In this document: positions 1 through 64,000 of the stretch, piece by piece
How positions within the stretch are numbered: the first letter of the stretch is position 1
How the letters are laid out: the number at the start of each line of letters is the position of its first letter
Origin: Candidatus Nomurabacteria bacterium
Lineage (GTDB): Bacteria; Patescibacteriota; Minisyncoccia; Phycocordibacterales; UBA9973
Length of the DNA stretch: 64,000 nucleotides
Direction of reading: 5' to 3'
Assembly: GCA_021413905.1 (NCBI GenBank)
Contig: JAIOPO010000005.1
Coordinates: 81,271 to 145,270, forward strand
Translations under genes and position numbers: made by a program
Notes under the pieces: generated by a model
Told to the model about the DNA's origin: nothing
Seen by the model: only the letters and a program-made list of their open reading frames with translations
Databases searched by the model: none

Positions 1-3000
1 CCTGTTGTACCAGACAAAGTTAAAGTATGAGAACTTCCAGAAAGTGTAGCGCCAGAACCTATTGTTAAAACATTTGAAACAGTTAAATTCCCTCCTAGAG
101 TTTTTGTTCCACCTGTTGAAACAGTCAAATTATAATAAGGAGTAATTGTGCTTGAAATAGTTTGTGTCCCACTTAAATAATAATCCACAGTGGAACCGGA
201 ATTCAAATTTACAGTAGAAAATCCAGAAGGATATGAACCAGCAAAAGTCGAAGCTTCTACGCGAATAGTACCTGTCACATCCAAAGTATTTGAACCACTT
301 GCTACGAGCGCAGTTAGAGGGTCAAAAGTTCCCGCGGACACAGTGAGCGTGCCACTACTTGCAAAAGTCAAAGCCGATGAACCGCTGACACTTTTCACTC
401 CGGTCCCGCTTGAAGTTAAATTATAAAATGTAGTCGTGCCTGAATTTATCGTCGCGTCGCCATTACCGGAAAGTGTGACAGTCGAAGTCGCTTGTGTAAA
501 TGTTCCCGTGCGTGTAAATAAAGTCCCAGAAGTTCCATCTAATGTATAAGAAGCATTACCTGTTGAAGTCAGAGTTCCAGCAATATTAATTTTTCCAGTT
601 ACAATGCCTTCACTTGTTCCAACAGACAAAGTATTTCCGGATAAAATAGAAAGTGTTGGATTGGTATAAGAATTCCCCGTACCTTGCACAGACAAAATAC
701 TACTTGAAACAGACTGCATCACATCTTCATCATTACTAGATGTATAACTTGATAGATTTGTAATAGTTAAACTTGTATTTTGATTACTTCCTATACTAAG
801 CACTCCGGTATTCAAAACCATTCCGGTTATTGCTCCAGAACTTTGTTTTGTAATAGCAGTAGATTCATTTGCATTTGAAACACCATCTACATACACAGTC
901 ACTATATCTCCAGACACAGCCGTAACACTAGCTAAAGTCCAAGTTCCACCAGAAATAGTAGTACTTGTACCAGACAAAGTACCATTTACTGCCACTTTTA
1001 CGGTAGCTCCATTGTTGCCATCAGCTGTTCCTGAAATAGAAATACCGAACCAATTAGTATTATTACTTCCATCATAATCTGTACCGTCACTTGATATTGC
1101 ATTTCCACAAGAAGCATCAGAGCGAGAAACGTTTACATAAGAGACCGCTGTTTGTGTACCAGATACACACATACTCCATGTGCCAGAAACTGCTGAATTT
1201 CTAAAAAATATTTTAGTGCCACTGGCTTGTCCATTAAAATTAATATTGTTAAAAGTATAAGTGCCACCAGATAAATACTGAACACGCACCGATGCTGTGG
1301 TGATAGTATATGTACCAGTCGAAGTCATTGAAGCAGAAAAAATAATTGAAGGAGTAAAACCCGTTCTTTCGTCATCAGATGCATCAGATCCAGAATTATT
1401 TGTAATCGTTAAATTATAAAAAGCAGAACTTGATGTGAGTGTGCCAGAAATTGTTTGTTGCACTGAACCAGAAAGTAACACTGTGCCAGATCTAGCAGTA
1501 AATGTCCCACTATTAGACCAATTTCCCCCTAAAGATATTTGATAATTACTAACTGAAACATCAAGCGTCCCTGAAGAAATTGTTAAATCTCCATTTACTG
1601 TAACCGCTCCTCCAAGCGTAGCCGTTCCTCCTGCTCCTGATTTTGTAAGAGAATAATATGTGGCTGATTTTATAGTTTGAGAACTAGTAGAAGTATATTG
1701 TACAGTGTTACCCGTGGCTGTGGCTGTGAGTGTGGTTATAGTTGGTACTGTTCCAGAAAAAGTAAGGATTGCACTTGTGCCTTGAGTGACCGTCGTAGCA
1801 GAAGCACTTGAGGTCATCGTCAATCCTGTTGAAGTTGTAATATTATTTGTTAAATTAACATAAGAAATTCCCATTGCTGTCACAGCAGATGAATTGCTAT
1901 AAACTACTGTATTACCGGAAGCGCTCGCAGTCAAAGTTGTAATAGTCGGCAAAGAAGAACCGGTAAAAGTTAATATTGCATTTGTGCCTTGAGTTAAAGT
2001 TGTCACTGTCGGTTGTGTTCCTGAAAAAGTTAGACCGGTACCTGTGGTTACATTGTTCGTTAAATTTGTAATTGTAAAAGATTGTGTGCCGGAAATCGTT
2101 TGCGCATTTGTATCAAAAGTCCATGACCCTGAACCAGATTGAAAAGTACTTGTCGTATTATTAGTGAGTCCACCTCTAAAAACACAAGGACTATTTGCGG
2201 AAATATTAAAAATTGCACCGGAATTTACTGTTACAGTTCCAATAAAAGTATTAGTGCCTGTTACATTAGAATCTGTAAAATTACCTCCAGCACCAGTAAT
2301 AGTAGTTGTACCGGTCACAGTCAGGGTGGCATTAGCAATACTAAATGTTATCGCTCCAATAACCAAGTTTCCTCCTATAGTAACATTCTTTGCTCCACTA
2401 AATGTAGCATTTCCAGTAGCATTAAAATTGCCCGATGTCGTTAAATCTGAAGATAAATTAATAGGATTTGCATTATTAGAACTAAAACTACCCCAAACTG
2501 CTCCATTTGTATTTACTGTTACACCTGGACGAAAATCTAAACTCACATTAGAAACATGAGCACCTGCTGTCGCAGTCACAGTCCCATTAACTCTAAAAAG
2601 AGTTGTTCCAAATTGGACATTGTTATCCACAACAAGCATATTAACTGATGAGTTCAAACTAATATTGATAAGATTAGTGCTAGATGAAAATGAACCCGTG
2701 TATCCAGAAAAAGTTAAAGATTGAATTGTAATACCTGATGAAACAACAGAATCAGCATTTGCTGTAGTTCCTACACCATCAAAACAAACATCATCAGTAG
2801 ATCCCGGAGCAGCGACACGAATCGTCCCTCCTGAAGTAGCAGCCCAGTTTGTGGTAGGGCTAGCAGTCCAGCTTGTTGTTGTTCCACCTCCTATCCAATA
2901 TTTAGTACATGCCGCCGCCGCACTATGCGCAGAAAAAATAAAACAACAAAATGCAAAAACTAAAATTGCAAAAAATTTATAATTTATTTTCCTGAACACA

Positions 3001-3008
3001 ACATTCAT
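1..3008 (-). CDS. Large exported beta-strand-repeat surface protein (N-terminal >1000 aa; the C-terminus lies beyond the window start).
   Basis: ATG at 3008 on the minus strand followed by a hydrophobic signal peptide (MNVVFRKINYKFFAILVFAFCCFIFSAHSAAAA). The frame stays open to position 1, which is why it is absent from the ORF track. T/S/G/N-rich with recurring ~45-aa units (TQGT.AILTF.G..PTITTLTA.A.GNTV.Y). Confidence 0.7.
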   Translation of the reverse strand, partial: MNVVFRKINYKFFAILVFAFCCFIFSAHSAAAACTKYWIGGGTTTSWTASPTTNWAATSGGTIRVAAPGSTDDVCFDGVGTTANADSVVSSGITIQSLTFSGYTGSFSSSTNLINISLNSSVNMLVVDNNVQFGTTLFRVNGTVTATAGAHVSNVSLDFRPGVTVNTNGAVWGSFSSNNANPINLSSDLTTSGNFNATGNATFSGAKNVTIGGNLVIGAITFSIANATLTVTGTTTITGAGGNFTDSNVTGTNTFIGTVTVNSGAIFNISANSPCVFRGGLTNNTTSTFQSGSGSWTFDTNAQTISGTQSFTITNLTNNVTTGTGLTFSGTQPTVTTLTQGTNAILTFTGSSLPTITTLTASASGNTVVYSNSSAVTAMGISYVNLTNNITTSTGLTMTSSASATTVTQGTSAILTFSGTVPTITTLTATATGNTVQYTSTSSQTIKSATYYSLTKSGAGGTATLGGAVTVNGDLTISSGTLDVSVSNYQISLGGNWSNSGTFTARSGTVLLSGSVQQTISGTLTSSSAFYNLTITNNSGSDASDDERTGFTPSIIFSASMTSTGTYTITTASVRVQYLSGGTYTFNNINFNGQASGTKIFFRNSAVSGTWSMCVSGTQTAVSYVNVSRSDASCGNAISSDGTDYDGSNNTNWFGISISGTADGNNGATVKVAVNGTLSGTSTTISGGTWTLASVTAVSGDIVTVYVDGVSNANESTAITKQSSGAITGMVLNTGVLSIGSNQNTSLTITNLSSYTSSNDEDVMQSVSSSILSVQGTGNSYTNPTLSILSGNTLSVGTSEGIVTGKINIAGTLTSTGNASYTLDGTSGTLFTRTGTFTQATSTVTLSGNGDATINSGTTTFYNLTSSGTGVKSVSGSSALTFASSGTLTVSAGTFDPLTALVASGSNTLDVTGTIRVEASTFAGSYPSGFSTVNLNSGSTVDYYLSGTQTISSTITPYYNLTVSTGGTKTLGGNLTVSNVLTIGSGATLSGSSHTLTLSGTT

Positions 3009-3096
3009 ATGTAATAATTATACCATTTGAGAATTTAGATTCAAAGGAATATATAAAAAATATTATTGAAAATATTTTTTATAACACTAAGGTTTG

Positions 3097-3170
3097 TCCA
3101 CCCTCTTGGATTCGAACCAAGGACCCCAGAGGTATAAGCTCTGTGCTCTAACCAACTGAGCTAAGGGTGG
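3097..3170 (-). tRNA. tRNA with anticodon UAU (AUA-decoding tRNA-Ile type).
   Basis: Folds as a 74-nt cloverleaf on the minus strand: acceptor CCACCCT/AGGGTGG, U8, D-arm GCTC-AGTTGGTTA-GAGC with G18G19, anticodon arm CAGAG-CTTATAC-CTCTG (U33, anticodon TAT), T-arm CTTGG-TTCGAAT-CCAAG, discriminator A. No CCA is encoded. Confidence 0.7.
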
Positions 3171-3174
3171 ATAA

Positions 3175-3204
3175 ACAAATGTTTAAGATAAACATTTGTT
3201 ATTG
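3175..3204 (-). terminator. 11-bp AT-rich hairpin between the ftsH stop and the tRNA (terminator or processing site).
   Basis: acaaatgttta-agat-taaacatttgt inverted repeat, read directly from the sequence. Confidence 0.35.
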
Positions 3205-3254
3205 GCTATTTAAATACATTATATTATTTTTAACAAAAAAAACAAATACAAAAT

Positions 3255-5162
3255 CTACACTTCAAGTTTCTTTGGCAAAATACCATTTGCTATGATTATT
3301 TTTTCATAGTCTTCTTGCTCAAGAGTTTCAACTTCAATAAGCTTGTCAGCTATTGCTTTCAATGCTTTTTTGTTTTCAGTCAAAACTTTTTCTGCGGATT
3401 TCAAACCATCATTTATGATTCTTGAAACTTCAGAGTCAATCTTCATAGCGATGTCTTCTGAATATTCTTTTTCAACTGGATCATTCCATTGAGACTTTCC
3501 GCCATCACTGCTGAGAGCCACAGGTCCGATAACATCCGACATCCCCCACCTCGTCACCATAGCGCGAGCGAGGTTCGTCGCCACTTGCAAATCACTCGAA
3601 GGTCCTGTAGTAATATCTCCGAAAATCATTTTCTCCGCCACATATCCGCCAAGGGACATTGCTATGTCATCTATAAATTCTTTTTTGGATTGCAGTTTTC
3701 TTTCTTCGAGTGGAAGCTTCATTGTGTATCCGCCTGCACGTCCGCGAGCAACAATAGAAACTTTATGCACAGGGTCAGCGTATGGCAAGACAGAAGCCAC
3801 GAGCGCATGCCCCGCTTCGTGATATGCAGTAATTTCTTTTTCTTTTTTAGTAAGTAAATGACTTTTTCTTTCAGGTCCCATCATCACTTTTTCTATGGAG
3901 CGTATCAAATCAAATTGAAAAACTTTTTTTCTATTTTCACGCGCTGCCAATATCGCGGACTCATTCATAAGTGAAAACAAATCTGCGCCAGAAAAACCAG
4001 GTGTTCTCTCCGCAATTAATTTCAAATTGATATCTTCAGCCAATGGCTTTTTTAATGAGTGAATTTTTAAAATTTCTTCACGGTCTGCACGGTCAGGTAA
4101 ATCAAGAATAACTTTTCTATCGAAACGTCCCGGGCGAATGAGCGCAGGATCCAAAACATCCGGTCTATTTGTCGCCGCCATTACTATCACTTTATCATTT
4201 GGTTCAAAGCCATCCATCTCCACCAAGATTTGGTTCAATGTCTGCTCACGTTCGTCATTACCCCCACCAAAACCTCCTCCGCGAGTACGCCCTATCGCGT
4301 CTATTTCATCCACGAAAATAATAGCTGGAGCGGATTTCTTTGCCATTTTAAAAAGATCACGCACTCGACTCGCTCCCACACCCACAAACATTTCCACGAA
4401 TTCAGAACCGGATAAATGGAAAAATGGCACGCCTGCTTCCCCTGCTACGGCTCTTGCTAATAAAGTTTTTCCTGTACCAGGTGAACCAGTCAAAATAACT
4501 CCTTTTGGAATTCGCGCACCAATATCCAAAAACTTTTTCGGTGCTTTCAAAAAATCAACGATTTCTAAAAGTTCCTGTTTAGCTTCCTTATTGCCAGCGA
4601 CATCTTTAAATGTGACTTTGCTATTTTGATCATTTGGATCTGTTATGCGTGCTTTTGATTGACCGAAAGTAAAAGCTTGCATGCCTGAGCCTTTTACTTG
4701 TCTGGACATATACCAAAAGAAAAAAATTACAAAAATTACAGGTAGAGCAAATGGTAAAATATTTCCCAACCAAAACAAAACACCATTATCACTCTTTATT
4801 TTTACTTCAACAGCCTGCACAGCTTCGGCTTTTACACCATAATTATATAAAGTCTGAGATAAAGAAGACTCTATTTCTTTTTTAGATTTTTTAACATCGC
4901 CATTTTTGTATGCGATATTTAATTTATCAGCTTCAACAGCAATACTTTTCACTTCTCCAGAAGAAACACTTTTTGCTAAATCAGAAATAGGTATCTCTGG
5001 TATTTCTTTTGAAGAACTAGAAATTACCAAATATAAACCAGTAATCAGCATAAAAATCATAACTGCACCAAATATATTTCCAGTAAAATTTGGCTCTGCA
5101 TCTTTCTTTTTTCCTTTTTTATTCTCTTGTTTATTATTTAAAAAATTTAAATCCATTTTCAT
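3255..5162 (-). CDS. ftsH: ATP-dependent zinc metalloprotease FtsH.
   Basis: N-terminal TM segment, AAA Walker A GSPGTGKT, and zinc motif HEAGHA. Confidence 0.95.
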
Positions 5163-5211
5163 ATATTATCATAAAATTACAAATAAAAAAAGGACATGAT
5201 TTCTCATGCCC

Positions 5212-5553
5212 CTATTTTTTTATTGGATAATATCCTTTGGCAAAACAAGTGCCAGTTTGGACGATTACAATCAATTTATCCTTTTGATAAAAATACTTAA
5301 AACCAAATTGTTTAGCAAATATAATTGACTCTTTGTTTGAAAGATGTAAATCTTTACATAAAGTCATCCCATGCTCAAAACAAATTGTGTCTCGTTTATT
5401 TTCTTCTTCAACAGGATAATCGACAGTACGAACAGGATTTATAACTTCTTTGTTTTTTTTATTACATTTACTCTGAGTAAATAAATAGAAAAACAACAAA
5501 ACGAAAACCGAAGTTAAAACAAGACCCCACTTATTTTTTAATTTACCAGACAT
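5212..5553 (-). CDS. Small exported hypothetical protein (signal peptide or TM anchor followed by Cys; lipoprotein-like).
   Basis: N-terminal hydrophobic segment LVLTSVFVLLFFYLFTQSKC. No recognisable family. Confidence 0.45.
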   Translation of the reverse strand: MSGKLKNKWGLVLTSVFVLLFFYLFTQSKCNKKNKEVINPVRTVDYPVEEENKRDTICFEHGMTLCKDLHLSNKESIIFAKQFGFKYFYQKDKLIVIVQTGTCFAKGYYPIKK

Positions 5554-5620
5554 AACGCCTCCTTTTTTTTAAAAAGATTAAACAACATCGTTCTAACAAA
5601 ACGATAGCATAAAATTAATT

Positions 5621-6014
5621 TTTGTGGAACTGACGAGAATTGAACTCGTGTGCAGAAGGTTTTTGCAAAGAAGTCTACATATTTAGCGCATTTTTTTGTT
5701 TAAATTTTAAAATTCTTAAATGAACAAAATATTTTAAAATCGAGTTCTAAATTTTAGTGAAATATGCGAACAAATATTTCCTTATCCCGATAATATTATA
5801 CCCATTCTCATATATCGGAAGTCTATGAGATGGACACCAGTTTGGCTTACGCGAAAGCTGGAGCGAAAGCAAAATCATTCATACCGAAGTATGGTGATGC
5901 TTTCACTTTAGAAGCTAATTTTGCAATTAACATTTGAACTAAGTTTTACGAGATTACGTTCATTCTCGATATGCATCAATAGCAAAAGGCCCACTGTCTA
6001 TGCCTTGCAGTCCC
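5621..6014 (-). ncRNA. ssrA: tmRNA (ssrA, transfer-messenger RNA).
   Basis: The 5' GGGACUG pairs with the 3' CAGUUCC, giving the G3:U70 tRNA-Ala identity pair. The 3' T-arm is ACGAG-TTCAATT-CTCGT followed by a 7-nt acceptor strand and discriminator A. An internal tag reading frame ends ...GMNDFAFAPAFA-UAA. It lies immediately downstream of and co-oriented with smpB. Confidence 0.75.
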
Positions 6015-6026
6015 AATATTTTATTT

Positions 6027-6479
6027 TCAACGTCCTTTATATTCTCTACGAAGCTCTCGGTCTGTGTCGCGTTTTTTTGTAGTTTCACGTTTATCGTATT
6101 TCTTTTTTCCTTTAACCAAAGCTATTTTGACTTTGATTTTTCTACCTTTATTATACACTGCTATTGGTACTATAGTCAAGCTTTTGTTTTTTTCAGTTTC
6201 TACGAGTTCTATGATTTCTTTTTTCGTCAGTAATAATTTTTTATTTCTTAAAGGATCATAATCTTTAGGTGCATTTTTTACTTGATATGGCGGAATATTT
6301 GCATTAATTAAAAAAGCCTCCCCCCCACGGATAACAATAAAAGCCCCTTCGAGAGACATTTTGCCATCACGAACTGATTTTACCTCAGTCCCTAAAAGCT
6401 CAATGCCAGATTCGTAGTTTTCCAAAATCTCATAATCAAAAAGCACTTTTCTATTTTCAGCATAATTTGCCATACACAC
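6027..6479 (-). CDS. smpB: SsrA-binding protein SmpB.
   Basis: The protein starting MANYAEN...GTEVKSVR is typical SmpB and it is adjacent to the tmRNA. The true start is probably the second or third Met. Confidence 0.9.
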   Translation of the reverse strand: MCMANYAENRKVLFDYEILENYESGIELLGTEVKSVRDGKMSLEGAFIVIRGGEAFLINANIPPYQVKNAPKDYDPLRNKKLLLTKKEIIELVETEKNKSLTIVPIAVYNKGRKIKVKIALVKGKKKYDKRETTKKRDTDRELRREYKGR

Positions 6480-6520
6480 ATAATATCATATTTGAATTTT
6501 TTTTATGTTAAAATAAAAAA

Positions 6521-7888
6521 ATGTCAAAATTAAATGTTTCTGGATATAGAGGAATATGGGGACAAGATTTAAACGAAAAAATTGCTTTTGAATATGGTTT
6601 GGCTTTTGCAAGATTAATAAAAAGTCAGCAACCAACAAAAAAATGTAAAATTTTAATAGGTAGAGACGCACGAAAAACAGGACCGCAAATATTGGAAGCT
6701 TTTCGGCAAGCATTTGCAAAAGAAAAAATAGATTTTGAATATGCAGGGATTATACCTACTCCTTCGATATTATTATTGGTTAAAAAATTATCTTTCGATG
6801 GAGGTGTGATGATCACTGCTTCGCACAATCCTCCTGAATACAATGGAATGAAGTTCATAAACAATGCAGGGCTTTTTGCCACGCAAGATGAAATTGAAAA
6901 AATAATAAATCTACTCCCCCTTCAAGAGAAGAACCAAGTAGTCAATCTTGAGGTCTTGCCTAAAGAGTTTGAAAACGAAAAATACAGAAAAATACACATA
7001 GATGAAATATTGGAAAATGTGGATATTGAAAAAATAAAAAGTAAAAAATTCAAAATCGCGCACGATCCGATAAATAGTGCCGGCAGTGTCATCACAATGG
7101 AATTACTACAAAATTTGGGTTGTGAAGTTTTTCAAATAAATGAAAACCAAAACGGAGATTTTGCTCATATACCGGAGCCTATCGCGCAAAATCTAGGACA
7201 ACTGTCTGAAGCTGTAATAAAAAACAAAACTGACATAGGTTTTGCTCAAGACCCGGACGCAGACAGATTGGTAATGGTAAATGAAAAAGGAGAAATATTA
7301 AACGAAGAATACACATTAGCACTTGCAATAAAAAATATTTTACAAAAAAATTCCAAAGAAAAAAATGCTGTGGTTATAAATATGTCCACTTCAAATATAT
7401 CTGCAGATATTGCAAAAGAAAATAATGCGGAAATCTTTCGCACAAAAATCGGTGAAGCAAATGTGGTAAACAAAATGAAAGAAATAAATGCAATTATCGG
7501 AGGTGAAGGTAGTGGTGGTGTTATCTATCCAAAAATAAATACTGCGAGAGACAGTCTAGTAGGTATTGCTCTCACTCTTGAACTAATGGCAAATTTAAAT
7601 AAAAGTATTTCTGAAATAATAAATGAATTTCCTAAATATTTCATAAAAAAAGACAAAATTGCTTTTACAGGAGAATTGAATTTAATTTATGAAAAAATGA
7701 AAAAGACTTTTGAAAATGCTGAAATTAATACATTGGACGGCCTCAGATTTGACTGGAATGATTCTTCTTGGTTACATATAAGACCATCCAACACAGAGCC
7801 AATAATACGTATATTTTGTGAAGCAAAAAGCCAAAAACGCATAGATACCATATTGGAACAAATAAAGTTGACTTTAAGCGAGCAATAA
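6521..7888 (+). CDS. Alpha-D-phosphohexomutase (phosphoglucosamine mutase / phosphomannomutase type).
   Basis: Active-site serine loop ITASHNPPEYNGMKF; ~455 aa. Confidence 0.8.
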   Translation: MSKLNVSGYRGIWGQDLNEKIAFEYGLAFARLIKSQQPTKKCKILIGRDARKTGPQILEAFRQAFAKEKIDFEYAGIIPTPSILLLVKKLSFDGGVMITASHNPPEYNGMKFINNAGLFATQDEIEKIINLLPLQEKNQVVNLEVLPKEFENEKYRKIHIDEILENVDIEKIKSKKFKIAHDPINSAGSVITMELLQNLGCEVFQINENQNGDFAHIPEPIAQNLGQLSEAVIKNKTDIGFAQDPDADRLVMVNEKGEILNEEYTLALAIKNILQKNSKEKNAVVINMSTSNISADIAKENNAEIFRTKIGEANVVNKMKEINAIIGGEGSGGVIYPKINTARDSLVGIALTLELMANLNKSISEIINEFPKYFIKKDKIAFTGELNLIYEKMKKTFENAEINTLDGLRFDWNDSSWLHIRPSNTEPIIRIFCEAKSQKRIDTILEQIKLTLSEQ

Positions 7889-7933
7889 GCTATTATTCTA
7901 AATACCTAAGGCCCCAAAGGCTTTATAATAAAA

Positions 7934-8440
7934 TTGCGTGAAAGAATAAACAATCAAATAAGAGCCAAAGAACTTCGAGTTATCGACAACGAAAACAAGA
8001 ATATTGGCGTCTTGAGCTTCAAAGAAGCTTTAGATATGGCCCAAAATATGGGTCTTGATTTGATTGAAATTTCTCCAGAAGGTAACCCTCCTGTCGCAAA
8101 AATAGCGGATTTCGGTAAATATCAATACGAGCAAAGCAAAAAGTTAAAAAAAGCTAAAGCTAATGCTAAATCTACCGAAACAAAATCCATACAAGTAAAG
8201 ATCGGCACTGGTGACCATGACCTTGAACTAAAAGCAAAAACTGCTTCAAAATGGATCAAGGAAGGTCATAGAATAAAAGTCGAGCTTTTCCTTTCAGGAC
8301 GAGCAAAATACATGGATGAAAAGTTTTTAAGAGAAAGATTAGACAGAGTTTTGCACTTAATAACAGAAAATTACAAAATTTCTGATTCATATAAAAAAGG
8401 TCCAAAAGGTATAACTGTTACAATAGAAAAAGACAAATAA
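7934..8440 (+). CDS. infC: Translation initiation factor IF-3.
   Basis: IF3 N- and C-domain sequence. The in-frame start codon is TTG at 7934. Sits in the conserved infC-rpmI-rplT operon. Confidence 0.9.
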
Positions 8441-8463
8441 TTTTAAAATAAACAAAAAAATTT

Positions 8464-8658
8464 ATGAAAGGAATGAAAACAAACAAATCATATGCAAAGA
8501 GATTAAAAATTTCCAAAAATGGAAAGATTAAAGCTCGCAAACCTGGCTTTAACCATTTCAATGCGAAACAATCCCGTAACACACAACTAGCTGGCAGAAA
8601 AGGCACTAATTTTGTTATCAAGAACAAACCGAAAAGTCATTTGTTGCCTTTCAGTTAA
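8464..8658 (+). CDS. rpmI: 50S ribosomal protein L35.
   Basis: Small basic protein with MKTNKSYAKRLKISKNGKIKARKPG, located between infC and rplT. Confidence 0.85.
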   Translation: MKGMKTNKSYAKRLKISKNGKIKARKPGFNHFNAKQSRNTQLAGRKGTNFVIKNKPKSHLLPFS

Positions 8659-8681
8659 TTTATAAATTTTAATTAAATCAT

Positions 8682-9026
8682 ATGACAAGAGTAAAAAAAG
8701 GAGTACATGCGTTAAAGAGAAGAAGAAGTGTTTTAAAACAAACAAAGGGTTTTAGACATGGACGAAGCACAAAAGAAAGACAAGCAAAAGATGCTTTACT
8801 TCACGCTGGAGCTTATTCTTTCGCACACCGTAAAGACAAAAAAGGGCACAATAGAACTCTTTGGAATATTAAAATCAATGCTGGTTCTCGTGAGCTCGGC
8901 ATGACTTACTCCACACTTATCTCTGCATTAACTAAAAAGAACATAATGCTAAACCGCAAAATGCTCGCAGACTTCGCAGAAAATCACCCAGAAACATTTT
9001 CTCGAGTTATCGCAAACGTAAAATAA
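8682..9026 (+). CDS. rplT: 50S ribosomal protein L20.
   Basis: MTRVKKGVHALKRRRSVLK...GYRGRR-like L20 sequence. Confidence 0.9.
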   Translation: MTRVKKGVHALKRRRSVLKQTKGFRHGRSTKERQAKDALLHAGAYSFAHRKDKKGHNRTLWNIKINAGSRELGMTYSTLISALTKKNIMLNRKMLADFAENHPETFSRVIANVK

Positions 9027-9037
9027 ATACTATCAAA

Positions 9038-9066
9038 AAGCCCCCGCCGTAGGCGGGGGCTTTTTG
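9038..9066. terminator. Bidirectional intrinsic terminator (gcccccgcc-gtag-ggcgggggc flanked by A/T runs).
   Basis: 9-bp GC stem followed by tttttg; on the complement it follows the stop of the 9068 gene. Confidence 0.75.
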
Positions 9067-9067
9067 A

Positions 9068-9670
9068 TTACATCTTAAACTCTGCGATTTTGTCTTTCAT
9101 CACCAGCTCGATGACTTTTGCTACGAGAACTTTCGGATCTGAATCAAAAACAATTTTATCATTTGTCCTGTGTCCTTTTTCAATAATAACCTTCAATTCT
9201 TCAGCCATTTCCCAACCTGGATCTTCTAAAACTCCAATAGGTTTACCATCCTCAAAAGCCACGGTAAATTCGTGAATAGTACCAATACGTCCGCAACCAA
9301 TAAATATCGCATCAGTGGAACGCACGAGCAAGATATCTCGCATTGCGTAACCAAAACCTGTATAAATAACTAAATCCATATAATCCACAGGAAGTTTATA
9401 AACTTCCACATGTTCTTTTTCAGTTGCAGCTGGTGAAAGCCCAATAGAAATACCTCCCACTTCTTTCGCACCCATAGCAGACCATAAAGGAAAACCTGTA
9501 GTAGCACCTGTGACCAATATCCCCCCTTGTCGCACTATTTCTGCACCAAGTTCTTTTGCTTTTCTTAATGCATCATTACCACAATGCCCTGTATCTGCTG
9601 CTCCTGAAACACAAAGTTTTAATTGTCTATGCCCATGTTTTGCATAGGGATTTGCTGAAAGTATATCCAT
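9068..9670 (-). CDS. LOG / TIGR00725-family Rossmann-fold protein.
   Basis: Motifs VTGATTGFPLWSAMGA and GCGRIGTIHEF match the LOG-family GGG..G / PGG.GT..E signatures. Confidence 0.55.
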   Translation of the reverse strand: MDILSANPYAKHGHRQLKLCVSGAADTGHCGNDALRKAKELGAEIVRQGGILVTGATTGFPLWSAMGAKEVGGISIGLSPAATEKEHVEVYKLPVDYMDLVIYTGFGYAMRDILLVRSTDAIFIGCGRIGTIHEFTVAFEDGKPIGVLEDPGWEMAEELKVIIEKGHRTNDKIVFDSDPKVLVAKVIELVMKDKIAEFKM

Positions 9671-9688
9671 AAAATTATTTTAACATAA

Positions 9689-11053
9689 TTAACATTCTAA
9701 TAAAATGCTCTCTCCTTGTTCGGGAGCATAAGCATCGACACCAAGATTGTCTCTCAATTTTTGAACTAAAAATAAAGCAGATTTTGGTTCGCCCATCACG
9801 ACAAAAATTTTTCGTACTGTGTCTTGAGTATCTTCTACGAAATTCACCAAACCGTCAGAATCTTTATGTCCGGAATATCCGGAAATTGTGACTATATGAG
9901 CACGCACAGGAACATCTTCACCTGTAATTCGAACCACTTTTGCGCCTTCTTGAATCAATCTACCCATAGTACCCACAGACTGATATCCTGTGAGCAAAAG
10001 AGTATTATTTGGATCTGGTAAATAATGTCTCTCATGATGCACAACACGCCCTCCTGAAGACATACCAGAACCAGCTATCACTATCTTTGGATTTGGCACA
10101 TTTACAATCATTTTAGATTCTTCTGATTTTAAAGTTGAATGAAGTCCGGGAAAATCAAATAAATGTTTACCTTCAGAAATAGCTTTTTGTGCTGTTTCAT
10201 TAAAATAATTTTTAAATTGTTTAAAAACATTTGTCAGATGAATAGCTAAAGGTGAATCTAAAAATATCGGCATAATAGGAATGCGTTGTTCTTCCACTAA
10301 TGCATCTATTTCAAACAAAAGCTCTTGTGAACGCTCCAAAGAAAATGTTGGTATTACGAGAGTGCCTTTTCTTTTATAATTGTCTTCAATAGTCGCTTCT
10401 AGAAACTTTCTTCTTCCCTCTCTGGATTCATGATTTCTATCTCCGTAAACACTTTCCATTATCAAATAATCTATATCGGTAATTTTTTCTGTATCGGGCA
10501 AAAGCGGTGAAGGACTGTTGCCTAAATCTCCAGTAAAAAGAATTTTCTTTCCATTATAAAAAAATTCCGCCATACCTGAACCCAAAATATGTCCTGCGTT
10601 CCTAAAAGAAACAGAGAGATTCTCATTGATTTGTATTTTTTCATGATATTCAAAACCTTCCCATAAAGAAAGAGCGAGTTTTATATTTTCTTCCGTATAG
10701 ATTTCATTTAATTTATTTTCCGTATTTCTGGATAAAATACCCATAGTATCTTCGAGCATCGGACTTGCGAGTTCTCGCGTAGGTTTTGTGGAATATATTT
10801 TTCCGCGAAAACCATCGTAAATTAATTTTGGAATTCTACCCAAATGATCCACATGAGCATGAGTAACAAAAAGTATATCTATACTTTTTGGATCATAAGA
10901 AAATGGCGCCCAATTTATATCATCAGCCATTTTAGAACCTTGAGTCAATCCGCAATCTATTAGTATTTTTTTATCTTCAACTTCCAACAAAAAATTCGCG
11001 CCTGTCACCGAGCCTGTCCCTCCATAAAAAGTTATTTTAGCTGTTTTTGACAT
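9689..11053 (-). CDS. MBL-fold beta-CASP RNA-metabolising nuclease (CPSF / RNase J-like).
   Basis: Metallo-beta-lactamase HxHxDH motif (HAHVDHLG) followed by a beta-CASP-like region; 454 aa. Confidence 0.8.
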   Translation of the reverse strand: MSKTAKITFYGGTGSVTGANFLLEVEDKKILIDCGLTQGSKMADDINWAPFSYDPKSIDILFVTHAHVDHLGRIPKLIYDGFRGKIYSTKPTRELASPMLEDTMGILSRNTENKLNEIYTEENIKLALSLWEGFEYHEKIQINENLSVSFRNAGHILGSGMAEFFYNGKKILFTGDLGNSPSPLLPDTEKITDIDYLIMESVYGDRNHESREGRRKFLEATIEDNYKRKGTLVIPTFSLERSQELLFEIDALVEEQRIPIMPIFLDSPLAIHLTNVFKQFKNYFNETAQKAISEGKHLFDFPGLHSTLKSEESKMIVNVPNPKIVIAGSGMSSGGRVVHHERHYLPDPNNTLLLTGYQSVGTMGRLIQEGAKVVRITGEDVPVRAHIVTISGYSGHKDSDGLVNFVEDTQDTVRKIFVVMGEPKSALFLVQKLRDNLGVDAYAPEQGESILLEC

Positions 11054-11060
11054 GGGTTAA

Positions 11061-11456
11061 TTATACCTCTTTTTTAAAGACAATGATAACTCTTTTTATA
11101 ACATACAAAATAGCTGTCGATCCACCGGCTAAATCAAAACAAATATCAGAGAAAGTATCCAAAGCATAAAATGGATTTTGCGCCAAAAGATTATTGACCA
11201 ACACTTCAAACACTTCCCAACCGACACCAATCAACAAAACACCCAAAAGCAACCTTGTCACAATTTTTAAAGAAATTTCTTTTACTTTAAATACCCAAAT
11301 TAAAGCGAGTGATAACCAAAAACCTCCCAAGAAATGCATTATCATATCAAAATACCAGATACTTGAATACCAATACAATTTATTGGCCAAAAAATTCAAA
11401 ATAAATATAAAAAAAATAAGTGATGTTATTCGTATTAAAAGTTTTTTCCTATCCAT
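11061..11456 (-). CDS. Small polytopic membrane protein of unknown function.
   Basis: Four predicted hydrophobic helices; no family assigned. Confidence 0.45.
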   Translation of the reverse strand: MDRKKLLIRITSLIFFIFILNFLANKLYWYSSIWYFDMIMHFLGGFWLSLALIWVFKVKEISLKIVTRLLLGVLLIGVGWEVFEVLVNNLLAQNPFYALDTFSDICFDLAGGSTAILYVIKRVIIVFKKEV

Positions 11457-11749
11457 GTATATATTATATCATTTTAAAAGAAAAAATCCGCTCAAAAAAG
11501 AATGACGCGGATACTTTTTTAGGACTACTTCTAAAATATTACTATAGCTTAAAGCTAAGTGGGTGTCAGACGTGAGAGACCAAAGTCAAACACGATCGAG
11601 ACTCCCATAAAATAGTGTTCTAAGTAATAATCAGAAATAACCCTACTAAAAGTATATCAAAAAGTTATCAACATGCAACTAGACGACAAGTTTTTTTTGT
11701 TTTGCAACTATTTTTTTATAAAAAAAATTTAAAAAATAAAAATTCACAA

Positions 11750-11780
11750 AAAAAAATCCGCCGTATGGCGGATTTTTTAT
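11750..11780. terminator. Intrinsic terminator downstream of ndk (atccgcc-gtat-ggcggat with flanking A/T runs; works on both strands).
   Basis: Seen directly in the sequence; U-tract on the minus strand after the ndk stop. Confidence 0.65.
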
Positions 11781-11785
11781 AAAAA

Positions 11786-12259
11786 TTATTTATGTTCAGC
11801 GTAAATAAAATCAGCATCTATCTTTTCATAAGAAAAAATTTCATTTTCAAAAAAGAAACGCGCGACTTCTGTCTCACCAGCCTCTACAGAATCAGAAGCA
11901 TGAACAATATTTGATTGTGTGGAAAGAGAAAAATCTCCGCGAATAGTGCCTGCATTCGCTTCCCAAGCTTTCGTCGGGCCCACTAGTAAACGAATAGCAG
12001 AAACGGCGTTAATGCCTTCTACTGCTAAGACTACCACCGGACAATGTTTCATAAAGTCTCTAATACCAGGAAAAAATGGCTTATCTTTGATATGAGCATA
12101 ATGTTCTTCTAACGTCGCATCTTTTAGATTCATCATTTTCATTCCGACTATTTTTAAACCTTTTCTTTCAAGGCGAGAAACTATTTCTCCCACCAAATTT
12201 CTCTGAACTGCGTCAGGTTTTATAATAATCAATGATTTCTCACTATTTGGTCTTGTCAT
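11786..12259 (-). CDS. ndk: Nucleoside diphosphate kinase.
   Basis: NDK fold with the active-site His in NIVHASD. Confidence 0.9.
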   Translation of the reverse strand: MTRPNSEKSLIIIKPDAVQRNLVGEIVSRLERKGLKIVGMKMMNLKDATLEEHYAHIKDKPFFPGIRDFMKHCPVVVLAVEGINAVSAIRLLVGPTKAWEANAGTIRGDFSLSTQSNIVHASDSVEAGETEVARFFFENEIFSYEKIDADFIYAEHK

Positions 12260-12328
12260 AAATATGTTTTAAATTAAAATGCTAATATCACTATACTATC
12301 AGAAAATATCATTTTTGCAAAATAAAAT

Positions 12329-13144
12329 CTATTTTACAAATTTGCCGACAATACAAGCCTCAGCTCCTATTTTTTGATTCTTTCTTGGAAAGATAATACA
12401 TTCATTTTTCTTTGATTTAATCTTTTTTATTCCATCTATTGCAAACACAGCATTATCCGGAAGTAATTCAAAATTTTTATAATCTTTCATAAAATTAAAA
12501 TTATTTGTTTTTGCTTTTAAAACTTTGGTAACTTGAACTATTTTTTTATTTGTTCTTTTTTTATTTGAAACATGGAAATCCATCAAATTAAAATAATCTA
12601 TAAATTTATAAATTTGTTTTTTTGCAAATTCTTTATATTCTTCTGGTTTAGAAACCGGACCGCATTCTAAACAAATTCCTATTTTGTTTTGATTTTCCAT
12701 ATAGCCATCCGTTGCCCCCGGTTCTATTTTGTTCCAACCATATGAAATAATATTAACATCAAATATTGAAGCAATATTTAAATTTTTTTTACCACAAATA
12801 ATAAAAGGGTTCCCTTTTGGATCATTAAAAGCATGCAAATCTAGCAAAGCGTTACTTTTATCTAAAATTTTCATTAATACTCTGGCAATAATATCTTCTT
12901 TATTTTTTTCCTTATTATCTTTCAAAAAACAACGATTTAAATTTTTATCCAACATACGAACATTCTTTTTTACAGCTAAAGGATTCGCCACGACAAAATA
13001 AATTATTCCTTTTTTAATTTTTATTTCCTTAATTATTTCTTTTACCGCCAAGACTCCCACCTTTTCATTACCATGAATACCTGAAAAAACAGCCAGCACT
13101 GGTCCTTTTTCTTTTCCTTTGATTGTTTTTACGTATGGTTGCAT
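12329..13144 (-). CDS. Succinylglutamate desuccinylase / aspartoacylase (AstE-AspA, M14-like zinc deacylase) family protein.
   Basis: Zinc-binding GIHGNE and DLH motifs near the N-terminus, as in the AstE/AspA family. Confidence 0.65.
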   Translation of the reverse strand: MQPYVKTIKGKEKGPVLAVFSGIHGNEKVGVLAVKEIIKEIKIKKGIIYFVVANPLAVKKNVRMLDKNLNRCFLKDNKEKNKEDIIARVLMKILDKSNALLDLHAFNDPKGNPFIICGKKNLNIASIFDVNIISYGWNKIEPGATDGYMENQNKIGICLECGPVSKPEEYKEFAKKQIYKFIDYFNLMDFHVSNKKRTNKKIVQVTKVLKAKTNNFNFMKDYKNFELLPDNAVFAIDGIKKIKSKKNECIIFPRKNQKIGAEACIVGKFVK

Positions 13145-13210
13145 TAATAATTAAATAAATATTTATAAATTAAAAAGGGCAAATTAGTTTTACTAAAAGC
13201 CCTTTATAAA

Positions 13211-13765
13211 TTAGAAAAAAACCCAAGAACAATCTTTAAAAAGAGGACAGATCTTACAATTTTCTTTTCTGTCATTACACCGAAGACATAAAGTTTTTCT
13301 TAATGCTTCGCAACAAGAATGGTCTTCCATTAAACAACCATTTACTTTGCGAAAAATTTTCTGAACAACTTCATTACTACTTATACTAACAGAAACCCAA
13401 TTTTTTTCTTTAGCAAATTTTAATCTTTCACGAATCAATGACTCACCTATACCGTTTCCACGGTAATCAGGCAAGACAAAATTTGTACCAATTTCAACAA
13501 CCTTTTTACCGTCAAGATATGGTTCTGACTTATCACAGGTTCTAGGTAAAAAAATACCAGCAGCTCCTATGATTTCATTATTTTCATAACTAAAAACGGC
13601 CATTAATAACGTACTCTTAATCTCATCAACAGACAAAGTAAGCATATGCTTCTCTTCTCTAGTTTTACATGACCACCATTCAAAATTCTGGGTGATTCTT
13701 GCACTTTCTTGTCTATTCCTATCGGTAAAGTCAAAAATTTCCACTTTTTTTTCTGATGTTTTCAT
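13211..13765 (-). CDS. GNAT-family N-acyltransferase with a C-terminal cysteine-rich tail.
   Basis: Acyl-CoA-binding R/Q-x-x-G-x-G/A motif (RGNGIGESL). The C-terminal 45 aa contain 9 Cys (C..CC..C..C..C..C..C). Confidence 0.65.
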   Translation of the reverse strand: MKTSEKKVEIFDFTDRNRQESARITQNFEWWSCKTREEKHMLTLSVDEIKSTLLMAVFSYENNEIIGAAGIFLPRTCDKSEPYLDGKKVVEIGTNFVLPDYRGNGIGESLIRERLKFAKEKNWVSVSISSNEVVQKIFRKVNGCLMEDHSCCEALRKTLCLRCNDRKENCKICPLFKDCSWVFF

Positions 13766-13835
13766 ATTATAAAAAGAACGATGAATTTAAAACAGTCCAA
13801 CTATTATAATATCAAAATAAAAAAAATATTCAAAA

Positions 13836-14747
13836 TTACTTATCCACACCTACCAGAAATTGCAAAATAATATCTTGTGCTATTTTTATTGTCATTTCTG
13901 GTTTATCTTTTTCTGGATTAACTTCAACTAAATCAATAGAGAAAAGTTTCTTTGAAGCCATAATTGGTTGCATGCAAATATTAACCATTTCAGCACTAAA
14001 ACCATTAACATTTGGAGTACCAGTAGCACTGACTAAATCTTTCTTAAATACATCAATATCAAAAGTAACATGCAATACATCCATACGAGAACAAAAATCA
14101 TTTATATATGAAATTATTTCAGAAGAATTTGAATTAATATCATTTGAACTAATAATTTTAATATTTTTCTCATTGATAAATCTTTTTTCTTCATCTTCCA
14201 AAATCAAATTACCAATATATAAAAAATTATCTGTTGGAATACGAACATTGGCAACTTGAATAATATTTTCTTCATCAAAATCACTCAACAAAGGCCTTAG
14301 CCACATACCGTGAACATTTCCAGACGGACTTGTTTTTGATAAATGTATATCACCATGAGAATCAAAGTCTATAAAACCCACTTTTTTGTTTTCTAAAAAT
14401 TTCAAAGAAGCTATATCTGAAGCAAGAGCGACACTATGATCTCCTCCTAAAGTTACTACAAATTTATAATTATTAAAATTCAATTCACTTAAAATTTTTT
14501 CAGATAAATCTTTTGTCTCCTTAGAAAAAACAGAATAATAATCTTCGTCTAATACATCTTCCGGATTCGAAAAACTAAAATCTAATATTTTTAAATTATA
14601 TTTATCTTTTAAATTTCCTAAAAAATGTTCATCTAAAACAGCATCGGGACCATTCTCTACACCTATATTTAAAACTGTATCTCCTCCAAAAGGTAAAAAT
14701 TTCATACCTAGCCGAGATTTTGCTTTTATTAAAAGTAAGTTATTCAT
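13836..14747 (-). CDS. Arginase / agmatinase / formiminoglutamase (ureohydrolase) family protein.
   Basis: Binuclear-Mn ligand motifs GGDHS, DFDSHGD and TFDIDVF. Confidence 0.75.
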   Translation of the reverse strand: MNNLLLIKAKSRLGMKFLPFGGDTVLNIGVENGPDAVLDEHFLGNLKDKYNLKILDFSFSNPEDVLDEDYYSVFSKETKDLSEKILSELNFNNYKFVVTLGGDHSVALASDIASLKFLENKKVGFIDFDSHGDIHLSKTSPSGNVHGMWLRPLLSDFDEENIIQVANVRIPTDNFLYIGNLILEDEEKRFINEKNIKIISSNDINSNSSEIISYINDFCSRMDVLHVTFDIDVFKKDLVSATGTPNVNGFSAEMVNICMQPIMASKKLFSIDLVEVNPEKDKPEMTIKIAQDIILQFLVGVDK

Positions 14748-14800
14748 AACTTTATCATACCACTTATAGTATTTTAAATAAAAAACCTGTGGATAACCTT

Positions 14801-17575
14801 CTACCCATTTCTCTTCTCATATCTGCCCATGATTTCTGCTTCAACTTCTTCCCTGTCACGTCCATATTTGAGATAGGATAATTCTTTCAGACTTTCCACT
14901 ATTTCCGGATTGCCTTTTGGCAACAAAGACCAATGAGATGTCATACTGAAAGGTTTTGTAGGTGTGCCATTTACGAGCATACTCACATAAGAATTAAAAT
15001 TATCCAATTTCATAATATCTGTCGCTGAAAAAGTTGGCTTAAATTTAGACTCAATGGCAGTGGCATCTTCTGGAGAAACACGATAAACAGCCATAGAACC
15101 GACGTTTCCAAAAACAGCATTTTTAATATTTTCTTCAAGTTGAGAAATGTATTGATGAGCGACAGTCAAAGACAAACGATATTTGCGGGCTTCGGAAAGA
15201 ATAGAAGCGATGGAGTCTGTAGTCACATTTTGGAATTCATCGATATAAAGATAAAAATCATTCATCGGTTTGCCAAACATATCCACGCGAGAAAGTGCCG
15301 CCATTTGTATTTTACCTACAAGTAAAAGACCTATCAAATTCGCATTGATGTCTCCCAGGCGACCTTTGGATAAATTAACCAAAAGTATTTTTTTATTATC
15401 CATAATTTCTCGGAAATTAAAAACAGATTTTTCCTGCAAGACCACAGGACGCATAATATCATTTGAAATAAAATTATCAAATTTAGAAGTAATATACGGC
15501 ACAAAGTTTGCCAGGCCTTGGTCACCTGTTGTTTGTTCCGCAGCCATCCAGAATTGCTTGATAATAGGATTTTTACATTTTGCCAATTTCATATCACGAA
15601 ATTCTTTGTCAGTCAAAACACGGGAAATCTCAAGTAATGTACAACCAGACTCAGGATCTTCCATTATCAAAAAAGCGGAATTTTTGAAATATTGTTCAAA
15701 CATCGGCCCACCGGAAGTTTTCATATCAAAAAGTTTATTAAAAATTCCCATCAATTCGTTTACTACAAAAGTTTTTTGTTCAGGATATTTTGGATCAAAT
15801 TCAAGCATATTGAGACCCATAGGACGCGCAGTATATGCAGGATCAAAATAAATAACATCATCAATGCGTTCTTTTGGAACATAAGACAAAATCTCTTGTA
15901 TATCACTACCATGCGGATCTATAAAACAACAACCATCACCATTCATAATATCTTGAGCAATCATATTTTTTAAAATAGTGGTTTTACCAGTACCAGTCTG
16001 ACCTATAACATACATATGACGCATTCTATCTTCACGAGACATATGTATTTCTGTGTCACGTCCTCTATAACTATTTATCCCCAACAATATACCATCTTTG
16101 CCCATTTCCATAGGAGCAGGTGCCATACCGGCTTTTGCTTCTTTGAGTTGAGGTTGACTTGAAATACCGACAGGATAATGAAAAACGGAAGCCAATTCTT
16201 TTAAATTCATCGGTAAAACTTTTCCAGAATTAAATGTGCGATAAGAAAAATCATGAAATAAATCTTTCAAGCCTGAACCTTTTATTTTTTCAAAAACAAA
16301 AGAATTACTCGCTGATTCTTTAAATTGATTAAAAGAAGACTCAATCTCATTCAAAATTTCTTCCGCACGGATTAATGTTTCCGCAGACGCAACAACACGA
16401 ATATTTGCTTTCAAAATTGAACTTTTTAATTTATTACCTATTTTCTCAACAGCCCCCTCATCCACAGGCCTTCGCCCTTTCATATATTTTTCATCTTTTT
16501 GTTCATTTTTTTTAGAATCATCAAATACCAAACCTTTCACTGCTTGAAAAAAAGCATGCTCAAATTTATAAAAATTATCATTTGCATGTTTTACAGAAAT
16601 TCCACTTTTTACATCATCTAAAATCATATGAAATTCTCTTGTAAATTTTTCACCCGCTGGAGCTACGACGATCTGTATAGCTGCTCCTTCTCCTTGTGTT
16701 TTTAATTTTGAAAATACATTCAAAATAGTATTCATAGGATCATGATCTATATTGTCATAAGTTTTTATAGGCAAAATCGGTCTTTCAGAAAAATGAGCAT
16801 AAGCCCCCACAGAAAAACCTTTTTCGTTGAAAAGATTATAATCTTCAGTTACTTCATTTATTTTTGCATCATGATAAAAAGCCAATACTTGTTTTTCAAA
16901 AAGAGAAATATACTTATTTGGAACAGCAGTATATACCACCACCTCATCACTTTGATTTCCTAACGCAACTTCAAGGGTGAAGTAATTGTCTTTTGAATTA
17001 AATTTATCTTCAGCTATTGATTGCATACCCGCATAAAATTGTTCCATTGCACCAATAAATTCTTTGAAACCTTTTTGCATTTCAGCTTCGTCTTTTGACG
17101 GTGGTAATGTAATTTCAAACAATGTCATATTTAAAGATTTCCAAATAGGTGTACCTTCTTTTAAACCAGAAATAAGTTGCCCTGTCTTTAAATACTGAAC
17201 CAATAATCTATGAAAATCATCATCGACATGAGCATTGTTCATTGAACTTACAGTATCTAAAGCATTTTTTATTCCCTTGGTTAATAAAATACCCAAAAGT
17301 TCTTCCATCACCACATCATGCTTTTCGGGTTTCAATTTTAAAATAATCGTTTCTTTTTCTTTTTTATTCAATAAATTATCTTTACTTAAAACATCAACAG
17401 AAGAAACTTTTTCATATTCAGAAATTGTATTATTCAACGTGTCAATTTCAGCATTTTCAAAATGACCCCTATCGATTAATTCTTTTTCTTTTTGAGCAAC
17501 ATGTGCGCGCAAATACTCCAATTCTTCATTTGGAGTTTTAAATTTTGGTATATCTTTAAAATATGAATTTTCCAT
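14801..17575 (-). CDS. Large P-loop ATPase. The C-terminal half is a TraG/VirD4/FtsK-HerA-type (type IV secretion coupling-protein-like) ATPase domain. The N-terminal ~500 aa are uncharacterised.
   Basis: Walker A GQTGTGKTT, Walker B LYIDEFQ, and a C-terminal TraD/TraG-like segment (RKYRLSLTVAHQYISQL). No N-terminal TM helices. Confidence 0.6.
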   Translation of the reverse strand: MENSYFKDIPKFKTPNEELEYLRAHVAQKEKELIDRGHFENAEIDTLNNTISEYEKVSSVDVLSKDNLLNKKEKETIILKLKPEKHDVVMEELLGILLTKGIKNALDTVSSMNNAHVDDDFHRLLVQYLKTGQLISGLKEGTPIWKSLNMTLFEITLPPSKDEAEMQKGFKEFIGAMEQFYAGMQSIAEDKFNSKDNYFTLEVALGNQSDEVVVYTAVPNKYISLFEKQVLAFYHDAKINEVTEDYNLFNEKGFSVGAYAHFSERPILPIKTYDNIDHDPMNTILNVFSKLKTQGEGAAIQIVVAPAGEKFTREFHMILDDVKSGISVKHANDNFYKFEHAFFQAVKGLVFDDSKKNEQKDEKYMKGRRPVDEGAVEKIGNKLKSSILKANIRVVASAETLIRAEEILNEIESSFNQFKESASNSFVFEKIKGSGLKDLFHDFSYRTFNSGKVLPMNLKELASVFHYPVGISSQPQLKEAKAGMAPAPMEMGKDGILLGINSYRGRDTEIHMSREDRMRHMYVIGQTGTGKTTILKNMIAQDIMNGDGCCFIDPHGSDIQEILSYVPKERIDDVIYFDPAYTARPMGLNMLEFDPKYPEQKTFVVNELMGIFNKLFDMKTSGGPMFEQYFKNSAFLIMEDPESGCTLLEISRVLTDKEFRDMKLAKCKNPIIKQFWMAAEQTTGDQGLANFVPYITSKFDNFISNDIMRPVVLQEKSVFNFREIMDNKKILLVNLSKGRLGDINANLIGLLLVGKIQMAALSRVDMFGKPMNDFYLYIDEFQNVTTDSIASILSEARKYRLSLTVAHQYISQLEENIKNAVFGNVGSMAVYRVSPEDATAIESKFKPTFSATDIMKLDNFNSYVSMLVNGTPTKPFSMTSHWSLLPKGNPEIVESLKELSYLKYGRDREEVEAEIMGRYEKRNG

Positions 17576-17613
17576 TTATTTAATTATACCCTTTAGTTAA
17601 AATTTTCCAAAGT

Positions 17614-18390
17614 TTATTCCGGTAAACGAGTCAGTATTTCTGGCTCTCCATCCGTAATCAAAATAGTATTTTCAAAATGAGCACTTCTTTTTTTATCAGC
17701 TGTTATAAATGTATATTCATCATTTTCTAATTTTACATTTTTTGTTCCCATATTAAGCATAGGTTCAATAGCTATTACCATACCCTTTACGAGCTTAACC
17801 CCTGTATTTTTTTTACCAAAATTTGGTATATATGGATCTTCATGAATTTCTCTACCAACTCCGTGACCAGACAAAACTTCAACTATTCCATATCTATGAG
17901 GACGAGCAAAATTCTCAATTGCATAACCGATATCACCCACTTTATTTCCATTTTGAGCTGCATTTATACCCACATGCATTGCTTTCTCTGTGACTTCTAA
18001 AAGTTTTTTTGAAGCAGGACTCACATCTCCTACCGGCACAGTCAAAGCCATATCTGTATACAGACCTTTATGTTTTAATCCTAAATCAATTGAAACAATG
18101 TCTCCTTCTTTTAAAATTTTCTTATCAGATGGAATACCGTGAACCACTTCTTCATTTACAGAAACACAAAGAGATGCTGGATATGGAGTACGCACCCCTT
18201 CCGGACGATAATTTAAAAAAGCTGGAATATCACCTCCTTCTCTGATTAATTTTTCTGCATATTTGTCCAAGTCTTTCGTAGAAATACCCGGCTTCACAAA
18301 ATCTTTTACTTTGTAAAGTATTACAGCTAACCTGCGTCCACCCTCACGCAATATTTCTATTTCTTCTGGTGTTTTTATAATTATTGCCAT
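17614..18390 (-). CDS. map: Methionine aminopeptidase, type I.
   Basis: Pita-bread fold metal ligands (D..D..H..E..E pattern), e.g. VHGIPSDKKILKEGDIVSIDLG. Confidence 0.9.
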   Translation of the reverse strand: MAIIIKTPEEIEILREGGRRLAVILYKVKDFVKPGISTKDLDKYAEKLIREGGDIPAFLNYRPEGVRTPYPASLCVSVNEEVVHGIPSDKKILKEGDIVSIDLGLKHKGLYTDMALTVPVGDVSPASKKLLEVTEKAMHVGINAAQNGNKVGDIGYAIENFARPHRYGIVEVLSGHGVGREIHEDPYIPNFGKKNTGVKLVKGMVIAIEPMLNMGTKNVKLENDEYTFITADKKRSAHFENTILITDGEPEILTRLPE

Positions 18391-18396
18391 ATATTT

Positions 18397-19080
18397 TTAT
18401 TTTATTACAGTACCAATAAATTTTTCTCCGTTTAAGTAATTCTCTAAATTTTCCAAATTCTTACCATTCATTATAGCTACTTCGATATTTTGTTCTTCGG
18501 ATTTTTTTGCAGCGACAGGATCAAAAGGTGTATTTAATCCAGGATTCCACTCAAGAGGTAATATTTTTCTAAATTCTTCCCAAGAAATATTTTCTATTTT
18601 TTTAGCATCAGAAAATTTATTAGGATCCTTATCGTAAACATAATCTATATTCGAAAGATTAATTACTTTTTTTGAATTAACAGAAATAGCACAATGAATT
18701 GAAGCTAAATCACTACTATTACCAGGCCTCCAACCACCACCAACCATAATATGCTTATCTGTAATTGGTATCAAATCTGGATCTAAAATTAACTTACTAT
18801 AAACAATATCTCCAAAAATAATACGCACTAAATCTGCATTCATTCTCGTAAAAGCTATGCCCATCAAATCCAATTCAGTATCAGAAGGATTTGTAATTTG
18901 TTTTAAAGCATCCAAATATTTTCTGCAACATCTACCACCACCAGTAATAATAATAAATTTTTTACCTTTTTCAACTTGTGAAATAATCAAATTTTTAAAA
19001 TCCTTCAAAAAATCAACATCGATTTCTTCCGGAACAATGAGCGAACCACCCAATGAAATTACAATTATTTCTTCTTTCAT
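18397..19080 (-). CDS. pyrH: UMP kinase (archaeal-type, amino-acid-kinase fold).
   Basis: ~225-aa AAK-fold protein with an ISLGGSLIVPEE N-terminus and the GGG..R nucleotide loop; resembles short archaeal-type UMPK. Confidence 0.65.
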   Translation of the reverse strand: MKEEIIVISLGGSLIVPEEIDVDFLKDFKNLIISQVEKGKKFIIITGGGRCCRKYLDALKQITNPSDTELDLMGIAFTRMNADLVRIIFGDIVYSKLILDPDLIPITDKHIMVGGGWRPGNSSDLASIHCAISVNSKKVINLSNIDYVYDKDPNKFSDAKKIENISWEEFRKILPLEWNPGLNTPFDPVAAKKSEEQNIEVAIMNGKNLENLENYLNGEKFIGTVIK

Positions 19081-19083
19081 AAA

Positions 19084-19698
19084 TTATTCAACTAATTTCA
19101 AAGCTTTGATAATATCTTTATGGACATCTTCGACTGACTGTTCGCCATTTATTGAAAAAATTTCATAATTATTTTTATTTTTAAAATAATTCATTGAAGG
19201 CACCACATTGTTCACATATTCATCAAATCTTTTTTCCAAACCTTCTTTTGTATCATCATTCCTGCCACGCAACAAATTTCTTTTCATGGCTTCTTCACGT
19301 CCTACTTCAATATAAATAATTTTTATTTTATCTCTTTTAAAAAACTGCATAGTTGATTCAAAATTTTCAGACTGATCAAGAGTACGAGGATAGCCGTCAG
19401 CAATAAGATGTTTAGTATCGTCTAAATTAGAAATCAACATACTGTTGAAAATAGTATTTGTTAAAAAGTTAGGTTGAAGTTCACCACGAGACAAAGAATC
19501 TTTTATAAGATTTCCAACATAAGTTTCTGATGATATTAATTTCCTGTATTCATTACCCGGATAAACATAGACTACTTCTTTAGTATCTTTTGCTTTTAAT
19601 ACATCCATCAGAAGATTTATTTGAGTTCCCTTTCCGGAACCTACGATACCAAAAAATACGAAAGTTTCACTTTGCATAATAATTACAGAATACACCAA
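19084..19698 (-). CDS. adk: Adenylate kinase (short form).
   Basis: P-loop GIVGSGKGTQ and DGYPRT motif. Confidence 0.8.
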   Translation of the reverse strand: MVYSVIIMQSETFVFFGIVGSGKGTQINLLMDVLKAKDTKEVVYVYPGNEYRKLISSETYVGNLIKDSLSRGELQPNFLTNTIFNSMLISNLDDTKHLIADGYPRTLDQSENFESTMQFFKRDKIKIIYIEVGREEAMKRNLLRGRNDDTKEGLEKRFDEYVNNVVPSMNYFKNKNNYEIFSINGEQSVEDVHKDIIKALKLVE

Positions 19699-19703
19699 AA
19701 AGC

Positions 19704-20315
19704 TTGAATAATCAAGGTTTTTGTAATAGAATGAATCTTATAATGAAAAAACAAATTATTACTCTAGCTGGAGCTCCTGGTAGTGGAAAATCAAGTACAG
19801 CAGATAAATTGGCAAAAGAATTAAATTATCAACGTTTTTCTTCTGGTGATTTTATGAGAAAAATTGCTCTTGATATGAGTATATCGTTAAATGAATTATC
19901 TACTTTGGCCGAAACAGACACGAGTATAGATGAAAAAATAGACGCTGAAGTCCAAAAAGCAAGGGAGATGAATAATGCTGTTATTGACTCACGACTAGCA
20001 TATCATTGGATACCTGAATCATTCAAGGTATACCTTTCTTTACCTGCAAATATAGCCAAAGAAAGAATTTTAAGTAATTTGAAAACAAATAAATTACGAC
20101 AAGAAAGCGAAGGTATTTCAAATGTAGAAGAAATATATAAAAAAATAACTCACAGAATGGAAAGCGAGAAAAAAAGATACAAAGAATTATATAACATAGA
20201 TCATACAGACAAAAATAACTTTGATTTGGTTATAGATACAAATGAAAACAACCTAAATAAAGTCGTTGAAACAATACTAAAAGAATATGAAAATTGGCAA
20301 AACAAAAAAGACTAG
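19704..20315 (+). CDS. cmk: Cytidylate (CMP) kinase, short archaeal-like type.
   Basis: P-loop ITLAGAPGSGKSS. The real start is probably an internal Met (MNLIMKKQ...). On the opposite strand to its neighbours. Confidence 0.65.
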   Translation: MNNQGFCNRMNLIMKKQIITLAGAPGSGKSSTADKLAKELNYQRFSSGDFMRKIALDMSISLNELSTLAETDTSIDEKIDAEVQKAREMNNAVIDSRLAYHWIPESFKVYLSLPANIAKERILSNLKTNKLRQESEGISNVEEIYKKITHRMESEKKRYKELYNIDHTDKNNFDLVIDTNENNLNKVVETILKEYENWQNKKD

Positions 20316-20338
20316 CGAGGCTAGTCTTTTTTTTAATA
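20308..20338. terminator. Bidirectional intrinsic terminator (agactagc-gag-gctagtct with flanking A/T runs) between cmk and secY.
   Basis: 8-bp stem and T8 run, read directly from the sequence. Confidence 0.75.
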
Positions 20339-21604
20339 TTCTCTCATTGAGATTTGAGCATCTACTTTTTTGATTAAATCAAGCACTACCGAAACTACGA
20401 TAAGGAGAGCTGTACCACCGAGAGCTATAGCTGTGATACCTGTAGCAGCACGCATAATCAAAGGAAGGACAGCAATAATACCCAAAAATGTAGCACCCAT
20501 CATTGTAATACGATTTAATACTTTTGAAATATAAGCTGATGTTGAAGCTCCTGGACGAATGCCTGGAATAAATGCTCCATTTTTTTGAAGATTTGTAGAC
20601 AAAGCATCTGGATCAAAAGTAACAGCAGTATAAAAATATGTAAATAGAAAAACTAAAATAAAATACATAACAGAATATAACCAAGTTGTTTGTGAGAATG
20701 AAAGCAATGCATGAGATATTTTTCCAACTATTGCATTACTAGATGTTGAAAGAAAAGTTCCAATCATTTGAGGAAAAAGCAATATAGACAAAGCAAAAAT
20801 TATCGGTATCACACCAGCTTGATTCACTCGAAGTGGCAAATATGTAGAACCTCCACCATAAACTTTTGAGCCACGAATTTGTTTTGCATAAGTAACAGGG
20901 ATTGGTCTTTCAGCTTCAGTCACAATCACCACTCCAGCGATAACAGCAATACCTAAAACTACAAACAAAATATACAATGGTATTTGCGATACATCAAAAG
21001 TAAAAAGCATTTGACTAACATGTGTCGGAATAGCAGATACGATACCAGCAAAAATAATCAAGGAAACACCATTACCTATACCGAATTCAGAAACTAATTC
21101 ACCAATCCACATCAACAAGATAGAACCAGCAATAACAACGATGATATTTGTTATACGAGAAAACATATTCAAATCTCCTAAAATATGCTGATTTTGTAGT
21201 ATAGCCAAAAGACTAAAACCTTGAATGGCAGCCAAAGGTATAGTGATCATTCTTGAATATTGAGTAAATTTCTTTCTGCCTATTTCCCCTTCTTCATGGT
21301 AAAGCTTTTTCAAAGCAGGAATCATGATAGTCAAAAGTTGCATTATGATAGAAGAAGTAATGTATGGTCCAACTCCAAGCATAATAATAGACAAATTTGA
21401 AAGTCCACCTCCAGAAAAAATATTCAAAACACCGAAAAATTGATTGTTATTCAAGAATTGATTTAATGCTACTGTGTCAATACCCGGTATTGGAATAGCA
21501 GCGAGTAATCTAAAAACAATCAAGATGAAAAATACGAACAAGATCTTTTTTCGCAAAACAGCGTCTGTCCATATTAATTTCATTTTATTCCAAAAATTTT
21601 GCAT
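20333..21604 (-). CDS. secY: Preprotein translocase subunit SecY.
   Basis: 10-TM SecY sequence located after rplO. Confidence 0.95.
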   Translation of the reverse strand: MQNFWNKMKLIWTDAVLRKKILFVFFILIVFRLLAAIPIPGIDTVALNQFLNNNQFFGVLNIFSGGGLSNLSIIMLGVGPYITSSIIMQLLTIMIPALKKLYHEEGEIGRKKFTQYSRMITIPLAAIQGFSLLAILQNQHILGDLNMFSRITNIIVVIAGSILLMWIGELVSEFGIGNGVSLIIFAGIVSAIPTHVSQMLFTFDVSQIPLYILFVVLGIAVIAGVVIVTEAERPIPVTYAKQIRGSKVYGGGSTYLPLRVNQAGVIPIIFALSILLFPQMIGTFLSTSSNAIVGKISHALLSFSQTTWLYSVMYFILVFLFTYFYTAVTFDPDALSTNLQKNGAFIPGIRPGASTSAYISKVLNRITMMGATFLGIIAVLPLIMRAATGITAIALGGTALLIVVSVVLDLIKKVDAQISMREY

Positions 21605-21605
21605 A

Positions 21606-21923
21606 CTATCTTATTTTTATTTTTCCTCCTTTCAACTTCATGTCTTTACGAATTTGAGAGAATTTTGTTCCAACACCTTTTTTAAAAGAATCACCAGCTT
21701 TTTCTTTATCAATAGTGATTGTTTTACGGAAAGATTTAAATCTATAACCACGATTTTTTGGCAACTTCTTGATAATATCACGAAGTTCCGGGCGACGCTT
21801 GTTACCAGCACGAGCTGTTTGACCCTTACCTCCACGACCGGAAGTTTTCGCGTGTTTACCACCGCGTCCTACGATGCGGTCTTTTTTATTTTTATGTAAT
21901 CTTTTTAAATTATTTATTTGCAT
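21606..21923 (-). CDS. rplO: 50S ribosomal protein L15 (short).
   Basis: Gly/Arg/Lys-rich L15 N-region (GRGGKHAKTSGRGGKGQTARAG). It directly follows rpsE with no L30 gene in between. Confidence 0.8.
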   Translation of the reverse strand: MQINNLKRLHKNKKDRIVGRGGKHAKTSGRGGKGQTARAGNKRRPELRDIIKKLPKNRGYRFKSFRKTITIDKEKAGDSFKKGVGTKFSQIRKDMKLKGGKIKIR

Positions 21924-21929
21924 AAAATT

Positions 21930-22526
21930 TTATGAATTAACTTTTTCTTGTTCTTTTCCAGCAATGACTACAGTTTCGGGTACAGCCTTTGTGTATTTTT
22001 TAGAAATAGATGACAATGCTTCCATCACAGCTTTTGCATTGTTTAATTTATTTTTACTACCTGACAATATCTTTCCTGTAACGTCTTTGATACCTGCTAA
22101 TTTTACAATGTCATGAATAACAGAACCGACAACCAATCCGCGTCCTTTATTTGGCATAAGTTTCACAGATGAACTGGAGAACTTTGCGGAAACTTCATGA
22201 GGTAAAGACATTGTTTTTGTCAAAGAAACTTTAACCATATTTTTCTTTGCATTTCTCAAAGCTTTGTTTATAGCCAAAGAAGTATCACCTGCTTTACCGA
22301 GACCAAGACCGATAGCTCCTTTTTTATCTCCCGCAATCAATGCGACAGAGAAAGAGAATCTGCGTCCTCCTGCAACAACACGAGTAACACGACGAATATC
22401 CAAAATCTTTTGATCAAATTCCGGCTTTGGTCTTTCAAAAGAAGAAGAACGACGTTCTGGTCTGCCTCCTCTTGCTCCTGCTCTAGGATTTGAATTTGTA
22501 TTATTTTGTGTTTTATCTTTATCCAT
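21930..22526 (-). CDS. rpsE: 30S ribosomal protein S5 with an N-terminal basic extension.
   Basis: S5 dsRBD and C-terminal domain sequence. Confidence 0.9.
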   Translation of the reverse strand: MDKDKTQNNTNSNPRAGARGGRPERRSSSFERPKPEFDQKILDIRRVTRVVAGGRRFSFSVALIAGDKKGAIGLGLGKAGDTSLAINKALRNAKKNMVKVSLTKTMSLPHEVSAKFSSSSVKLMPNKGRGLVVGSVIHDIVKLAGIKDVTGKILSGSKNKLNNAKAVMEALSSISKKYTKAVPETVVIAGKEQEKVNS

Positions 22527-22535
22527 ATATTTTAA

Positions 22536-22877
22536 TTAAAATTTCAAACCGGAAGCTCTTGCTTCATCAGCTACTAATTTAATACGGCCTGTATATTTGA
22601 AACCATTTCTATCAAAAACAACTGTATCCATTTTTTTAGAAATAGCCAATTCTGCAATCATCTTACCTACTTGTTTTGCTCTTTCTGATTTTGTACCTTT
22701 TGTAATTTTAACATCATTTGCTTGCATCAAAGTCTTGCCGACAGTATCATCGATAATTTGAGCATAGATAAATTTATTTGATCTAAAAACAGAAAGACGT
22801 GGGCGCTCTGTAGTACCTGAAATCTTTGATCTGATTTTTGCTTTTAATCTTGTTCTTTTTTCGTCTTTTTTAATCAT
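22536..22877 (-). CDS. rplR: 50S ribosomal protein L18.
   Basis: L18 sequence; position in the spc cluster. Confidence 0.9.
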   Translation of the reverse strand: MIKKDEKRTRLKAKIRSKISGTTERPRLSVFRSNKFIYAQIIDDTVGKTLMQANDVKITKGTKSERAKQVGKMIAELAISKKMDTVVFDRNGFKYTGRIKLVADEARASGLKF

Positions 22878-22895
22878 AAATTTATTTTAATTAAA

Positions 22896-23429
22896 CTATG
22901 CTGTTTTCTTACCTTGTTTTCTTCTGATAACTTCACCTTCATAACGCATACCTTTACCTTTATATGGTTCCGGTTTCTTTAATGCGCGAACACTTGCTGT
23001 AAATGAACCTACCAATTCTTTATCAATACCTGTGACTGTGATATTGTTTTTTTCAGCTGTTGCAGTAAGCCCTTCAGGAATTGCGACAATAACAGAATGA
23101 GAAAAACCAAGAGCTAAATGTAATTCTTTTCCTTTAACTTCTGATTTAAAACCAACTCCTTCTAAAATCAATTTCTTTACATATGGTGTTTGAACTCCAG
23201 CAATCATATTTTTTATATGTGAAGCATAAGTTCCCCATAGAGATTTTGAAAATTTGTCATTTCTTTTTATATTTAAAGTAATGATCTTATCAGCTATAGT
23301 GATAGTGATATCATCACGGAAAGTTTTTGTTAAAGTTCCTTTTGGACCTTTAACTGTCAAAATAGCATCATTCTTTATGACTTCTACTCCTGTCGGTATT
23401 ATTATTTCTTGTTTTCCTATTCTTGACAT
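22896..23429 (-). CDS. rplF: 50S ribosomal protein L6.
   Basis: L6 two-domain sequence; position in the cluster. Confidence 0.9.
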   Translation of the reverse strand: MSRIGKQEIIIPTGVEVIKNDAILTVKGPKGTLTKTFRDDITITIADKIITLNIKRNDKFSKSLWGTYASHIKNMIAGVQTPYVKKLILEGVGFKSEVKGKELHLALGFSHSVIVAIPEGLTATAEKNNITVTGIDKELVGSFTASVRALKKPEPYKGKGMRYEGEVIRRKQGKKTA

Positions 23430-23441
23430 ATATTTATTTGA

Positions 23442-23828
23442 CTACCAAATTTTAAATAAAGCTTCACCACCGACTTGTTCTTTGCGAGCTTGTTTACCGG
23501 ACATAATTCCTTTTGGTGTTGATAATACCAACAAACCTGAACCGTTGCGAACTGTGTGTATATCTTTCATTCCAAAATAAACTCTTTTTGATTGTTTTGA
23601 TACTCTTTCGACATCTGCTATTTTTGGTTTTTTGTCTACGTAAACCAAAGATACTTCCAATACAGGATGACCTTTTTTAGTCTTTTTTGAAAAATCTGAA
23701 ATATATCCTTCTTTCTTTAAACATTCAGCAATAGCATTTTTCATTTTTGAATACGGAAAAGAAGCTGTCTCATGTCCTGCAAGACTTGCATTCTTCATCA
23801 TTATTAACATGTTTGAAATTATATCCAT
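23442..23828 (-). CDS. rpsH: 30S ribosomal protein S8.
   Basis: S8 sequence; position in the cluster. Confidence 0.9.
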   Translation of the reverse strand: MDIISNMLIMMKNASLAGHETASFPYSKMKNAIAECLKKEGYISDFSKKTKKGHPVLEVSLVYVDKKPKIADVERVSKQSKRVYFGMKDIHTVRNGSGLLVLSTPKGIMSGKQARKEQVGGEALFKIW

Positions 23829-23842
23829 ATTTTTTTATTTAT

Positions 23843-24028
23843 TTACCAACTTGATTTTCTAATACCCGGAAGCATACCTTCGTTTGCCAATTCTCTGAAA
23901 CAAATACGACAAAGACCGAAATCTCTCATAAAGCCGTTACCGCGGCCACAACGAAAACATCGATTTTTTTGTCGACTTGAAAATTTTGGTGTCTTTTTTG
24001 ATCTTGCTACTACTGATGTTTTTGCCAT
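23843..24028 (-). CDS. rpsZ: 30S ribosomal protein S14, zinc-binding type Z.
   Basis: 61 aa with CxxC...CxxC (CFRCGRGNGF...CRICFREL). Confidence 0.9.
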   Translation of the reverse strand: MAKTSVVARSKKTPKFSSRQKNRCFRCGRGNGFMRDFGLCRICFRELANEGMLPGIRKSSW

Positions 24029-24152
24029 ATAAATTTAATTGGGAGTGCTCTGTTAATATCACATTTCTTTTCTTATTTCTTCAAAAATACATATGTATCC
24101 TGAAAAGATAAGGAGAAAAACGGATTAATCAAAACCATATTCCCTTACTCCC

Positions 24153-24183
24153 TATACTAGCAGATTGCCCTAAAATAGTCAAA
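24153..24183 (-). promoter_or_regulatory. Sigma70-like promoter with extended -10 (minus strand: TTGACT-N17-TGC-TAGTAT), upstream of rpsZ; family P2.
   Basis: Conserved block aatctgcTAGTATAG shared with copies at 28475 and 32806. Confidence 0.55.
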
Positions 24184-24206
24184 TAAAAAATCTCCATGTA
24201 AGTTTC

Positions 24207-24788
24207 CTAAACATGACGATTTAAAAATTCATTTCTCATACCTGCAAATGCAACCGCAGCAGAAAAAATCTGACAAATAGCTATAAAAGGTGACCCTGTT
24301 TCAATCATCAAATAAGTTACTAATAAATGAGTAAATAAGTAACTAATCCAACCAATAATATTAACGGTCTTTTTATTAAGAGCCAAAAAAATAGTTCCGA
24401 CAAGTCCACCTAAGACAGAAAAAAATTGAATTAAAACTAAATTCTCATTTATTGCTTGAATTAAAAAGAAAATACAAACAACTGTAGTAATAGTAAAAAT
24501 AACAATTTTAAAAATAAGATTCCATTTTTTTAAAACTTTATTTAAATTATGTTTTTTTACAGAACTTGAAACTAAATATCCGTAAATCATAATAAAAATT
24601 AAAGCTACATCATATACCACCATAATCCATAGATTACCCCTATCTTCTAACACCATTTGAAGATAAAAATATATCGTAATTGTTATGGTTCCTAAAATTC
24701 CAAGACTCCAACCAATCGTCTTCTTTTTAAAAACAAAATATTTGTTCAATAAAAGAAGCAATGCGGAAATAATTTGCAATGCTAGCAT
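24207..24788 (-). CDS. Polytopic membrane protein (about 6 TM) inserted between rplE and rpsZ.
   Basis: 193 aa, strongly hydrophobic; no ribosomal function expected at this position. Confidence 0.55.
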   Translation of the reverse strand: MLALQIISALLLLLNKYFVFKKKTIGWSLGILGTITITIYFYLQMVLEDRGNLWIMVVYDVALIFIMIYGYLVSSSVKKHNLNKVLKKWNLIFKIVIFTITTVVCIFFLIQAINENLVLIQFFSVLGGLVGTIFLALNKKTVNIIGWISYLFTHLLVTYLMIETGSPFIAICQIFSAAVAFAGMRNEFLNRHV

Positions 24789-24809
24789 TCTTTCAACTTT
24801 TTAATTTTA

Positions 24810-24900
24810 CCTACTCTTTAGTTTTTCGGCGAACACTAGTCGGGTTTCAATGAACCTTATCTGTGTATATGATAGCATATTGTTAATAAAAAGTCAAATA
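24810..24900 (-). repeat. Copy A of a ~90-bp repeated promoter-plus-leader element (family P1: TTGACT-N17-TGC-TATCAT on the minus strand, -35/-10 at 24869-24897).
   Basis: About 93% identical to 33183-33270. Both lie immediately upstream of a minus-strand gene start. Confidence 0.6.
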
Positions 24901-24944
24901 CAGCATAAAATCCCCTTTCGGGGATTTTATGGTAGAGTCAATTT

Positions 24945-25511
24945 TTATTTTTTCTTTTTAACTTCTTCTTTCTTGAAAGGAATTCCTAAAATTTCAAAAA
25001 ATGCAGTGCCTTCAGCTTTTGTTTTTGCAGTAGATACAAAAGTGATAGCCATACCGAAAACATCTTTAATATCTTCATCTGCTGTTTCCGGGAAAATAGT
25101 ATGTTCTTTGATACCCATTGAAAGATTACCGATATTGTCTACTCCACTGCGATTAATACCACGAAAGTCTTTTGTACGAGGAAGAGCGACGTTGATCAAT
25201 TTTTCAATAAAAGCAAACATTCTTTTTCCACGTAGAGTAACCACAACACCGACAGGGTCTCCTTGACGGATTTTAAAAGAAGCAATGGATTGCTTTGCTC
25301 CTTTTTTAGTTGGCTTTTGTCCAGTGATTTTCGCAAGACGATCAGCAATAGCGTCATTTTTATTTTTATCTTTTTTGACTGCAGTACCTGTGCCTACATT
25401 CAAAACAATCTTTTTTAATTTTGGTGCAGCCATTACATTCTTGTAACCAAAATTAGCTTTCATTAATTCAAAAGCTTTTTCTTCTTTTTCTTTTACAGTT
25501 AAATGTTTCAT
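24945..25511 (-). CDS. rplE: 50S ribosomal protein L5.
   Basis: L5 sequence. Confidence 0.9.
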   Translation of the reverse strand: MKHLTVKEKEEKAFELMKANFGYKNVMAAPKLKKIVLNVGTGTAVKKDKNKNDAIADRLAKITGQKPTKKGAKQSIASFKIRQGDPVGVVVTLRGKRMFAFIEKLINVALPRTKDFRGINRSGVDNIGNLSMGIKEHTIFPETADEDIKDVFGMAITFVSTAKTKAEGTAFFEILGIPFKKEEVKKKK

Positions 25512-25520
25512 ATATTTAAA

Positions 25521-25826
25521 TTAAATTTCTTGATTACTTTTTCTCGCGATACGGACCATTTTACCGCCAACTTCTTTTTTACCAATTCTTGAAGCCTTGC
25601 CTGTTTTTGGATCTGCAATCATAACATTTGAAGCATGTATAGGCATAGGAATATCTAGCATTTGACCTTTCTCACCAGACTTTCTAGGACGTTGATGTTT
25701 CTTCATCATATTCAAACCTTCAACAACCACTCTGTTTTTAGTTACCAAAACACGAGTAATTTTACCTTTTTTACCTTTGTCTTTTCCTGTTACCACTATT
25801 ACATTGTCTCCTTTTTTTAATTTCAT
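25521..25826 (-). CDS. rplX: 50S ribosomal protein L24.
   Basis: KOW-domain L24 sequence. Confidence 0.9.
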   Translation of the reverse strand: MKLKKGDNVIVVTGKDKGKKGKITRVLVTKNRVVVEGLNMMKKHQRPRKSGEKGQMLDIPMPIHASNVMIADPKTGKASRIGKKEVGGKMVRIARKSNQEI

Positions 25827-25840
25827 ATATTTTAAATTAA

Positions 25841-26212
25841 TTAAATTACTTCCGGTGCTAAAGAGATTATCTTTTGGAAACCTTTTTCAGCTAATTCTCT
25901 TGGCATTGGTCCGAATACACGTCCTGCTTTCGGATCTTTTTTTCCTTTTTCTAAAATAACAACAGCGTTATCATCAAAACGAATATATGAACCGTCCTTT
26001 CTGCGGTAAGCACTACGTGTGCGGACAACAACAGCTTGGTGGACATCTTTCTTTTTTATCGCTTTTCTTGGTGAAGCAACTTTTACAGAAATCATAACAA
26101 GCTCTCCGATAGATGCATATCTTTTGTGAGCACTACCTAAAACCTTGAACACTTTTCCTATTGTTCCTCCTCCATTATCTGTTATTTTTACCAATGTTTC
26201 TGTTTGTATCAT
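25841..26212 (-). CDS. rplN: 50S ribosomal protein L14.
   Basis: L14 sequence. Confidence 0.9.
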   Translation of the reverse strand: MIQTETLVKITDNGGGTIGKVFKVLGSAHKRYASIGELVMISVKVASPRKAIKKKDVHQAVVVRTRSAYRRKDGSYIRFDDNAVVILEKGKKDPKAGRVFGPMPRELAEKGFQKIISLAPEVI

Positions 26213-26218
26213 AAAATT

Positions 26219-26482
26219 TTATTTAACAACTTTAAATTTCTTATCTTTTGAAATAGGTCTTGTTTGTACTATTTCAACAGTATCCCCTACTTTATATTTA
26301 TTATTTTCATCATGTGCTTTAAATTTCTTATTCACTTGATAAAATTTTCCATATTTTGGGTGCTTAATAAGACGCGCAACTGAAACAACAACAGTCTTGT
26401 CCATCTTGTCTGACACGACCACTCCTTTTAGAGCGCCTTTCAGATTTTCTGTATTCTCTTGTATGTTGTCTTTGTTTTTCAT
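26219..26482 (-). CDS. rpsQ: 30S ribosomal protein S17.
   Basis: S17 OB-fold sequence ([14 protein letters not shown]). Confidence 0.9.
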
Positions 26483-26504
26483 AAATATATATTATTTGTT
26501 AAAA

Positions 26505-26933
26505 TTATTTCTTGTGAACTCTCGCTACGATTCTTGTCTTTAATGGAAGTTTTGTTCCGGCTTTTCTGAGGGCTTCGCGAGCAATAGCTTCATCTACTCC
26601 ATCAACTTCAAAAATTATGCGTCCAGGGAAAACTTCGAAACAATAACCTTGTGGATCTCCTTTTCCCTTACCCATGCCCACTTCTGCTGCTTTAGCTGTA
26701 TATGGTCTGTCTGGAAAAATTCTTATCCAGTATTTTCCGGCCTTTGTTAAAGCGCGAGACATAGCCTTACGAGCAGATTCAATTTGATTTGATTTAACAC
26801 GAGCTTGGCTTTCTGATTTCAAAGCGAAAGAACCGAAAGCTATTTTTGTGCCACGTGTATCGGCTGTCATAGCCTTTGGGTTCATACGCATTGTATGCCA
26901 CTTTCTAAATTTTACTTTTTTAGGTACCAACAT
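26505..26933 (-). CDS. rplP: 50S ribosomal protein L16.
   Basis: L16 sequence. Only 22 bp separate it from rpsQ, so there is no rpmC gene here. Confidence 0.9.
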   Translation of the reverse strand: MLVPKKVKFRKWHTMRMNPKAMTADTRGTKIAFGSFALKSESQARVKSNQIESARKAMSRALTKAGKYWIRIFPDRPYTAKAAEVGMGKGKGDPQGYCFEVFPGRIIFEVDGVDEAIAREALRKAGTKLPLKTRIVARVHKK

Positions 26934-26938
26934 ATAAT

Positions 26939-27619
26939 TTATTTATTTTCTTCTGTTTTCTTTTTTTCAGAAAAAATCTTACCACGATAAATCCAAACCT
27001 TTATGCCGACATCTCCATAAGGTAAGTGTGCTTTTTCTCTCTTGAAATCAATATCCGCGCGGAAAGTCTGAAGAGGGATACTACCTTTCTTAAGCTCTTC
27101 CGTACGAGCAATTTCAGCACCGCCCAATCTTCCTGAAAGCACAACTCTCGCTCCTTCTACTCCGCGAGCAGTCATAACTTTTTCAATAACTTGTTTGATA
27201 ACACGTCTGTATGGCATTCTCTTTTCCAATCCTTCAGCAATCATATAAGCTACAATAGCTGCATCAGCTTCTGGATTTGGAACTTCAATAATCTCCAACT
27301 TGAAATCTTCTGACTTAGGCAAATTTAATTTTGCCATTTTTTTCAAAATTTCTTCTTTTAATTTTGTAGCGCCTTCACCATTTCTGCCGATAATAAGACC
27401 TGGACGTGAAGTACGAATCATAAAACGTGTAGTTTTTTGACTTCTTTCTATTTCAATAGTTGAAATATACATACCACGCAATTTCTTTTCCAAATATTCA
27501 CGAATGAGCACATCACCCTTTAGATAATCACAGTATTTTTTAGGATCAGCAAACCAACGAGATTTCCAATCTCTTAATATTACCAATCTATGCGCATATG
27601 GGTGAACTATTTTTGACAT
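26939..27619 (-). CDS. rpsC: 30S ribosomal protein S3.
   Basis: S3 KH and C-terminal domain sequence. Confidence 0.9.
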   Translation of the reverse strand: MSKIVHPYAHRLVILRDWKSRWFADPKKYCDYLKGDVLIREYLEKKLRGMYISTIEIERSQKTTRFMIRTSRPGLIIGRNGEGATKLKEEILKKMAKLNLPKSEDFKLEIIEVPNPEADAAIVAYMIAEGLEKRMPYRRVIKQVIEKVMTARGVEGARVVLSGRLGGAEIARTEELKKGSIPLQTFRADIDFKREKAHLPYGDVGIKVWIYRGKIFSEKKKTEENK

Positions 27620-27623
27620 AAAA

Positions 27624-28070
27624 TTATTTTGTTACTTTTTCTTTTTTAGCTTTTACTGTTTTGACCTTTGCTATTGTTTTCTTTTCTGTTTTTTCAGACT
27701 TAACTGATTTTTCAACTTTTGTATTTTTTGTATTTTTTTCTTTTGATACTTTTTCAGCCAAAACCAAAGTAATGTGACTTGTTCTCTTGTTTATTTTGTG
27801 ACCTGTACCCATGGCTGCAGGCATCATTCTTTTCATGACTATACCCTTGTCTACCATTATTTCTTTAACAAAAAGATTTTCTTTTTCTGCGCCGATTTGT
27901 TTGGCATTTGCCACAGCTGAAAGTAAAAGTTTTTTTACAGGATCACTCGCGCGTTTTGCCAAAAAGTCTAATTGGACTAAAGCCTCAGAAACATTTTTGC
28001 CACGAATAAGACTCGCAACGAGGCGAACTTTTCTAGGTGATTGTCTGTAATTTTTTAAAAAGGCTTTCAT
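27624..28070 (-). CDS. rplV: 50S ribosomal protein L22 with a Lys-rich C-terminal extension.
   Basis: L22 sequence plus a KEKNTKNTKVEKSVKSEK... tail. Confidence 0.9.
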   Translation of the reverse strand: MKAFLKNYRQSPRKVRLVASLIRGKNVSEALVQLDFLAKRASDPVKKLLLSAVANAKQIGAEKENLFVKEIMVDKGIVMKRMMPAAMGTGHKINKRTSHITLVLAEKVSKEKNTKNTKVEKSVKSEKTEKKTIAKVKTVKAKKEKVTK

Positions 28071-28093
28071 GTTTTTTAATTAATTTATTTAAA

Positions 28094-28438
28094 TTATTTT
28101 TTCTTTGCATCAGTAGCTGCGGATGCGCTTTTTGCTGCTGTTATTTCAGCTTCTTTCTTTTTCTGTTCTAATTCTTTTTGCATTTTACCTCCGTGTTTAA
28201 TGAATTTCTTTGTAGGAGAAAATTCGCCTAGTCTGTGCCCTACCATGTCTTCTGTAACAAGAACTTCTACATGGACTTTTCCATTGTAAACACCAAAAGT
28301 AAAACCTACGAATTCCGGAGGAATCTGACAAGCTCTTTTCCATGTTTTAATCATTGGAGTTTGCAAAGGACTTTTGCCTTCTATTTTCTTTAGAAGTCTT
28401 TCGTCAACATTTATTCCTTTTTTGATTGATCTTGTCAT
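28094..28438 (-). CDS. rpsS: 30S ribosomal protein S19 with a C-terminal Lys/Ala-rich extension.
   Basis: S19 core starting MTRSIKKG. The longer ORF start at 28504 would overlap the promoter and terminator. Confidence 0.85.
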   Translation of the reverse strand: MTRSIKKGINVDERLLKKIEGKSPLQTPMIKTWKRACQIPPEFVGFTFGVYNGKVHVEVLVTEDMVGHRLGEFSPTKKFIKHGGKMQKELEQKKKEAEITAAKSASAATDAKKK

Positions 28439-28474
28439 ATTATTAAGCAAAAAGCTCGAAACGAGCTTGTCCAT

Positions 28475-28505
28475 ACATACTAGCAAATTCAAATAAAATG
28501 TCAAA
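28475..28505 (-). promoter_or_regulatory. Family P2 promoter (minus strand: TTGACA-N16-TGC-TAGTAT) driving rpsS.
   Basis: Shares the aat.tgcTAGTATG block with the rpsZ and tuf copies. Located right after the rplB terminator. Confidence 0.5.
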
Positions 28506-28557
28506 TTTATATATCTTTAAATATCTTATATTTAAAAACGTAATTTTTAATAAAATT

Positions 28558-28601
28558 TGAAAAAATAAAAACCTTGCATTTCTGCAAGGTTTTTATTTTT
28601 A
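28558..28601 (-). terminator. Intrinsic terminator immediately after the rplB stop (accttgca-gaaa-tgcaaggt 8-9 bp stem followed by UUUUUAUUUUUU on the minus strand).
   Basis: Read directly from the sequence. It lies inside the normally contiguous S10 operon. Confidence 0.6.
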
Positions 28602-29438
28602 TTTATTCTTTCCAGTTTTTCTGCGAGAGACGATAAATACATTTGAGTATTTCTTTGGAGTTCTTGTCTTGCGTCCTCCGGTAACTTTACCCCACATAGT
28701 CTTTGGGCGTTTTGTTCCGCGTCCTTGTCGGCCTTCACCTCCTCCGTATGGGTGATCCACAGGGTTCATGGCTGTACCACGAACTGTAGGACGAATACCT
28801 TTCCAACGAGAGCGTCCAGCTTTTCCGTAATTTTCCAAATGATGTTCTTCGTTTGAAACTGTGCCTACGCATGCCCAACAATTTTCATTTACTTTTCTGA
28901 TTTCAGAAGATGGCATTTTTATATTTGTATAACCATCAGCATTTGCCACAACTTGTGCGAAAATTCCAGCTGAACGTCCGATCTTTGATCCTCCACGAGG
29001 TTTTAATTCTATGTTGTAAACGAAAGTTCCAACAGGAATATTTTTCAAAGGAAGTCTGTTTGCTGTATCTACTTCGGCTTTTTCAGAGACGATAAATTTA
29101 TCTCCTACTTTTACAGACTTTGGCAAAACAACATATCTTTTTTCACCATCAGCATATACAGCGATACCGATAAAAGCTGAGCGGTTTGGGTCGTATTCAA
29201 CAGAAGCGATCTTTGCAGGAATATCTTTTTTGTCATACAAAAAATCAACATCACGATACAAACGCTTGTGCCCCGCGCCTTTATGACGAGTAGTGATACG
29301 GCCTTGATTATTTCTTCCAACAGCTCGGCGAAAACCGTGAGTCAATGACTTTGTAGGTTCTGTTTTTGTCAAAACACCACGATAAGTCACATTACTCATT
29401 TGTCTTCTTGATTTGGTTGTAGGTTTGTATGTTTTCAT
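28599..29438 (-). CDS. rplB: 50S ribosomal protein L2.
   Basis: L2 sequence. Confidence 0.9.
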   Translation of the reverse strand: MKTYKPTTKSRRQMSNVTYRGVLTKTEPTKSLTHGFRRAVGRNNQGRITTRHKGAGHKRLYRDVDFLYDKKDIPAKIASVEYDPNRSAFIGIAVYADGEKRYVVLPKSVKVGDKFIVSEKAEVDTANRLPLKNIPVGTFVYNIELKPRGGSKIGRSAGIFAQVVANADGYTNIKMPSSEIRKVNENCWACVGTVSNEEHHLENYGKAGRSRWKGIRPTVRGTAMNPVDHPYGGGEGRQGRGTKRPKTMWGKVTGGRKTRTPKKYSNVFIVSRRKTGKNK

Positions 29439-29447
29439 ATTAAAAAA

Positions 29448-29729
29448 TTAAATTATTTCTATCTTATCACCTTTTTTTAAATAAACTGAAGCTTTCTTTC
29501 CACCTTGTTTTACACCTTTTCTACCTTTTACAATAATTTCTTTTGCTTTTACTGTAGTAATATTTACTTTCAAAGGTTTGACTTTGTAAAGAGCAAAAAT
29601 TTCTTTCTTGATTTCAGTTTTATTTGCATTTGCTTCCACGTTGAAAGTGTAAACATTATGTTTTTCCGCCATGAAAGATGCTTTTTCTGTAACTCTTGGT
29701 TTTTTAATTAATTTCATTTTTGTTGTCAT
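29448..29729 (-). CDS. rplW: 50S ribosomal protein L23.
   Basis: L23 sequence. Confidence 0.9.
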   Translation of the reverse strand: MTTKMKLIKKPRVTEKASFMAEKHNVYTFNVEANANKTEIKKEIFALYKVKPLKVNITTVKAKEIIVKGRKGVKQGGKKASVYLKKGDKIEII

Positions 29730-29744
29730 ATATTTATTTAAAAA

Positions 29745-30404
29745 TTAACCGCGAGATTCTAAAAACTTTACAGATTCTGTCGGATTTTCTATTAAAAGAT
29801 ATTGGTGATTCAAAACATCGTATGGATTCAAATTCTTCAAGAAAACAATATCGAGTTGAGGTAAATTTCTGTAACTTTTTTCTGTTTTTTCACTGCGTCC
29901 AGATAGAGCAGTCAATACTTTTGGTTTCTTTGAAGATCCTAAAGTTTTTACACCTGTAGCTTTTGCCAAGTTCTTCATTACATCTACAGCTGTCTTTGTC
30001 TTTATGTCTGTAGGAGCCAATGAATCAACGAAAATTATTTCTCCATCTTTTAATTTTCTTGATAATACAGAGAAAAGAGCTTGAGCACGCATACTCTTTG
30101 TGATCTTTCTCTTGTAATTCTTTTCTGCAAGAGGACCATGTGTAACACCTCCGCCCACCCATATAGGTGAACGAGAAGATCCATGACGAGCACGTCCTGT
30201 ACCTTTTTGTTTCCAAGGCTTCTTACCTCCTCCGCGGACTTCACCACGTCCTTTTGTATCAGCAGTTCCAGCGCGCTTATTTGAACGCATGCCTTCTACC
30301 ACTTGATGCACAAGGTCTGATCTCCACTTTGCAGAAAAAACCTTTGCCGGTAGTGTGATACTTCCCGCTTCTGCTCCTTTTTGATTGTATATTTTTGCTT
30401 CCAT
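29745..30404 (-). CDS. rplD: 50S ribosomal protein L4.
   Basis: L4 sequence. Confidence 0.9.
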   Translation of the reverse strand: MEAKIYNQKGAEAGSITLPAKVFSAKWRSDLVHQVVEGMRSNKRAGTADTKGRGEVRGGGKKPWKQKGTGRARHGSSRSPIWVGGGVTHGPLAEKNYKRKITKSMRAQALFSVLSRKLKDGEIIFVDSLAPTDIKTKTAVDVMKNLAKATGVKTLGSSKKPKVLTALSGRSEKTEKSYRNLPQLDIVFLKNLNPYDVLNHQYLLIENPTESVKFLESRG

Positions 30405-30408
30405 ATTA

Positions 30409-31023
30409 TTATCTTGAAACTATTTCAATTAAAGTACCACGTTTTCCTGGTAATGCGCCCTTTATAAGCATAACGTTATTTTCTTTATCAACATAAACAA
30501 CTTTCAAGTTTTTGTAAGTTATCCTGTCAGATCCCATTCTACCTGCCATACGCATACCTTTTGGCACGTGTGTACGAAGACCTCCACCGATACTTCCCGG
30601 CTCTCTTTCAGAATGTTTTTGTCCGTGTGTCCTAGGTCCTCCGGCAAAACCGTGTCTCTTTACAACACCTTGAAAGCCTTTACCTTTTGAGATACCTGAA
30701 ACTTGCAATTTATCTCCAGCTTCAAAAGCTGAAACATCTATTACATCACCTTCTTTTACAGTAGTTGAATCAGTAGGCTTTAATCTAAATTCTTTTAAAG
30801 TTTTATAAAATCCTCCTTTCATTTGACCTTTAGGTCCTTTTTGGATTCTACTTTCTTTTTGATTTCCATATCCAACTTGCACAGCATTATAACCATCTTT
30901 TGTTTTTTCAAAAACACGAGTCACAGTTATTGGACCTGCTGAAATAATCGTTACTGGTATAACTACTCCTTCTTCAGAGAAATACTCTGTCATATTTTCT
31001 TTTGTTCCGAGAATAAATTTCAT
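30409..31023 (-). CDS. rplC: 50S ribosomal protein L3.
   Basis: L3 sequence. Confidence 0.9.
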   Translation of the reverse strand: MKFILGTKENMTEYFSEEGVVIPVTIISAGPITVTRVFEKTKDGYNAVQVGYGNQKESRIQKGPKGQMKGGFYKTLKEFRLKPTDSTTVKEGDVIDVSAFEAGDKLQVSGISKGKGFQGVVKRHGFAGGPRTHGQKHSEREPGSIGGGLRTHVPKGMRMAGRMGSDRITYKNLKVVYVDKENNVMLIKGALPGKRGTLIEIVSR

Positions 31024-31027
31024 AAAA

Positions 31028-31408
31028 TTATAACATTTTAACGTCTATATCAACACCTGATGGTAATGACAAATTTGTAAGAGCTTCTACTGTTTTTGCA
31101 TTTGGATTCAAAATATCAATCATTCTTTTGTGAACTCTCATTTCAAATTGTTCTCTAACATTTTTGTAAATGAAAGAAGCACGATTAACTGTGTATTTCT
31201 TGATTTCAGTCGGCAAAGGAACTGGTCCGATTATTTTTGCATCATAACGCATAGCAGTATCTATGATCTGTTTTACAGACGCATCGAGAATCTTGCTTTC
31301 ATAAGCACGAACTCTGATACGAAGCACTACCGTACCGTCTTCTTTTTTATCCTTTGCTTTTGGTTTGGATACTTTTGGCTTCTTTATTTTTGTTTCTGTT
31401 GTTGTCAT
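31028..31408 (-). CDS. rpsJ: 30S ribosomal protein S10 with an N-terminal Lys-rich extension.
   Basis: S10 sequence (RIRVRAYESKILD). Confidence 0.9.
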   Translation of the reverse strand: MTTTETKIKKPKVSKPKAKDKKEDGTVVLRIRVRAYESKILDASVKQIIDTAMRYDAKIIGPVPLPTEIKKYTVNRASFIYKNVREQFEMRVHKRMIDILNPNAKTVEALTNLSLPSGVDIDVKML

Positions 31409-31427
31409 GATTTTTTAATGTATTCCA

Positions 31428-31438
31428 GATGTCGGACA
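31428..31438. promoter_or_regulatory. Perfect 11-bp palindrome ATGTCgGACAT inside an 18-bp motif (atgtcNgacatatggaaa), in the 63-bp tuf-rpsJ spacer.
   Basis: A second copy sits at 33322-33332. A 1-nt centre excludes an RNA hairpin, so a protein-binding site is more likely. Confidence 0.4.
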
Positions 31439-31471
31439 TATGGAAACCATACGCCCGATATCTGTTTTGTG

Positions 31472-32668
31472 CTATGCAAGAATTTTTGTAACAACCCCCG
31501 CGCCCACAGTCTTACCTCCTTCACGGATAGCAAATCTTTGTGATTCTTCCAATGCAACTGGTGTAACCAACTTAACTGTAAATGTAACTGTGTCTCCAGG
31601 CATAACCATTTCTTTTCCTTCTGCTAATGTAACTTCACCAGTTACGTCTGTAGTACGGATGTAGAATTGTGGTTTGTAACCTTTGAAGAAAGGAGTGTGT
31701 CTTCCACCTTCTTCTTTTTTCAAAATGTAAACTTCACAAGTAAAGTTATCATGAGGAGTAACTGTTCCTGGTTTTGCTAAAACTTGTCCACGAGTAATGT
31801 CTTCTTTTTTAAGACCTCGGAGCAAGATACCAGCGTTGTCGCCAGCCATACCTTCTTGTAAATTTTTGTTGAACATTTCAATACCTGTAACTGTTGATTT
31901 TTGAGTTGCACGAATACCGACTATTTCAATATCTTCACCAACTTTTACTATACCTCTTTCGATTTTTCCTGTTACAACTGTTCCACGTCCTTCGATAGAG
32001 AAGATGTCTTCTACTGGCATAAGGAAAGGTTTTGCTGTATCTCGTTCAGGAACCGGGATATATGTATCAAGAGCGTTTGCAAGTTCAAGAATTTTCTTTG
32101 CCCATTCATCATCTGCTGATGTAGCTTCAAGACCTTTCAAAGCTGATCCACGGATAACTGGAGCATTTGCACCATCGAAACCTTGCTTTGTAAGCAATTC
32201 ACGGATTTCTTCTTCAACCATGTCAATCATATCTTTATCATCAACCATGTCACACTTGTTCAAGAATACGATGATTCTTGGAACACCAACTTGTTTTGCA
32301 AGTAAAACGTGTTCACGTGTTTGTGGCATAGCTCCGTCTGTAGCAGCAACAACCAAGATAGCGCCGTCCATTTGAGCAGCACCTGTGATCATGTTTTTAA
32401 TGTAGTCAGCGTGTCCTGGAGCATCAATGTGCGCGTAGTGACGAGCAGCTGTTTCGTATTCATTGTGAGAAATGTTAATAGTGATTCCACGAGCTCTTTC
32501 TTCAGGAGCATTGTCGATTTGACTAACATCTTTCATTCTAACAGTGTTACCTGAAAGGTTAAGACAGTTCAAAATAGCTGCTGTTAAAGTAGTCTTTCCA
32601 TGGTCAACGTGACCGATTGTGCCCACGTTTACGTGTGGCTTGTCTCTTTTAAATTCTTCTGCTGCCAT
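31472..32668 (-). CDS. tuf: Elongation factor Tu.
   Basis: GTP-binding motifs [14 protein letters not shown] and NKCD. Confidence 0.95.
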
Positions 32669-32805
32669 ATATTTTTTATGTTTAATGGCTAAAACTCAGC
32701 ATACGAGATGTAATTGCTAAGGCTTAGTCACTAATAAATTAATTAATAATAAACTAAAAAACTGTAAAATTGGCAATATAAAAACCGCCAAAAGTGCAGT
32801 TACAT

Positions 32806-32836
32806 CTATACTAGCAGATTAAAAAAGAATGTCAAA
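32806..32836 (-). promoter_or_regulatory. Family P2 promoter (minus strand: TTGACA-N16-TGC-TAGTAT) upstream of tuf.
   Basis: Conserved block aatctgcTAGTATAG. Confidence 0.5.
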
Positions 32837-32872
32837 TAAAAAACCAGCAGTAGACAAGTCATACTGCTGGTT
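32836..32872 (-). terminator. Intrinsic terminator after the lipoprotein gene (ccagcag-...-ctgctgg stem plus U-run on the minus strand).
   Basis: Seen directly in the sequence. Confidence 0.6.
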
Positions 32873-32892
32873 ATTATTTAGATTTTTTGTGG

Positions 32893-33159
32893 TCATTTTG
32901 CCATGACCAAAGTTAGCATGTATGGTTCTCTTTCGAGAACCACAGTATCTCCGATTTTCGTTTTAAAAAAAATATATTCGTTCACTTTTGGAACGAATAC
33001 TTTTTCTCCTGTTATAAGCATTTTTGCTTCCATGGAGATTTTTATGCCGGTAGCGTTTTCTGTATATTCCCGATGGATAACAATAGCCTTGCCCACAGGA
33101 GTATTGTTGCAAGCCACCAAAATAGTAGCCAACAATAGCAATAAAATTAACTTTTTCAT
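32893..33159 (-). CDS. Small lipoprotein (signal peptide with lipobox LVAC).
   Basis: MKKLILLLLLATILVACNN... Confidence 0.55.
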   Translation of the reverse strand: MKKLILLLLLATILVACNNTPVGKAIVIHREYTENATGIKISMEAKMLITGEKVFVPKVNEYIFFKTKIGDTVVLEREPYMLTLVMAK

Positions 33160-33182
33160 AATCGAAATTACTTTTTAAATTG

Positions 33183-33270
33183 CCTACTCGTTAGTTTTTC
33201 GGCAAACACTAGTCAAGTTTCAATGAACCTTATCTGTGTATATGATAGCATATTGTTAATAAAAAGTCAA
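33183..33270 (-). repeat. Copy B of the P1 promoter-plus-leader repeat (-35/-10 at 33242-33270).
   Basis: About 93% identical to 24810-24900. Confidence 0.6.
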
Positions 33271-33321
33271 GCATAAAAATGACTTTATTACAAAATACCT
33301 TATTAAATATAGCTTTTCCCT

Positions 33322-33332
33322 ATGTCAGACAT
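33322..33332. promoter_or_regulatory. Second copy of the palindrome ATGTCaGACAT (18-bp motif atgtcNgacatatggaaa).
   Basis: Direct sequence match to 31428-31445. Confidence 0.4.
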
Positions 33333-33350
33333 ATGGAAAAGCTAATAAAT

Positions 33351-33378
33351 AAAAAGACGCCCCCTAAGAGGCGTCAAT
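33351..33378 (-). terminator. Intrinsic terminator overlapping the trxA stop (gacgcc-...-ggcgtc plus U-run on the minus strand).
   Basis: Seen directly in the sequence. Confidence 0.55.
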
Positions 33379-33645
33379 TAATTGTTTTACAGTCTTTTGA
33401 TAATCAGAAGCTTTAGATGCTCCAATTATCCTTTTTGTCTCTTCCCCATCTTTTAAAAAGATGGTGGTAGGGACATTCCTTACCCTGAATCGACTTGCGA
33501 TTTCAGTGTTTTCTTCAAGGTCAATTGAGACCTTTTGAAAAACCAAAGAAGGATTTTCTTTCAGAATTTCCTCCAAAACAGGGTAAACAATACTGCAAGG
33601 ACCGCATCCAGGCGCAGTAAAGAATAAAATCTCTATTTTTTTCAT
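33364..33645 (-). CDS. trxA: Thioredoxin.
   Basis: CGPC active site (FFTAPGCGPCSIV). Confidence 0.9.
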   Translation of the reverse strand: MKKIEILFFTAPGCGPCSIVYPVLEEILKENPSLVFQKVSIDLEENTEIASRFRVRNVPTTIFLKDGEETKRIIGASKASDYQKTVKQLIDAS

Positions 33646-33712
33646 TTTTTCATTTTTAAGAACTATTTAATGTATATCATAAAAACAAAATAAAGTCAAG
33701 TTAAATAGATTT

Positions 33713-34873
33713 TTAATTTGCAGATGTATTATTTTTTTCCTCTTCTTCTTTTATCATATGATTTATTTTTTCTAATCCATATTTAAATTTTCTATTCAAT
33801 TCTTGATCTTTAGACATATCTCCATAATCATATAAATACCAATCTGTTAAATAAGGGTCTTTTTTTTCACCACTAAGCATATTTGTGGCTGAAAAAGGAT
33901 CGGAATAAACATAAACATATCCCCTATTTGCAGACTCCTCGTAAGCTTTTTTGAATTTTTTTAGAATTTCTAATCTTTCTAATGGATTAGATTTACTATC
34001 ATCAAAGAAAAACATTTGCATATCCTCACCATCTATAAATTCTTCAAAAATAGAACCTTTTGCCCCATCAAAAACAGCTCCATAATATTCTGGAATACCA
34101 TGCAATCCTTGCAAATCAGTTAGTGCTTTAGACTGTGTATATGTCGTATCCATTACAAAATATTCTTTATTATTTTTTTCATCAAAAATCTTATATCTAA
34201 AAAAATTACCCGGTTCTTCGGTTTCATCAGGTGGCATATCTGAAATTTTAAATCTGGAAGATATAAGATTACCTGCTATGCCTATTTTTTCAACAATGTA
34301 TTTTTCTTTATTGGTATTTATTTCTTTTACTTTAAGTCTAAAAATAATACCGGAAACTCCCTGAGAGAGTCTTTCTCTACCTCCTAGAACTTCAAGACCT
34401 TTTTCTAAAAGGTGTTTTTTGACTTTCTCAAAATCAGTATAATTTTCCAAGTAAAAATTTGAATCTTTTTCTTTTGAAGAAAAAGATGGTTTTTCATTAC
34501 CGAATAAATATTTTACAGCAATTTCCGCATCTTTATGATTTGTATCTGCTGAATCCAAGATTTGAACTTTAAATTCTTCGCCATTTTCTAATTTTACATT
34601 TTTCTCCTCAAAATAAGTATTATTAAATTCTTTTTCTAATGAAATTAATTTATCTTTGACAAAATAAAGAGACGGCAGATCTTGATAATCGATCTCTAAA
34701 TCTAACCTAGTTCTAATTTTATTATAATCTTCTAATGTTTTTGAAATTTTCAATTTCAAAGTGTTTATTTCTATTTTTAAATTTTCTTTATTTTTTATAT
34801 TAGAAAAAACTGCTTGAATATTCTGTTCTTTAACACTAGTATTTTCTTTTGTTTTTAATATTTCTTCTTTCAT
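33713..34873 (-). CDS. Hypothetical protein, 386 aa (K/E-rich coiled-coil-like N-half, globular C-half).
   Basis: No confident family. Located between fusA and trxA. Confidence 0.4.
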   Translation of the reverse strand: MKEEILKTKENTSVKEQNIQAVFSNIKNKENLKIEINTLKLKISKTLEDYNKIRTRLDLEIDYQDLPSLYFVKDKLISLEKEFNNTYFEEKNVKLENGEEFKVQILDSADTNHKDAEIAVKYLFGNEKPSFSSKEKDSNFYLENYTDFEKVKKHLLEKGLEVLGGRERLSQGVSGIIFRLKVKEINTNKEKYIVEKIGIAGNLISSRFKISDMPPDETEEPGNFFRYKIFDEKNNKEYFVMDTTYTQSKALTDLQGLHGIPEYYGAVFDGAKGSIFEEFIDGEDMQMFFFDDSKSNPLERLEILKKFKKAYEESANRGYVYVYSDPFSATNMLSGEKKDPYLTDWYLYDYGDMSKDQELNRKFKYGLEKINHMIKEEEEKNNTSAN

Positions 34874-34899
34874 TTCAATATTAAATTATAACACACAAA

Positions 34900-34930
34900 T
34901 TTTTAATAAAAAAAACCGCAATTAGTGCGG
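34900..34930. terminator. Bidirectional intrinsic terminator after fusA (accgca-attag-tgcggt flanked by A8/T8).
   Basis: Seen directly in the sequence. Confidence 0.65.
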
Positions 34931-34959
34931 TTTTTTTTATTTTTTAAATAGAAACTAAT

Positions 34960-37107
34960 TTATTTCCTAGCAGCGATAATAGTTTCAGCGACATTCGCAG
35001 GAACAATATCGTAACGCAAGAATTCCATAGTGAAAGATGCGCGACCTTCGGTCATTGAGCGAAGTCCTGTCATGTAACCGAACATTTCAGAAAGAGGAAC
35101 AACAGCTTTGATGACTTTATTCATACCGCGTTCTTCCATACCATCGATAAGTCCGCGTTTTGAAGAAAGATTTCCTGTGACATCTCCCATGAATTTGTCA
35201 GGTGTTACAACTTCAACTTTCATCATAGGCTCAAGGATTACAGGATTTGCTCGGCGACAAGCGTCTTGGATTGCCATAGAAGAAGCGATTTTGAAAGCCA
35301 TTTCATTAGAGTCAACTTCGTGATAACTTCCATCCCAAAGGTCAACAGAAACATTGACCATCTTGAATCCTGCCAAAATACCGCGATCAAGACCTTCTTT
35401 AAATCCTTTTTCACAAGGAGCGATATATTCTTGAGGGATAACACCTCCTTTGATGGAGTTGATAAATTCAAAGTCTGTATAGTGTTTGACATTTTTCGGC
35501 AAGTCAGCAATTTCTTCTTTTGTAAGATCGGGCATTCTCTTAACTTTAATTTTAACATGACCGTAGTTTCCACGACCTCCGGATTGCTTGATGTATTTAC
35601 CTTCTGCGTCAGCAGATCCGTTGATTGTTTCTCTATAAGCAACTTGAGGTTTACCAACATTCGCATCAACAGAAAATTCTCTTTTCATACGGTCAACGAT
35701 AATTTCCAAATGTAATTCTCCCATACCTGCGATGATAGTCTCCCCTGTTTCTTGATCAGTTGTAACTTTAAAAGTCGGATCTTCTTGAGCAAGTCTGTTC
35801 AAAGCCATACCCATTTTTTCTTGGTCAGCTTTTGTTTTTGGTTCAATACGCAAAGAGATAACAGGTTCAGGGAAAACAATACGGTTTAACTCAATAGGAT
35901 TAGCTTCATCACAAAGTGTGTCTGAAGTAATAGTGTCCTTGAGTCCCACCGCTGCGGCGATTTCTCCTGCATAAACTTGTTTCACTTCTTCACGATCATT
36001 TGCGTGCATACGCAAAATACGTCCTATGCGTTCTTTGTTTCTTGTGCGAGGATTGTAAACATAACTTCCCGCTGAAAGACTACCAGAATATACACGGAAG
36101 AAAATAATTTGTCCTACGAATGGATCAGTAGCCACTTTGAAAGCAAGCGCTGAAAAAGGTTCTGAATCAGATGCGTGACGAACCATCTCTTCATCAGTAT
36201 CTGGATTTACTCCAGGGATAGGAGGAATATCTGTCGGAGCTGGCAAATAATCAACCACAGCATCAAGTACGAGTTGAACACCTTTGTTCTTCAAAGCAGA
36301 ACCTGCGAATACTGGGAAAATATCGTTTGCAATAACCGCCTTACGAAGAGTCTTTTTCAAAACTTCTATACTAGGAATTTTGCCATCCAAATAATCCGTC
36401 ATCATAGCGTCATCAGTCTCAACTATTTTTTCAATAAGTTCAGCGTGGTATTTTTCCGCTTCAGCTTTCATATTTTCAGGAATTTCTTTTTCTATAACTT
36501 TATTACCCATTTCACCTTCAAAGTAAAAAGCTTTCATGTTCAAAAGATCTACAACTCCTTCGTGATTTTCTTCGAGACCAATAGGGATTTGCATACGCAC
36601 AGCTTTTTTTGTAAGTCTGTCTAAGATAGTAGCATAAGAATGCTCAAAGGAAGCGCCTGTTCTGTCCAATTTATTTATGAAACAAATACGAGGAACATTT
36701 GCTTCGTCAGCATAACGCCAGTTTGTTTCTGATTGAGGTTCTACTCCAGCAACGCCGTCGAAGACCACCACTGCACCGTCGAGCACGCGAAGAGAACGCT
36801 TCACTTCTACAGTAAAGTCGATGTGTCCAGGTGTGTCGATAATATTGAAACGGTGTTTTTTATTTTTGTCTGTTAAAGCATAAGTCGGTGTCCAGAAACA
36901 AGTCACAGCTGCAGATGTGATAGTGATACCTCTTTCTCTTTCTTGTTCCATCCAGTCTGTAGTAGTCTCACCATTGTGCACTTCCCCGATTTTGTGGGAC
37001 ACTCCAGTGTAATAAAGCACGCGTTCTGTCGTGGTTGTCTTACCAGCATCAATGTGCGCAATAATTCCAAAATTTCTAACTTTTTCTAAAGGATAATCTC
37101 GTTCCAT
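34960..37107 (-). CDS. fusA: Elongation factor G.
   Basis: GTPase motifs [14 protein letters not shown] and NKLD; 715 aa. Confidence 0.95.
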
Positions 37108-37124
37108 AAATAAATATTTTCTAA

Positions 37125-37150
37125 TTTTCTAATAAAAAAGCGCTTCCGGC
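37125..37150 (-). terminator. Hairpin (agcgc-ttccg-gcgct) plus U-run on the minus strand, between rpsG and fusA (attenuator or terminator).
   Basis: Seen directly in the sequence. Confidence 0.4.
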
Positions 37151-37219
37151 GCTATCAACACTATATATTAAAAATATATTTTTTGCAAATAAAAAAATCA
37201 TCTTTTGAGGATTTTTTTA

Positions 37220-37690
37220 TTACCAAGCAAAGTGAGCAAATGCTTTGTTTGACTCTGCCATTTTATGAGTATCTTCTCTTTTCTTAATGGCCGCACCTTC
37301 GTTTTTAGAAGCTGCTATTAATTCATCAGCGAGTTTAATATGCATAGGTTGTCCTTTTTTTGAACGAGCTGCATCACGAATCCATCGCATCGCCAAAGCA
37401 AGACGGCGTTCTGGACGAACTTCACGAGGAACCTGATAGTTTGCACCTCCGATTCTCTTTGAGCGAACTTCAGTCAAAGGACCAGCATTTTTCATTGCAA
37501 GATCAAAAACTTCTAAAGGATTTGGATTACCTGTCTTTTCTTTGATAATATCAAAAGCTTGATACATTACCTTGCGGGCTGTTTCCTTTTTACCGGACCA
37601 CATAGTGTAATTTATAAACTTCTCCAATTTTGGAGAATTATAAACAAAGTCTGGACCAACTATATTTCTATTTTTTACTTTTCTTCGCAT
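37220..37690 (-). CDS. rpsG: 30S ribosomal protein S7.
   Basis: S7 sequence. Confidence 0.9.
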   Translation of the reverse strand: MRRKVKNRNIVGPDFVYNSPKLEKFINYTMWSGKKETARKVMYQAFDIIKEKTGNPNPLEVFDLAMKNAGPLTEVRSKRIGGANYQVPREVRPERRLALAMRWIRDAARSKKGQPMHIKLADELIAASKNEGAAIKKREDTHKMAESNKAFAHFAW

Positions 37691-37728
37691 AATATATTAT
37701 TTAAATTATTTATAGTGAGCTTGCCGAA

Positions 37729-38154
37729 TTATTTCTTTCCGTCTTTCTTTGGTTTCTTGTTTCCGTAAAGTGAACGACCTTGACGTCTCTTTTCAACTCC
37801 TTGAGTATCAAGCACACCACGAACTATATGATAACGAACTCCGATCAAGTCTTTCACACGACCTCCGCGCAACATAACCACAGAGTGTTCTTGCAAATTG
37901 TGTCCTTCTCCTGGAATATAAGCAGTGACTTCCATACCGTTAGTCAAACGTACACGAGCGATTTTACGGAGAGCAGAGTTTGGTTTCTTTGGGGTGATAG
38001 TTGTAACTTTTGTACAAACTCCTCTTTTGAAAGGAGATGGGAAAAATACAGGACGATTTTTTAATGTGTTAAATCCACGCGCTAAAGCCACAGCCTTTGA
38101 TTTTTGACTTATCTTGCTTCTGTTCTTTTTAATTAATTGATTGATTGTTGGCAT
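37729..38154 (-). CDS. rpsL: 30S ribosomal protein S12.
   Basis: S12 sequence (PNSALRK, GGRVKDLPGVRY). Confidence 0.95.
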
Positions 38155-38251
38155 ATAATGCTTTTTTGTAAAACAAAAGAGTCCGAGGACTCAATTAGTA
38201 ATCTACTACAAGTCGTTAAAAAATGCAAATGCTGATAGTGAATATATAATT

Positions 38252-38896
38252 TTAAATATATAAGCCGGTAATACCATGAAACAATATAGACAAAACAGGA
38301 TAAAGATAATTTGAAAAGAAAATGACAAAAACCAACAATGCAATCAATGAATATTGTTCTATTAAAAGAGTAACTGGGCGTAAAAAACCTGGCAACAATG
38401 GATAAAGTATTTTAGAGCCATCGAGCGGAGGTATTGGGACCAGATTAAACAAAGCCAAAGAAATATTTATCAAAACTATTTCAATTGTTATTTTATAAAA
38501 AGCATCAATATTCACAGGATCATAAACCGGAAAACCTAAACTCGGAGCAAGATGAATTAAAATTCCAAAAATACAAGCGATGGAAAGGTTTGCTAAAATT
38601 CCAGCAGATGCCACAGCTATGCCTCCCCATTTTTCATTTTTTAAATTATGAGGATTGTACGGCACAGGTTTCGCCCAGCCAAAAATAAAAGAATGTCCTG
38701 TAACAAGAGAACCGAGATATAACATACCAGGCAAAATAATAGAACCAAATGGATCCAAATGTTTTAATGGATTCAATGTCAGTCTTCCGGCATAACGCGC
38801 AGTTCTATCCCCTAAAAAATCAGCCATGAAGCCGTGACACAATTCGTGTATCACTACAGACATGATGAGTATGATTATAAAAAATAAAGTATCCAT
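38252..38896 (-). CDS. Site-2 protease family (M50) membrane metalloprotease.
   Basis: HExxH in TM1 (HELCHG) and polytopic membrane topology. Confidence 0.75.
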   Translation of the reverse strand: MDTLFFIIILIMSVVIHELCHGFMADFLGDRTARYAGRLTLNPLKHLDPFGSIILPGMLYLGSLVTGHSFIFGWAKPVPYNPHNLKNEKWGGIAVASAGILANLSIACIFGILIHLAPSLGFPVYDPVNIDAFYKITIEIVLINISLALFNLVPIPPLDGSKILYPLLPGFLRPVTLLIEQYSLIALLVFVIFFSNYLYPVLSILFHGITGLYI

Positions 38897-38958
38897 AAAA
38901 TGTTTAAAATATTAAAGGGGTTGCATCCCTACAATTTATATGATAACATAAAAAAATC

Positions 38959-39213
38959 ATGGCGAAAATATGTGCAATAACAAATAAGACTTCAATTGTC
39001 GGTGGTGGCTACTCAAACCGCACTCGTGCGACCAAATTCAACCCTACAGGCAAGAAGCGTAAGTATCAGAATCTTCAGAAAAAGAAGGTTTTTGTTCCTG
39101 AATTAAACAAATCCGTAAATATCGAGGTTTCTACAAGAGGCCTACGCACTATCAAGAAAAACGGCGCTTACGCCACACTCCTCAAAGCCGGACTAATCAA
39201 AGCTAGAGTTTAA
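38959..39213 (+). CDS. rpmB: 50S ribosomal protein L28.
   Basis: MAKICAITNK...GLRTIKKNG matches L28. An upstream TTGCAT-N17-TAACAT promoter is present. Confidence 0.8.
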   Translation: MAKICAITNKTSIVGGGYSNRTRATKFNPTGKKRKYQNLQKKKVFVPELNKSVNIEVSTRGLRTIKKNGAYATLLKAGLIKARV

Positions 39214-39227
39214 ATAAAAAAAACAAA

Positions 39228-39255
39228 AAAATCCCCAAATGGGGATTTTTTTGTT
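39228..39255. terminator. Bidirectional intrinsic terminator (atcccca-aat-ggggat plus T7).
   Basis: Seen directly in the sequence. Confidence 0.7.
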
Positions 39256-39263
39256 AACTTATT

Positions 39264-40649
39264 TTAATGTGCTGGCACAAAAGTCAAAGCTGTTCCCTTT
39301 TTGCCTGCACGGCCGGTACGGCCTATGCGGTGCACATATGTGTCGTAAGTCTGTGGCACGTCGTAGTTGATAACGTGCGTGACGTCAGGTATGTCCAGAC
39401 CTCGCGCTGCGACATCTGTCGCAATCAAGATATTTATCTTGTCAGTCTTAAACAAGTCCAAAGTGCGAATACGGTCTCGGCTTCTTTTGTCGCCGTGTAT
39501 TGTACCCACTTTGAAACCGATTTTACCAAGTTCTTTAGAAAGGTCATCTACTGCATGTTTCATCTCGCGGAAAATCAAAATCTTGTCTGTGCCTTCTGAT
39601 TTCAAAACTTCGTGCAAGAGTTCTATTTTAGATTCTTTGGTTTTAAACTTCACGACATCTTGGTCAATATTTTTTGCAGTCTCACCGGAAACTACAGAAA
39701 TAAATACAGGATTTTTCAAAAAATCTGCTGTAAGTTTTTTTATTTCCGGAGAAAGTGTCGCGGAGAAAAAAAGAGTTTGTTTGTCCGGAGATGTTTTTGA
39801 AATAATTGAAACCATGTCATCGCGGAATCCCATATCAAGCATTCTGTCCGCTTCATCAAGCACCACATATTTATAAGGTGCTAAATCCAACACTTTTCTT
39901 TTTATCAAATCCATTACACGTCCTGGTGTACCGATAACGAAAGACACTCCGCGAGTAATTTCATTTATTTGTTTCATAATCGGCATACCTCCGACAACAC
40001 ATACTCCATAAAGTCCTGAGCCGAAAGCGAGAGAGCGAAGTTCTTCTTCAATCTGCATTGCGAGTTCGCGAGTAGGAGCAAGTACCAAAACTTTTTGAGT
40101 TTTGTCTTTCATTACTTTGTCTATCAATGGCAAAAGAAATGCCGCTGTCTTTCCTGTACCTGTATTTGCCAAACCAAAAACATCTTTTCCTTCAATTACA
40201 GATGGAATAGATTGATCTTGAATAGGGCGAGGATTTGTATATCCTTTACGTGTAATATTTTTATGAAGCTGTTCATTGAAAGGAAAATCCGCAAAAGTAT
40301 GTTTTGCTATGTATGGCTTTTCTTCCACTTTTACTGCTTTTTGAATAAAGCGAGAATAGTCTATCCTCTCGCCACCAAATCTACCGCGTTTTGCTGGGCG
40401 TGAATTTCTACTAAAACTATTTTTCTTAAAACCTCCACCTCCAAAACTTTTTCTAGCTCCAAAAGCTGGCTTGCTTGTGCCGAAAGAACGAACAGGCTTA
40501 CCAGTCGTAAACGGTCTGCTTGAACTTTTAGCTGGTCCCGCAAAGCGAGACGGTGCACGTACTCCAGACGAAGCTGGACGCGCGAAACTGCGTGTTTTTA
40601 TCATATATTTCTTTTTGTCATGGTAATCAATACCACGACTCAAAGTCAT
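39264..40649 (-). CDS. DEAD-box ATP-dependent RNA helicase with an N-terminal Arg/Gly/Phe-rich (RGG/FGG-like) extension.
   Basis: Motifs GTGKTAAF (I), DEAD, SAT and HRIGRTGRAG (VI). About 100 aa of low-complexity basic region precede the core. Confidence 0.9.
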   Translation of the reverse strand: MTLSRGIDYHDKKKYMIKTRSFARPASSGVRAPSRFAGPAKSSSRPFTTGKPVRSFGTSKPAFGARKSFGGGGFKKNSFSRNSRPAKRGRFGGERIDYSRFIQKAVKVEEKPYIAKHTFADFPFNEQLHKNITRKGYTNPRPIQDQSIPSVIEGKDVFGLANTGTGKTAAFLLPLIDKVMKDKTQKVLVLAPTRELAMQIEEELRSLAFGSGLYGVCVVGGMPIMKQINEITRGVSFVIGTPGRVMDLIKRKVLDLAPYKYVVLDEADRMLDMGFRDDMVSIISKTSPDKQTLFFSATLSPEIKKLTADFLKNPVFISVVSGETAKNIDQDVVKFKTKESKIELLHEVLKSEGTDKILIFREMKHAVDDLSKELGKIGFKVGTIHGDKRSRDRIRTLDLFKTDKINILIATDVAARGLDIPDVTHVINYDVPQTYDTYVHRIGRTGRAGKKGTALTFVPAH

Positions 40650-40724
40650 AATTGATTTCCATCACTTGCCCCGCTAAGCGGGGTCATTCAGTCTCGATTA
40701 GATTAAAGTGAGATTGATAATTAA

Positions 40725-40753
40725 AGAATAGCATATTGCTTATATAATGTCAA
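40725..40753 (-). promoter_or_regulatory. P1-like promoter (minus strand: TTGACA-N17-TATTCT with caatatgc before the -10), upstream of the DEAD-box helicase; a GC hairpin follows in the 5' UTR.
   Basis: Spacer sequence resembles the P1 repeats; hairpin ccccgc-tta-gcgggg at 40668-40684. Confidence 0.45.
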
Positions 40754-40769
40754 ATTTGTTAAAGATATT

Positions 40770-41768
40770 TTGAAAAGTTATAATTCAATTATGCAAAATA
40801 AACTTATTGGTAAACATGTAGATGAATTGTATTTAGACCTCTTGGAACACATTATGAAAAATGGTGTCGAGAAAACTGACCGTACAGGCACAGGCACAAA
40901 GAGCATTTTTGGCTATCAAATGCGTTTCAATCTCGCTGATGGCTTCCCTCTCCTGACCACTAAAAAAGTACCCATCAAATCCATCATACATGAATTGCTT
41001 TGGTTTATGCGCGGAGATACAAATCTGAAATATCTTGCAGATAACAATGTGCATATCTGGGATGAATGGCCTTACAAAGCATATTTAAAAAGAAACAATT
41101 TACCAATTCCAGAAATCAATGGCGAAGAATGGAAAAATGGCATGGCAGAATTTGTGGATAAAATAAAAACTGACGAAAATTTTGCAAAAGAATATGGCAA
41201 ACTTGGACCGATTTATGGTTATCAATGGAGAAGCTGGCCTACACCAAACGGTAAACACATCGACCAGCTCGCAAATGTGATAGAGCAAATAAAAAATACT
41301 CCGGACTCTCGCCGAATGATTGTGTCTGCTTGGAATGTCGCTGACATCGAAGAAATGGCAAAAGCCGGACTACCCCCTTGTCATTGTTTTTTTCAATTTT
41401 ATGTTACTCAAGCAAACCCTTCGACCGGTGCTCAGGGTAAACTCTCCTGCCAACTTTACCAAAGAAGCTGTGATACATTTTTGGGTTTGCCTTTTAATAT
41501 TGCATCATATTCTGTGTTCACAATGATGATAGCTCAAATCTGCGGACTTGAAGCTGGCGAATTCGTCTGGACTGGAGGCGACGTGCATTTATATTCAAAT
41601 CATTTAGAGCAAGCCAGACTCCAACTATCCCGCCGTGGCGACATCCGCCCAATGCCGAAAATGAAAATCAATCCTAATAAAAAAAACATAGAAGATTTCA
41701 CGATAGAAGATTTTGAATTAACAGATTACAATCCGAATGAAGGCATCAAGGCGCCTATCGCAGTTTAA
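40770..41768 (+). CDS. thyA: Thymidylate synthase (ThyA).
   Basis: DRTGTGT and the active-site Cys region ([11 protein letters not shown]). The real start is probably the Met at about 40797. Confidence 0.9.
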
Positions 41769-41774
41769 AAAATT

Positions 41775-42281
41775 ATGATTTCAATCATTGCAGGAATTGG
41801 TAAAAATAATGAACTCGGAAAAAACAATGCTTTGCTTTGGCGTTTACCAGCAGATTTAAAACATTTCAAAGAATTAACTTCCGGTCATTCTATTGTAATG
41901 GGCAGAAAAACTTTTGAATCAATAGGAAAGATTTTACCAAATAGAAGAAATATAATAATTACTCGAGACAAAAATTATAAAATAGAAAATGCAGAAATAG
42001 CACATTCGCTCGAAGAAGCCCTTCGACTCGCTTCGCTCGCTCAGGGTAAACACTTAAACGAAGAAGTGTTTATTATTGGTGGTGCGGAAATATATAAACA
42101 AGCGATGAATTTTGCAGATAAACTTTATATCACAGAAATAAATGCAACGGACAAAAAAGCGGACGTATTTTTCCCGGAAATAATACCAATAGTATTCGGA
42201 GAAGTTTCCAGAGAAAATCATCAAAAAGATGAAAAAAATCCATATGATTATGCTTTTGTGGAATATAAGAGATTTTTCTAA
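41775..42281 (+). CDS. folA: Dihydrofolate reductase.
   Basis: MISIIAGIGKNNELGKNNALLWRLPADLKHFKELT matches DHFR. Confidence 0.9.
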   Translation: MISIIAGIGKNNELGKNNALLWRLPADLKHFKELTSGHSIVMGRKTFESIGKILPNRRNIIITRDKNYKIENAEIAHSLEEALRLASLAQGKHLNEEVFIIGGAEIYKQAMNFADKLYITEINATDKKADVFFPEIIPIVFGEVSRENHQKDEKNPYDYAFVEYKRFF

Positions 42282-42611
42282 TTAAGGATCTAAATCCGTC
42301 TTTTCTCGTATAAAAATATCTTTACCATCAGGAGATTTAACTTTTTTATATTTTCTATTTTTATTTTTTTCTATTTTGTCTACCAATTCTTTTTCCAAAT
42401 CAAAACCTAAAATCTCAGACATTCCTAAAAGGAATATAGCAACATCTGCAAATTCTTCTGCTACCCCCTCTTGCCCTTTATTGAATTTAGAAAATGCTTC
42501 TGAAAGTTCTTCATGAGCGCGACAAAATTCAAGAGCCACATCAGTGGTATTAAAACCTTTTTCCAATTTATTTCGCATTATTTCTTTTTGCAATTCTTTC
42601 AAATTTACCAT
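42282..42611 (-). CDS. MazG-like nucleotide pyrophosphohydrolase domain protein.
   Basis: Small all-alpha protein with EE..E...EE..D metal-binding pattern (EELSEA...EEFADVAIFLL). Confidence 0.6.
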   Translation of the reverse strand: MVNLKELQKEIMRNKLEKGFNTTDVALEFCRAHEELSEAFSKFNKGQEGVAEEFADVAIFLLGMSEILGFDLEKELVDKIEKNKNRKYKKVKSPDGKDIFIREKTDLDP

Positions 42612-42615
42612 AAAA

Positions 42616-43122
42616 TTATTTTTGATTATTATATTTTTGTACTTCTTTGTTTAAAAGTTTAAATTTTATTCCGGCTTCTTTAAAAATCTCTTTGGTTCTT
42701 TTGCTTGCATGATAATCTTTTTTTGCAATCACTTTTTCAATACCAGCATTTATAATCATTTTAGCGCAAGCATAACAAGGTGTCATATTGCAATACAATG
42801 TGCCACCAAACAAAGCGTTGCCCACTCGAGCTGCATGCACAATTGCATTTTGTTCAGCATGCGCGGTGCGAATACAATGCATAGATTCTGTTCCATCTGC
42901 ATGAATAACAGTATGCATTTCGTGACCAATATCATCACAATGTTTTGTATTCACAGGAGAACCGGCATAACCAGTGGCTAAAATTCTATTATCTTTTACA
43001 ATAATACAACCTGTTTGACCACGATCACAGCTAGACCTTTTTGCAACAGTATCCATAATCTCAATAAAATATTCATCCCAAGATGGACGCTTGCTTTTCA
43101 AAGGCTTTTCTTGTTTCTTCAT
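42616..43122 (-). CDS. dCMP (deoxycytidylate) deaminase.
   Basis: Zinc motifs HAE and PCxxC (HAEQNAI...PCYACAKMI). The ORF-track start at 43194 adds a hydrophobic 24-aa leader; start is more likely MKKQEKPL... Confidence 0.8.
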   Translation of the reverse strand: MKKQEKPLKSKRPSWDEYFIEIMDTVAKRSSCDRGQTGCIIVKDNRILATGYAGSPVNTKHCDDIGHEMHTVIHADGTESMHCIRTAHAEQNAIVHAARVGNALFGGTLYCNMTPCYACAKMIINAGIEKVIAKKDYHASKRTKEIFKEAGIKFKLLNKEVQKYNNQK

Positions 43123-43197
43123 ATACAATAAATATACTACTAAAATTAAAAAAAGCCAGTCACACAGACTGGCTTTTAAACATTTCAAAAACATTAA

Positions 43198-43767
43198 TTA
43201 AAATAAATTTGGGATTTTTGTCTTAAAATTTTCCCAATTTATTTTTCGCTCTTCGGGAAGATGAGCATTGTAAGGATAATTTCTATCAAAAACAAAATGC
43301 TCAAACACTGGTGTTTTTTTACCCTTTATTTGTGGCTTGTCATCCACAAGGTAATCACACAGAATATGAGTCTTATCGTAAGTCAAAGTTAGTGAATGAG
43401 CAGCATCTGAACCAAAGTTATCCAAAAGGCATTCATATTTTTCTTTATAAGAATGTCCCGCATTTGGTCCCCTGTTTGGAGTAGAAACAAACATAACATG
43501 ATGATTTAACTCAATCAAATTTTTATAAATTTCTACTGCTCCAGGTATTAAAGGCAAATCCTTGTAAAATCCTGGACGATGCCAAATTGCATTAATTCTT
43601 GAACGATACTCTTCAGGATAATTGGAAGAAAAATCCCATTCAGTTTGTTTATCACGATGAAAAAAATCAAGATCGGGAAATTCTTTTTTGCATTCTTGCA
43701 TCAATTTTCCCACCCAATCAAAACATGTATCATCAAGGTCAAAACCAAGAGTCATATACTTACTCAT
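43198..43767 (-). CDS. HAD-superfamily 5'(3')-deoxyribonucleotidase-like (NT5C family) protein.
   Basis: N-terminal DxDxT motif (GFDLDDTCFDW). Confidence 0.55.
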   Translation of the reverse strand: MSKYMTLGFDLDDTCFDWVGKLMQECKKEFPDLDFFHRDKQTEWDFSSNYPEEYRSRINAIWHRPGFYKDLPLIPGAVEIYKNLIELNHHVMFVSTPNRGPNAGHSYKEKYECLLDNFGSDAAHSLTLTYDKTHILCDYLVDDKPQIKGKKTPVFEHFVFDRNYPYNAHLPEERKINWENFKTKIPNLF

Positions 43768-43835
43768 AAAAACCTCCTTTAAGATTGTTTAATTTTTCAA
43801 ATTCTACTTTCAGACTATCAATTTAAAAACAAAAA

Positions 43836-43875
43836 GTAAAGCACCCCATAGGCCTTGCCTATGGGGTGCTTTTGT
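43836..43875 (-). terminator. Strong intrinsic terminator right after rplK (12-bp stem gcaccccatagg-ccttg-cctatggggtgc).
   Basis: Seen directly in the sequence. Confidence 0.7.
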
Positions 43876-43891
43876 ATATATTTTAAAAAAT

Positions 43892-44314
43892 TTATTTAAC
43901 TTCTATACCCATAGATCTCGCGGAACCTGCAATAATAGCGACAGCGCCATCCATGTCTTTTGCATTTAAGTCAGTCATTTTCTTTGTTGCAATTTCTTCA
44001 GCTTGAGCGCGAGTTATTTTGCCCACTTTTGAAGAATTTGGTTTTCCGGAACCTTTTTCCACACCTGCCGCTTTCAATATCAAATCAGTAGCTGGAGAAG
44101 TCTTTACAACAAAATCATAAGTGCGGTCTTCATAAACAAAAACTTGCACACCCACCTTTTCACCCATCATTTTTGATGTAGCAGCGTTAAATTTAGTAAC
44201 GAAATCCCCTATGTTTATACCAGCTTGTCCCAATGCAGGTCCAAGAGGCGGAGCTGGAGTAGCTCTTCCACCCATAATTTGTAATTTAATTTTCTTTGTT
44301 ATCTTTTTTGCCAT
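43892..44314 (-). CDS. rplK: 50S ribosomal protein L11.
   Basis: L11 sequence ([14 protein letters not shown]). Confidence 0.9.
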
Positions 44315-44331
44315 TGCTTTTGTATATTATA

Positions 44332-44877
44332 TTAAATCTTCTTAACTTGCAAGAAATCCAACTCGACTGGTGTCTCGCGACCAAACATTGAAACAAGAAC
44401 TTTTATCTTACCTCTTTCTTGATCAACGCTGTTTACTTTACCTTCTAAATCCTTAAATGGTCCATCACTAATCAAAACAGTCTCTCCTATCGCCAAATCA
44501 ATATTGTGTTTTGCTGTATTAGAATCCATTTTCTTAAACAAATAATCAACTTCTTCTTTTCGAAGTGGCACAGGGTTGACTCCCGCACCAACAAAACCTG
44601 TAACACGAGGTGTATTACGAACAATATACCAAGAATCATCAGTAACAATCATATCCACCAATACATAACCAGGATAAATTTTTTCTTCAACTTCAACTCT
44701 TTTACCAGCTTTAATTTTTACCTTTTTTTCTACAGGCACTATTACATTAAAAATCTTTTCATGCATACCCAAAGAATCTATGCGTTGTTTTAAATTGCGA
44801 AGAACCGCATTTTCATATCCTGCATAAGTATGTATTGCATACCAATTCCTAACTCCTTGTGTTTCTTGTTTTGACAT
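44332..44877 (-). CDS. nusG: Transcription antiterminator NusG.
   Basis: NGN domain (WYAIHTYAGYE) plus KOW. Confidence 0.9.
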   Translation of the reverse strand: MSKQETQGVRNWYAIHTYAGYENAVLRNLKQRIDSLGMHEKIFNVIVPVEKKVKIKAGKRVEVEEKIYPGYVLVDMIVTDDSWYIVRNTPRVTGFVGAGVNPVPLRKEEVDYLFKKMDSNTAKHNIDLAIGETVLISDGPFKDLEGKVNSVDQERGKIKVLVSMFGRETPVELDFLQVKKI

Positions 44878-44880
44878 AAA

Positions 44881-45066
44881 TTAAAAAGAAATTATTTTTG
44901 TTAATCCTTTTGAAAACAGAAAATCAAAAAATCCTAAGAAATAAGCTATTAAAAAAGACAATAATAAAACTATACCAGTATAAAAAACTGTCTGGCTTTT
45001 TGTAGGCCAATTAACATGCTTTAATTCTGTTTTTGCTTCATTAAAATATTCAGTAATTTTTGACAT
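44881..45066 (-). CDS. secE: Preprotein translocase subunit SecE.
   Basis: 61 aa with a single C-terminal TM; located before nusG. Confidence 0.8.
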   Translation of the reverse strand: MSKITEYFNEAKTELKHVNWPTKSQTVFYTGIVLLLSFLIAYFLGFFDFLFSKGLTKIISF

Positions 45067-45094
45067 ATATTTATATTTTACAATGTTTTCTTTT

Positions 45095-45125
45095 ATTAAA
45101 AAAGCCCCGCAAAGGGCTCTTTTAA
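45095..45125. terminator. Intrinsic terminator (agcccc-gcaaa-ggggct plus T-run) after the 45155 gene.
   Basis: Seen directly in the sequence. Confidence 0.6.
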
Positions 45126-45154
45126 ATATACTCTTTTTAACTTAAAAAGTCAAC

Positions 45155-45943
45155 TTAACGAATTTCAAAAGTGATAGTCACATCTGAAGTTATTGTATTC
45201 TCTCCTTTTGGCAATTCAGCCACAGCAGGAGCAGAACTTCCCATAGCCATATCAGTTTTAGCATACATTGGCATAGGATAATTTCCATTCTCATTAAATG
45301 AAGTAATTTTTCCTAAATGAACACCTAAATCTCTGGCTAAAGATTTAGCCTTTTCTTTTGCATCATCTATAGCTTGTTTTCTAGCTTCAGCTTTTAAAGC
45401 ATCTTCATCATCAATAGAAAAATTTGGACCACTCAAATCTGTAACACTCAAACTTCCTAATCCTTGCATAATTGTTCCAACATTGTCAGTATTTCTTATT
45501 TTCACACTAATACTTTCATAAGCTTCGTAACCGACTATTTTTGGAGAAACAGGATCACAAGGACGAGGGTATGAATTTAAACAAGGATTTGTATAATCAT
45601 ATTTAGGATTAAAAGATGCATTTTGTGTTTTAATATCTTTATCTTCAATCTTATTTCCTCTTAAAAAACTTAAAGATTTATTTTCAATTTGAGCCACAGA
45701 ATCTTGAGCTTCTTTTACAGTTTTTGCTTCTTTGTGAATTGTAAAAGAAATATTGGCAATATCAGGCACAGCATTTACTTCTCCATGTCCTGTAAAAGAA
45801 ATGACATTAATATTTTTATTATCATCTTCATTTAAATTTTTTAATTCAGACAAAACTTTTACACCTAAAAATAAAGCTAGGATTATACCTACAATCAAAA
45901 TTATTTTGAATAACTTGCCCTTTTGTTCATTTGTAATTTCCAT
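45155..45943 (-). CDS. SIMPL-domain (DUF541 / YggE-like) exported protein.
   Basis: N-terminal TM anchor and SIMPL-like core; a paralog lies at 60371-61093. Confidence 0.55.
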   Translation of the reverse strand: MEITNEQKGKLFKIILIVGIILALFLGVKVLSELKNLNEDDNKNINVISFTGHGEVNAVPDIANISFTIHKEAKTVKEAQDSVAQIENKSLSFLRGNKIEDKDIKTQNASFNPKYDYTNPCLNSYPRPCDPVSPKIVGYEAYESISVKIRNTDNVGTIMQGLGSLSVTDLSGPNFSIDDEDALKAEARKQAIDDAKEKAKSLARDLGVHLGKITSFNENGNYPMPMYAKTDMAMGSSAPAVAELPKGENTITSDVTITFEIR

Positions 45944-45973
45944 ATTTTATTCTATTTCGCTAAACGAAATATA

Positions 45974-46450
45974 TTATTTTTTAATAGCAACCAATTCAAC
46001 TTTGAAAGTCAAAACAGAATTTGGAGGGATCACACCACCTACACCATTGGCACCATAACCATACTCAGGATTTATTTCCAATGTTCTTTGTTCTCCTGTT
46101 TTCATACCAGCAATACCTTCATCCCAACCTTTTATCACTTGTCCTGCTCCGATTGTAAAAACAAAAGGTTGAACATGATTAAACTTTGGATCAACATTTG
46201 AATCAAAAACTGTACCATCTGCGAGCATGCCTGTGTAATTCATAGCAACAGTATCACCCGTCTTAGCAATGTCACCATTACCTTCTTTTGTAATTGTAAA
46301 TTTATAACCTTCTTTTTGCACTGTTTGTGTATTGTTTTCTGCTGTCATTTTATTTTTATTTTTATTAATAGTAATATAAGCTAACCCGCCAATAACAACC
46401 AAAATAATTAAAACTGAAACAACCATATTTAATTTATTATCTTTAAACAT
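45974..46450 (-). CDS. FKBP-type peptidyl-prolyl cis-trans isomerase, membrane-anchored.
   Basis: FKBP core GAGQVIKGWDEGIAGMKTGE...LTFKVEL. Confidence 0.85.
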   Translation of the reverse strand: MFKDNKLNMVVSVLIILVVIGGLAYITINKNKNKMTAENNTQTVQKEGYKFTITKEGNGDIAKTGDTVAMNYTGMLADGTVFDSNVDPKFNHVQPFVFTIGAGQVIKGWDEGIAGMKTGEQRTLEINPEYGYGANGVGGVIPPNSVLTFKVELVAIKK

Positions 46451-46503
46451 ATTTTTATTTTTTATAATTAACTTTTAATACAAAACATTATACACTTTTT
46501 TAA

Positions 46504-49266
46504 CTAATTTGTTAAAGAATTAATTAATTTTCTTGTAGCAGGACCAAAAATACCATCAGCCTTTAAATTCAAATGTGATTTCTGAAATTGGATCAAAGCA
46601 TTTTTAGTAGCATTCCCAAATTTATTGGTTTCAAAACCTTTAGAACCAACACCTCTTAAAGAAACAGGAAAACCATTTTTATTCAAAAATTCTTGTAATT
46701 TCTTCACATCAAGAGAGGTGTTTCCAAACTTTAAATTATTTTTAAATTTAAAGTTATTATTTGAACTTAAATTTACACAATTATTCAAAGAGCAATCATT
46801 GTTGTTGATAAGATTATTTTGATTTTGATTTAAATTATTCAACAATAAAGCAACACCAGATGGTCTACTGTGCACAACAAAAGGAGTCATTGTTAACATA
46901 TTACTTTGATTACCAAAAGAATCCGTAACACGCACGAAACAATTATGTACACCGACAGGTAAATAGTTTAAAGTAATATGATTAACACCAGAAGAAACAG
47001 AAGTTGTACCAGAAGAACAATCACCATAAAAAACAACACTGCCAGATTCAGAAGAATTTAAATCATAAACAGGAGTACTGTTTGTTGAATTTTGAATTGC
47101 TGATATTTCATTTATTACAGGTGCTTCTGTGTCCACTTCATAATTAGAAGAATCAGTAGAAGCAGAAGGTGCATTACCTGTACTTGTATACCAAGAAGTA
47201 CCGACAGTGATAACATTTGAAAGATCAGCAACAGAAGAATCTGGTGTAAATAATGCCGTATAAATTGTAGGATCAGAAGTTACAGTAAAATCAGAAATTG
47301 AACCATTGGATACGGAAACATCAGCTGAAGTAAAAGCAGTGGGTGTCTCAGAAAAAGTAAATGTAATTGTCGCAGTATCACTTGATTTAAAAGTGTACCG
47401 ACTGAGTGAAATCACAACACTCGGTATAGTTTGATTTACGGTTAATGTATTAGCACTCACTGTTCCAGTTCTTGAATTCACAGCTATATCTGTCAGAACT
47501 GCTTTAAAATTAAAAATATCACTATTTGCAAAATCAGTAATTGCTTCAAAATCTGAAGCAGAGATAGACATTGTTTTTGTTCCAGCTACAACATCTCCAC
47601 TCAAAATAGTATACGCACTTCCAAGATTAGCATATGCACCACTATTTCTACTTGCTTGTATTTGAATTGTTCCACCAATCAAAGAATCATCATTAGAGTT
47701 TAAAGGAACAATAATATTTAAACTAGTATTAGTAGAATTCCAATAATCTGCAACAACGTTTCCACCCACAGATGTCACTGCCCCAGTAGTGAATGCAATC
47801 GGCAAAGTAACGTCAGTACCTGCTGATCCTAATAATAAAGTAGTAGTACCGGCTCCTTGATTTGAAACAGCGATATCTATAATCCCATCATTATTAAAAT
47901 CTGCAGTATTTAATGAAATAGGAGTAGACCCTACAGCGATATCTATTTTAGCACCGAAAGTTCCGTCTCCAACTCCAATTAAAAAAGAAATTGTATTTGC
48001 AGTTTGGTTTGAAACAATCAAATCCTGTTTTCCATCTCTATTTAAATCTACAACGGAAATAAAAACACCAGCATTAGTGCCGACATTATAATTCACAGCG
48101 GTAGCAAAGCTACCAAGACCATCACCAATTAAAACAGAAAGATTGCTTGTGGTTTGATTTGAGGAAACCAAATCAACTTTTCCATCATTATTAAAATCAC
48201 CATAACTCAAACCAATAGGAGCAGTACCAACACTATAATTCACAGCGGTAGCAAAGCTACCAAGACCATCACCAATTAAAACAGAAACGGAATTTGAAGT
48301 TTGGTTTGAAACAGCAATATCAAGATGACCATCACCGTTCAAATCAGTTGAAACAACTCCAGTAGGAGCAGAACCCACAGTAAATGATACAGGGTTAGCA
48401 AAAGTACCAGTACCTGAACCAAAAATAACAGTCGCACTCGTACCTGCTACTGTAGTGGAAACAACCAAATCAATATTACCGTCTTCATTGAAATCACCAG
48501 AAGACATATAACGAGATGTTTTACCAACAGAATAAGTAGAATTAGTACCAAAACTTCCAGCTCCATCACCCAGCAAAACAGAAATACTATTTCCATTATC
48601 ACTTGTAGCAGCTATGTCTAATTTTCCATCTTTGTTAAAATCAGCAACCACCATTCCTCTTGGACGTGAGGCTACTGTGTAATTCGTAGCGGTACCCATA
48701 TTCCCTGTTCCATCGCCGAGAAAAACAGAAATATTTGCAGATGTTTGATTTGAAACAGCCATATCCATATTTCCATCTTGATTGAAATCAGCAGTGACCA
48801 CAAATCTATTACTAGTACCTACAGTATAAGGTGAATGCGATTCAGCAGAAGCTGTATAGTCAAAAAAATGACAACCGCTTGTGGTAAAATTTTGAACAGT
48901 AGAAGCATTGCCTACTCCTGCACTATTCACAGCAAAAGCTTTATAGTAATAAGTAGTATTACATTTCAAAGAAGCACTTGGAAATGTATAAGAAAAAGAA
49001 CCAGTATTAAAAGAACCACTTTTTACAACTTGAAAATTTAAATTATTAGAAGCAGTACCATAATTAAAACCGACAGACAATGCATTCTCTCCACCAGTAT
49101 CACTAATATTTCCCAACAAAACAGCTGAAGTCGCCCCTACTGTAACCAAAGGTGAAGTAGTACTGACTGTTGGAGCAGAAATTGCAAATGCTGAATTTGT
49201 TAAAAATCCAAAGAATATAAAAATTATATATAAAAAAACGCCGTATTTTGTATTATATGTTCGCAT
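46504..49266 (-). CDS. Large exported protein: N-terminal FN3-like region, seven FG-GAP/VCBS-type repeats (beta-propeller) and a C-terminal peptidoglycan-binding (PG_binding_1-like) domain.
   Basis: Signal peptide. Repeats of the form DFN.DG..D.....N.....SV..G.G.G.F occur seven times. The C-terminal segment carries the PG_binding_1-like motifs KKLQEFLNKNGF...DGIFGPATRKLI. Confidence 0.7.
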   Translation of the reverse strand: MRTYNTKYGVFLYIIFIFFGFLTNSAFAISAPTVSTTSPLVTVGATSAVLLGNISDTGGENALSVGFNYGTASNNLNFQVVKSGSFNTGSFSYTFPSASLKCNTTYYYKAFAVNSAGVGNASTVQNFTTSGCHFFDYTASAESHSPYTVGTSNRFVVTADFNQDGNMDMAVSNQTSANISVFLGDGTGNMGTATNYTVASRPRGMVVADFNKDGKLDIAATSDNGNSISVLLGDGAGSFGTNSTYSVGKTSRYMSSGDFNEDGNIDLVVSTTVAGTSATVIFGSGTGTFANPVSFTVGSAPTGVVSTDLNGDGHLDIAVSNQTSNSVSVLIGDGLGSFATAVNYSVGTAPIGLSYGDFNNDGKVDLVSSNQTTSNLSVLIGDGLGSFATAVNYNVGTNAGVFISVVDLNRDGKQDLIVSNQTANTISFLIGVGDGTFGAKIDIAVGSTPISLNTADFNNDGIIDIAVSNQGAGTTTLLLGSAGTDVTLPIAFTTGAVTSVGGNVVADYWNSTNTSLNIIVPLNSNDDSLIGGTIQIQASRNSGAYANLGSAYTILSGDVVAGTKTMSISASDFEAITDFANSDIFNFKAVLTDIAVNSRTGTVSANTLTVNQTIPSVVISLSRYTFKSSDTATITFTFSETPTAFTSADVSVSNGSISDFTVTSDPTIYTALFTPDSSVADLSNVITVGTSWYTSTGNAPSASTDSSNYEVDTEAPVINEISAIQNSTNSTPVYDLNSSESGSVVFYGDCSSGTTSVSSGVNHITLNYLPVGVHNCFVRVTDSFGNQSNMLTMTPFVVHSRPSGVALLLNNLNQNQNNLINNNDCSLNNCVNLSSNNNFKFKNNLKFGNTSLDVKKLQEFLNKNGFPVSLRGVGSKGFETNKFGNATKNALIQFQKSHLNLKADGIFGPATRKLINSLTN

Positions 49267-49302
49267 ACATTTATTATAACAATAATAAAAATAAAAAACT
49301 AC

Positions 49303-50319
49303 TTATATCAAATTCACTTCTGGTGTAATGCTAATACCGAATTTTTCAAAAACAGAATCTATAATTAAATTGGCAAAATTAACCATTTCTACTCCATCAG
49401 CACCACCATAATTTACCAAAACAAGGGCTTGTTTTTCATGAACTCCTACATTACCTACCCTTCTCCCTTTCCATCCAGCTTTTTCTATCAACCAAGCCGT
49501 AGGAATTTTTATTTTTTCATTTTCATTAAAATAATTCATTTCCGGATATTTTTCCAAAAGTTCATTTAATTTTTTTTGATCAATATAAACATTTTTAAAA
49601 AAAGAACCTGCGTTACCTAAAACTTTCGGATCAGGTAATTTACTTTTACGAATTAAGGAAACAGCATCACTTACATCTTTAGATGTTTCAAGTTTTAAAT
49701 TATTTTCTTTTATATATTCTTCTAAAACTTTATATGAGGTGTTTAATTTATTTTTTTTAGATAATTTCACAGTAATACTTGAAATAAAATATTTTCCCTT
49801 TAATTCATTTTTAAAAATACTATCCCTGTATCCAAAATTACATTCTGTATTATTAAAAATTCTTTTTTCTCCAGAATCTATTTCATAAGATTCTAAACTT
49901 TCTAAAATATCTTTAAGCTCCACACCATACGCTCCTATGTTTTGTATTGGCGAAGCTCCCACAGTGCCTGGTATTAAAGACATATTTTCAATTCCCCAAA
50001 AATTATTTTCTACACAAAAAACAACCAAATCATGCCATAATTCCCCGCCAAATGCTTTTACCCAAACATTTATATCATCTTCTTTTAAAATCTCAATTCC
50101 TTTTAATTTATTTAAAATAACCAAGCCGTCAAAATCTTTAGTAAAAAGAATATTACTTCCCCCACCCAAAAAAAGAATATTATTTTTTTTAAATTCTTCA
50201 GAATTTAAAATATTTTTTAAATCATTTTCATTTTCAATAATGAAAAAAAGTTTTGATTTAACAAAAACACCAAAAGTATTTAAATCTTTTAAATTAAAAT
50301 CTTTTAAGATTTTCATCTT
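49303..50319 (-). CDS. murB: UDP-N-acetylenolpyruvoylglucosamine reductase MurB.
   Basis: FAD-binding GGGSNILF plus the MurB C-terminal domain. Start is probably MKILKDFNL..., which overlaps the upstream stop by 1 nt. Confidence 0.8.
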   Translation of the reverse strand, partial: KMKILKDFNLKDLNTFGVFVKSKLFFIIENENDLKNILNSEEFKKNNILFLGGGSNILFTKDFDGLVILNKLKGIEILKEDDINVWVKAFGGELWHDLVVFCVENNFWGIENMSLIPGTVGASPIQNIGAYGVELKDILESLESYEIDSGEKRIFNNTECNFGYRDSIFKNELKGKYFISSITVKLSKKNKLNTSYKVLEEYIKENNLKLETSKDVSDAVSLIRKSKLPDPKVLGNAGSFFKNVYIDQKKLNELLEKYPEMNYFNENEKIKIPTAWLIEKAGWKGRRVGNVGVHEKQALVLVNYGGADGVEMVNFANLIIDSVFEKFGISITPEVNLI

Positions 50320-51596
50320 TAAAACCAAAGAGAAATTATCGTAGTAATACCAACCAATGTCATCAATAAAAACAAAATCCAACCAAAAAATTTAATCAAT
50401 TTGCTATTTTTATATTCTCCCATTATTTTTTCATTTGAACTTAAACCTAATATTAAAAAAATAATAATAGGTGCAACTAAACCATTCAACATGGCAGAAT
50501 AAATCAATGCTTTAATTGAATCTAACCCTATAAAATTTAAAAGAATTCCAAAACCAACAGCTAAAATAATAACTCCATAAAAAGCTAATGCTTCTCGCCA
50601 ATTTCTATACAAACCTTCTTTCCAACCAAAAAATTCAGAAACTGCATAAGAAACAGATCCAGCCAAAACAGGTATCGCTAAAAGACCAGTACCCACAATA
50701 CCGATAGCAAAAAGTATAAAAGTAAAATTCCCCGCCAATGGTCGTAAAGCATAAGCAGCGTCTGTGGCAGTTGTTATATTTGTAATACCATTTTTAAATA
50801 AAGTAGAAGCACAAGTAAGTATTATAAAAAACATTACGACATTTGAAAAAAACATTCCAGACCAGACATCTGCACGCATTTTTTTTATATCATTTTTTAT
50901 ATCTAAATCAGAAGAAATACCTTCAGCTGACTGAGGGATAAGACTATACTCTTCTACTTCTTGAGAAGTTTGCCAGAAAAAAAGATAAGGCGAGATTGTT
51001 GTTCCCAATATTGCACAGATTAAAATCAAGCTATCTTTTGATATATGAATATTTGGTATAAAAGTATGCTTTAATACCTGAAACCAGTCTATCTGAATTA
51101 CAAAAACAGCAAAAACATATGCAAACAAAACAAAAGTCAGATATTTCAAATATTTTGAATATTTTTTATACGAAATAAATATTTGTAAAACCAAACAAAA
51201 CACAGCAAAAATAATAACCAATAAAGCAAAATTTAAATGAGGAAAGACTAATCGCACTCCCTGAGCCATTGCTCCCAAATCTGCGCCGATATTAAATATA
51301 TTTGCAGAAAGTAAAAGCAAGGCACAGATAAATAAAACTTTTTTAGAATAATTTCTTTTTATATTATAAGCAAGACCTGCCCCTGTAACGAGGCCTATAC
51401 GCGCGCACATTTCTTGGACTATAGCCATCAAAGGAAATGTAAAAAGAGCAAGCCAAATCATATTTAATCCATATTTAGCTCCTGTTTGAGAATAAGTAGC
51501 GATACCAGAAGGATCATCATCGGCTGCTCCTGTTGTGAGTCCGGGACCCAAAGCTTTCCAATAATTCTCGAAAATATTAAATATTTTTTTAGGCAT
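50319..51596 (-). CDS. mntH: NRAMP-family divalent metal (Mn2+/Fe2+) transporter.
   Basis: GPGLTTGAADDDPSGIATY consensus at the N-terminus; polytopic. Confidence 0.85.
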   Translation of the reverse strand: MPKKIFNIFENYWKALGPGLTTGAADDDPSGIATYSQTGAKYGLNMIWLALFTFPLMAIVQEMCARIGLVTGAGLAYNIKRNYSKKVLFICALLLLSANIFNIGADLGAMAQGVRLVFPHLNFALLVIIFAVFCLVLQIFISYKKYSKYLKYLTFVLFAYVFAVFVIQIDWFQVLKHTFIPNIHISKDSLILICAILGTTISPYLFFWQTSQEVEEYSLIPQSAEGISSDLDIKNDIKKMRADVWSGMFFSNVVMFFIILTCASTLFKNGITNITTATDAAYALRPLAGNFTFILFAIGIVGTGLLAIPVLAGSVSYAVSEFFGWKEGLYRNWREALAFYGVIILAVGFGILLNFIGLDSIKALIYSAMLNGLVAPIIIFLILGLSSNEKIMGEYKNSKLIKFFGWILFLLMTLVGITTIISLWF

Positions 51597-51601
51597 AATT
51601 T

Positions 51602-53023
51602 TTATTTATTTTTTTCAAAATCAATACTAATAGAAAAAATATTTTTGTCATTTTTCATAGAAGTCATAAATTGCAAACCGAAAGGCAAACCAGAGGAAGA
51701 AAATCCGCATGGTATGGAAATACTCGGTATGCCGGAAATATTCGCAGGCACAGTAAAAATGTCAGATAGATACATTTGCAAAGGATCTTTTTTTTCTCCG
51801 AATTTAAATGCCGGAGTCGGAGTCGTCGGAGTAGCGATAAAATCAACTTTTTTAAAAATATCTTCAAATTCTTTTTCGATTACATGGCGAACTTTCCAAG
51901 CTTTGTTGTAATATGCGTCATAATATCCATGAGACAGGACATACGATCCTAAAATAATTCTGCGTCTTGTTTCTGCACCAAAACCCGCTGAACGAGATTT
52001 TTTGTAAGTATCAAACATATTCTCCCCTTCTTTTCGCAAACCATAACGCACGCCATCTAAACGAGAAAGATTTGTAGAAACTTCCGCTGGCATTAAAATA
52101 TAATAAACAGCCAAAGAAAATTTTGAATATGGTAAATCAATATCCACTATTTCATATCCTTGTTTTTTTAATTTTTCCAAAGACTCTTCAAAATTTTTAA
52201 TTATTTCAATATCAACTCCTTCTTTCAACCAATTTCGAGGCACACCTATTTTCTTGCCACTTTTATTTTCAGAATTTATTTCTATACTTGTACTATCCAT
52301 CTCATCTTTACCTACAATGCAATCAAAAATTATTTTTGCATCTTCAACTGTTTTTGCAACAGGACCTATTTGATCCAAAGATGAAGACATCGCCATCGTG
52401 CCGTTTCTGGAAACTCCGCCATAAGACGGCTTCATACCTACAAGCCCGCAAAAAGACGCCGGCTGGCGAATAGAACCTCCTGTGTCAGTACCTAATGCAC
52501 CAAGAGCCATACCTGCAACAACAGAAGCAGTGGAACCACCCGAAGAACCTCCCGGAACACGAGTCGGATCAATCGGATTCTTAACTACTCCATATGCAGA
52601 ATTTTCAGTAGAAGAACCCATAGCAAACTCATCCATATTTGTCCTGCCAATAAAAACTGCACCTGCTTCTTTTAATTTCTTAATAAGATATGCATCATAG
52701 CTTGCCACATAATTTTCAAGCATTTTGGATCCTGCGCTCACTTTTCTACCAGTTATTAAAATATTGTCTTTGATAGCCAAAGGTATACCGGTCAGCAATG
52801 TGCCTTGTCCGCTTTTTATGATCTCATCCGCTTTTTTAGCTTGCTCTAATGCATCAGAAAAAACTTCCAAAAAAATATTTAGCTCTTTATTTTTTTCTTC
52901 AATATTTTTCAAACAAGCAGAGACTAAATCAACTGAGGTCAATTCTCCTTTTTGCATCATCTCTCCCGCTTTTTCTATTGTTAAATTTTTTATATCCATA
53001 AAATATTTAATTAAGAAAATCAA
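51602..53023 (-). CDS. gatA: Glu-tRNA(Gln)/Asp-tRNA(Asn) amidotransferase subunit A.
   Basis: Amidase signature GGSSGGS. Confidence 0.9.
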   Translation of the reverse strand: MIFLIKYFMDIKNLTIEKAGEMMQKGELTSVDLVSACLKNIEEKNKELNIFLEVFSDALEQAKKADEIIKSGQGTLLTGIPLAIKDNILITGRKVSAGSKMLENYVASYDAYLIKKLKEAGAVFIGRTNMDEFAMGSSTENSAYGVVKNPIDPTRVPGGSSGGSTASVVAGMALGALGTDTGGSIRQPASFCGLVGMKPSYGGVSRNGTMAMSSSLDQIGPVAKTVEDAKIIFDCIVGKDEMDSTSIEINSENKSGKKIGVPRNWLKEGVDIEIIKNFEESLEKLKKQGYEIVDIDLPYSKFSLAVYYILMPAEVSTNLSRLDGVRYGLRKEGENMFDTYKKSRSAGFGAETRRRIILGSYVLSHGYYDAYYNKAWKVRHVIEKEFEDIFKKVDFIATPTTPTPAFKFGEKKDPLQMYLSDIFTVPANISGIPSISIPCGFSSSGLPFGLQFMTSMKNDKNIFSISIDFEKNK

Positions 53024-53103
53024 AGATTTGAAGCGTCGTGGGTTCCCTGTCCTATGTCTCCGAGGGTGAAGGCGCTAAAATCTTTGAATTTCTTAATTTA
53101 TAA
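53024..53103 (-). promoter_or_regulatory. Structured intergenic element between gatC and gatA: a GC-rich core inside a ~19-bp AT-rich inverted repeat.
   Basis: ttaagaaattcaaagattt ... aaatctttgattttcttaa flanks the core gcgccttcaccctcggagacataggacagggaacccacgacgc. Confidence 0.4.
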
Positions 53104-53376
53104 TCATAAAATCTTCTTCACTTTTACATAATCATCCTGTGAATCCGGAAATTGTTTTATAATCAAATCTTTTGAAAAATCTTTCATTAAAATTTCATCC
53201 TCTCTCCATATATTTTTATTCACATACTCAGGTTCAATATCCGGAACTTCAAGCATTTCTATTTGTTTTACATAATCCAAAATACCAGCCATATCAGAAA
53301 GCAAAGAAACCTTTTCCTCTTCAGAAAGCTCTATTTTTGACATTTCCGCCAAATTCTCTATATCCTTTATCTCCAT
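53104..53376 (-). CDS. gatC: Glu-tRNA(Gln) amidotransferase subunit C.
   Basis: GatC sequence (LSEEEK...L..ILDYV). Confidence 0.8.
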   Translation of the reverse strand: MEIKDIENLAEMSKIELSEEEKVSLLSDMAGILDYVKQIEMLEVPDIEPEYVNKNIWREDEILMKDFSKDLIIKQFPDSQDDYVKVKKIL

Positions 53377-53412
53377 ACCAAAAGTATAGCAAAATATAAG
53401 AAAAATTGGAAT

Positions 53413-54309
53413 TTAATTACCGAGCAAAGCTTTTATTCTCTCTTCCACAGGTGGATGTGTGCTAAATAAATTTGAGACTTTTTGACCTAAGCTACCTTTA
53501 TTACCAAAAGGATTCGCTATAAAAAGATGCGCTGTGGCTGTGTTTGCGTGAGCCATCGGTCTGGAATATTTTGATATTTTCTGCAAAGCATTCGCCAGCC
53601 CTTCCGGATAACGGGTGAGCAATGCCCCCGATGCGTCTGCTAGGAATTCTCTTTTTCTGGAAATCGCGAGCTGGATAAGAGTTGCAAAAATCGGCGCTAA
53701 AATCGAAAGCACAATACCGATGAGCATCATCAGTCCATTATTATTTTCATTATCTCTATTTCTACCACCTCCGAAAAACATAGAACGCAAAAACATATCG
53801 GCAATTATAGAAATAAAGCCAACTAAAACCACCACGACAGTCGAAAGTAAAATATCTCTGTTGCCTATGTGTGAAAGCTCGTGAGCTATCACACCTTCCA
53901 TTTCGCTCTTGTCTAAAATCTGCAATATTCCCGTCGTCACTGCCACCACTGCATGATTTTTATCTCTGCCTGTGGCAAAAGCATTCGGCGCAGGGTCTTC
54001 TATAATATAAAGTTTCGGCATTGGAAGTCCCGCAGTAATTGCAAGATTTTCAACAATATTCCACAGCTCCGGATTTTGCTCTTTTTTGATTTGCTTCGCG
54101 CGGTTTAAACTCAAAGCTATTTTATCCGAATACCAATAACTCGCTATGTTCATCACTATGCTGAAAATAACAAAGAAATACAGAATATTCGGATTCCTAT
54201 AATATTGCGAAAAGAAAAAACCAATCGCAATAACAATCACAAAAAACATGCTCATCAAGAGCCAAGTCTTTGTCACATTTTTTGATTGCTCTGTATAAAG
54301 TGTTGCCAT
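53413..54309 (-). CDS. htpX: HtpX-type M48 zinc metalloprotease.
   Basis: HELSHIGNRD HExxH motif plus four TM segments. Confidence 0.85.
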   Translation of the reverse strand: MATLYTEQSKNVTKTWLLMSMFFVIVIAIGFFFSQYYRNPNILYFFVIFSIVMNIASYWYSDKIALSLNRAKQIKKEQNPELWNIVENLAITAGLPMPKLYIIEDPAPNAFATGRDKNHAVVAVTTGILQILDKSEMEGVIAHELSHIGNRDILLSTVVVVLVGFISIIADMFLRSMFFGGGRNRDNENNNGLMMLIGIVLSILAPIFATLIQLAISRKREFLADASGALLTRYPEGLANALQKISKYSRPMAHANTATAHLFIANPFGNKGSLGQKVSNLFSTHPPVEERIKALLGN

Positions 54310-54313
54310 ATTT

Positions 54314-54517
54314 TTATTCTATTTCTGCATCCCTTAAAATATTCTTTACAATTTTAGGATGAAGAATTTTTGAACTGTGTTTTGGAATAGTAATTCGCAC
54401 GCCTTTGCCATTGTGAAAAATCATATGACTTCCACTCTGGCGAGACAAGGAAAATCCAATAGACTTTATTATTTTTATAATTTGGCCAGCAGTATACCTG
54501 AGAGTTTTTGGAGACAT
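54314..54517 (-). CDS. hicA: HicA-family mRNA interferase toxin.
   Basis: 67 aa containing GSHMIFH..G (HicA GSHh.h motif) with dsRBD-like fold features. Confidence 0.75.
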   Translation of the reverse strand: MSPKTLRYTAGQIIKIIKSIGFSLSRQSGSHMIFHNGKGVRITIPKHSSKILHPKIVKNILRDAEIE

Positions 54518-54520
54518 ATT

Positions 54521-54751
54521 TTAAGCCACTGCAACTTGAAAATTAGAAAATGTAAAAAATCTTTCAGAAAGTTTTAGTTTTTCTTTTTTTGCAACCCTGT
54601 CTGCAATATGAAGCTTTATGGCATCTTTGATATTTTTTACAACATCTTCATAAGTTTTGCCTTGTGTATAGCATCCCTGCAAATCTAAACATTCGGCAAC
54701 AAAGCCGTCTTTATCTTGTTCTATAACGACAGAAAAGTTTTGTATCTTCAT
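54521..54751 (-). CDS. hicB: HicB-family antitoxin (UPF0150).
   Basis: 76 aa with FSVVIEQDKDGFVAECLDLQGCYTQGKTYEDVVKNIKDAI; 3-bp spacing to hicA. Confidence 0.7.
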   Translation of the reverse strand: MKIQNFSVVIEQDKDGFVAECLDLQGCYTQGKTYEDVVKNIKDAIKLHIADRVAKKEKLKLSERFFTFSNFQVAVA

Positions 54752-54819
54752 ATTTTTATTTTAACACACCATATGCCAAAACCGCAACTATTCTAAATTG
54801 AAGTGCTTTTATAGTCAAA

Positions 54820-55794
54820 CTAACGATAAAAAGGATTAAAATGCTCTGCTAAATTACGAAAGCACAAAAACTCTAGATAAAAATTTTCATACAACTCTGT
54901 ATTTTTTGAAAAACTTTTAAAAGGATTAATAACTTTAAACATAGATTTATCTTTACTATTATTTATATTATTAATATAATATTTTACAAAAATAGAACTT
55001 TTAGTAAAATAAAAATCATATCTTCTTTGATTGTTAAAAAATTTAATAAATTCCATAAGTAGTTCCATTGTATGTGGATTTAATAATTCCCTTACTTCAA
55101 TTTGATCTTTGCAATACACATCAAACATTTTCTCGAAATCATTACTTTCCAAGAAAACTGCTTCTTTCTTGTATCCAAGTAAAGCAAAATCCTCAAATCC
55201 TGGAACAAGCGCTACTTTTTTTGATTTTACTAATACATCATTTTTCATTTTAAATTTATCAGATAAATATTTTATCTCTGTTATATAAGAATGTGAAGTG
55301 ATTTTTGTTCTGCTACTATTATTCGAAACTGCTATTTCATACCCTTCAATAAAAACATCACAAATTTCTTTATTGAACATATTTTGTGTTTCATACTTTA
55401 TATGACTTTGAATACAATCGATACCATCATGAGGATTAACCAAACACCTATTATCTAAATAATCTGGAGAGTCGCTTGGTATAAACTCATAGAAAAGCTT
55501 TTTATCAATCAACTTAGCCAAAATAGGTATAACATCATTGCGTGGGTCAATACTCTGAATGTCATAAATGGCTACTAAGACAGGCAAAATAAATGCATAC
55601 GTAATAAGGTTATAAACATCTGACGTATCTTTACTTTTAAAGATAAAGTAATCCAGAATAAGTAGAGTAAGAGAAAATAAGCTACCAGCAAAAAATCCAA
55701 GAAATAAAAGACGTTTTCGTTTATTATCAGATTTAATTAAAAGACTTTTAACATCAGAGCGAGATAGAAAAGTTTTTATAAATTCTTTATTCAT
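54820..55794 (-). CDS. Hypothetical membrane protein with two N-terminal TM helices (possibly DUF3137-like).
   Basis: 324 aa with TM pair at residues ~28-50 and ~62-80 followed by a soluble domain. The family assignment is from memory and uncertain. Confidence 0.4.
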   Translation of the reverse strand: MNKEFIKTFLSRSDVKSLLIKSDNKRKRLLFLGFFAGSLFSLTLLILDYFIFKSKDTSDVYNLITYAFILPVLVAIYDIQSIDPRNDVIPILAKLIDKKLFYEFIPSDSPDYLDNRCLVNPHDGIDCIQSHIKYETQNMFNKEICDVFIEGYEIAVSNNSSRTKITSHSYITEIKYLSDKFKMKNDVLVKSKKVALVPGFEDFALLGYKKEAVFLESNDFEKMFDVYCKDQIEVRELLNPHTMELLMEFIKFFNNQRRYDFYFTKSSIFVKYYINNINNSKDKSMFKVINPFKSFSKNTELYENFYLEFLCFRNLAEHFNPFYR

Positions 55795-55822
55795 TTGATG
55801 AACTAAATTAAATAATATATAA

Positions 55823-56320
55823 CTATTCTATCACAATTGGAATTAAAATAGATTTGTCATTTTCGGGCAAACCTGAAGCATTGTCATTGTGGATTTCAAA
55901 ATATGATGGACCCTTTGGGAGAGTGGAGAAATCAATATTGCCTTCAAATTCCACCGGTTCTGCAGTCATCCATTCAGTCTTTGCCACGGCATTGCTTGAT
56001 TTTAATACTTTTTTATTTGCGTCCAAAATATTTATCAAGATATTTCCTTCAAAAAAATATCCGCCTTTAATGCTTCCTCTGTATGAAAGAATGCCATGCA
56101 CTTTTGTATTCGGAAAAACAGAAAAAGAAATTAAATCATCTTTATTCCCCTGCAATAAATCTTTTGGATATGTTTCAATATTATTTACTTTTGTATTTTC
56201 ATTTACCGGAGCTTTGACTTCCATTTTAAAAATGAAAAAACCAAGAATAATTATTACAACAATTATTAATATAATCGAAACTTTTTTTGCCATAAATTTA
56301 AATATTATAATTGTATCCAT
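55823..56320 (-). CDS. Small exported hypothetical protein (N-terminal TM or signal anchor).
   Basis: Hydrophobic N-terminus KKVSIILIIVVIIILGFFIF. The start is more likely the second Met. Confidence 0.45.
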   Translation of the reverse strand: MDTIIIFKFMAKKVSIILIIVVIIILGFFIFKMEVKAPVNENTKVNNIETYPKDLLQGNKDDLISFSVFPNTKVHGILSYRGSIKGGYFFEGNILINILDANKKVLKSSNAVAKTEWMTAEPVEFEGNIDFSTLPKGPSYFEIHNDNASGLPENDKSILIPIVIE

Positions 56321-56828
56321 ATGGACCTGTTGCTTTCAAAATAACAGAAGCATCTTTAGAGTAAGTTTTTTTAATCAAAACACCAAACTGACAAGTATTT
56401 TTACTATTTTCATCATTAACAAAAACACTACCTTTACATAATTCTCCTTTTAAATAAACACCACCATGTGAATCTTTTACATCAAAAGTCTGTATTTCAT
56501 AACCAGCCATTGGTACTACTGGTAAACAAAGCTCTGTGTTGCAAACCTCATCTACGCCTATTAACTTAAAAGTTGAACCAGAACCATATGCATCATTTAC
56601 GACAACTTTCTCTCCTAATTTAATATTAAATTCTTCATTTAAGTCTACAGTTCTTGTTTGTGAACTCAATGGAGGTAATTTGAGAATATCTTTTATGTTT
56701 GTTTCTTTTTTAACTTCTTTATTATCAGCATCTTTAAATGAAACAGACTTCACAGAAAAAATCACACACAAATAGACTAAGGCTAACGCTATGATAATTA
56801 GTAATGTTGTTATTATTTTCTTTTGCAT
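56298..56828 (-). CDS. Exported hypothetical protein, tandem paralog 1 (4 Cys in the C-terminal half).
   Basis: Shares an almost identical N-terminal ~45 aa with the 56845 gene and diverges afterwards. Confidence 0.6.
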   Translation of the reverse strand: MQKKIITTLLIIIALALVYLCVIFSVKSVSFKDADNKEVKKETNIKDILKLPPLSSQTRTVDLNEEFNIKLGEKVVVNDAYGSGSTFKLIGVDEVCNTELCLPVVPMAGYEIQTFDVKDSHGGVYLKGELCKGSVFVNDENSKNTCQFGVLIKKTYSKDASVILKATGPYGYNYNI

Positions 56829-56844
56829 AAATTTAAATTAAATA

Positions 56845-57369
56845 CTAATCAGTCCAACCATCAATTTTTCCTAAAACAATATTGGCGTATGTTTGATAAT
56901 CAGTTTCTTTTACTAAAACGCTAAATGGCGTATGGTATGAATCATATTTATATGGATCATTTTTATAAAGTGCTCCACGTTGAATACTGCCATCTGGATT
57001 TTTTACATCATTGGTTTGTATTTCATATAAAACTTTTTGAGGAAATGGCATTGCTATACAATTAGAATTAATAGGACAACCATTGCCACCTAGGTCAAAT
57101 CCAACAACTTTAAAAGTTGCTCCACTATATGAGTCATTAGCAATTATGACTTTCTCCCCCAATTTAATATTAAATTCTTCATTTAATTTTACAGTTTTTG
57201 TTTTTGAATCTAACATAGGTTTAATAATATCTTTTAAGCTTGTTTCTTTTTTAACTTCTTTATTATCAGCATCTTTAAATGAAACAGACTTCACAGAAAA
57301 AATCACACACAAATAGACTAAGGCTAACACTATGATAATTAGTAATGTTGTTATTATTTTCTTTTGCAT
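56845..57369 (-). CDS. Exported hypothetical protein, tandem paralog 2.
   Basis: The N-terminal 45 aa are nearly identical to paralog 1. The 5' ~135 nt are ~99% identical (56695-56830 vs 57228-57369). Confidence 0.6.
   Translation of the reverse strand: MQKKIITTLLIIIVLALVYLCVIFSVKSVSFKDADNKEVKKETSLKDIIKPMLDSKTKTVKLNEEFNIKLGEKVIIANDSYSGATFKVVGFDLGGNGCPINSNCIAMPFPQKVLYEIQTNDVKNPDGSIQRGALYKNDPYKYDSYHTPFSVLVKETDYQTYANIVLGKIDGWTD
57228..57369 (-). repeat. Near-identical ~135-bp direct repeat covering the 5' ends of the two tandem paralogs (second copy at 56695-56830).
   Basis: Read directly from the sequence; 1-2 mismatches. Confidence 0.8.
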
Positions 57370-57390
57370 AAAATTTATTTATTAATTAAT

Positions 57391-57942
57391 CTAGAATTTC
57401 ACTTCCACAGGATTTTGCGCGACGTCGTTGTCAGCCAAATCAAAGAATTCCATTTTGGAGAAAGAAAACATTCCGGCAATCATATTACTAGGGAAAACTT
57501 CTATTTTTGTATTCAAGTCGCGGACATTTGCATTATAAAATCTGCGTGCGGCTTGGATTTTATTTTCAGTATCAGAAAGTTCACTTTGCAAAGCCAAGAA
57601 ATTTGTATTTGCTTTCAAATCTGGGTACGCTTCAGAAATAGCAAAGACTGATTTTAATGCTCCCGTGAGCATATTTTCTGCTTGCGCATGAGCAGGATTT
57701 GGACCACCGGAAGACATGGCTTTAGCTCTGGCATCACTGACTTTCTCAAATGCAGTGGATTCATGTGTAGCATAACCTTTCACTGTATTTACTAAATTCG
57801 GTATCAAATCATAACGGCGTTTTAGCTGAACTTCAATATCCGCCCAAGCTTCTTTCGCTCTATTTCGCAATGAAACAAGACCATTAAAAGCGAAAACAAC
57901 CCATAAAACTATAATACCCAATATAATCAAAAAGTACATCAT
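57391..57942 (-). CDS. lemA: LemA-family protein.
   Basis: N-terminal TM, then the LemA core (NGLVSLRNRAKEAWADIEVQLKRRYDLIPNLV...). Confidence 0.8.
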   Translation of the reverse strand: MMYFLIILGIIVLWVVFAFNGLVSLRNRAKEAWADIEVQLKRRYDLIPNLVNTVKGYATHESTAFEKVSDARAKAMSSGGPNPAHAQAENMLTGALKSVFAISEAYPDLKANTNFLALQSELSDTENKIQAARRFYNANVRDLNTKIEVFPSNMIAGMFSFSKMEFFDLADNDVAQNPVEVKF

Positions 57943-57964
57943 ATAATATATTTATTAGTGATAA

Positions 57965-58008
57965 AAGTTAAGAAATACTTAACTTATATATTGTAACATA
58001 TTGTAACA
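57965..58008 (-). promoter_or_regulatory. Candidate operator upstream of lemA: a perfect 10-bp tandem direct repeat (tattgtaaca x2, 57989-58008) next to the palindrome aagttaag-aaatac-cttaactt (57965-57985).
   Basis: Seen directly in the sequence between the secF stop and the lemA start. Confidence 0.35.
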
Positions 58009-58015
58009 CAAAAAA

Positions 58016-58915
58016 CTATTTTTTATTAGATTTCTTTTGCAATTCTTCCACCCATACGAGCAAAGGTGATGCTAGGAATATTGAAGAATATGTTCCAAAG
58101 AACATTCCAGCTGTGAGCATAAGTGCAAAATATTTTGTAGACACCGGTCCAAAGAAATACAAAGAAAGTAAAACAAGAATAACTGTCATAGAAGTGTTAA
58201 TGGAACGCACATATGACTGACTCAAACTATTCCCGACAGTATGATCAAATTCCACTGCTCTGTTTTTCAAATTCTCTCTGATACGGTCAAAAATAACAAT
58301 AGTATCTGAAACAGAAAGACCAAGGATTGTAAGTATTGCGACAACAAACAAAGTATCTACTTCTGCTCCGTAATAATGAGAAAGAAAAGCAAACAAACCA
58401 ACAGGTATTAATACGTCATGAAGCAATGTAACAACAGCGATGATACCATATCTCCAAGAGGACACAGGCTTTGAAACTTTTCTAAATGCAAAAGCAATAA
58501 AACATATTATAGCGAGAGCGACCAATACAATAGCGATGATTGCTTTCTTTGTAAGTTCATGACCAACTGATGGACCTATAGAATTAAAATTAGTCTCTTG
58601 CAAAGGATATTTTCCACCTTCAGATAAAGTGCTCAAAACTAAAAGATGTTCTGTATCTCCTAAATCACGAGTTTTTATTATATAACCCATATCACCTGTA
58701 GGCTGTATTAAGACTGAACCAAGATTTAAAGATTGAAAAGAAGTATCAAGATCTGCTTGCAATGGACGAGCATTAGTATAAACAACTTCAGTCAATGCTC
58801 CCCCCTTAAAATCAATACCGATCTTAAGACCGAATACAGACAAGGAAAGAACAGATAAAATAACCAATACTATTGATATACTAATAAATATTTTTTTGTT
58901 TTTTATTATGAACAT
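58016..58915 (-). CDS. secF: Protein translocase subunit SecF.
   Basis: SecF 6-TM sequence following secD. Confidence 0.85.
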   Translation of the reverse strand: MFIIKNKKIFISISIVLVILSVLSLSVFGLKIGIDFKGGALTEVVYTNARPLQADLDTSFQSLNLGSVLIQPTGDMGYIIKTRDLGDTEHLLVLSTLSEGGKYPLQETNFNSIGPSVGHELTKKAIIAIVLVALAIICFIAFAFRKVSKPVSSWRYGIIAVVTLLHDVLIPVGLFAFLSHYYGAEVDTLFVVAILTILGLSVSDTIVIFDRIRENLKNRAVEFDHTVGNSLSQSYVRSINTSMTVILVLLSLYFFGPVSTKYFALMLTAGMFFGTYSSIFLASPLLVWVEELQKKSNKK

Positions 58916-58920
58916 ATATT

Positions 58921-60336
58921 TTATTTACTTAAACCTGAGCTGAATAAAAATCTCGCCACTTTATTTTCACCCAAGAAATCTATAACTGTTAAGAATATCC
59001 TAGTTATTGTGATAGCGGAAAGCATTGAAACCAAAACACCCATCCCTAAAGTCAAAGCGAAACCTTTGATGAGTGATGTACCAAACCAGAAAAGGATAAC
59101 AGCTGTTATGATACTGGAAATATTTGAATCACGAATTGAAAACCATGCGCGTGCATAACCCGCTGAAATAGAATTCGCAATACTTCTGCCTCCACGTAGT
59201 TCTTCTTTTACTCTTTCGAAAATCAAAACATTAGCATCAACAGCAATACCCATAGATATTATAAATCCAGCAATACCGGCAGCTGTCAAAGTCACAGGCA
59301 ATAATTTAAACAAAGCTAAAATTATAGATACATATATAGATAGAGATATAACAGCTACCAAACCAGGGAGTCTGTACCAAAGAATAAGAAACAATGCTAT
59401 AAGCAAGAAACCATAGATAGTCGCTTTCACACCCGCATGAACTGCATTAGTTCCGAGACTTGCGCCGATAGTTTGTTTTGAAAGAAGTGAAATAGGCACA
59501 GGCAATGCTCCGGAATTCAATCTGCCTACAAGTTGTTTAGCTTCTGTAGGTGTAAATGAACCAGAGATAACGGCTTGACCATTTGGTATTTCTTCACGAA
59601 CAACAGGAGTGGAAATAGCTGAACCATCCAAATAAATAGCCACCATCTTGCCGACATTTTCTTTTGTTATTTTTGCAAATAAAGCAGTACCAGTGTCATC
59701 AAATTGGAGTGATACTTTTGGTTCACGAGTATTTTGATCAAATTCTAAAGTTGCATTTTTTAAATATCTACCAGTAAGTTCTGTATTTACAAATTGAGAA
59801 TTGATATCTAAATTCAATTTTCCATCTTTGCCTACAGTCACTTGTTTTGGAGCGTCTTTAGGAGCTTCAATTTTAAATTCCAAAAGTGGAGTCTGCCCTA
59901 TCATTTGTGTCGCTTTTTCAACATCAGTAACACCAGGCAAATCAATAAGAAGCTTTTCTTCTCCATTAGAAACTATCCCCCCGTCTTCTATTTGAACTAC
60001 GGGTTCAGAAACACCAAAAAGATTAACTCTTCTTTCTATAACATCACGCAATGCAGACATAGAGTCACTAATTTGTCCTGCTGGGACAGCTGAAACATCT
60101 GCTTTATATACCAAATGAGTTCCTCCGGACAAATCCAAACCTAAACGAAATGGATGATGCTTAAAAAATGACTTTTGAGATTCAAAATTATGATTCAAAG
60201 TCGGTTCAGTCTTATAAACAAAACACGCTACAGCAACGCCTAGTAAAATAATTATTAAAGCTAAAATTCTTTTTTTCCACATAATATAAGTATATTCTAT
60301 ACACTTTAATCTAAAAAAGCAAATACGGATAATCAT
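58921..60336 (-). CDS. secD: Protein translocase subunit SecD.
   Basis: SecD periplasmic and TM domains. The start is probably the internal MWKKRILAL (about 60282). Confidence 0.85.
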   Translation of the reverse strand: MIIRICFFRLKCIEYTYIMWKKRILALIIILLGVAVACFVYKTEPTLNHNFESQKSFFKHHPFRLGLDLSGGTHLVYKADVSAVPAGQISDSMSALRDVIERRVNLFGVSEPVVQIEDGGIVSNGEEKLLIDLPGVTDVEKATQMIGQTPLLEFKIEAPKDAPKQVTVGKDGKLNLDINSQFVNTELTGRYLKNATLEFDQNTREPKVSLQFDDTGTALFAKITKENVGKMVAIYLDGSAISTPVVREEIPNGQAVISGSFTPTEAKQLVGRLNSGALPVPISLLSKQTIGASLGTNAVHAGVKATIYGFLLIALFLILWYRLPGLVAVISLSIYVSIILALFKLLPVTLTAAGIAGFIISMGIAVDANVLIFERVKEELRGGRSIANSISAGYARAWFSIRDSNISSIITAVILFWFGTSLIKGFALTLGMGVLVSMLSAITITRIFLTVIDFLGENKVARFLFSSGLSK

Positions 60337-60370
60337 TGTCTTTTGTTTAAAATTGTAGTAAAATAAAAGT

Positions 60371-61093
60371 ATGGAAAATAATAAAAATTACACAATCTTT
60401 GGTTTAATATTAGGTGTCTCACTTATTTTAAGTTTTGGAATAGGTTCTTTTACTTTTTACAAACTTCGTTCAATGGATTTTATTTCGACGACAGGTTCTG
60501 CAAAAAAAGAAGTTACTTCTGATAAAGTTAAATGGACTTCATCAATCACTCGCCCGGTAAAAGTCTCAACTATTAAAGATGGTTACGCAAAGATGGACGC
60601 AGACTTGAAAGAAGTTAAAAACTTTTTAACTTCAAATGGAATCACTGAAGAAAACATAGAAATATCTCCTATTTTCATGAATGAAGTTTACGAACAAAAC
60701 CAAGGAGCTGAGAAAAATTACAACTTAGTTCAAAATATAGAAGTCCAATCTTCAGACGTTCAAAAGATTTCCAGTTTAGCAAAAAATACAAGCTCATTAA
60801 TAATAAATAAAGGAGTATTATTCTCCACAAATTCTTTAGAATATTATTATTCAAAACTCCCAGAAACTCGGATAGAGTTATTGGCAAATGCTGTCGGTGA
60901 TGCAAAAGCTCGAGCAGAACAACTCGCAAATGCTGGAGGCAAAAAAATAGGTGTATTAAAATCAGCATCTAGTGGAGTCGTGCAAGTCACATCACCAAAT
61001 TCTGTAGAAGTCAGTGATTATGGCATGTATGATACTTCAAAAATTCAAAAAGAAATAATGGTTACAGTTAAAGCGAGTTTCGAAATTAAATAA
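60371..61093 (+). CDS. SIMPL-domain (DUF541 / YggE-like) protein, membrane-anchored.
   Basis: TM anchor plus SIMPL-like core (ANAVGDAKARAEQLANAGGKKIGVLKS). Confidence 0.55.
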   Translation: MENNKNYTIFGLILGVSLILSFGIGSFTFYKLRSMDFISTTGSAKKEVTSDKVKWTSSITRPVKVSTIKDGYAKMDADLKEVKNFLTSNGITEENIEISPIFMNEVYEQNQGAEKNYNLVQNIEVQSSDVQKISSLAKNTSSLIINKGVLFSTNSLEYYYSKLPETRIELLANAVGDAKARAEQLANAGGKKIGVLKSASSGVVQVTSPNSVEVSDYGMYDTSKIQKEIMVTVKASFEIK

Positions 61094-61622
61094 TTTTTCT
61101 AATAGAATAAAAAAATATTGATATCAATGAACCTAAAATAAATCCACCCAAAATATCAATTGGGTAATGTACTCCTGCAATAATACGCGCAATCCCCACA
61201 ATCAAAGCTAAAAAGATAAAAATAATACCGACTTTTTTATGATTGAATAAAATAGCCATAGCTAAAGCCATAAAAAAAGTTGCATGCCCTGAAGGAAAAG
61301 CAAACCCTTTTTCATAAAAAAGCGGGTAAACATTAAACAAATCAACAAACGGTCTAGGTGTATGAAAAAATACTTTTAAAACAGAAGCAGATATCCAAGC
61401 TACAAAACCTGAAAAAAATGCGATCATTATTTCTACGCCCTTGGAAGAAATTTTTTTTAAATAAAATTTTGAGGAAATTATATCGTGATGTAAAAGCAAA
61501 AAACTTATCGCAAATATCACTATCAAATAAGGCAAGTAAATAGCACAGAAAAAAACAATATCATCAACATATTTAAAATGATGAGCAAAACCATATAAAA
61601 AATTAAAAATAATATTATTCAT
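61086..61622 (-). CDS. PAP2-family phosphatase (undecaprenyl-diphosphatase / PgpB-like).
   Basis: PSGH and SR.HRP-like motifs (FPSGHATFFM, HTPRPF). Confidence 0.75.
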   Translation of the reverse strand: MNNIIFNFLYGFAHHFKYVDDIVFFCAIYLPYLIVIFAISFLLLHHDIISSKFYLKKISSKGVEIMIAFFSGFVAWISASVLKVFFHTPRPFVDLFNVYPLFYEKGFAFPSGHATFFMALAMAILFNHKKVGIIFIFLALIVGIARIIAGVHYPIDILGGFILGSLISIFFYSIRKII

Positions 61623-62463
61623 TTTTATTTATTTTATCTTTTAATTTTGCTACGTCAACAACATTAGACAATAGCATGGCGACAGTTACAGGACCGACAC
61701 CTCCAGGAACAGGAGAAATATAACTCGCAATATTTTTAACAGAATCCAAATCAACATCGCCCACAATGCCTTCATTTGATTCAAATGTTCCAGCATCAAT
61801 TAATATTACATCTTTTTTAACCATATCCCCTTTTATATATTTACCCTGTCCTATGCCCGACACTATAACATCGGCATTTTTTAAAATAACTTCTTTATTT
61901 TCTGTTTCACTGTCAATCGTCTCGACATTCAAATTGCGAAATCTTAACAAAGAAGTTACTGGCTTACCAACCAAATCACCTTGACCCAAAACAACAATTT
62001 TTTTATCTTTCAAATCAACACCTAAAGAATCTAAAATCTCAATGCAAGCGCGTGCAGTTGGAAAAGACAAGATACCCGAACCATTATAGAATTTTTGACT
62101 ATTCACAAATCCCAAACAATCAACATCCAACTCTGGATTAATTGCATTTAATATTGCATTTTTATCTAAATGTTTCGGCAAAGGAATTTGAGCGATAATA
62201 CCGCATATATTTTCTATATTATTTATTTTTTTTATTTCATTTAAAATTTCATCGTTTGAAATATCTTCTTTAAAAAAAGCTTTATGAAATTTTATACCGA
62301 TACTTTCAGCCATACGCATCTTCATATTAACATACTGTAAAGACACAGAATCTTCCCCTACTAAAATATCACAAAAGACTGGTTGAAAAGAAAGATTTTT
62401 AATATCTTCTTTTAATTTATTTAAAATAATATCTCTAATTTTTTTTCCTTCTACTATAATCAT
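61615..62463 (-). CDS. folD: Bifunctional methylene-THF dehydrogenase / methenyl-THF cyclohydrolase.
   Basis: FolD sequence (VGKPVTSLL, PVPGGVGPVT). Confidence 0.85.
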   Translation of the reverse strand: MIIVEGKKIRDIILNKLKEDIKNLSFQPVFCDILVGEDSVSLQYVNMKMRMAESIGIKFHKAFFKEDISNDEILNEIKKINNIENICGIIAQIPLPKHLDKNAILNAINPELDVDCLGFVNSQKFYNGSGILSFPTARACIEILDSLGVDLKDKKIVVLGQGDLVGKPVTSLLRFRNLNVETIDSETENKEVILKNADVIVSGIGQGKYIKGDMVKKDVILIDAGTFESNEGIVGDVDLDSVKNIASYISPVPGGVGPVTVAMLLSNVVDVAKLKDKINKNE

Positions 62464-62467
62464 ATAT

Positions 62468-63601
62468 TTATATACCTAAAAATTCATTTCTCATATCGTC
62501 TTTATGAGCAACTCTCGCATAACTACGCATACTCATCAAAATACCGAGAGCCATAAATTCTGTTAAAAGATGAGATCCTCCGTAACTCATAAAAGGTAAA
62601 GTAATTCCGGTAACAGGCAAAATACCGATATTCATACCTATATTTATGAGTATATGGCTCATTAAAAAAATAGCAACTCCTAAACCAAAAAGGATTTCAA
62701 AATTAGAAGAACCAAGAAGAGCATTTCTTAGAATTCTCCAAATGGTTAAGGCGAACAATATAAATAACAATAAAACACCTACAAAACCCCATTCTTCAGC
62801 AAAAGCAGCAAAAATAAAATCTGTTTGATATTCTGGTAAAAAATTAAGTCTTGATTGTGTTCCAAAACCAACACCCTTACCTAATATCTTACCTGAACCG
62901 ACAGCAATTGTTGACTGAAAAGCATTGTAACCAGAACCATGAATATCAGCCAATGGATTCAAAAAATTTAAAATTCTTGCTTTTTGATAAGGAGCAAAAA
63001 CAGACATCCATAAAACTGTAAAAATTAAAACTCCTGAAATACCAACCAAAGCCAAATGTCTTTTAGAAATACCTGAAACCAAAGTCATACCAAACCAAAT
63101 AAAAAATATAATAATAGCAGAACCAAAATCTGGTTGAAATAAAACCAAACAAAATGGAATAACAGCATAAACACCAGAAATAAATATATGTTTAATATTC
63201 CTGATTTCTACATGGCGACGAGAAAAGTATTTAGCTAAAATTAAAATAACTACCAACTTCATCATATCTCCTGGTTGAAATGAGAATATACCAAAAGAAA
63301 ACCAGCTTTGAGCTCCATGAGAAATATGACCCAATGTAAAAAGAATTAATAAAATTGAAGAAAAAAATAAAAATAAAATAACTAAAACATCTGTTCTTTT
63401 TAAGAATCTAAAATCAATAAAAGAAAATACAAAAAAAATAAAAAGACAAAAAACAATAGATATTATTTGTTTTTCAAAAAAACTAATACCGGAAGAATCT
63501 GGGACGAAAGATTTCATTGTTACTAAACCAGCAGAAATTATAGGTAAAATAAATAACAATAAAAGCCAATCTATTTTTTTTACGAAAGATAAAGACATCA
63601 T
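62468..63601 (-). CDS. SEDS-family peptidoglycan glycosyltransferase (FtsW/RodA).
   Basis: 10-TM SEDS protein with the conserved PEYQTDFIFAAFAEEWGF segment. Confidence 0.85.
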   Translation of the reverse strand: MMSLSFVKKIDWLLLLFILPIISAGLVTMKSFVPDSSGISFFEKQIISIVFCLFIFFVFSFIDFRFLKRTDVLVILFLFFSSILLILFTLGHISHGAQSWFSFGIFSFQPGDMMKLVVILILAKYFSRRHVEIRNIKHIFISGVYAVIPFCLVLFQPDFGSAIIIFFIWFGMTLVSGISKRHLALVGISGVLIFTVLWMSVFAPYQKARILNFLNPLADIHGSGYNAFQSTIAVGSGKILGKGVGFGTQSRLNFLPEYQTDFIFAAFAEEWGFVGVLLLFILFALTIWRILRNALLGSSNFEILFGLGVAIFLMSHILINIGMNIGILPVTGITLPFMSYGGSHLLTEFMALGILMSMRSYARVAHKDDMRNEFLGI

Positions 63602-64000
63602 TTAATTTAAAGAAGCGTAGAAAATATTGTAAATAGGTATGATTTCTTTATTAACTATTTTTGAAGAAAAAGGTTCCGGCCAAGTAAACACTATATCTTG
63701 ACTTGTTTTTTTATACAAAAAATTTAAATACGTCTTACTTGCTGATATAGCTTCACCAGAAGCATCATACAAAATTACAATAATATTAACATCTGGAATT
63801 TTAAACAAAGAATCGTTCTCAATAACAGCTTTCAATTTTGGAAAAGAATTTTCATTCTCCAAAAATATTTGATCGACATTTACTTTTAATTGTTCTATCT
63901 TATCTTGGCTAACAGCAAGCCAAACTGGCATTTCCAAAAATTCAAATGTTGTATAAACAGGAACAGAATTACCCACACCTATGGCTGGTTCAAAAACAGC
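63602..64000 (-). CDS. Hypothetical protein, partial (continues past the window end).
   Basis: Open frame to position 64000; no family recognised. Confidence 0.3.
   Translation of the reverse strand, partial: AVFEPAIGVGNSVPVYTTFEFLEMPVWLAVSQDKIEQLKVNVDQIFLENENSFPKLKAVIENDSLFKIPDVNIIVILYDASGEAISASKTYLNFLYKKTSQDIVFTWPEPFSSKIVNKEIIPIYNIFYASLN

Follow-up and report, generated by a model that had tools for sequence, protein, structure and literature searches.

The gene rpmC, which encodes ribosomal protein uL29, is gone from its slot between rplP and rpsQ in a genome of Candidatus Nomurabacteria (Paceibacteria, CPR), and both neighbouring genes are intact. We consider it probable, with good confidence, that a deletion of about 200 bp excised rpmC, that the 50S subunit most likely lacks uL29 and uL30 and contains a truncated uL15, and that this loss is tolerated and recurrent. 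The protein uL29 is nearly universal in cellular life. It neighbours uL23 at the rim of the polypeptide exit tunnel, where trigger factor, SRP and the translocon dock.

The window, i.e. the whole stretch of DNA that was analysed, covers 64 kb of a 214-kb contig, which is itself one of several contigs in the genome. Its L16 is identical to NCBI entry MCE9585532.1 (annotated as 'Candidatus Nomurabacteria bacterium'), and the nearest 120 homologues listed belong to Nomurabacteria, Paceibacterota or Minisyncoccia.

The rplP-rpsQ junction

The junction comprises the following features:

26505-26933, minus strand: rplP (uL16), 142 aa, full length, C-terminal extension absent
26483-26504, minus strand: spacer in the rpmC slot, 22 bp, TTTTAACAAATAATATATATTT on the coding strand
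26219-26482, minus strand: rpsQ (uS17), 87 aa, intact, with a native N-terminal leader of 16-19 residues rich in Lys, Asn and Glu

The original prediction of a missing rpmC at this position is confirmed, with exact coordinates and a 22-bp spacer. The uL16 protein matches the complete Pfam profile Ribosomal_L16 (PF00252, positions 1-132 of 132, E = 1.5e-41) as well as TIGR01164 (E = 1.3e-43), and its length is that found in L29-containing relatives. For uS17 the match to Ribosomal_S17 (PF00366) is likewise complete (profile 1-68 of 68, residues 20-87), and TIGR03635 covers residues 17-86. At NCBI, S17 and L16 have adjacent accession numbers (MCE9585531 and MCE9585532), which leaves no annotated gene between them.

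In related genomes the position of the spacer is occupied by an rpmC gene of about 190-240 bp. Pairwise alignments of the window with four related loci (L083, L087, L172 and L171) resulted in a single deletion of about 200 bp that spans the entire L29 ORF. Its exact breakpoints are uncertain, because the sequence is A/T-rich and of low complexity. Tentatively, the last codons and the stop codon of the lost gene (AAC AAA TAA) may be preserved in the spacer.

The genome is a metagenome-derived assembly. The junction might accordingly be an artefact of assembly or binning, or a minority deletion variant in a population that really carries rpmC. We regard this as very unlikely. The Logan assembly of SRR15633504 contains a contig of 6849 bp (L001) that is 100% identical to the window across the junction; two independent assemblers thus agree over 6.8 kb, even though both assemblies may stem from this one read set. 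Assembly errors do not typically remove about 200 bp cleanly while keeping both flanking genes in frame. The same kind of adjacency of rplP and rpsQ recurs in dozens of other Paceibacteria, in assemblies unrelated to this one. A search for contigs encoding a neighbouring protein of 924 aa found none, and the JGI metagenomes do not contain the exact 40-mer of the junction.

The original prediction also raised an L29-like extension fused to rpsQ or rplP. None was found: both proteins have their usual length, and the S17 leader is native. The idea that the function of L29 is kept in a fusion with the C-terminus of uL16 or the N-terminus of uS17, or in a very divergent and unrecognised small ORF, draws on the uS17 leader. 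These 16-19 residues ahead of the Pfam and TIGR domains contain the motif 'ENLKG', which also occurs at the N-terminus of the relatives' L29, and in a first MAFFT alignment the window's S17 and the relatives' L29 were paired at their 5' ends. Alignments of the leader have to be read with the caveat that A-rich sequence aligns ambiguously. An in-frame L29-S17 fusion was rejected, as pairwise and protein comparisons with S17 of L172, L171, L083 and L087 revealed a native leader and equal length. The S17 of L29-containing relatives shares both the length (87 aa also in L172 and L084) and the leader pattern E.TE.LKG..LKGVVVS (ELKGNILKGVVVS in L172), and the motif is therefore native to S17, a protein of the 30S subunit. 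Moreover, the leader is too short for a two-helix L29 of about 60 aa, uL16 has 142 aa here and in relatives alike, and no frame of the window gave an L29 HMM signal. A fused or disguised L29 is thus extremely improbable.

Search for L29 outside the slot

To cover the window, all six frames were split at their stop codons, and every segment of 15 aa or longer was compared with an HMM based on 53 L29 proteins from Paceibacteria. The best hit had an E-value of 3.2, which is noise. In related loci the same HMM recovered L29 wherever there was space for the gene. With L29 and L30 of E. coli, B. subtilis and T. thermophilus as queries, the best E-value in the window was 1.3. A short or hidden rpmC ORF in the window was rejected, since neither the six-frame HMM search nor phmmer found anything; this includes an ORF below the 60-aa threshold within 26219-26933, which had been named as a possible refutation of the absence.

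The L29 of the nearest relative was further compared with 5.8 billion proteins. This search relies on shared 5-residue words and misses an unannotated or strongly divergent copy. It returned 41 L29 proteins, none with an accession in the MCE958xxxx series of the window's genome. Five NCBI-sourced matches carry accessions, all from other series; the remaining five have no accession, as one would expect of assemblies without annotation. We infer that rpmC is probably absent from the rest of the genome.

A relocated rpmC would have to lie outside the window, with the canonical copy deleted after duplication or transposition. The searched part is indeed only the 64-kb window of a larger genome, and the operon shows a further rearrangement, with a pnuC-like gene inserted between rplE and rpsN. 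Nevertheless, relocation appears unlikely to us. The window contains no L29, and the accession series of its genome holds no annotated copy among the detectable homologues. In every related locus with a detected L29 the gene was seen only in the canonical slot, and the loci without it have no copy within 10 kb on either side. Simple loss of L29, in addition, is well documented (10.1101/2021.01.31.429008).

The rpsE-rplO junction

Further downstream in the operon the following features were observed:

21930-22526, minus strand: rpsE (uS5), 198 aa, both S5 domains present (Pfam PF00333 and PF03719)
21924-21929, minus strand: spacer of 6 bp where non-CPR bacteria carry rpmD (uL30)
21606-21923, minus strand: rplO derivative encoding a truncated uL15, 105 aa, N-terminal two thirds conserved, C-terminal domain missing or replaced

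The absence of rpmD between rpsE and rplO, the second gap in the original prediction, is borne out by the 6-bp spacer and by the lack of any L30-like segment in the window. Every related locus in which both genes were found has an S5-to-L15 alignment gap of 154 nt or less, which leaves no room for rpmD. None of the 81 related loci gave an L30 match, in agreement with the claim that the absence of L30 is a hallmark of CPR bacteria. According to 10.1101/2022.01.07.475337, which cites Brown et al. 2015, uL30 is universally absent in CPR/Patescibacteria. The window, in which rpsE is directly followed by rplO, does not differ from this known CPR state in any respect.

The 105-aa uL15 ORF, named 'hypothetical protein K8Q94_02790' at NCBI, has no Pfam match at E ≤ 0.01. 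TIGR01071 aligns only over profile positions 3-88 of 144 (E = 8e-6), a match that falls short of the cutoff. Residues 1-66 are 80% identical to the 145-aa L15 of a relative (L084), and the 105-aa form is also present in two other relatives (L082 and L087). A smaller L15 through loss of the C-terminal region has been described (10.1101/2022.01.07.475337).

Distribution of uL29 among relatives

All nearest relatives that we examined possess an L29 of 61-79 aa between L16 and S17. A PF00831 L29 was found in this slot in seven L16 clusters (P0002, P0003, P0004, P0005, P0008, P0013 and P0019), and in all of the 34 closest GTDB loci among the matches listed, namely locus L003 and the other 33. A neighbour-joining tree of S3, L16, S17 and L14, which is rough, places the window in a clade of ~45 tips, where it is the only one without L29. 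On the sequences compared, the absence from the slot is a derived event on the terminal branch and not ancestral. Closer relatives sharing the deletion were found neither among L16 clusters at 88-92% identity nor among 80 JGI loci. Since the operon proteins of the nearest relatives share only about 79-84% identity with those of the window, a 'recent' loss here means one since roughly genus-level divergence, and the breakpoints are not fixable at that distance.

For Paceibacteria more widely we surveyed 80 GTDB species loci among the matches listed, the window's own genome not included. In 25 of them (about 30%), including a coherent clade of 16-17 species, neither the slot nor the 10 kb to either side contains L29. 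Among informative JGI metagenome loci it is missing in 7 of 77. The original prediction had called the absence of L29 atypical. This holds for the clade of the organism itself, in which every near relative has the gene. Lineage-specific absence in CPR is already published (10.1101/2022.01.07.475337; PMC9698310), and about 30% of the sampled Paceibacteria species have no copy in the slot. The survey of the 80 listed loci implies about eight independent losses, as far as sequence comparison can tell. That uL29 was in fact lost independently about eight times in Paceibacteria, once at the base of the clade of 16-17 species, we put at an even chance.

The median length of uL23 is 108 aa in L29-less loci versus 92 aa, because the large L29-less clade carries a Lys-rich N-terminal extension. 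In that old clade the extension is one candidate for a replacement of the uL29 contacts. Similar Lys-rich extensions also occur in several L29-containing lineages, and the uL23 of the window (93 aa) has none. Compensation by neighbouring exit-tunnel proteins was rejected as a general explanation, as the uL23 extension shows no clean correlation with the loss of L29.

Proposed loss of uL29 and comparison with known systems

We propose the following course of events. A deletion of about 200 bp in the S10-spc operon would have excised the whole of rpmC, so that only 22 bp separate the still intact rplP and rpsQ. The gene rpmD would be absent as well, as in all CPR. The 50S subunits then most likely lack uL29 and uL30 and contain a uL15 shortened at its C-terminus, and the rim of the polypeptide exit would consist of uL22, uL23, uL24 and rRNA only. 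The loss would be tolerated because uL29 is peripheral and dispensable, and we infer that the organism probably has a functional ribosome without it. Such a loss would fit the reductive evolution of CPR ribosomes and would be repeated in Paceibacteria.

Mutants of E. coli and B. subtilis from which rpmC was deleted in the laboratory (attributed to Shoji et al. 2011 and Akanuma et al. 2012) reportedly grow with uL29-less ribosomes. The window's organism would share such ribosomes; the mutants, however, are engineered deletions in fast-growing model bacteria, whereas here the deletion would be naturally fixed. These laboratory deletions are summarised as 'lost or deleted' in 10.1101/2021.01.31.429008, where L29 is counted as one of the dispensable ribosomal proteins that tiny genomes often lose. 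In that work rpmC is the only gene of this kind missing from Ca. Uzinura diaspidicola and Ca. Walczuchella monophlebidarum, and Ca. Fokinia solitaria lacks L29 and L30 (10.1101/2021.01.31.429008). As in the window, peripheral uL29 (and uL30) was lost there in the course of genome reduction and the rest of the S10-spc operon was kept. These cases, however, are complete genomes of Bacteroidota and Alphaproteobacteria that live as endosymbionts in insects or ciliates, whereas the window belongs to an environmental CPR metagenome-assembled genome.

Within CPR, loss of L29 is lineage-specific: some Peregrinibacteria lack L29 and L32 (Tsurumaki et al. 2022, 10.1101/2022.01.07.475337), as restated in two reviews (PMC9698310, PMC10221324). 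Both cases concern CPR bacteria in which L30 is absent throughout and L29 is additionally gone in particular lineages. The Peregrinibacteria are represented by complete genomes, whereas the window comes from a single tip of Nomurabacteria/Paceibacteria (Parcubacteria) whose relatives all have L29, and the absence of L29 is established for the 64 kb of the window. The loss described here is a further example of the pattern published for CPR and reduced genomes and leaves that picture unchanged.

With about 30% of the sampled species lacking the operon copy, uL29 is unreliable as a single-copy marker in Paceibacteria, with consequences for completeness estimates and for phylogenies from concatenated ribosomal proteins that use L29. 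A lineage without uL29 beside sister lineages that keep it offers a clean comparison for the role of this protein. If the repeated loss is true, the protein ring around the exit tunnel would be unusually evolvable in Paceibacteria, and the group would provide a natural series from recent to ancient losses for asking what replaces the contacts of uL29 with trigger factor, SRP or the translocon.

Organization of the ribosomal protein operon

The window carries an S10-spc ribosomal protein operon with the gene order rpsJ-rplC-rplD-rplW-rplB-rpsS-rplV-rpsC-rplP-rpsQ-rplN-rplX-rplE-[pnuC-like]-rpsN-rpsH-rplF-rplR-rpsE-rplO-secY. The following features are relevant here:

about 31408 to 20333, minus strand, S10-spc ribosomal protein operon
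26505-26933, minus strand, rplP (L16), complete Pfam L16 profile (positions 1-132 of 132)
26483-26504, minus strand, rplP/rpsQ spacer, 22 bp
26219-26482, minus strand, rpsQ (S17), complete S17 profile over residues 20-87
21930-22526, minus strand, rpsE
21606-21923, minus strand, 105-aa ORF (rplO), 6 bp after rpsE

The original prediction, according to which rpmC (L29) is absent between rplP and rpsQ and rpmD (L30) between rpsE and rplO, was exact in coordinates and both spacings. The window L16 is identical to NCBI entry MCE9585532.1 ("Candidatus Nomurabacteria bacterium", 214-kb contig) and S17 corresponds to MCE9585531.1. Since these accessions are consecutive, NCBI annotates no gene between the two. 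An artefact at the junction is highly improbable: in the Logan assembly of SRR15633504, a contig of 6849 bp matches window positions 24868-31716 with 100% identity, junction included.

The 105-aa ORF is labeled a hypothetical protein by NCBI and has no Pfam match at E<=0.01. It aligns with profile TIGR01071 (rplO) over positions 3-88 of 144 (E 8e-6, about 83 N-terminal residues), and its residues 1-66 are 80% identical to a relative's 145-aa L15, with divergence thereafter. By these alignments the ORF is a C-terminally truncated uL15, its C-terminal domain missing or replaced. The 105-aa form is common to two relatives, L082 and L087; a third, L084, has a normal 145-aa L15. Truncated uL15 has already been described for the candidate phyla radiation (CPR) (10.1101/2022.01.07.475337).

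Search for a hidden or relocated L29

All stop-to-stop segments (minimum length 15 aa) in the six-frame translation of the 64-kb window were searched with a hidden Markov model derived from 53 L29 proteins that related Paceibacteria encode between L16 and S17. No L29 was detected; the top E-value of 3.2 (about 5 bits) is noise. The same model is a sensitive probe for this clade, since it recovered L29 from each related locus with room for the gene and gave no match in loci in which L16 directly abuts S17. Queries with L29 and L30 of E. coli, B. subtilis and T. thermophilus gave no match in the window, and the L29 queries worked as positive controls on related loci.

Retention of L29 as a fusion or hidden ORF is hardly conceivable. 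A short rpmC ORF within 26219-26933, which the original prediction had considered, did not emerge from the six-frame search, nor does L16 (142 aa, the same length in relatives) or S17 (87 aa, the median among relatives with L29) carry an L29-like extension. The motif ENLKG in the S17 leader does resemble L29 N-termini, a likeness that misled a first multiple alignment. However, the L29-containing related locus L172 also has an S17 of 87 aa with a comparable leader (...KEITELKGNILKGVVVS). The leader thus belongs to S17 itself, so that an L29-S17 fusion was rejected.

Relocation of rpmC elsewhere in the genome is unlikely. When 5.8 billion proteins were searched with L29 of the nearest relative, 41 L29 proteins were recovered, none of them in the genome's MCE958xxxx series; of the ten NCBI-sourced matches, five have accessions of other series and five have no accession. 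The accession series of the matches argue against an annotated, recognisable second copy in this genome, though not against an unannotated or strongly divergent one.

Timing and recurrence of the probable loss

Scanning GTDB species-representative genomes yielded at least 80 loci with L16 identities of 65-92%. Among the matches listed, L29 occupies the slot in all 34 closest loci, in 32 of them as an ORF of 59-79 aa and in L017 and L032 as a match to the model from which no clean ORF was extracted; in one of the closest loci it was confirmed by NCBIfam TIGR00012. PF00831 also lies between L16 and S17 in 7/7 further near-relative L16 clusters (88-92% identity; NCBI, ENA, JGI, Logan). Absence of L29 from the slot is thus atypical for the organism's own clade, as had been supposed.

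In a rough neighbour-joining tree of S3, L16, S17 and L14 the window is the sole L29-less tip within a clade of about 45 tips. The closest relatives share about 79-84% identity across 14-20 operon proteins, and the loss is therefore later than roughly genus-level divergence. In pairwise DNA alignments, a single deletion of about 200 bp spans the entire L29 ORF. The leftover spacer may retain the final two rpmC codons and the stop (AAC AAA TAA, compared with AAT AAA TAA in the related locus L083), a tentative reading because the sequence is A/T-rich.

The slot is without L29 in 25/80 GTDB loci among the matches listed, with L16-S17 gaps of -5 to 98 nt; 10 kb to either side were likewise free of L29 matches. 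In the tree, 16-17 of the L29-less species group together in one coherent clade, and the other L29-less loci appear as about six separate tips or small clusters. This suggests roughly eight independent losses, the window counted, an approximate figure because the deep branches are unreliable. A separate JGI metagenome sample of 80 loci comprised 70 with L29, 7 without and 3 uninformative. On the JGI Paceibacteria contig L169 (positions about 545-735), the L16-S17 interval of 190 nt contains neither an ORF nor an L29 signal; it harbors a long imperfect inverted repeat, TAATTATTCTAATTGACCTAA ... TTAGGTCAATTAGAGCAATTAGAATAATT, which could be a structured element or an insertion remnant at the former rpmC site.

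Neighbouring exit-tunnel proteins were checked for compensation. A Lys-rich N-terminal extension of uL23 is typical of the large, old L29-less clade: uL23 has 102-113 aa, with about 15-25 Lys/Thr/Glu-rich additional residues, in L038, L039, L048, L051, L054, L056, L058, L060, L064-L066, L069 and L074. L050, within that clade, has an 86-aa uL23 without it. uL23 of the Nomurabacteria clade has 89-94 aa, and the extension is missing in the window. Since similar extensions are also present in some L29-containing lineages, the connection of this extension with L29 loss is unproven and no clear signal of compensation emerges.

Other genes and RNAs in the window

A PnuC-like membrane protein (193 aa, 24207-24788, minus strand; MCE9585527.1) of the nicotinamide mononucleotide transporter family (PF04973, E 1.9e-8) is encoded within the spc operon, where its gene separates rplE from rpsN and is flanked by gaps at 24029-24206 and 24789-24944. 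tblastn found the gene in none of the 80 GTDB relatives' loci among the matches listed. As the related loci L084, L085 and L086 hold different ORFs (96-142 aa, no Pfam matches) at this junction, it looks like an insertion hotspot. Downstream of secY (19084-20315) lie two nucleotide-kinase genes on opposite strands:

19084-19698, minus strand, adenylate kinase
19704-20315, plus strand, cytidylate-kinase-like P-loop protein

L082 and L087 have only an opposite-strand kinase gene immediately after secY.

In the region 42282-44314 (minus strand), rplK (43892-44314) is preceded by secE and nusG and followed not by rplA but by genes for a 5'-nucleotidase (NT5C), a dCMP/cytidine deaminase and a MazG-like protein. 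L1, too, is therefore absent from the canonical position, as has been reported in a subgroup of the Parcubacteria. At 3096-3170 (minus strand) lies a tRNA-Ile whose anticodon is UAU (ARAGORN; Rfam tRNA, 69 bits). Reading of AUA by such a tRNA is uncommon in bacteria, most of which use a lysidine-modified CAU tRNA. Within 5622-6479 (minus strand), a tmRNA gene (RF00023, 113.9 bits; tag peptide AKLASKVKASPYFGMNDFAFAPAFA) directly follows a 150-aa ORF (6027-6479, minus strand), probably smpB. An ORF of at least 1005 aa (3-3017, minus strand), extending past the left window end, has an N-terminal hydrophobic segment and is Thr/Gly/Ser-rich; it probably encodes a large surface protein.

Proposed loss of uL29

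L30 is absent in all CPR bacteria (Brown et al. 2015, as cited in 10.1101/2022.01.07.475337). This hallmark, invoked in the original prediction, agrees with our finding no L30 match in any of 81 loci with model-organism queries. Lineage-specific losses in CPR concern L28, L29, L32 and L33, with some Peregrinibacteria named for L29 (10.1101/2022.01.07.475337), and are restated in two reviews (PMC9698310, PMC10221324). The window, which is missing L29 from its slot, belongs to the Nomurabacteria within Paceibacteria; in an incomplete literature coverage we found no paper naming either group for L29 loss. L29 is listed as a surface ribosomal protein that tiny genomes often lose and as one of those that "can be lost or deleted": Ca. 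Uzinura and Ca. Walczuchella lack no ribosomal protein other than L29, and Ca. Fokinia lacks both L29 and L30 (10.1101/2021.01.31.429008).

We propose that rpmC was probably deleted in one Nomurabacteria lineage, which would leave ribosomes missing both uL29 and uL30. Such a loss would be tolerated, uL29 being a peripheral, dispensable protein. The absence of L29 from the slot is real and of a kind already known; the modest addition is that it is tip-specific in the window lineage and recurrent over the Paceibacteria.

Follow-up and report, generated by a model that had tools for sequence, protein, structure and literature searches.

What holds together lemA, a series of small exported proteins, a two-helix membrane protein, and a HicBA pair on one strand of a Candidatus Nomurabacteria genome? 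The window that we analyzed is a stretch of 64,000 nucleotides (contig JAIOPO010000005.1, assembly GCA_021413905.1). An earlier note on its sequence had described this block as six genes. We found every open reading frame of that set in its place on the minus strand, but the genes number seven, not six (Table 1). The note had overlooked the frame in which the block sits, which runs from lemA to htpX within a conserved secDF-lemA-htpX-gatCA backbone.

TABLE 1 Features of the operon, by position in the window
Feature	Coordinates	Strand	Basis or remark
secD	58921-60336	(-)	Upstream backbone of operon
secF	58016-58915	(-)	Upstream backbone of operon
lemA	57391-57942	(-)	PF04011 match
Paralog A, 174 aa	56845-57369	(-)	ORF; TM scan; family profile
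Putative gene-conversion tract, paralog A copy	57240-57372	(-)	-3 to +130 of gene
Paralog B, 176 aa	56298-56828	(-)	ORF; family alignment
Putative gene-conversion tract, paralog B copy	56699-56831	(-)	-3 to +130 of gene
Gmad2-like protein with TM anchor, 156 aa (start at Met10)	55823-56293	(-)	Longest ORF extends to 56320
DUF3137 protein, 324 aa	54820-55794	(-)	PF11335; TM scan
hicB, 76 aa	54521-54751	(-)	PF15919, PF21748
hicA, 67 aa	54314-54517	(-)	PF07927; GSH motif
htpX	53413-54309	(-)	PF01435; downstream slot boundary
gatC	53104-53376	(-)	Downstream backbone
gatA	51602-53023	(-)	3' of gatC; downstream backbone

RESULTS

A variable slot interrupts a conserved operon

We found that the LemA protein matches PF04011 (E = 2.9e-58; 196.4 bits versus 26.2) and the PDB entry 2ETD, "lemA protein" (2.7e-37). 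A hydropathy window placed a single transmembrane (TM) segment at residues 1 to 27, ahead of a helical-bundle domain. Because a K/R-rich flank follows the TM segment, the positive-inside rule predicts from the sequence that the C-terminal domain is cytoplasmic. HtpX matches PF01435 (1.4e-35; 123 bits) and carries HELSH, the HExxH motif of an M48 zinc metalloprotease; its score against the NCBIfam HtpX model PRK04897 was 352 bits, slightly below the cut-off of 355.

In 70 of 80 related Patescibacteria loci, lemA is followed by htpX, and the backbone order in those 70 is secD-secF-lemA-htpX(-gatCA). A tblastn comparison showed conserved synteny of secD and secF across 27 related loci, and their homologs in L082, L088, and L091 matched the Pfam SecD/SecF models. 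We concluded that the block forms the variable central part of a conserved secDF-lemA-htpX membrane-maintenance operon in this Nomurabacteria (CPR) genome. The lemA and htpX genes of Streptococcus pneumoniae (SPD_1139/SPD_1138) are also neighbors and are co-regulated (PMC8546594). The adjacency of this Firmicutes pair is shared by 34 of the 70 Patescibacteria loci (≤150 bp), whereas in the present genome and the remainder, about half of the relatives, the two genes are split by 0.3 to 4 kb of mostly membrane-protein genes.

The lemA-htpX junction is the one most often occupied in the operon (34/70 loci overall; 17/25 in the secF-bearing clade). Inserts were found at secF-lemA in 8 of 27 loci and at htpX-gatC in 2 of 9, and none were found at secD-secF or gatC-gatA. 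Genes in the lemA-htpX slot are mostly co-directional (44/48). TM proteins make up 34 of the 48 slot genes and 363 of the 813 genes outside (odds ratio, 3.0; P = 5e-4), a modest enrichment obtained with a crude ORF caller and a hydropathy rule. The slot contents in relatives include Gmad2 (6), DUF2207 (5), TPM, DUF3137, and a second LemA, and SPFH/Band_7 genes occupy the slot in two relatives. Several of these families are known neighbors of LemA. The slot also holds unrelated cytoplasmic genes (NUDIX in four loci, MazG, a hexapeptide transferase, and a bAvd-like gene). Because these genes and HicBA are there, part of the occupancy is simply hitch-hiking.

The suggestion that LemA recurs beside TPM and DUF3137 partners was thus well placed: a DUF3137 gene is present here, and DUF3137, TPM, and DUF2207 genes stand at the equivalent position in relatives. 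The block is likewise accessory, as had been proposed, in that it is the variable part of the region. A link between lemA and a TPM gene is also seen in Flavobacterium columnare, where deletion of a signal peptide peptidase induces both (PMC13236525). Like the neighborhoods that join LemA (PF04011/COG1704) to DUF2207, TPM, or DUF3137 proteins, this operon has a bona fide LemA together with DUF3137. It differs in that the partners occupy a delimited slot with htpX as its boundary, that three genes separate DUF3137 from lemA, and that the slot is most commonly filled by small beta-sandwich proteins with the leader tag (those of a new family and Gmad2-like ones), which we do not know as LemA partners.

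Paralogs A and B represent a candidate new domain family

Paralog A has a leader/TM anchor (residues 1 to 26), a disordered linker (~27 to 55), and an eight-strand beta ectodomain (58 to 168). The AF2 model likewise gave a TM helix, a disordered linker, and an eight-strand beta domain, with a core pLDDT of ~90. The fold set beside the ectodomain for comparison was like domain I of class II fusion/envelope proteins. Paralog B has the same leader and a more diverged ectodomain; paralog A is nearer the family consensus. The family motif, …GATFxLTGF..CP…C…FYEIQ…SDYxTYA, spans a ~110-aa beta domain behind an N-terminal anchor and includes two conserved cysteines (C98 and C104 in paralog A), which are kept in the alignment of family members. 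Paralog B has these two and two extra cysteines and is without P148, D157, and T160 of the motif.

We found no Pfam or NCBIfam match for this family. Our profile search recovered ~10 clusters among 1.84 billion representatives, with matches at 1e-15 to 2.5e-5 for P0003 to P0006 and P0008 to P0011 and at 9.5e-4 for P0013. A Foldseek search of the ectodomain against PDB and BFVD gave no significant match. By sequence, paralogs A and B establish a domain family that is new and very rare and has a Cys pair conserved among its members. The small proteins did not fall into housekeeping families, and they co-occur with lemA: the paralog family lies between lemA and htpX in all eight informative contexts. 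In other genomes, the ectodomain family is single-copy at the equivalent housekeeping locus.

The leader-coding parts of the paralogs bear the mark of recent gene conversion

Overall, the two paralogs are 55% identical in a pairwise protein comparison. In codons 1 to 43, only 1 of 129 nucleotides differs (V14A), and all 42 codons for a shared residue are identical, whereas 147 of 366 nucleotides differ past codon 43. The near-identical tract spans positions -3 to +130 in both genes (1 mismatch in 133 nucleotides), and the sequences 5' of -3 are unrelated to each other. We found that dS is 0 in the tract (27.7 synonymous sites), 0.48 in codons 44 to 76, and 1.13 in the remainder. The near-identity that had been noticed over ~45 aa and ~135 nucleotides is therefore real, and it is far greater than chance or purifying selection would leave. 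A dS of 0 beside values of ~0.5 to 1.1 downstream points to recent gene conversion of the leader. These data indicate that the paralogs probably arose by an old duplication and that recent conversion was limited to the leader-coding part.

The repeat is not one assembler's artifact: the Logan contig L001, assembled independently, has 100% identity to positions 53037 to 56728 of the window. L001 ends at nucleotide 101 of paralog B, 30 nucleotides short of the 3' end of the repeat, a break point that fits a de Bruijn assembler stopping at a repeat if k is assumed to be 31. The Cys-containing C-terminal halves have diverged, as the earlier note stated, but both paralogs keep the two family cysteines. 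The diversifying selection that it read into this pattern was not borne out, as the pairwise dN/dS is 0.4 to 0.6.

One leader motif is confined to the slot

The leader contains …FFGSK[LI]NTxLLLILI…, a short polar n-region stretch directly before the hydrophobic core. Among 8391 ORF segments (~1.3 Mb), we found this motif at the N terminus 12 times, and all 11 matches with an interpretable context are in the lemA-htpX slot. Across genomes, it is joined to at least six unrelated ectodomain groups, always downstream of lemA. The idea of a conserved leader on variable exported modules therefore extends beyond the two paralogs. In genomes that have the slot-confined leader and the paralog family, LemA is only 60 to 80% identical. 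The YSIRK-G/S and KxYKxGKxW signal/anchor motifs are also short polar n-region motifs found on unrelated mature domains; the likeness is one of logic only, as the slot leader has another sequence and occurs at a single genomic position.

The third small protein resembles Gmad2, and the 324-aa protein is of the DUF3137 type

The third small protein has an N-terminal TM anchor and an Ig/FnIII-like ectodomain and matches PF10648 (Gmad2) at 26.7 bits, with a cut-off of 25.7. Its orthologues, at 40 to 67% identity, are in the same slot in L004, L011, L015, L017, L020, L033, and L082; six slot orthologues match Gmad2 at up to 2.8e-11. The gene most likely begins at Met10 (56293; 156 aa). The start region there, ATTTAAATTTATG, matches the start region of paralog B, and the Logan gene call is also 156 aa. 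With this start, the overlap with paralog B is gone. Gmad2, GerMN-associated domain 2, is a predicted FnIII/Ig-like extracytoplasmic domain (PMC2732212). The third protein and its orthologues match this profile, but here Gmad2 is the only domain behind a TM anchor, and the GerMN/LysM domains of its definition are missing.

The 324-aa protein, named "DUF3137 domain-containing protein" by NCBI, matches PF11335 at residues 206 to 319 (2e-12; 47.6 bits versus 26.1). It has a K/R-rich N terminus, a TM hairpin (~28 to 50 and 58 to 82), and the DUF3137 domain at its C terminus. The two TM helices seen earlier are confirmed, but most of the protein is predicted to lie in the cytoplasm and not to be exported, and it is itself of the DUF3137 type that had been named as a LemA partner. 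Its nearest relative (37% identity) is encoded between metG and tatD, not beside lemA. In L034, the slot holds a Tim44-like+DUF3137 protein; here the DUF3137 gene is within the lemA operon.

HicBA looks like a separate insertion

HicA matches PF07927 (1.2e-16; 60.9 bits versus 27) and contains SGSHMIF; the His of this GSH region has a recognized role in HicA. HicB matches PF15919 (1.2e-7; 32.3 bits versus 27) and PF21748 (3.1e-6), with weak matches to 2YZT and HicB3 4P78. In the 76-aa HicB, only the N-terminal HicB/UPF0150 domain gave matches, and no C-terminal DNA-binding (RHH/HTH) domain, which serves autoregulation, was found. The pair resembles type II HicAB systems in that both domains exceed their Pfam thresholds and only 3 nucleotides separate the genes, hicA beginning just past the hicB stop. 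It differs in its short HicB without the usual C-terminal DNA-binding domain and in having the antitoxin gene first. The hicA gene ends 4 nucleotides ahead of the htpX start.

We found HicBA in none of ~90 related loci, and it looks like a separate insertion. It is a genome-specific toxin-antitoxin pair placed right before htpX and is probably functionally unrelated. With HicBA missing from the relatives and the closest DUF3137 relative between metG and tatD, the view that all of these genes form one module did not hold.

DISCUSSION

We consider it fairly probable that this block is a variable slot in a Paceibacteria-type CPR operon, (ftsW-folD-PAP2-)secD-secF-lemA-[slot]-htpX-gatC-gatA, filled with leader-anchored proteins, DUF3137, and an inserted HicBA. 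The slot genes would be co-transcribed with secDF, lemA, and htpX. Their products would be of three kinds. Three tandem genes would encode small single-pass proteins (N-in, C-out), in each of which a flexible linker joins a short conserved leader/TM anchor to a ~110-aa beta-sandwich ectodomain; two are from the new Cys-pair family, and the third is Gmad2/FnIII-like. The second kind is the DUF3137 two-TM protein, the bulk of which is predicted to face the cytoplasm, as are the active site of HtpX and the helical domain of LemA. The third is the genome-specific HicBA pair.

The tandem paralogs, with a conserved N terminus and a diverged C terminus beside a toxin-antitoxin pair, had suggested a polymorphic toxin/immunity or defense cassette guarded by HicAB. 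We regard this as largely refuted and give it almost no credence. Searches of the block against Pfam and NCBIfam yielded no domain for toxicity, for trafficking (LXG, RHS, PT-TG, and similar), or for immunity, and PADLOC gave only noise (E ≥ 0.004) with its defense-system models. The variable part belongs to a conserved family of beta domains, not toxin-like, that is single-copy at a housekeeping locus elsewhere, and HicBA is missing from all related loci. Very doubtful as well is a role in episymbiont host interaction or surface recognition, in which the tethered beta-sandwich ectodomains would be adhesins that duplicated and diverged under pressure from the host. The dN/dS of the paralogs is below 1, Foldseek found no significant match in PDB or BFVD, and the site is a conserved housekeeping operon, not a pilus, secretion, or adhesin island.

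Unlikely, yet a real possibility, is that the lemA-htpX junction is a permissive, well-expressed point at which unrelated genes neutrally collect and duplicate. The small anchored proteins would be surface proteins of particular lineages, functionally independent of LemA and HtpX, and the common leader could then be what is left of a single ancestral gene, its slowest-evolving part, and not a functional tag. The cytoplasmic NUDIX, MazG, acetyltransferase, and bAvd-like genes in relatives fit this account, as do HicBA in the present genome, the empty slot in half of the genomes, and the inserts at the adjoining secF-lemA junction. Against it, the LemA-partner families DUF2207, TPM, and DUF3137 recur in the slot together with SPFH, TM proteins are enriched there, and the leader and the paralog family are slot-exclusive even though LemA itself has diverged.

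Judged solely by gene position, the slot proteins may work with LemA/HtpX. The leader would couple them to this membrane machinery, either by pairing with LemA as a helix or by being a segment that HtpX handles, and the ectodomains would be interchangeable envelope-facing modules that bind or sense the cell wall or surface. LemA and its partner could relate to the quality-control protease HtpX as SPFH proteins relate to FtsH, in the role of adaptor or sensor. SPFH (HflK/C, QmcA)-FtsH pairs similarly combine genes for a membrane protease and a single-pass or hairpin membrane protein, but LemA is a helical bundle and not an SPFH domain. We know of no demonstrated LemA-HtpX complex. More speculatively, and in our judgment improbably, LemA/HtpX might be a membrane surveillance or processing unit for a dedicated set of leader-tagged single-pass proteins from the genes in the slot, with the leader as the tag that LemA/HtpX recognizes for anchoring, regulated release, or turnover, the ectodomains open to free exchange, and gene conversion keeping the tag uniform among tandem copies.

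LemA is widely conserved in bacteria; to our knowledge, its function is still unknown, and MamQ (magnetosome membrane formation) is the sole member with a phenotype. Nor do we know of a published function for the lemA-htpX pair in Firmicutes or Patescibacteria. If the association is positional only, the block reflects ordinary genome flux plus a mobile HicBA, with no toxin/immunity system. If LemA/HtpX does act on tagged proteins, the widespread LemA family would gain its first assigned function, and the leader would be a new kind of locus-specific membrane-targeting signal. The lemA-htpX pair and the slot pattern lead to the testable hypothesis that LemA and its partner are a modulator or client system of HtpX, and the locus is thus a concrete handle on LemA function. 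For CPR bacteria, the surface biology of which is almost unexplored, it also adds a conserved leader motif and a candidate new family of ectodomains.

The block is a variable slot in a conserved secDF-lemA-htpX operon

The window is part of a Candidatus Nomurabacteria MAG (NCBI locus tags K8Q94_03040 and K8Q94_03045). We found that the block fills the variable slot of an otherwise conserved secDF-lemA-htpX operon. The run from secD to gatA has spacers of only 3 to 68 nt and is thus packed like one operon. Its neighbors are ftsW, folD, and a PAP2 gene at one end and Nramp and murB at the other, which makes its setting that of the core genome. Promoter and terminator scans gave chance-level results. 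Rfam had no match inside the block; its matches in the window were confined to a tmRNA gene and a tRNA gene. The window also carries a 920-aa surface protein and two SIMPL/DUF541 genes, one of them wedged between PAP2 and secD, where the related loci L082 and L091 have nothing.

Features of the block, of the window around it, and of related loci (prefix L); positions without a prefix are those of the window.
Feature	Location	Strand	Match or remark
secD	58921-60336	minus	
secF	58016-58915	minus	
lemA	57391-57942	minus	PF04011, 2.9e-58
paralog A	56845-57369	minus	
leader of paralog A	57295-57369		cut off in PGAP form
paralog B	56298-56828	minus	
Gmad2-like gene	55823-56293/56320	minus	PF10648, 26.7 bits (cut-off 25.7)
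DUF3137 gene	54820-55794	minus	PF11335, 2e-12
hicB	54521-54751	minus	
hicA	54314-54517	minus	
15-nt direct repeat	54749-54763, 54307-54321		flanks hicBA
htpX	53413-54309	minus	M48
gatC, gatA	beyond htpX	minus	
SIMPL/DUF541 gene	60371-61093	plus	between PAP2 and secD
SIMPL/DUF541 gene	45155-45943	minus	
surface protein gene	46504-49266	minus	FG-GAP repeats, Big_12 domain, C-terminal peptidoglycan-binding domain
tmRNA gene	5622-6014	minus	Rfam, 113.9 bits
tRNA gene	3097-3170	minus	Rfam
SPFH/Band_7 gene	L025:6524-7273		inside slot
three slot genes	L029:10898-12328	minus	opposite strand
array of three small anchored proteins	L089:3-1448		
~45-aa module proteins	L003:8569-10059, L003:10114-11106, L004:8557-9387, L005:6478-7413, L006:5154-6002, L013:10354-10671, L082:8001-9584		last is P0003

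We surveyed 80 loci with close LemA relatives (60 to 81% identity), all from Patescibacteria MAGs. In 70 of them, lemA is followed by htpX on its own strand, with a gap of ≤150 bp in 34 and of up to 4 kb in the remainder. The order in the closest clade is secD-secF-lemA-(x)-htpX-gatC-gatA. Counting a junction as occupied if it exceeded 250 bp, we found that lemA-htpX was occupied in 34/70 (17/25 in the clade also showing secF), secF-lemA in 8/27, htpX-gatC in 2/9, secD-secF in 0/27, and gatC-gatA in 0/9. The slot ORFs are largely co-directional (44/48), and TM segments are more frequent among them (34/48) than elsewhere in the same loci (363/813; odds ratio, 3.0; P = 5e-4).

Pfam matches on the 48 slot ORFs were to Gmad2 (six), DUF2207 (five), and NUDIX (four), with single matches to TPM (after a second LemA), Band_7/SPFH, a Tim44-like+DUF3137 fusion, MazG, a hexapeptide transferase, and a bAvd-like protein. 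By this content, the slot holds families known as LemA partners (DUF2207, TPM, and DUF3137), together with some obvious passengers. SPFH/Band_7 proteins are classic membrane-protease partners; their genes sit inside the slot in two relatives, L025 and a JGI 3300050046 contig. In another locus, L029, the slot is 4 kb long and includes three genes on the opposite strand. If the single 23S_rRNA_IVP and bAvd-like matches among the slot ORFs are from L029, they may belong to a diversity-generating retroelement.

The paralogs define an ectodomain family located in the slot

When 5.8 billion proteins were searched by word index with paralog A, the two window proteins came back and no others; the same kind of search with the family profile returned three proteins, with TM words swamping the result. 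An exhaustive HMM profile search of 1.84 billion representatives recovered nine further members, eight at E values of 1e-15 to 2.5e-5 and the ninth, the 72-aa fragment P0013, at 9.5e-4. Two other proteins from this search, P0007 and P0012, are repeat proteins and were treated as spurious. We then fetched contexts of the members independently of lemA. The family lies in the slot in 8/8 informative contexts, window included; two further contigs were too short to judge. This is the conserved co-occurrence that the earlier note had proposed to look for around lemA.

Gene contexts of paralog-family members.
Member	Context
P0003	lemA-Gmad2-P0003-htpX
P0004	lemA-P0004
P0005	lemA-P0005-htpX
P0006	P0006-htpX
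P0008	lemA-anchored Cys-rich protein-P0008-htpX
P0009	secDF-lemA-P0009-htpX
P0011 (JGI 3300050046)	lemA-170 aa-Band_7-P0011-(contig ends)
window	lemA-paralog A-paralog B-Gmad2-DUF3137-hicBA-htpX

One of the two short contigs, L089 (1.5 kb, from a metagenome), encodes three small anchored proteins in succession that resemble the triple array of the window; the central one belongs to the paralog family, and the one after it has the leader motif.

The family alignment shows an N-terminal anchor, a low-complexity linker, and a domain of ~110 aa with the motif …GATFxLTGF..CP…C…FYEIQ…SDYxTYAxIVL, whose two conserved cysteines are C98 and C104 of paralog A. AlphaFold2, run on the 11-sequence alignment, placed a TM helix at residues 2-26, followed by a disordered linker and a beta domain of eight strands (core pLDDT, ~90); this model replaced one from a 2-sequence alignment (pLDDT, 66.8). 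Foldseek of the model gave no significant match in PDB (best E = 0.18) or BFVD, and we treat the predicted fold as a small beta-sandwich or barrel. With hhalign, the paralog and Gmad2-like slot families matched only in the TM anchor, and their domains are not detectably the same. NCBIfam and PADLOC had no match for the three small proteins or the DUF3137 protein.

Slot proteins share a leader

Weak matches of the paralog profile to other slot proteins were confined to the N-terminus. We searched 8,391 ORF segments (~1.3 Mb) for the motif [SPN]K[LIVT][NH][TS][IVAG][LI][LI] and found it at the N-terminus 12 times, typically as M-x(2-9)-(F)FGSKLNT-LLLILIxLM… or MQxNSKINTILLIILI…. All 11 matches with visible neighbors lie between lemA and htpX. 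It is followed by ectodomains of at least six clusters that show no relationship to one another at E < 1e-3: the paralog family, the Gmad2-like family, and four singletons. The window leaders, MQKKIITTLLIII… and MAKKVSIILIIVV…, are recognizable variants of the motif, and paralog B and the Gmad2-like gene have ATTTAAATTTATG in common around their starts. The small proteins of the block belong to slot-restricted, leader-sharing families. The pattern of a conserved leader on variable modules, as the earlier note had described it, thus holds, and it characterizes this locus from genome to genome.

In the closest relatives, slot proteins begin with a conserved cytoplasmic module of ~45 aa, MITPELISYIRxELxKGxxREEIxxxLxxGGWSxxDLxEAF, which has no Pfam match. 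After this module come a TM helix and ectodomains that are unrelated to each other (Gmad2, the paralog domain, or Cys-rich domains). These proteins make up a second "constant head, variable tail" series for the lemA-htpX locus.

By hydropathy, LemA and each of the three small proteins have a single N-terminal TM segment and the DUF3137 protein has a TM hairpin. The positive-inside rule suggests that the small proteins are N-in/C-out, with the domain outside. It also suggests that most of LemA (K/R-rich flank after the TM segment) and of the DUF3137 protein (K/R-rich N-terminus plus hairpin) is cytoplasmic.

Gene conversion has homogenized the paralog leaders

The near-identical 5' ends and diverged remainders first noted for the paralogs (55% identity overall) are borne out. 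From -3 to +130 there is a single mismatch (V14A), and all same-residue codons are identical (42/42); past this tract, 147/366 aligned nucleotides differ. dS is 0 (0/27.7 sites) over codons 1 to 43 compared with 0.48 over codons 44 to 76 and 1.13 over the rest, which shows that the duplication is old and that gene conversion has lately homogenized its leader-coding part. Purifying selection as the cause of the 5' identity is ruled out by the dS of 0. The diversifying selection once proposed is not seen as an average effect on the ectodomains, where dN/dS between the paralogs (0.37 to 0.60) rules out positive selection of that kind. An assembly artifact is likewise ruled out. An independent Logan assembly (run SRR15633504) is 100% identical to the window over 3,692 bp and breaks off exactly 30 nt into the repeat, which is what a true repeat would make a k-mer assembler do (k = 31 is our assumption). 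PGAP calls paralog A as 149 aa from an internal GTG (codon 26). Because its 5' tract is identical to that of paralog B, the full 174-aa form with its leader is much more likely.

DUF3137 and HicBA

Homology searches and a metagenome scan with the DUF3137 protein found no close relatives and, beyond itself, one protein of 37% identity, encoded between metG and tatD, away from lemA. The related locus L034 has a DUF3137 fusion inside the slot. PDB sequence searches with the Gmad2-like profile, DUF3137, and HicA gave nothing useful.

HicBA was absent from ~90 related loci. HicA is a good match (60.9 bits), and HicB is short (76 aa), without a DNA-binding domain. The repeat copies (14/15 identical) that flank the 442-bp hicBA unit each end in an ATG start codon, one that of hicB and the other that of htpX, and the 68-nt spacer in front of hicB contains a promoter-like site (10/12). 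The repeat could be a microhomology-insertion footprint or merely similar AT-rich initiation regions. Since both features are at or near chance in AT-rich DNA, they only hint at a discrete insertion.

What the slot may do

We somewhat favor a functional slot, in which the slot proteins would work with LemA and/or HtpX, the leader would be their coupling element, and the ectodomains would be turned toward the cell wall. The Gmad2 domain was first described from architectures associated with peptidoglycan (PMC2732212). Support from other organisms is slight: in S. pneumoniae, lemA and htpX are adjacent and co-regulated (PMC8546594), and in F. columnare, lemA and a TPM gene rise when signal peptide peptidase is deleted (PMC13236525). 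B. subtilis, like S. pneumoniae, has lemA-htpX. The main rival is a neutral hotspot, where genes collect between lemA and htpX by pure hitch-hiking; the passenger genes speak for it, and we consider it a real but distinctly less probable explanation. The toxin/immunity cassette that the earlier note had envisaged retains very little probability, as Pfam, NCBIfam, and PADLOC showed no toxin, immunity, or defense signature.

LemA partner neighborhoods and the lemA-htpX pair can already be seen in databases. We know of no earlier description of the bounded slot, of the leader restricted to it, of the upkeep of that leader by conversion, or of the ectodomain family. Our literature searches turned up no functional work on LemA-HtpX or DUF3137 and none on LemA in CPR bacteria, and the only solved LemA structure (2ETD) has no assigned function. 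With the functional slot as a proposed mechanism, this locus would turn the old question of LemA into specific tests.

Follow-up and report, generated by a model that had tools for sequence, protein, structure and literature searches.

Two adjacent genes in a Candidatus Nomurabacteria MAG begin with almost the same DNA and end very differently. They lie in a 64-kb stretch of a 214-kb contig (the whole stretch analysed here is called the window), and they raise the question of how a tandem pair of paralogs can agree at every silent site of one segment and approach saturation in another. The original prediction offered two answers, namely gene conversion, or a cassette-like exchange of C-terminal modules behind a fixed secretion leader.

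Organization of the locus

The two genes, referred to as A and B, are found in the order secD-secF-lemA-B-A, followed by gene C, a DUF3137 gene, hicAB and htpX (Table 1), with htpX set apart from the pair by gene C, DUF3137 and hicAB. Gene C, which starts 4 nt past the stop codon of gene A and has an N-terminal anchor of its own, showed no similarity to gene A on comparison, and is unrelated to both A and B. A scan of the run from lemA to DUF3137 showed no terminator-like sites, and promoter-like matches were present in numbers at the level of chance; the lemA-B-A-C-DUF3137 run looks to be co-transcribed. The window has 33% G+C and carries ribosomal-protein genes, EF-Tu, SecDF and tmRNA, indicating that it is part of an ordinary Patescibacteria chromosome. 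Mirrored ORFs are present on the plus strand at 56536-56775 and 57083-57316, and the repeat itself accounts for both.

Gene A matches K8Q94_03040, an NCBI entry from a Candidatus Nomurabacteria MAG, at 100%. Gene B corresponds to K8Q94_03045, which was deposited only from an internal GTG codon (codon 26) and thus lacks the hydrophobic N-terminus. Word-indexed protein searches placed A and B on one contig only among public data.

Table 1. Features of the A/B locus and its surroundings, in the order in which they are read.
Feature	Position in window	Strand	Description
secD	58921-60336	minus	ORF; upstream part of conserved neighbourhood
secF	58016-58915	minus	ORF; upstream part of conserved neighbourhood
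lemA (PF04011)	57391-57942	minus	Pfam E=2.9e-58; neighbour upstream of gene B
Spacer, lemA stop to B start	57370-57390	minus	21 nt, A+T-only
Gene B	56845-57369	minus	174 aa ORF; family-typical copy
Near-identical tract, B copy	57240-57369	minus	CDS nt 1-130
Intermediate block, B copy	57149-57239	minus	CDS nt 131-221
Spacer, B stop to A start	56829-56844	minus	16 nt, A+T-only
Gene A	56298-56828	minus	176 aa ORF; more diverged copy
Near-identical tract, A copy	56699-56828	minus	CDS nt 1-130, codons 1-43: MQKK, TM segment, SVKSVSFKDADNKEVKKET
Intermediate block, A copy	56605-56698	minus	CDS nt 131-224; rest of linker and first domain strands (TV.LNEEFNIKLGEKV)
Gene C, Gmad2-like Ig fold	55823-56293	minus	Pfam PF10648 E=6e-6
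DUF3137 gene	54820-55794	minus	Pfam E=2e-12; closes tightly spaced run
htpX (M48 peptidase)	53413-54309	minus	usual downstream neighbour of X family

Identity between the paralogs falls in steps

We compared A and B in a codon-based alignment, which a maximum-likelihood fit divided at nt 130 and nt 224 into three segments. The log-likelihood of the fit rose from -302.0 with no change point to -249.6 with one and -237.8 with two. Over CDS nt 1-130 there was a single mismatch in 130 (99% identity), and third positions were identical in all 43 codons. Nucleotides 131-224 showed 16 mismatches in 91 (82% identity), with 24 of 30 third positions (80%) shared, and from nt 225 to the end mismatches rose to 131 of 274 (52% identity), with 45 of 92 third positions (49%) in agreement, where chance would give 0.40 in view of the A+T-rich composition. 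Third-position identity differed between the first and second segments (p=0.0035) and between the second and third (p=0.003). The sole difference within the tract, at CDS nt 41 (window 56788 and 57329), results in A14V, with no synonymous change. By the Nei-Gojobori method, dS rose from 0 in codons 1-43 to 0.56 in codons 44-77 and to 1.09 from codon 78 to the end, with a dN/dS of ∼0.6 in this last block. Synonymous differences numbered 0 over 27.7 sites in codons 1-43 and 39.6 over 75 sites downstream (Fisher p=1e-7), and silent sites are near saturation across the 3' 55% of A and B.

The boundary at nt 130/131 was sharp, with 1 mismatch in 130 on one side and 147 in 365 on the other (max-chi2 permutation, p<0.0005). 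Probes of 40 and 57 nt from the tract occurred at exactly two places in the window and in none of 100 shuffles. At the rate of divergence seen downstream, a stretch of 129 nt would carry no more than one mismatch with a probability of ∼1e-27. The near-identical 5' ends of the original prediction were therefore confirmed, with narrower limits: identity had been taken through codon 45 and ends at codon 43, the limit of 57228 being ∼12 nt too generous, and the ribosome-binding region, also thought to belong to the repeat, lies outside it. The tract begins at the ATG, and the A+T-only spacers that precede it differ in length (16 and 21 nt) and have no clear homology between the copies; the 16-nt spacer between B and A contains no Shine-Dalgarno-like motif. 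A breakpoint had been expected from nucleotide alignment, and a gradual decay of identity had been named as the mark of an ordinary old duplication. The sharp first step agrees with the former, but it is followed by an intermediate 82% block, and gradual decay is half borne out.

The C-termini, earlier described as unrelated, proved to be alignable. BLASTP aligned the two proteins over residues 1-164/166 with 55% identity (E=2e-44), the C-terminal part being 34% identical and only the last 6-10 residues unalignable, and A and B are homologous from end to end.

A and B belong to a small family of predicted envelope proteins

We searched 1.84 billion representatives exhaustively with a profile, A and B being the query sequences, and obtained twelve matches at E<=0.001. 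These were B (E=2e-82), A (1e-80) and ten remote relatives (2e-15 to 4e-5), eight of which are proteins of 145-250 aa (one of 527 aa) with the same layout as A and B. We refer to this group as X; its members outside the window are P0003-P0006, P0008-P0011 and the X proteins of loci L001 and L002. A scan of GTDB genomes with a four-sequence alignment identified two loci. Word-indexed searches of 5.8 billion clustered proteins with A and B as queries returned only A and B themselves, a ten-sequence profile search, dominated by the long P0003, gave no further relatives, and scans of JGI metagenomes for MQKKIIT/FKDADNK and for X family motifs found none. Neither A nor B had a match in NCBIfam or in a profile search of PDB sequences (best E=0.51). 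Pfam gave only sub-threshold chance matches for the two, and none for the ten family members. X is a small unnamed family specific to a clade of Patescibacteria.

The X layout opens with a short basic N-terminus and a hydrophobic stretch of ∼20 residues; then come a linker that is very variable in length and sequence, and a domain of ∼110 aa with the motifs EFxIKxGEKV, ADSYGATFxLTxFYxHPCPxxxxCIWSG, FYEIQxPxVKNxDGSIQ and PFxVxVKDSDYKTYAKIVL. Columns F66, C98, C104, Y115, I117, Y158 and A162 are invariant. Across other genomes the anchor and linker form the least conserved region of the family. The hydrophobic segment occupies residues 5-23 in both A and B (Kyte-Doolittle mean ∼3.1). Gene B departs little from the family consensus (206 bits with the family HMM), its signal anchor and linker being followed by an all-beta ectodomain of ∼110 aa with Cys98 and Cys104. 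Gene A scores 166 bits; it keeps the family cysteines (C96, C101) and has two more (C131, C146), but its PCP and SDYxTYA motifs are gone. From the length of the hydrophobic segment and the presence of the cysteine pair, X is predicted to be a type II signal-anchored protein whose domain is extracytoplasmic and disulfide-bonded. Its role in the envelope is likewise putative.

We modelled the ectodomain of B with AlphaFold2. A ten-sequence alignment gave an eight-stranded all-beta model (pLDDT 78.7, pTM 0.72), and a two-sequence alignment a poor one (pLDDT 56). Foldseek searches with E<=0.001 as the threshold found nothing significant in BFVD or in the PDB. Domain I of class II fusion proteins (flavivirus E, Gc, EFF-1, Fsx1) was considered as a candidate relative and rejected: identity was 6-15%, the best Foldseek E-value was 0.18 and TM scores were 0.38-0.42. 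Unlike those proteins, X has an ectodomain predicted to be a single small domain, with neither domains II and III nor a fusion loop. We treat the likeness as a generic resemblance between beta sandwiches and not as membership, and the predicted fold as an unclassified beta sandwich.

X is single-copy elsewhere and evolves rapidly

We counted copies by running the family HMM over six-frame ORFs of all loci. Each of the nine other loci has a single X, always in the same neighbourhood, SecD-SecF-LemA-(Gmad2-like)-X-HtpX, and two copies were present only in the window. The HMM also matched the Gmad2-like neighbours weakly (16-22 bits), most likely on account of a shared hydrophobic N-terminus.

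The order is SecF, a 343-aa ORF, LemA, Gmad2-like, X and HtpX in L001 (Nomurabacteria), and SecD, SecF, LemA, Gmad2-like, X and HtpX in L003 and L004 (Pacebacteria). L009 has SecD, SecF, a minus-strand ORF, LemA, a 162-aa ORF, X and HtpX, and L010 has SecD, SecF, LemA, X and HtpX. We found LemA, X and HtpX in L006, LemA and X in L005, X and HtpX in L007 and L008, and SecD, SecF, LemA, two genes and X on a JGI contig. In L001, L003, L005, L006, L009 and L010, LemA thus precedes X by one or two genes, and on the JGI contig by three. SecD and SecF in these loci are Pfam annotations. The window departs from its relatives in that X precedes the Gmad2-like gene, and in the insertion of DUF3137 and hicAB before htpX; the DUF3137 gene had no tblastn match in any related locus.

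Neighbouring genes are well conserved. Orthologues of gene C in L001, L003 and L004 are 76-78% identical, SecF of the window is 75% identical to that of L001, and HtpX is 65-69% identical to the HtpX directly following X in L001, L003, L006, L007, L009 and L010. X itself is only 31-32% identical between the window and L001, where LemA, SecF, Gmad2 and HtpX reach 65-78%, and 31-46% identical between genomes that share 65-78% identity in the genes around it. X thus evolves much faster than its neighbours. Over the C-terminal part, B is 27-41% identical to the X of other genomes, and the 34% between A and B is no higher; inside the tract, other members are too diverged to be aligned with A and B. 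The two nevertheless group together in the C-terminal comparison, and share derived characters missing from all other members, namely a two-residue SG insertion before ATF/STF, IQTxDVK and VL[VI]K[EK]T.

Probable gene conversion at the 5' end

We consider it likely that an old tandem duplication, specific to this lineage, was followed by gene conversion between A and B anchored at their 5' ends. One ancestral X gene in a SecDF-LemA-X-HtpX envelope locus would have been duplicated in tandem, and the near-saturation of silent sites in the 3' part argues that this duplication is old. Homologous recombination between the copies, presumably dependent on RecA, would then have written the 5' end of one copy non-reciprocally onto the other, while the ectodomains kept diverging and A drifted furthest from the family consensus. 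The latest conversion would have covered CDS nt 1-130, its downstream limit set by mismatches and its upstream limit by the edge of the duplicated unit at the ATG, since different genes precede A and B. We infer conversion as the mechanism, and also its recency and its repetition, from the pattern of divergence in the two genes.

The grading of silent-site identity from 100% to 80% and 49% points to two or more events, differing in age and in length and each anchored at the 5' end. Conversion was probably repeated, with at least one recent event. An older or longer event, for which support is moderate, probably reached ∼nt 224: the lower dS of the intermediate block is significant by third-position counts (p=0.003) and not by Nei-Gojobori counts (p=0.2), and the block overlaps the family's conserved EFxIKxGEKV motif. 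The copies are adjacent, at 541 nt from start to start, and perfectly matching runs of 40 and 89 bases within the tract would be the only good recombination substrate left, so that further conversion would be confined to the 5' end. A point against conversion is the lack of homology upstream of the ATG, which leaves a two-sided event with little or no flank there.

Ordinary divergence under purifying selection is excluded by the identity of silent sites in codons 1-43 and their near-saturation further on, by a leader that falls in the region of lowest conservation in the family, and by bodies of A and B that at 34% identity are no more alike than B and the X of other genomes, and yet share derived characters and cluster together. 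Selection on the protein cannot explain the identity of the leader, because no region of X varies more than anchor and linker. Unequal crossing-over alone was also rejected, as it would predict a chimera with the 3' end of B as its upstream flank, or shared 3' ends, and could not yield shared 5' ends behind different upstream flanks. The proposal of gene conversion in the original prediction is thus supported by the silent-site contrast, the sharp boundary at nt 130/131 and the low conservation of the leader in the family.

Alternative explanations

A recent duplication of the whole gene, after which the 3' part of one copy was replaced by recombination with a divergent allele from some other strain or relative, is an unlikely alternative, and comes closest to a realistic version of the cassette-like exchange. 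X evolves fast, so highly divergent alleles exist to be imported; the first breakpoint is sharp, and in the C-terminal part the similarity between A and B is no greater than that between B and the X of other genomes, both of which such an import would explain. It predicts, however, a silent-site profile of two steps where three were seen, and it does not sit well with the derived features that A and B share to the exclusion of other members, or with their clustering. Homology would be needed on the 3' side too, and no donor-like sequence was present in 1.84 billion representatives, 5.8 billion clusters, GTDB species genomes or JGI metagenomes.

We think it improbable that the pair is an assembly artefact, with two strain alleles of a single X stitched together in tandem, or a repeat collapsed or polished to a consensus. 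The source is a MAG, either protein is found on one public contig only, the nine related loci are all single-copy, and a 130-nt repeat is near a typical read or k-mer length. A tandem join would nevertheless require real sequence linking the 3' end of B and the spacer to the leader, and the B-to-A junction is unique sequence, its exact match to the A-to-C junction being limited to 13 nt (ATTTAAATTTATG), which is not long enough to lead an assembler astray. The difference inside the tract shows that the copies were not simply collapsed, and both ORFs are intact, with operon-like spacing.

Identity at every silent site, in two copies within one apparent operon, is also what selection on the nucleotide sequence of the 5' 130 nt would produce, whether on an RNA structure, a target of an sRNA or antisense RNA, or a translational control element. 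We give this little credence, as shuffled controls fold more stably than either leader (z = +1.8 and +1.05 for the leaders), Rfam gave no match to them even at E<=1, and the sequence just upstream of the ATG, the usual site of such elements, is not conserved.

Finally, programmed variation of the C-terminal domain, through cassettes of the pilE/pilS or vlsE type, a diversity-generating retroelement or an invertase shufflon, would yield just such an arrangement, in which the leader is constant and the extracytoplasmic body variable, but is scarcely credible here with no more than two copies, each a full-length gene with a start, no truncated cassettes in the 64-kb window, bodies that are 52% identical at the DNA level with indels, unlike near-identical template and variable repeats, and inverted repeats that are weak only (20-27 nt, 70-80% complementary).

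The related idea of a cassette-like exchange of C-terminal modules, the second answer of the original prediction, was not supported. Both C-terminal parts are the same homologous domain, and the breakpoint falls inside the linker, away from the domain border. Searches of the window by tblastn and self-blastn revealed no further copies of A or B, no fragments and no promoterless cassettes, nor was there another repeat of their variable parts or a pair of flanking inverted repeats. Beyond A and B, no protein bearing the leader was present among 5.8 billion clustered proteins, and JGI metagenome contigs encoded none.

Implications

If gene conversion is accepted, the A/B locus would be a clear case of segmental concerted evolution in a genome of the Patescibacteria (candidate phyla radiation), in which one quarter of two adjacent genes is kept identical by recombination and the remainder has diverged to saturation. 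The process is already known, and no new mechanism needs to be invoked. The novelty is modest, and comes from the uncharacterised, LemA/HtpX-linked X family and from a revised start for gene B, which we place 25 codons upstream of the deposited one so as to include the membrane anchor. X would be a previously unnamed, fast-evolving family of envelope proteins tightly linked to LemA and HtpX, and may aid understanding of the poorly known LemA/HtpX membrane-stress module in Patescibacteria. In practical terms, a 130-nt direct repeat can cause assembly errors at the locus as well as deletions and amplifications, and such changes could arise here through repeats spaced 541 nt apart.

Comparison with known systems

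Neisseria pilE/pilS and Borrelia vlsE combine a constant leader with a variable surface part made by gene conversion. These systems have one expression site and many promoterless partial cassettes, and conserved segments flank the variable region on both sides. A and B resemble them in joining a constant N-terminal part to a variable one. They differ in being two complete, separately translatable genes, with no further copies in the window, and in a C-terminal divergence that is homologous but very old.

With the other X loci, A and B share the anchor, the variable linker, the beta domain of ∼110 aa, EFxIKxGEKV, two Cys residues and FYEIQ. The DYxTYAxIVL motif of the family is present in B, and several family motifs have been lost in A. 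In most loci, as in the window, X follows lemA at a distance of one or two genes.

The closest parallel is ectopic conversion between duplicate bacterial genes, as in Salmonella tufA/tufB (PMC5485169), RF1/RF2 (PMC4530459) and rRNA operons, where part of one paralogue is likewise homogenised non-reciprocally. In these systems, as in A and B, a stretch in which even silent sites are identical lies within otherwise diverged genes, and tracts stop at the bounds of homology. For tufA/tufB, conversion is established and its tracts are limited by those bounds (PMC5485169), and the ending of the A/B tract at the edge of the duplicated unit fits these experiments. The mechanism at A/B is deduced from one sequence. 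A and B are further distinguished from cases of the tufA/tufB type in that the paralogues are adjacent and saturated outside the tract, with only the 5' quarter still serving as a substrate for recombination.

Neighbourhood of the X family

The tandem paralogs A and B belong to an unnamed Patescibacteria family (X), for which we found only about 10 clusters among 1.84 billion representatives. The gene order SecD-SecF-LemA-(Gmad2-like)-X-HtpX was conserved in at least nine Patescibacteria contigs, including those carrying loci L001, L003 and L005-L010. X itself is much faster-evolving than its surroundings, with 31-46% identity as against 65-78% for the neighbouring genes. In the window, hicA, hicB and a DUF3137 gene (54314-55794, minus strand) separate the Gmad2-like gene from htpX. 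Since no counterpart of these three genes was observed at the same place in the related X loci, the block looks like a lineage-specific insertion.

Gene starts and overlapping reading frames

The deposited version of gene B (K8Q94_03045, 149 aa) is annotated from an internal GTG at codon 26, which leaves out the membrane anchor. Translation from the ATG at 57369 gives an N-terminus common to gene A and the X family layout. Two antisense ORFs have a common C-terminal sequence solely because both overlap the repeated leader, and nothing suggests that they are genes.

Coordinates of features in the window
Feature	Position	Strand	Remarks
tRNA-Ile gene	3096-3170	-	TAT anticodon, unmodified-looking
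tmRNA gene	5622-6014	-	tag peptide AKLASKVKASPYFGMNDFAFAPAFA
Intergenic repeat, one copy	24796-24910		upstream of PnuC-like NMN transporter gene (24207-24788)
Intergenic repeat, other copy	33170-33278		between EF-Tu gene (31472-32668) and ORF 33713-34873
SecD-SecF-LemA-(Gmad2-like)-X-HtpX neighbourhood	53413-60336
hicA	54314-54517	-
hicB	54521-54751	-
DUF3137 gene	54820-55794	-
Antisense ORF, 79 aa	56536-56775	+	mirrors 57083-57316
Antisense ORF, 77 aa	57083-57316	+	mirrors 56536-56775
Gene B N-terminal stretch missing from K8Q94_03045	57295-57369	-	ATG at 57369

Repeats in the window and in proteins matching the X profile

Two copies of an intergenic repeat (∼95-115 nt, 90% identical) were also seen, neither of which matched an Rfam family. 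On the minus strand they carry TTGACT-17 nt-TATCAT, which makes a strong sigma-70-like promoter, and a conserved leader comes after it. Separately, an ORF of 920 aa (46504-49266, minus strand) encodes FG-GAP repeats, a Big_12 Ig-like domain and, at the C-terminus, a peptidoglycan-binding domain; it contains internal DNA repeats (47857-48795) of ∼150 nt each that are 64-84% identical.

A profile search with X matched two large repeat proteins, P0007 (607 aa, E=2e-8) and P0012 (2136 aa, E=9e-4). In each, five stretches matched part of the profile, the best one spanning profile positions 74-143 for P0007 and 52-97 for P0012. Given these partial matches, the X domain may in part be related to a module that occurs as a repeat in larger proteins.
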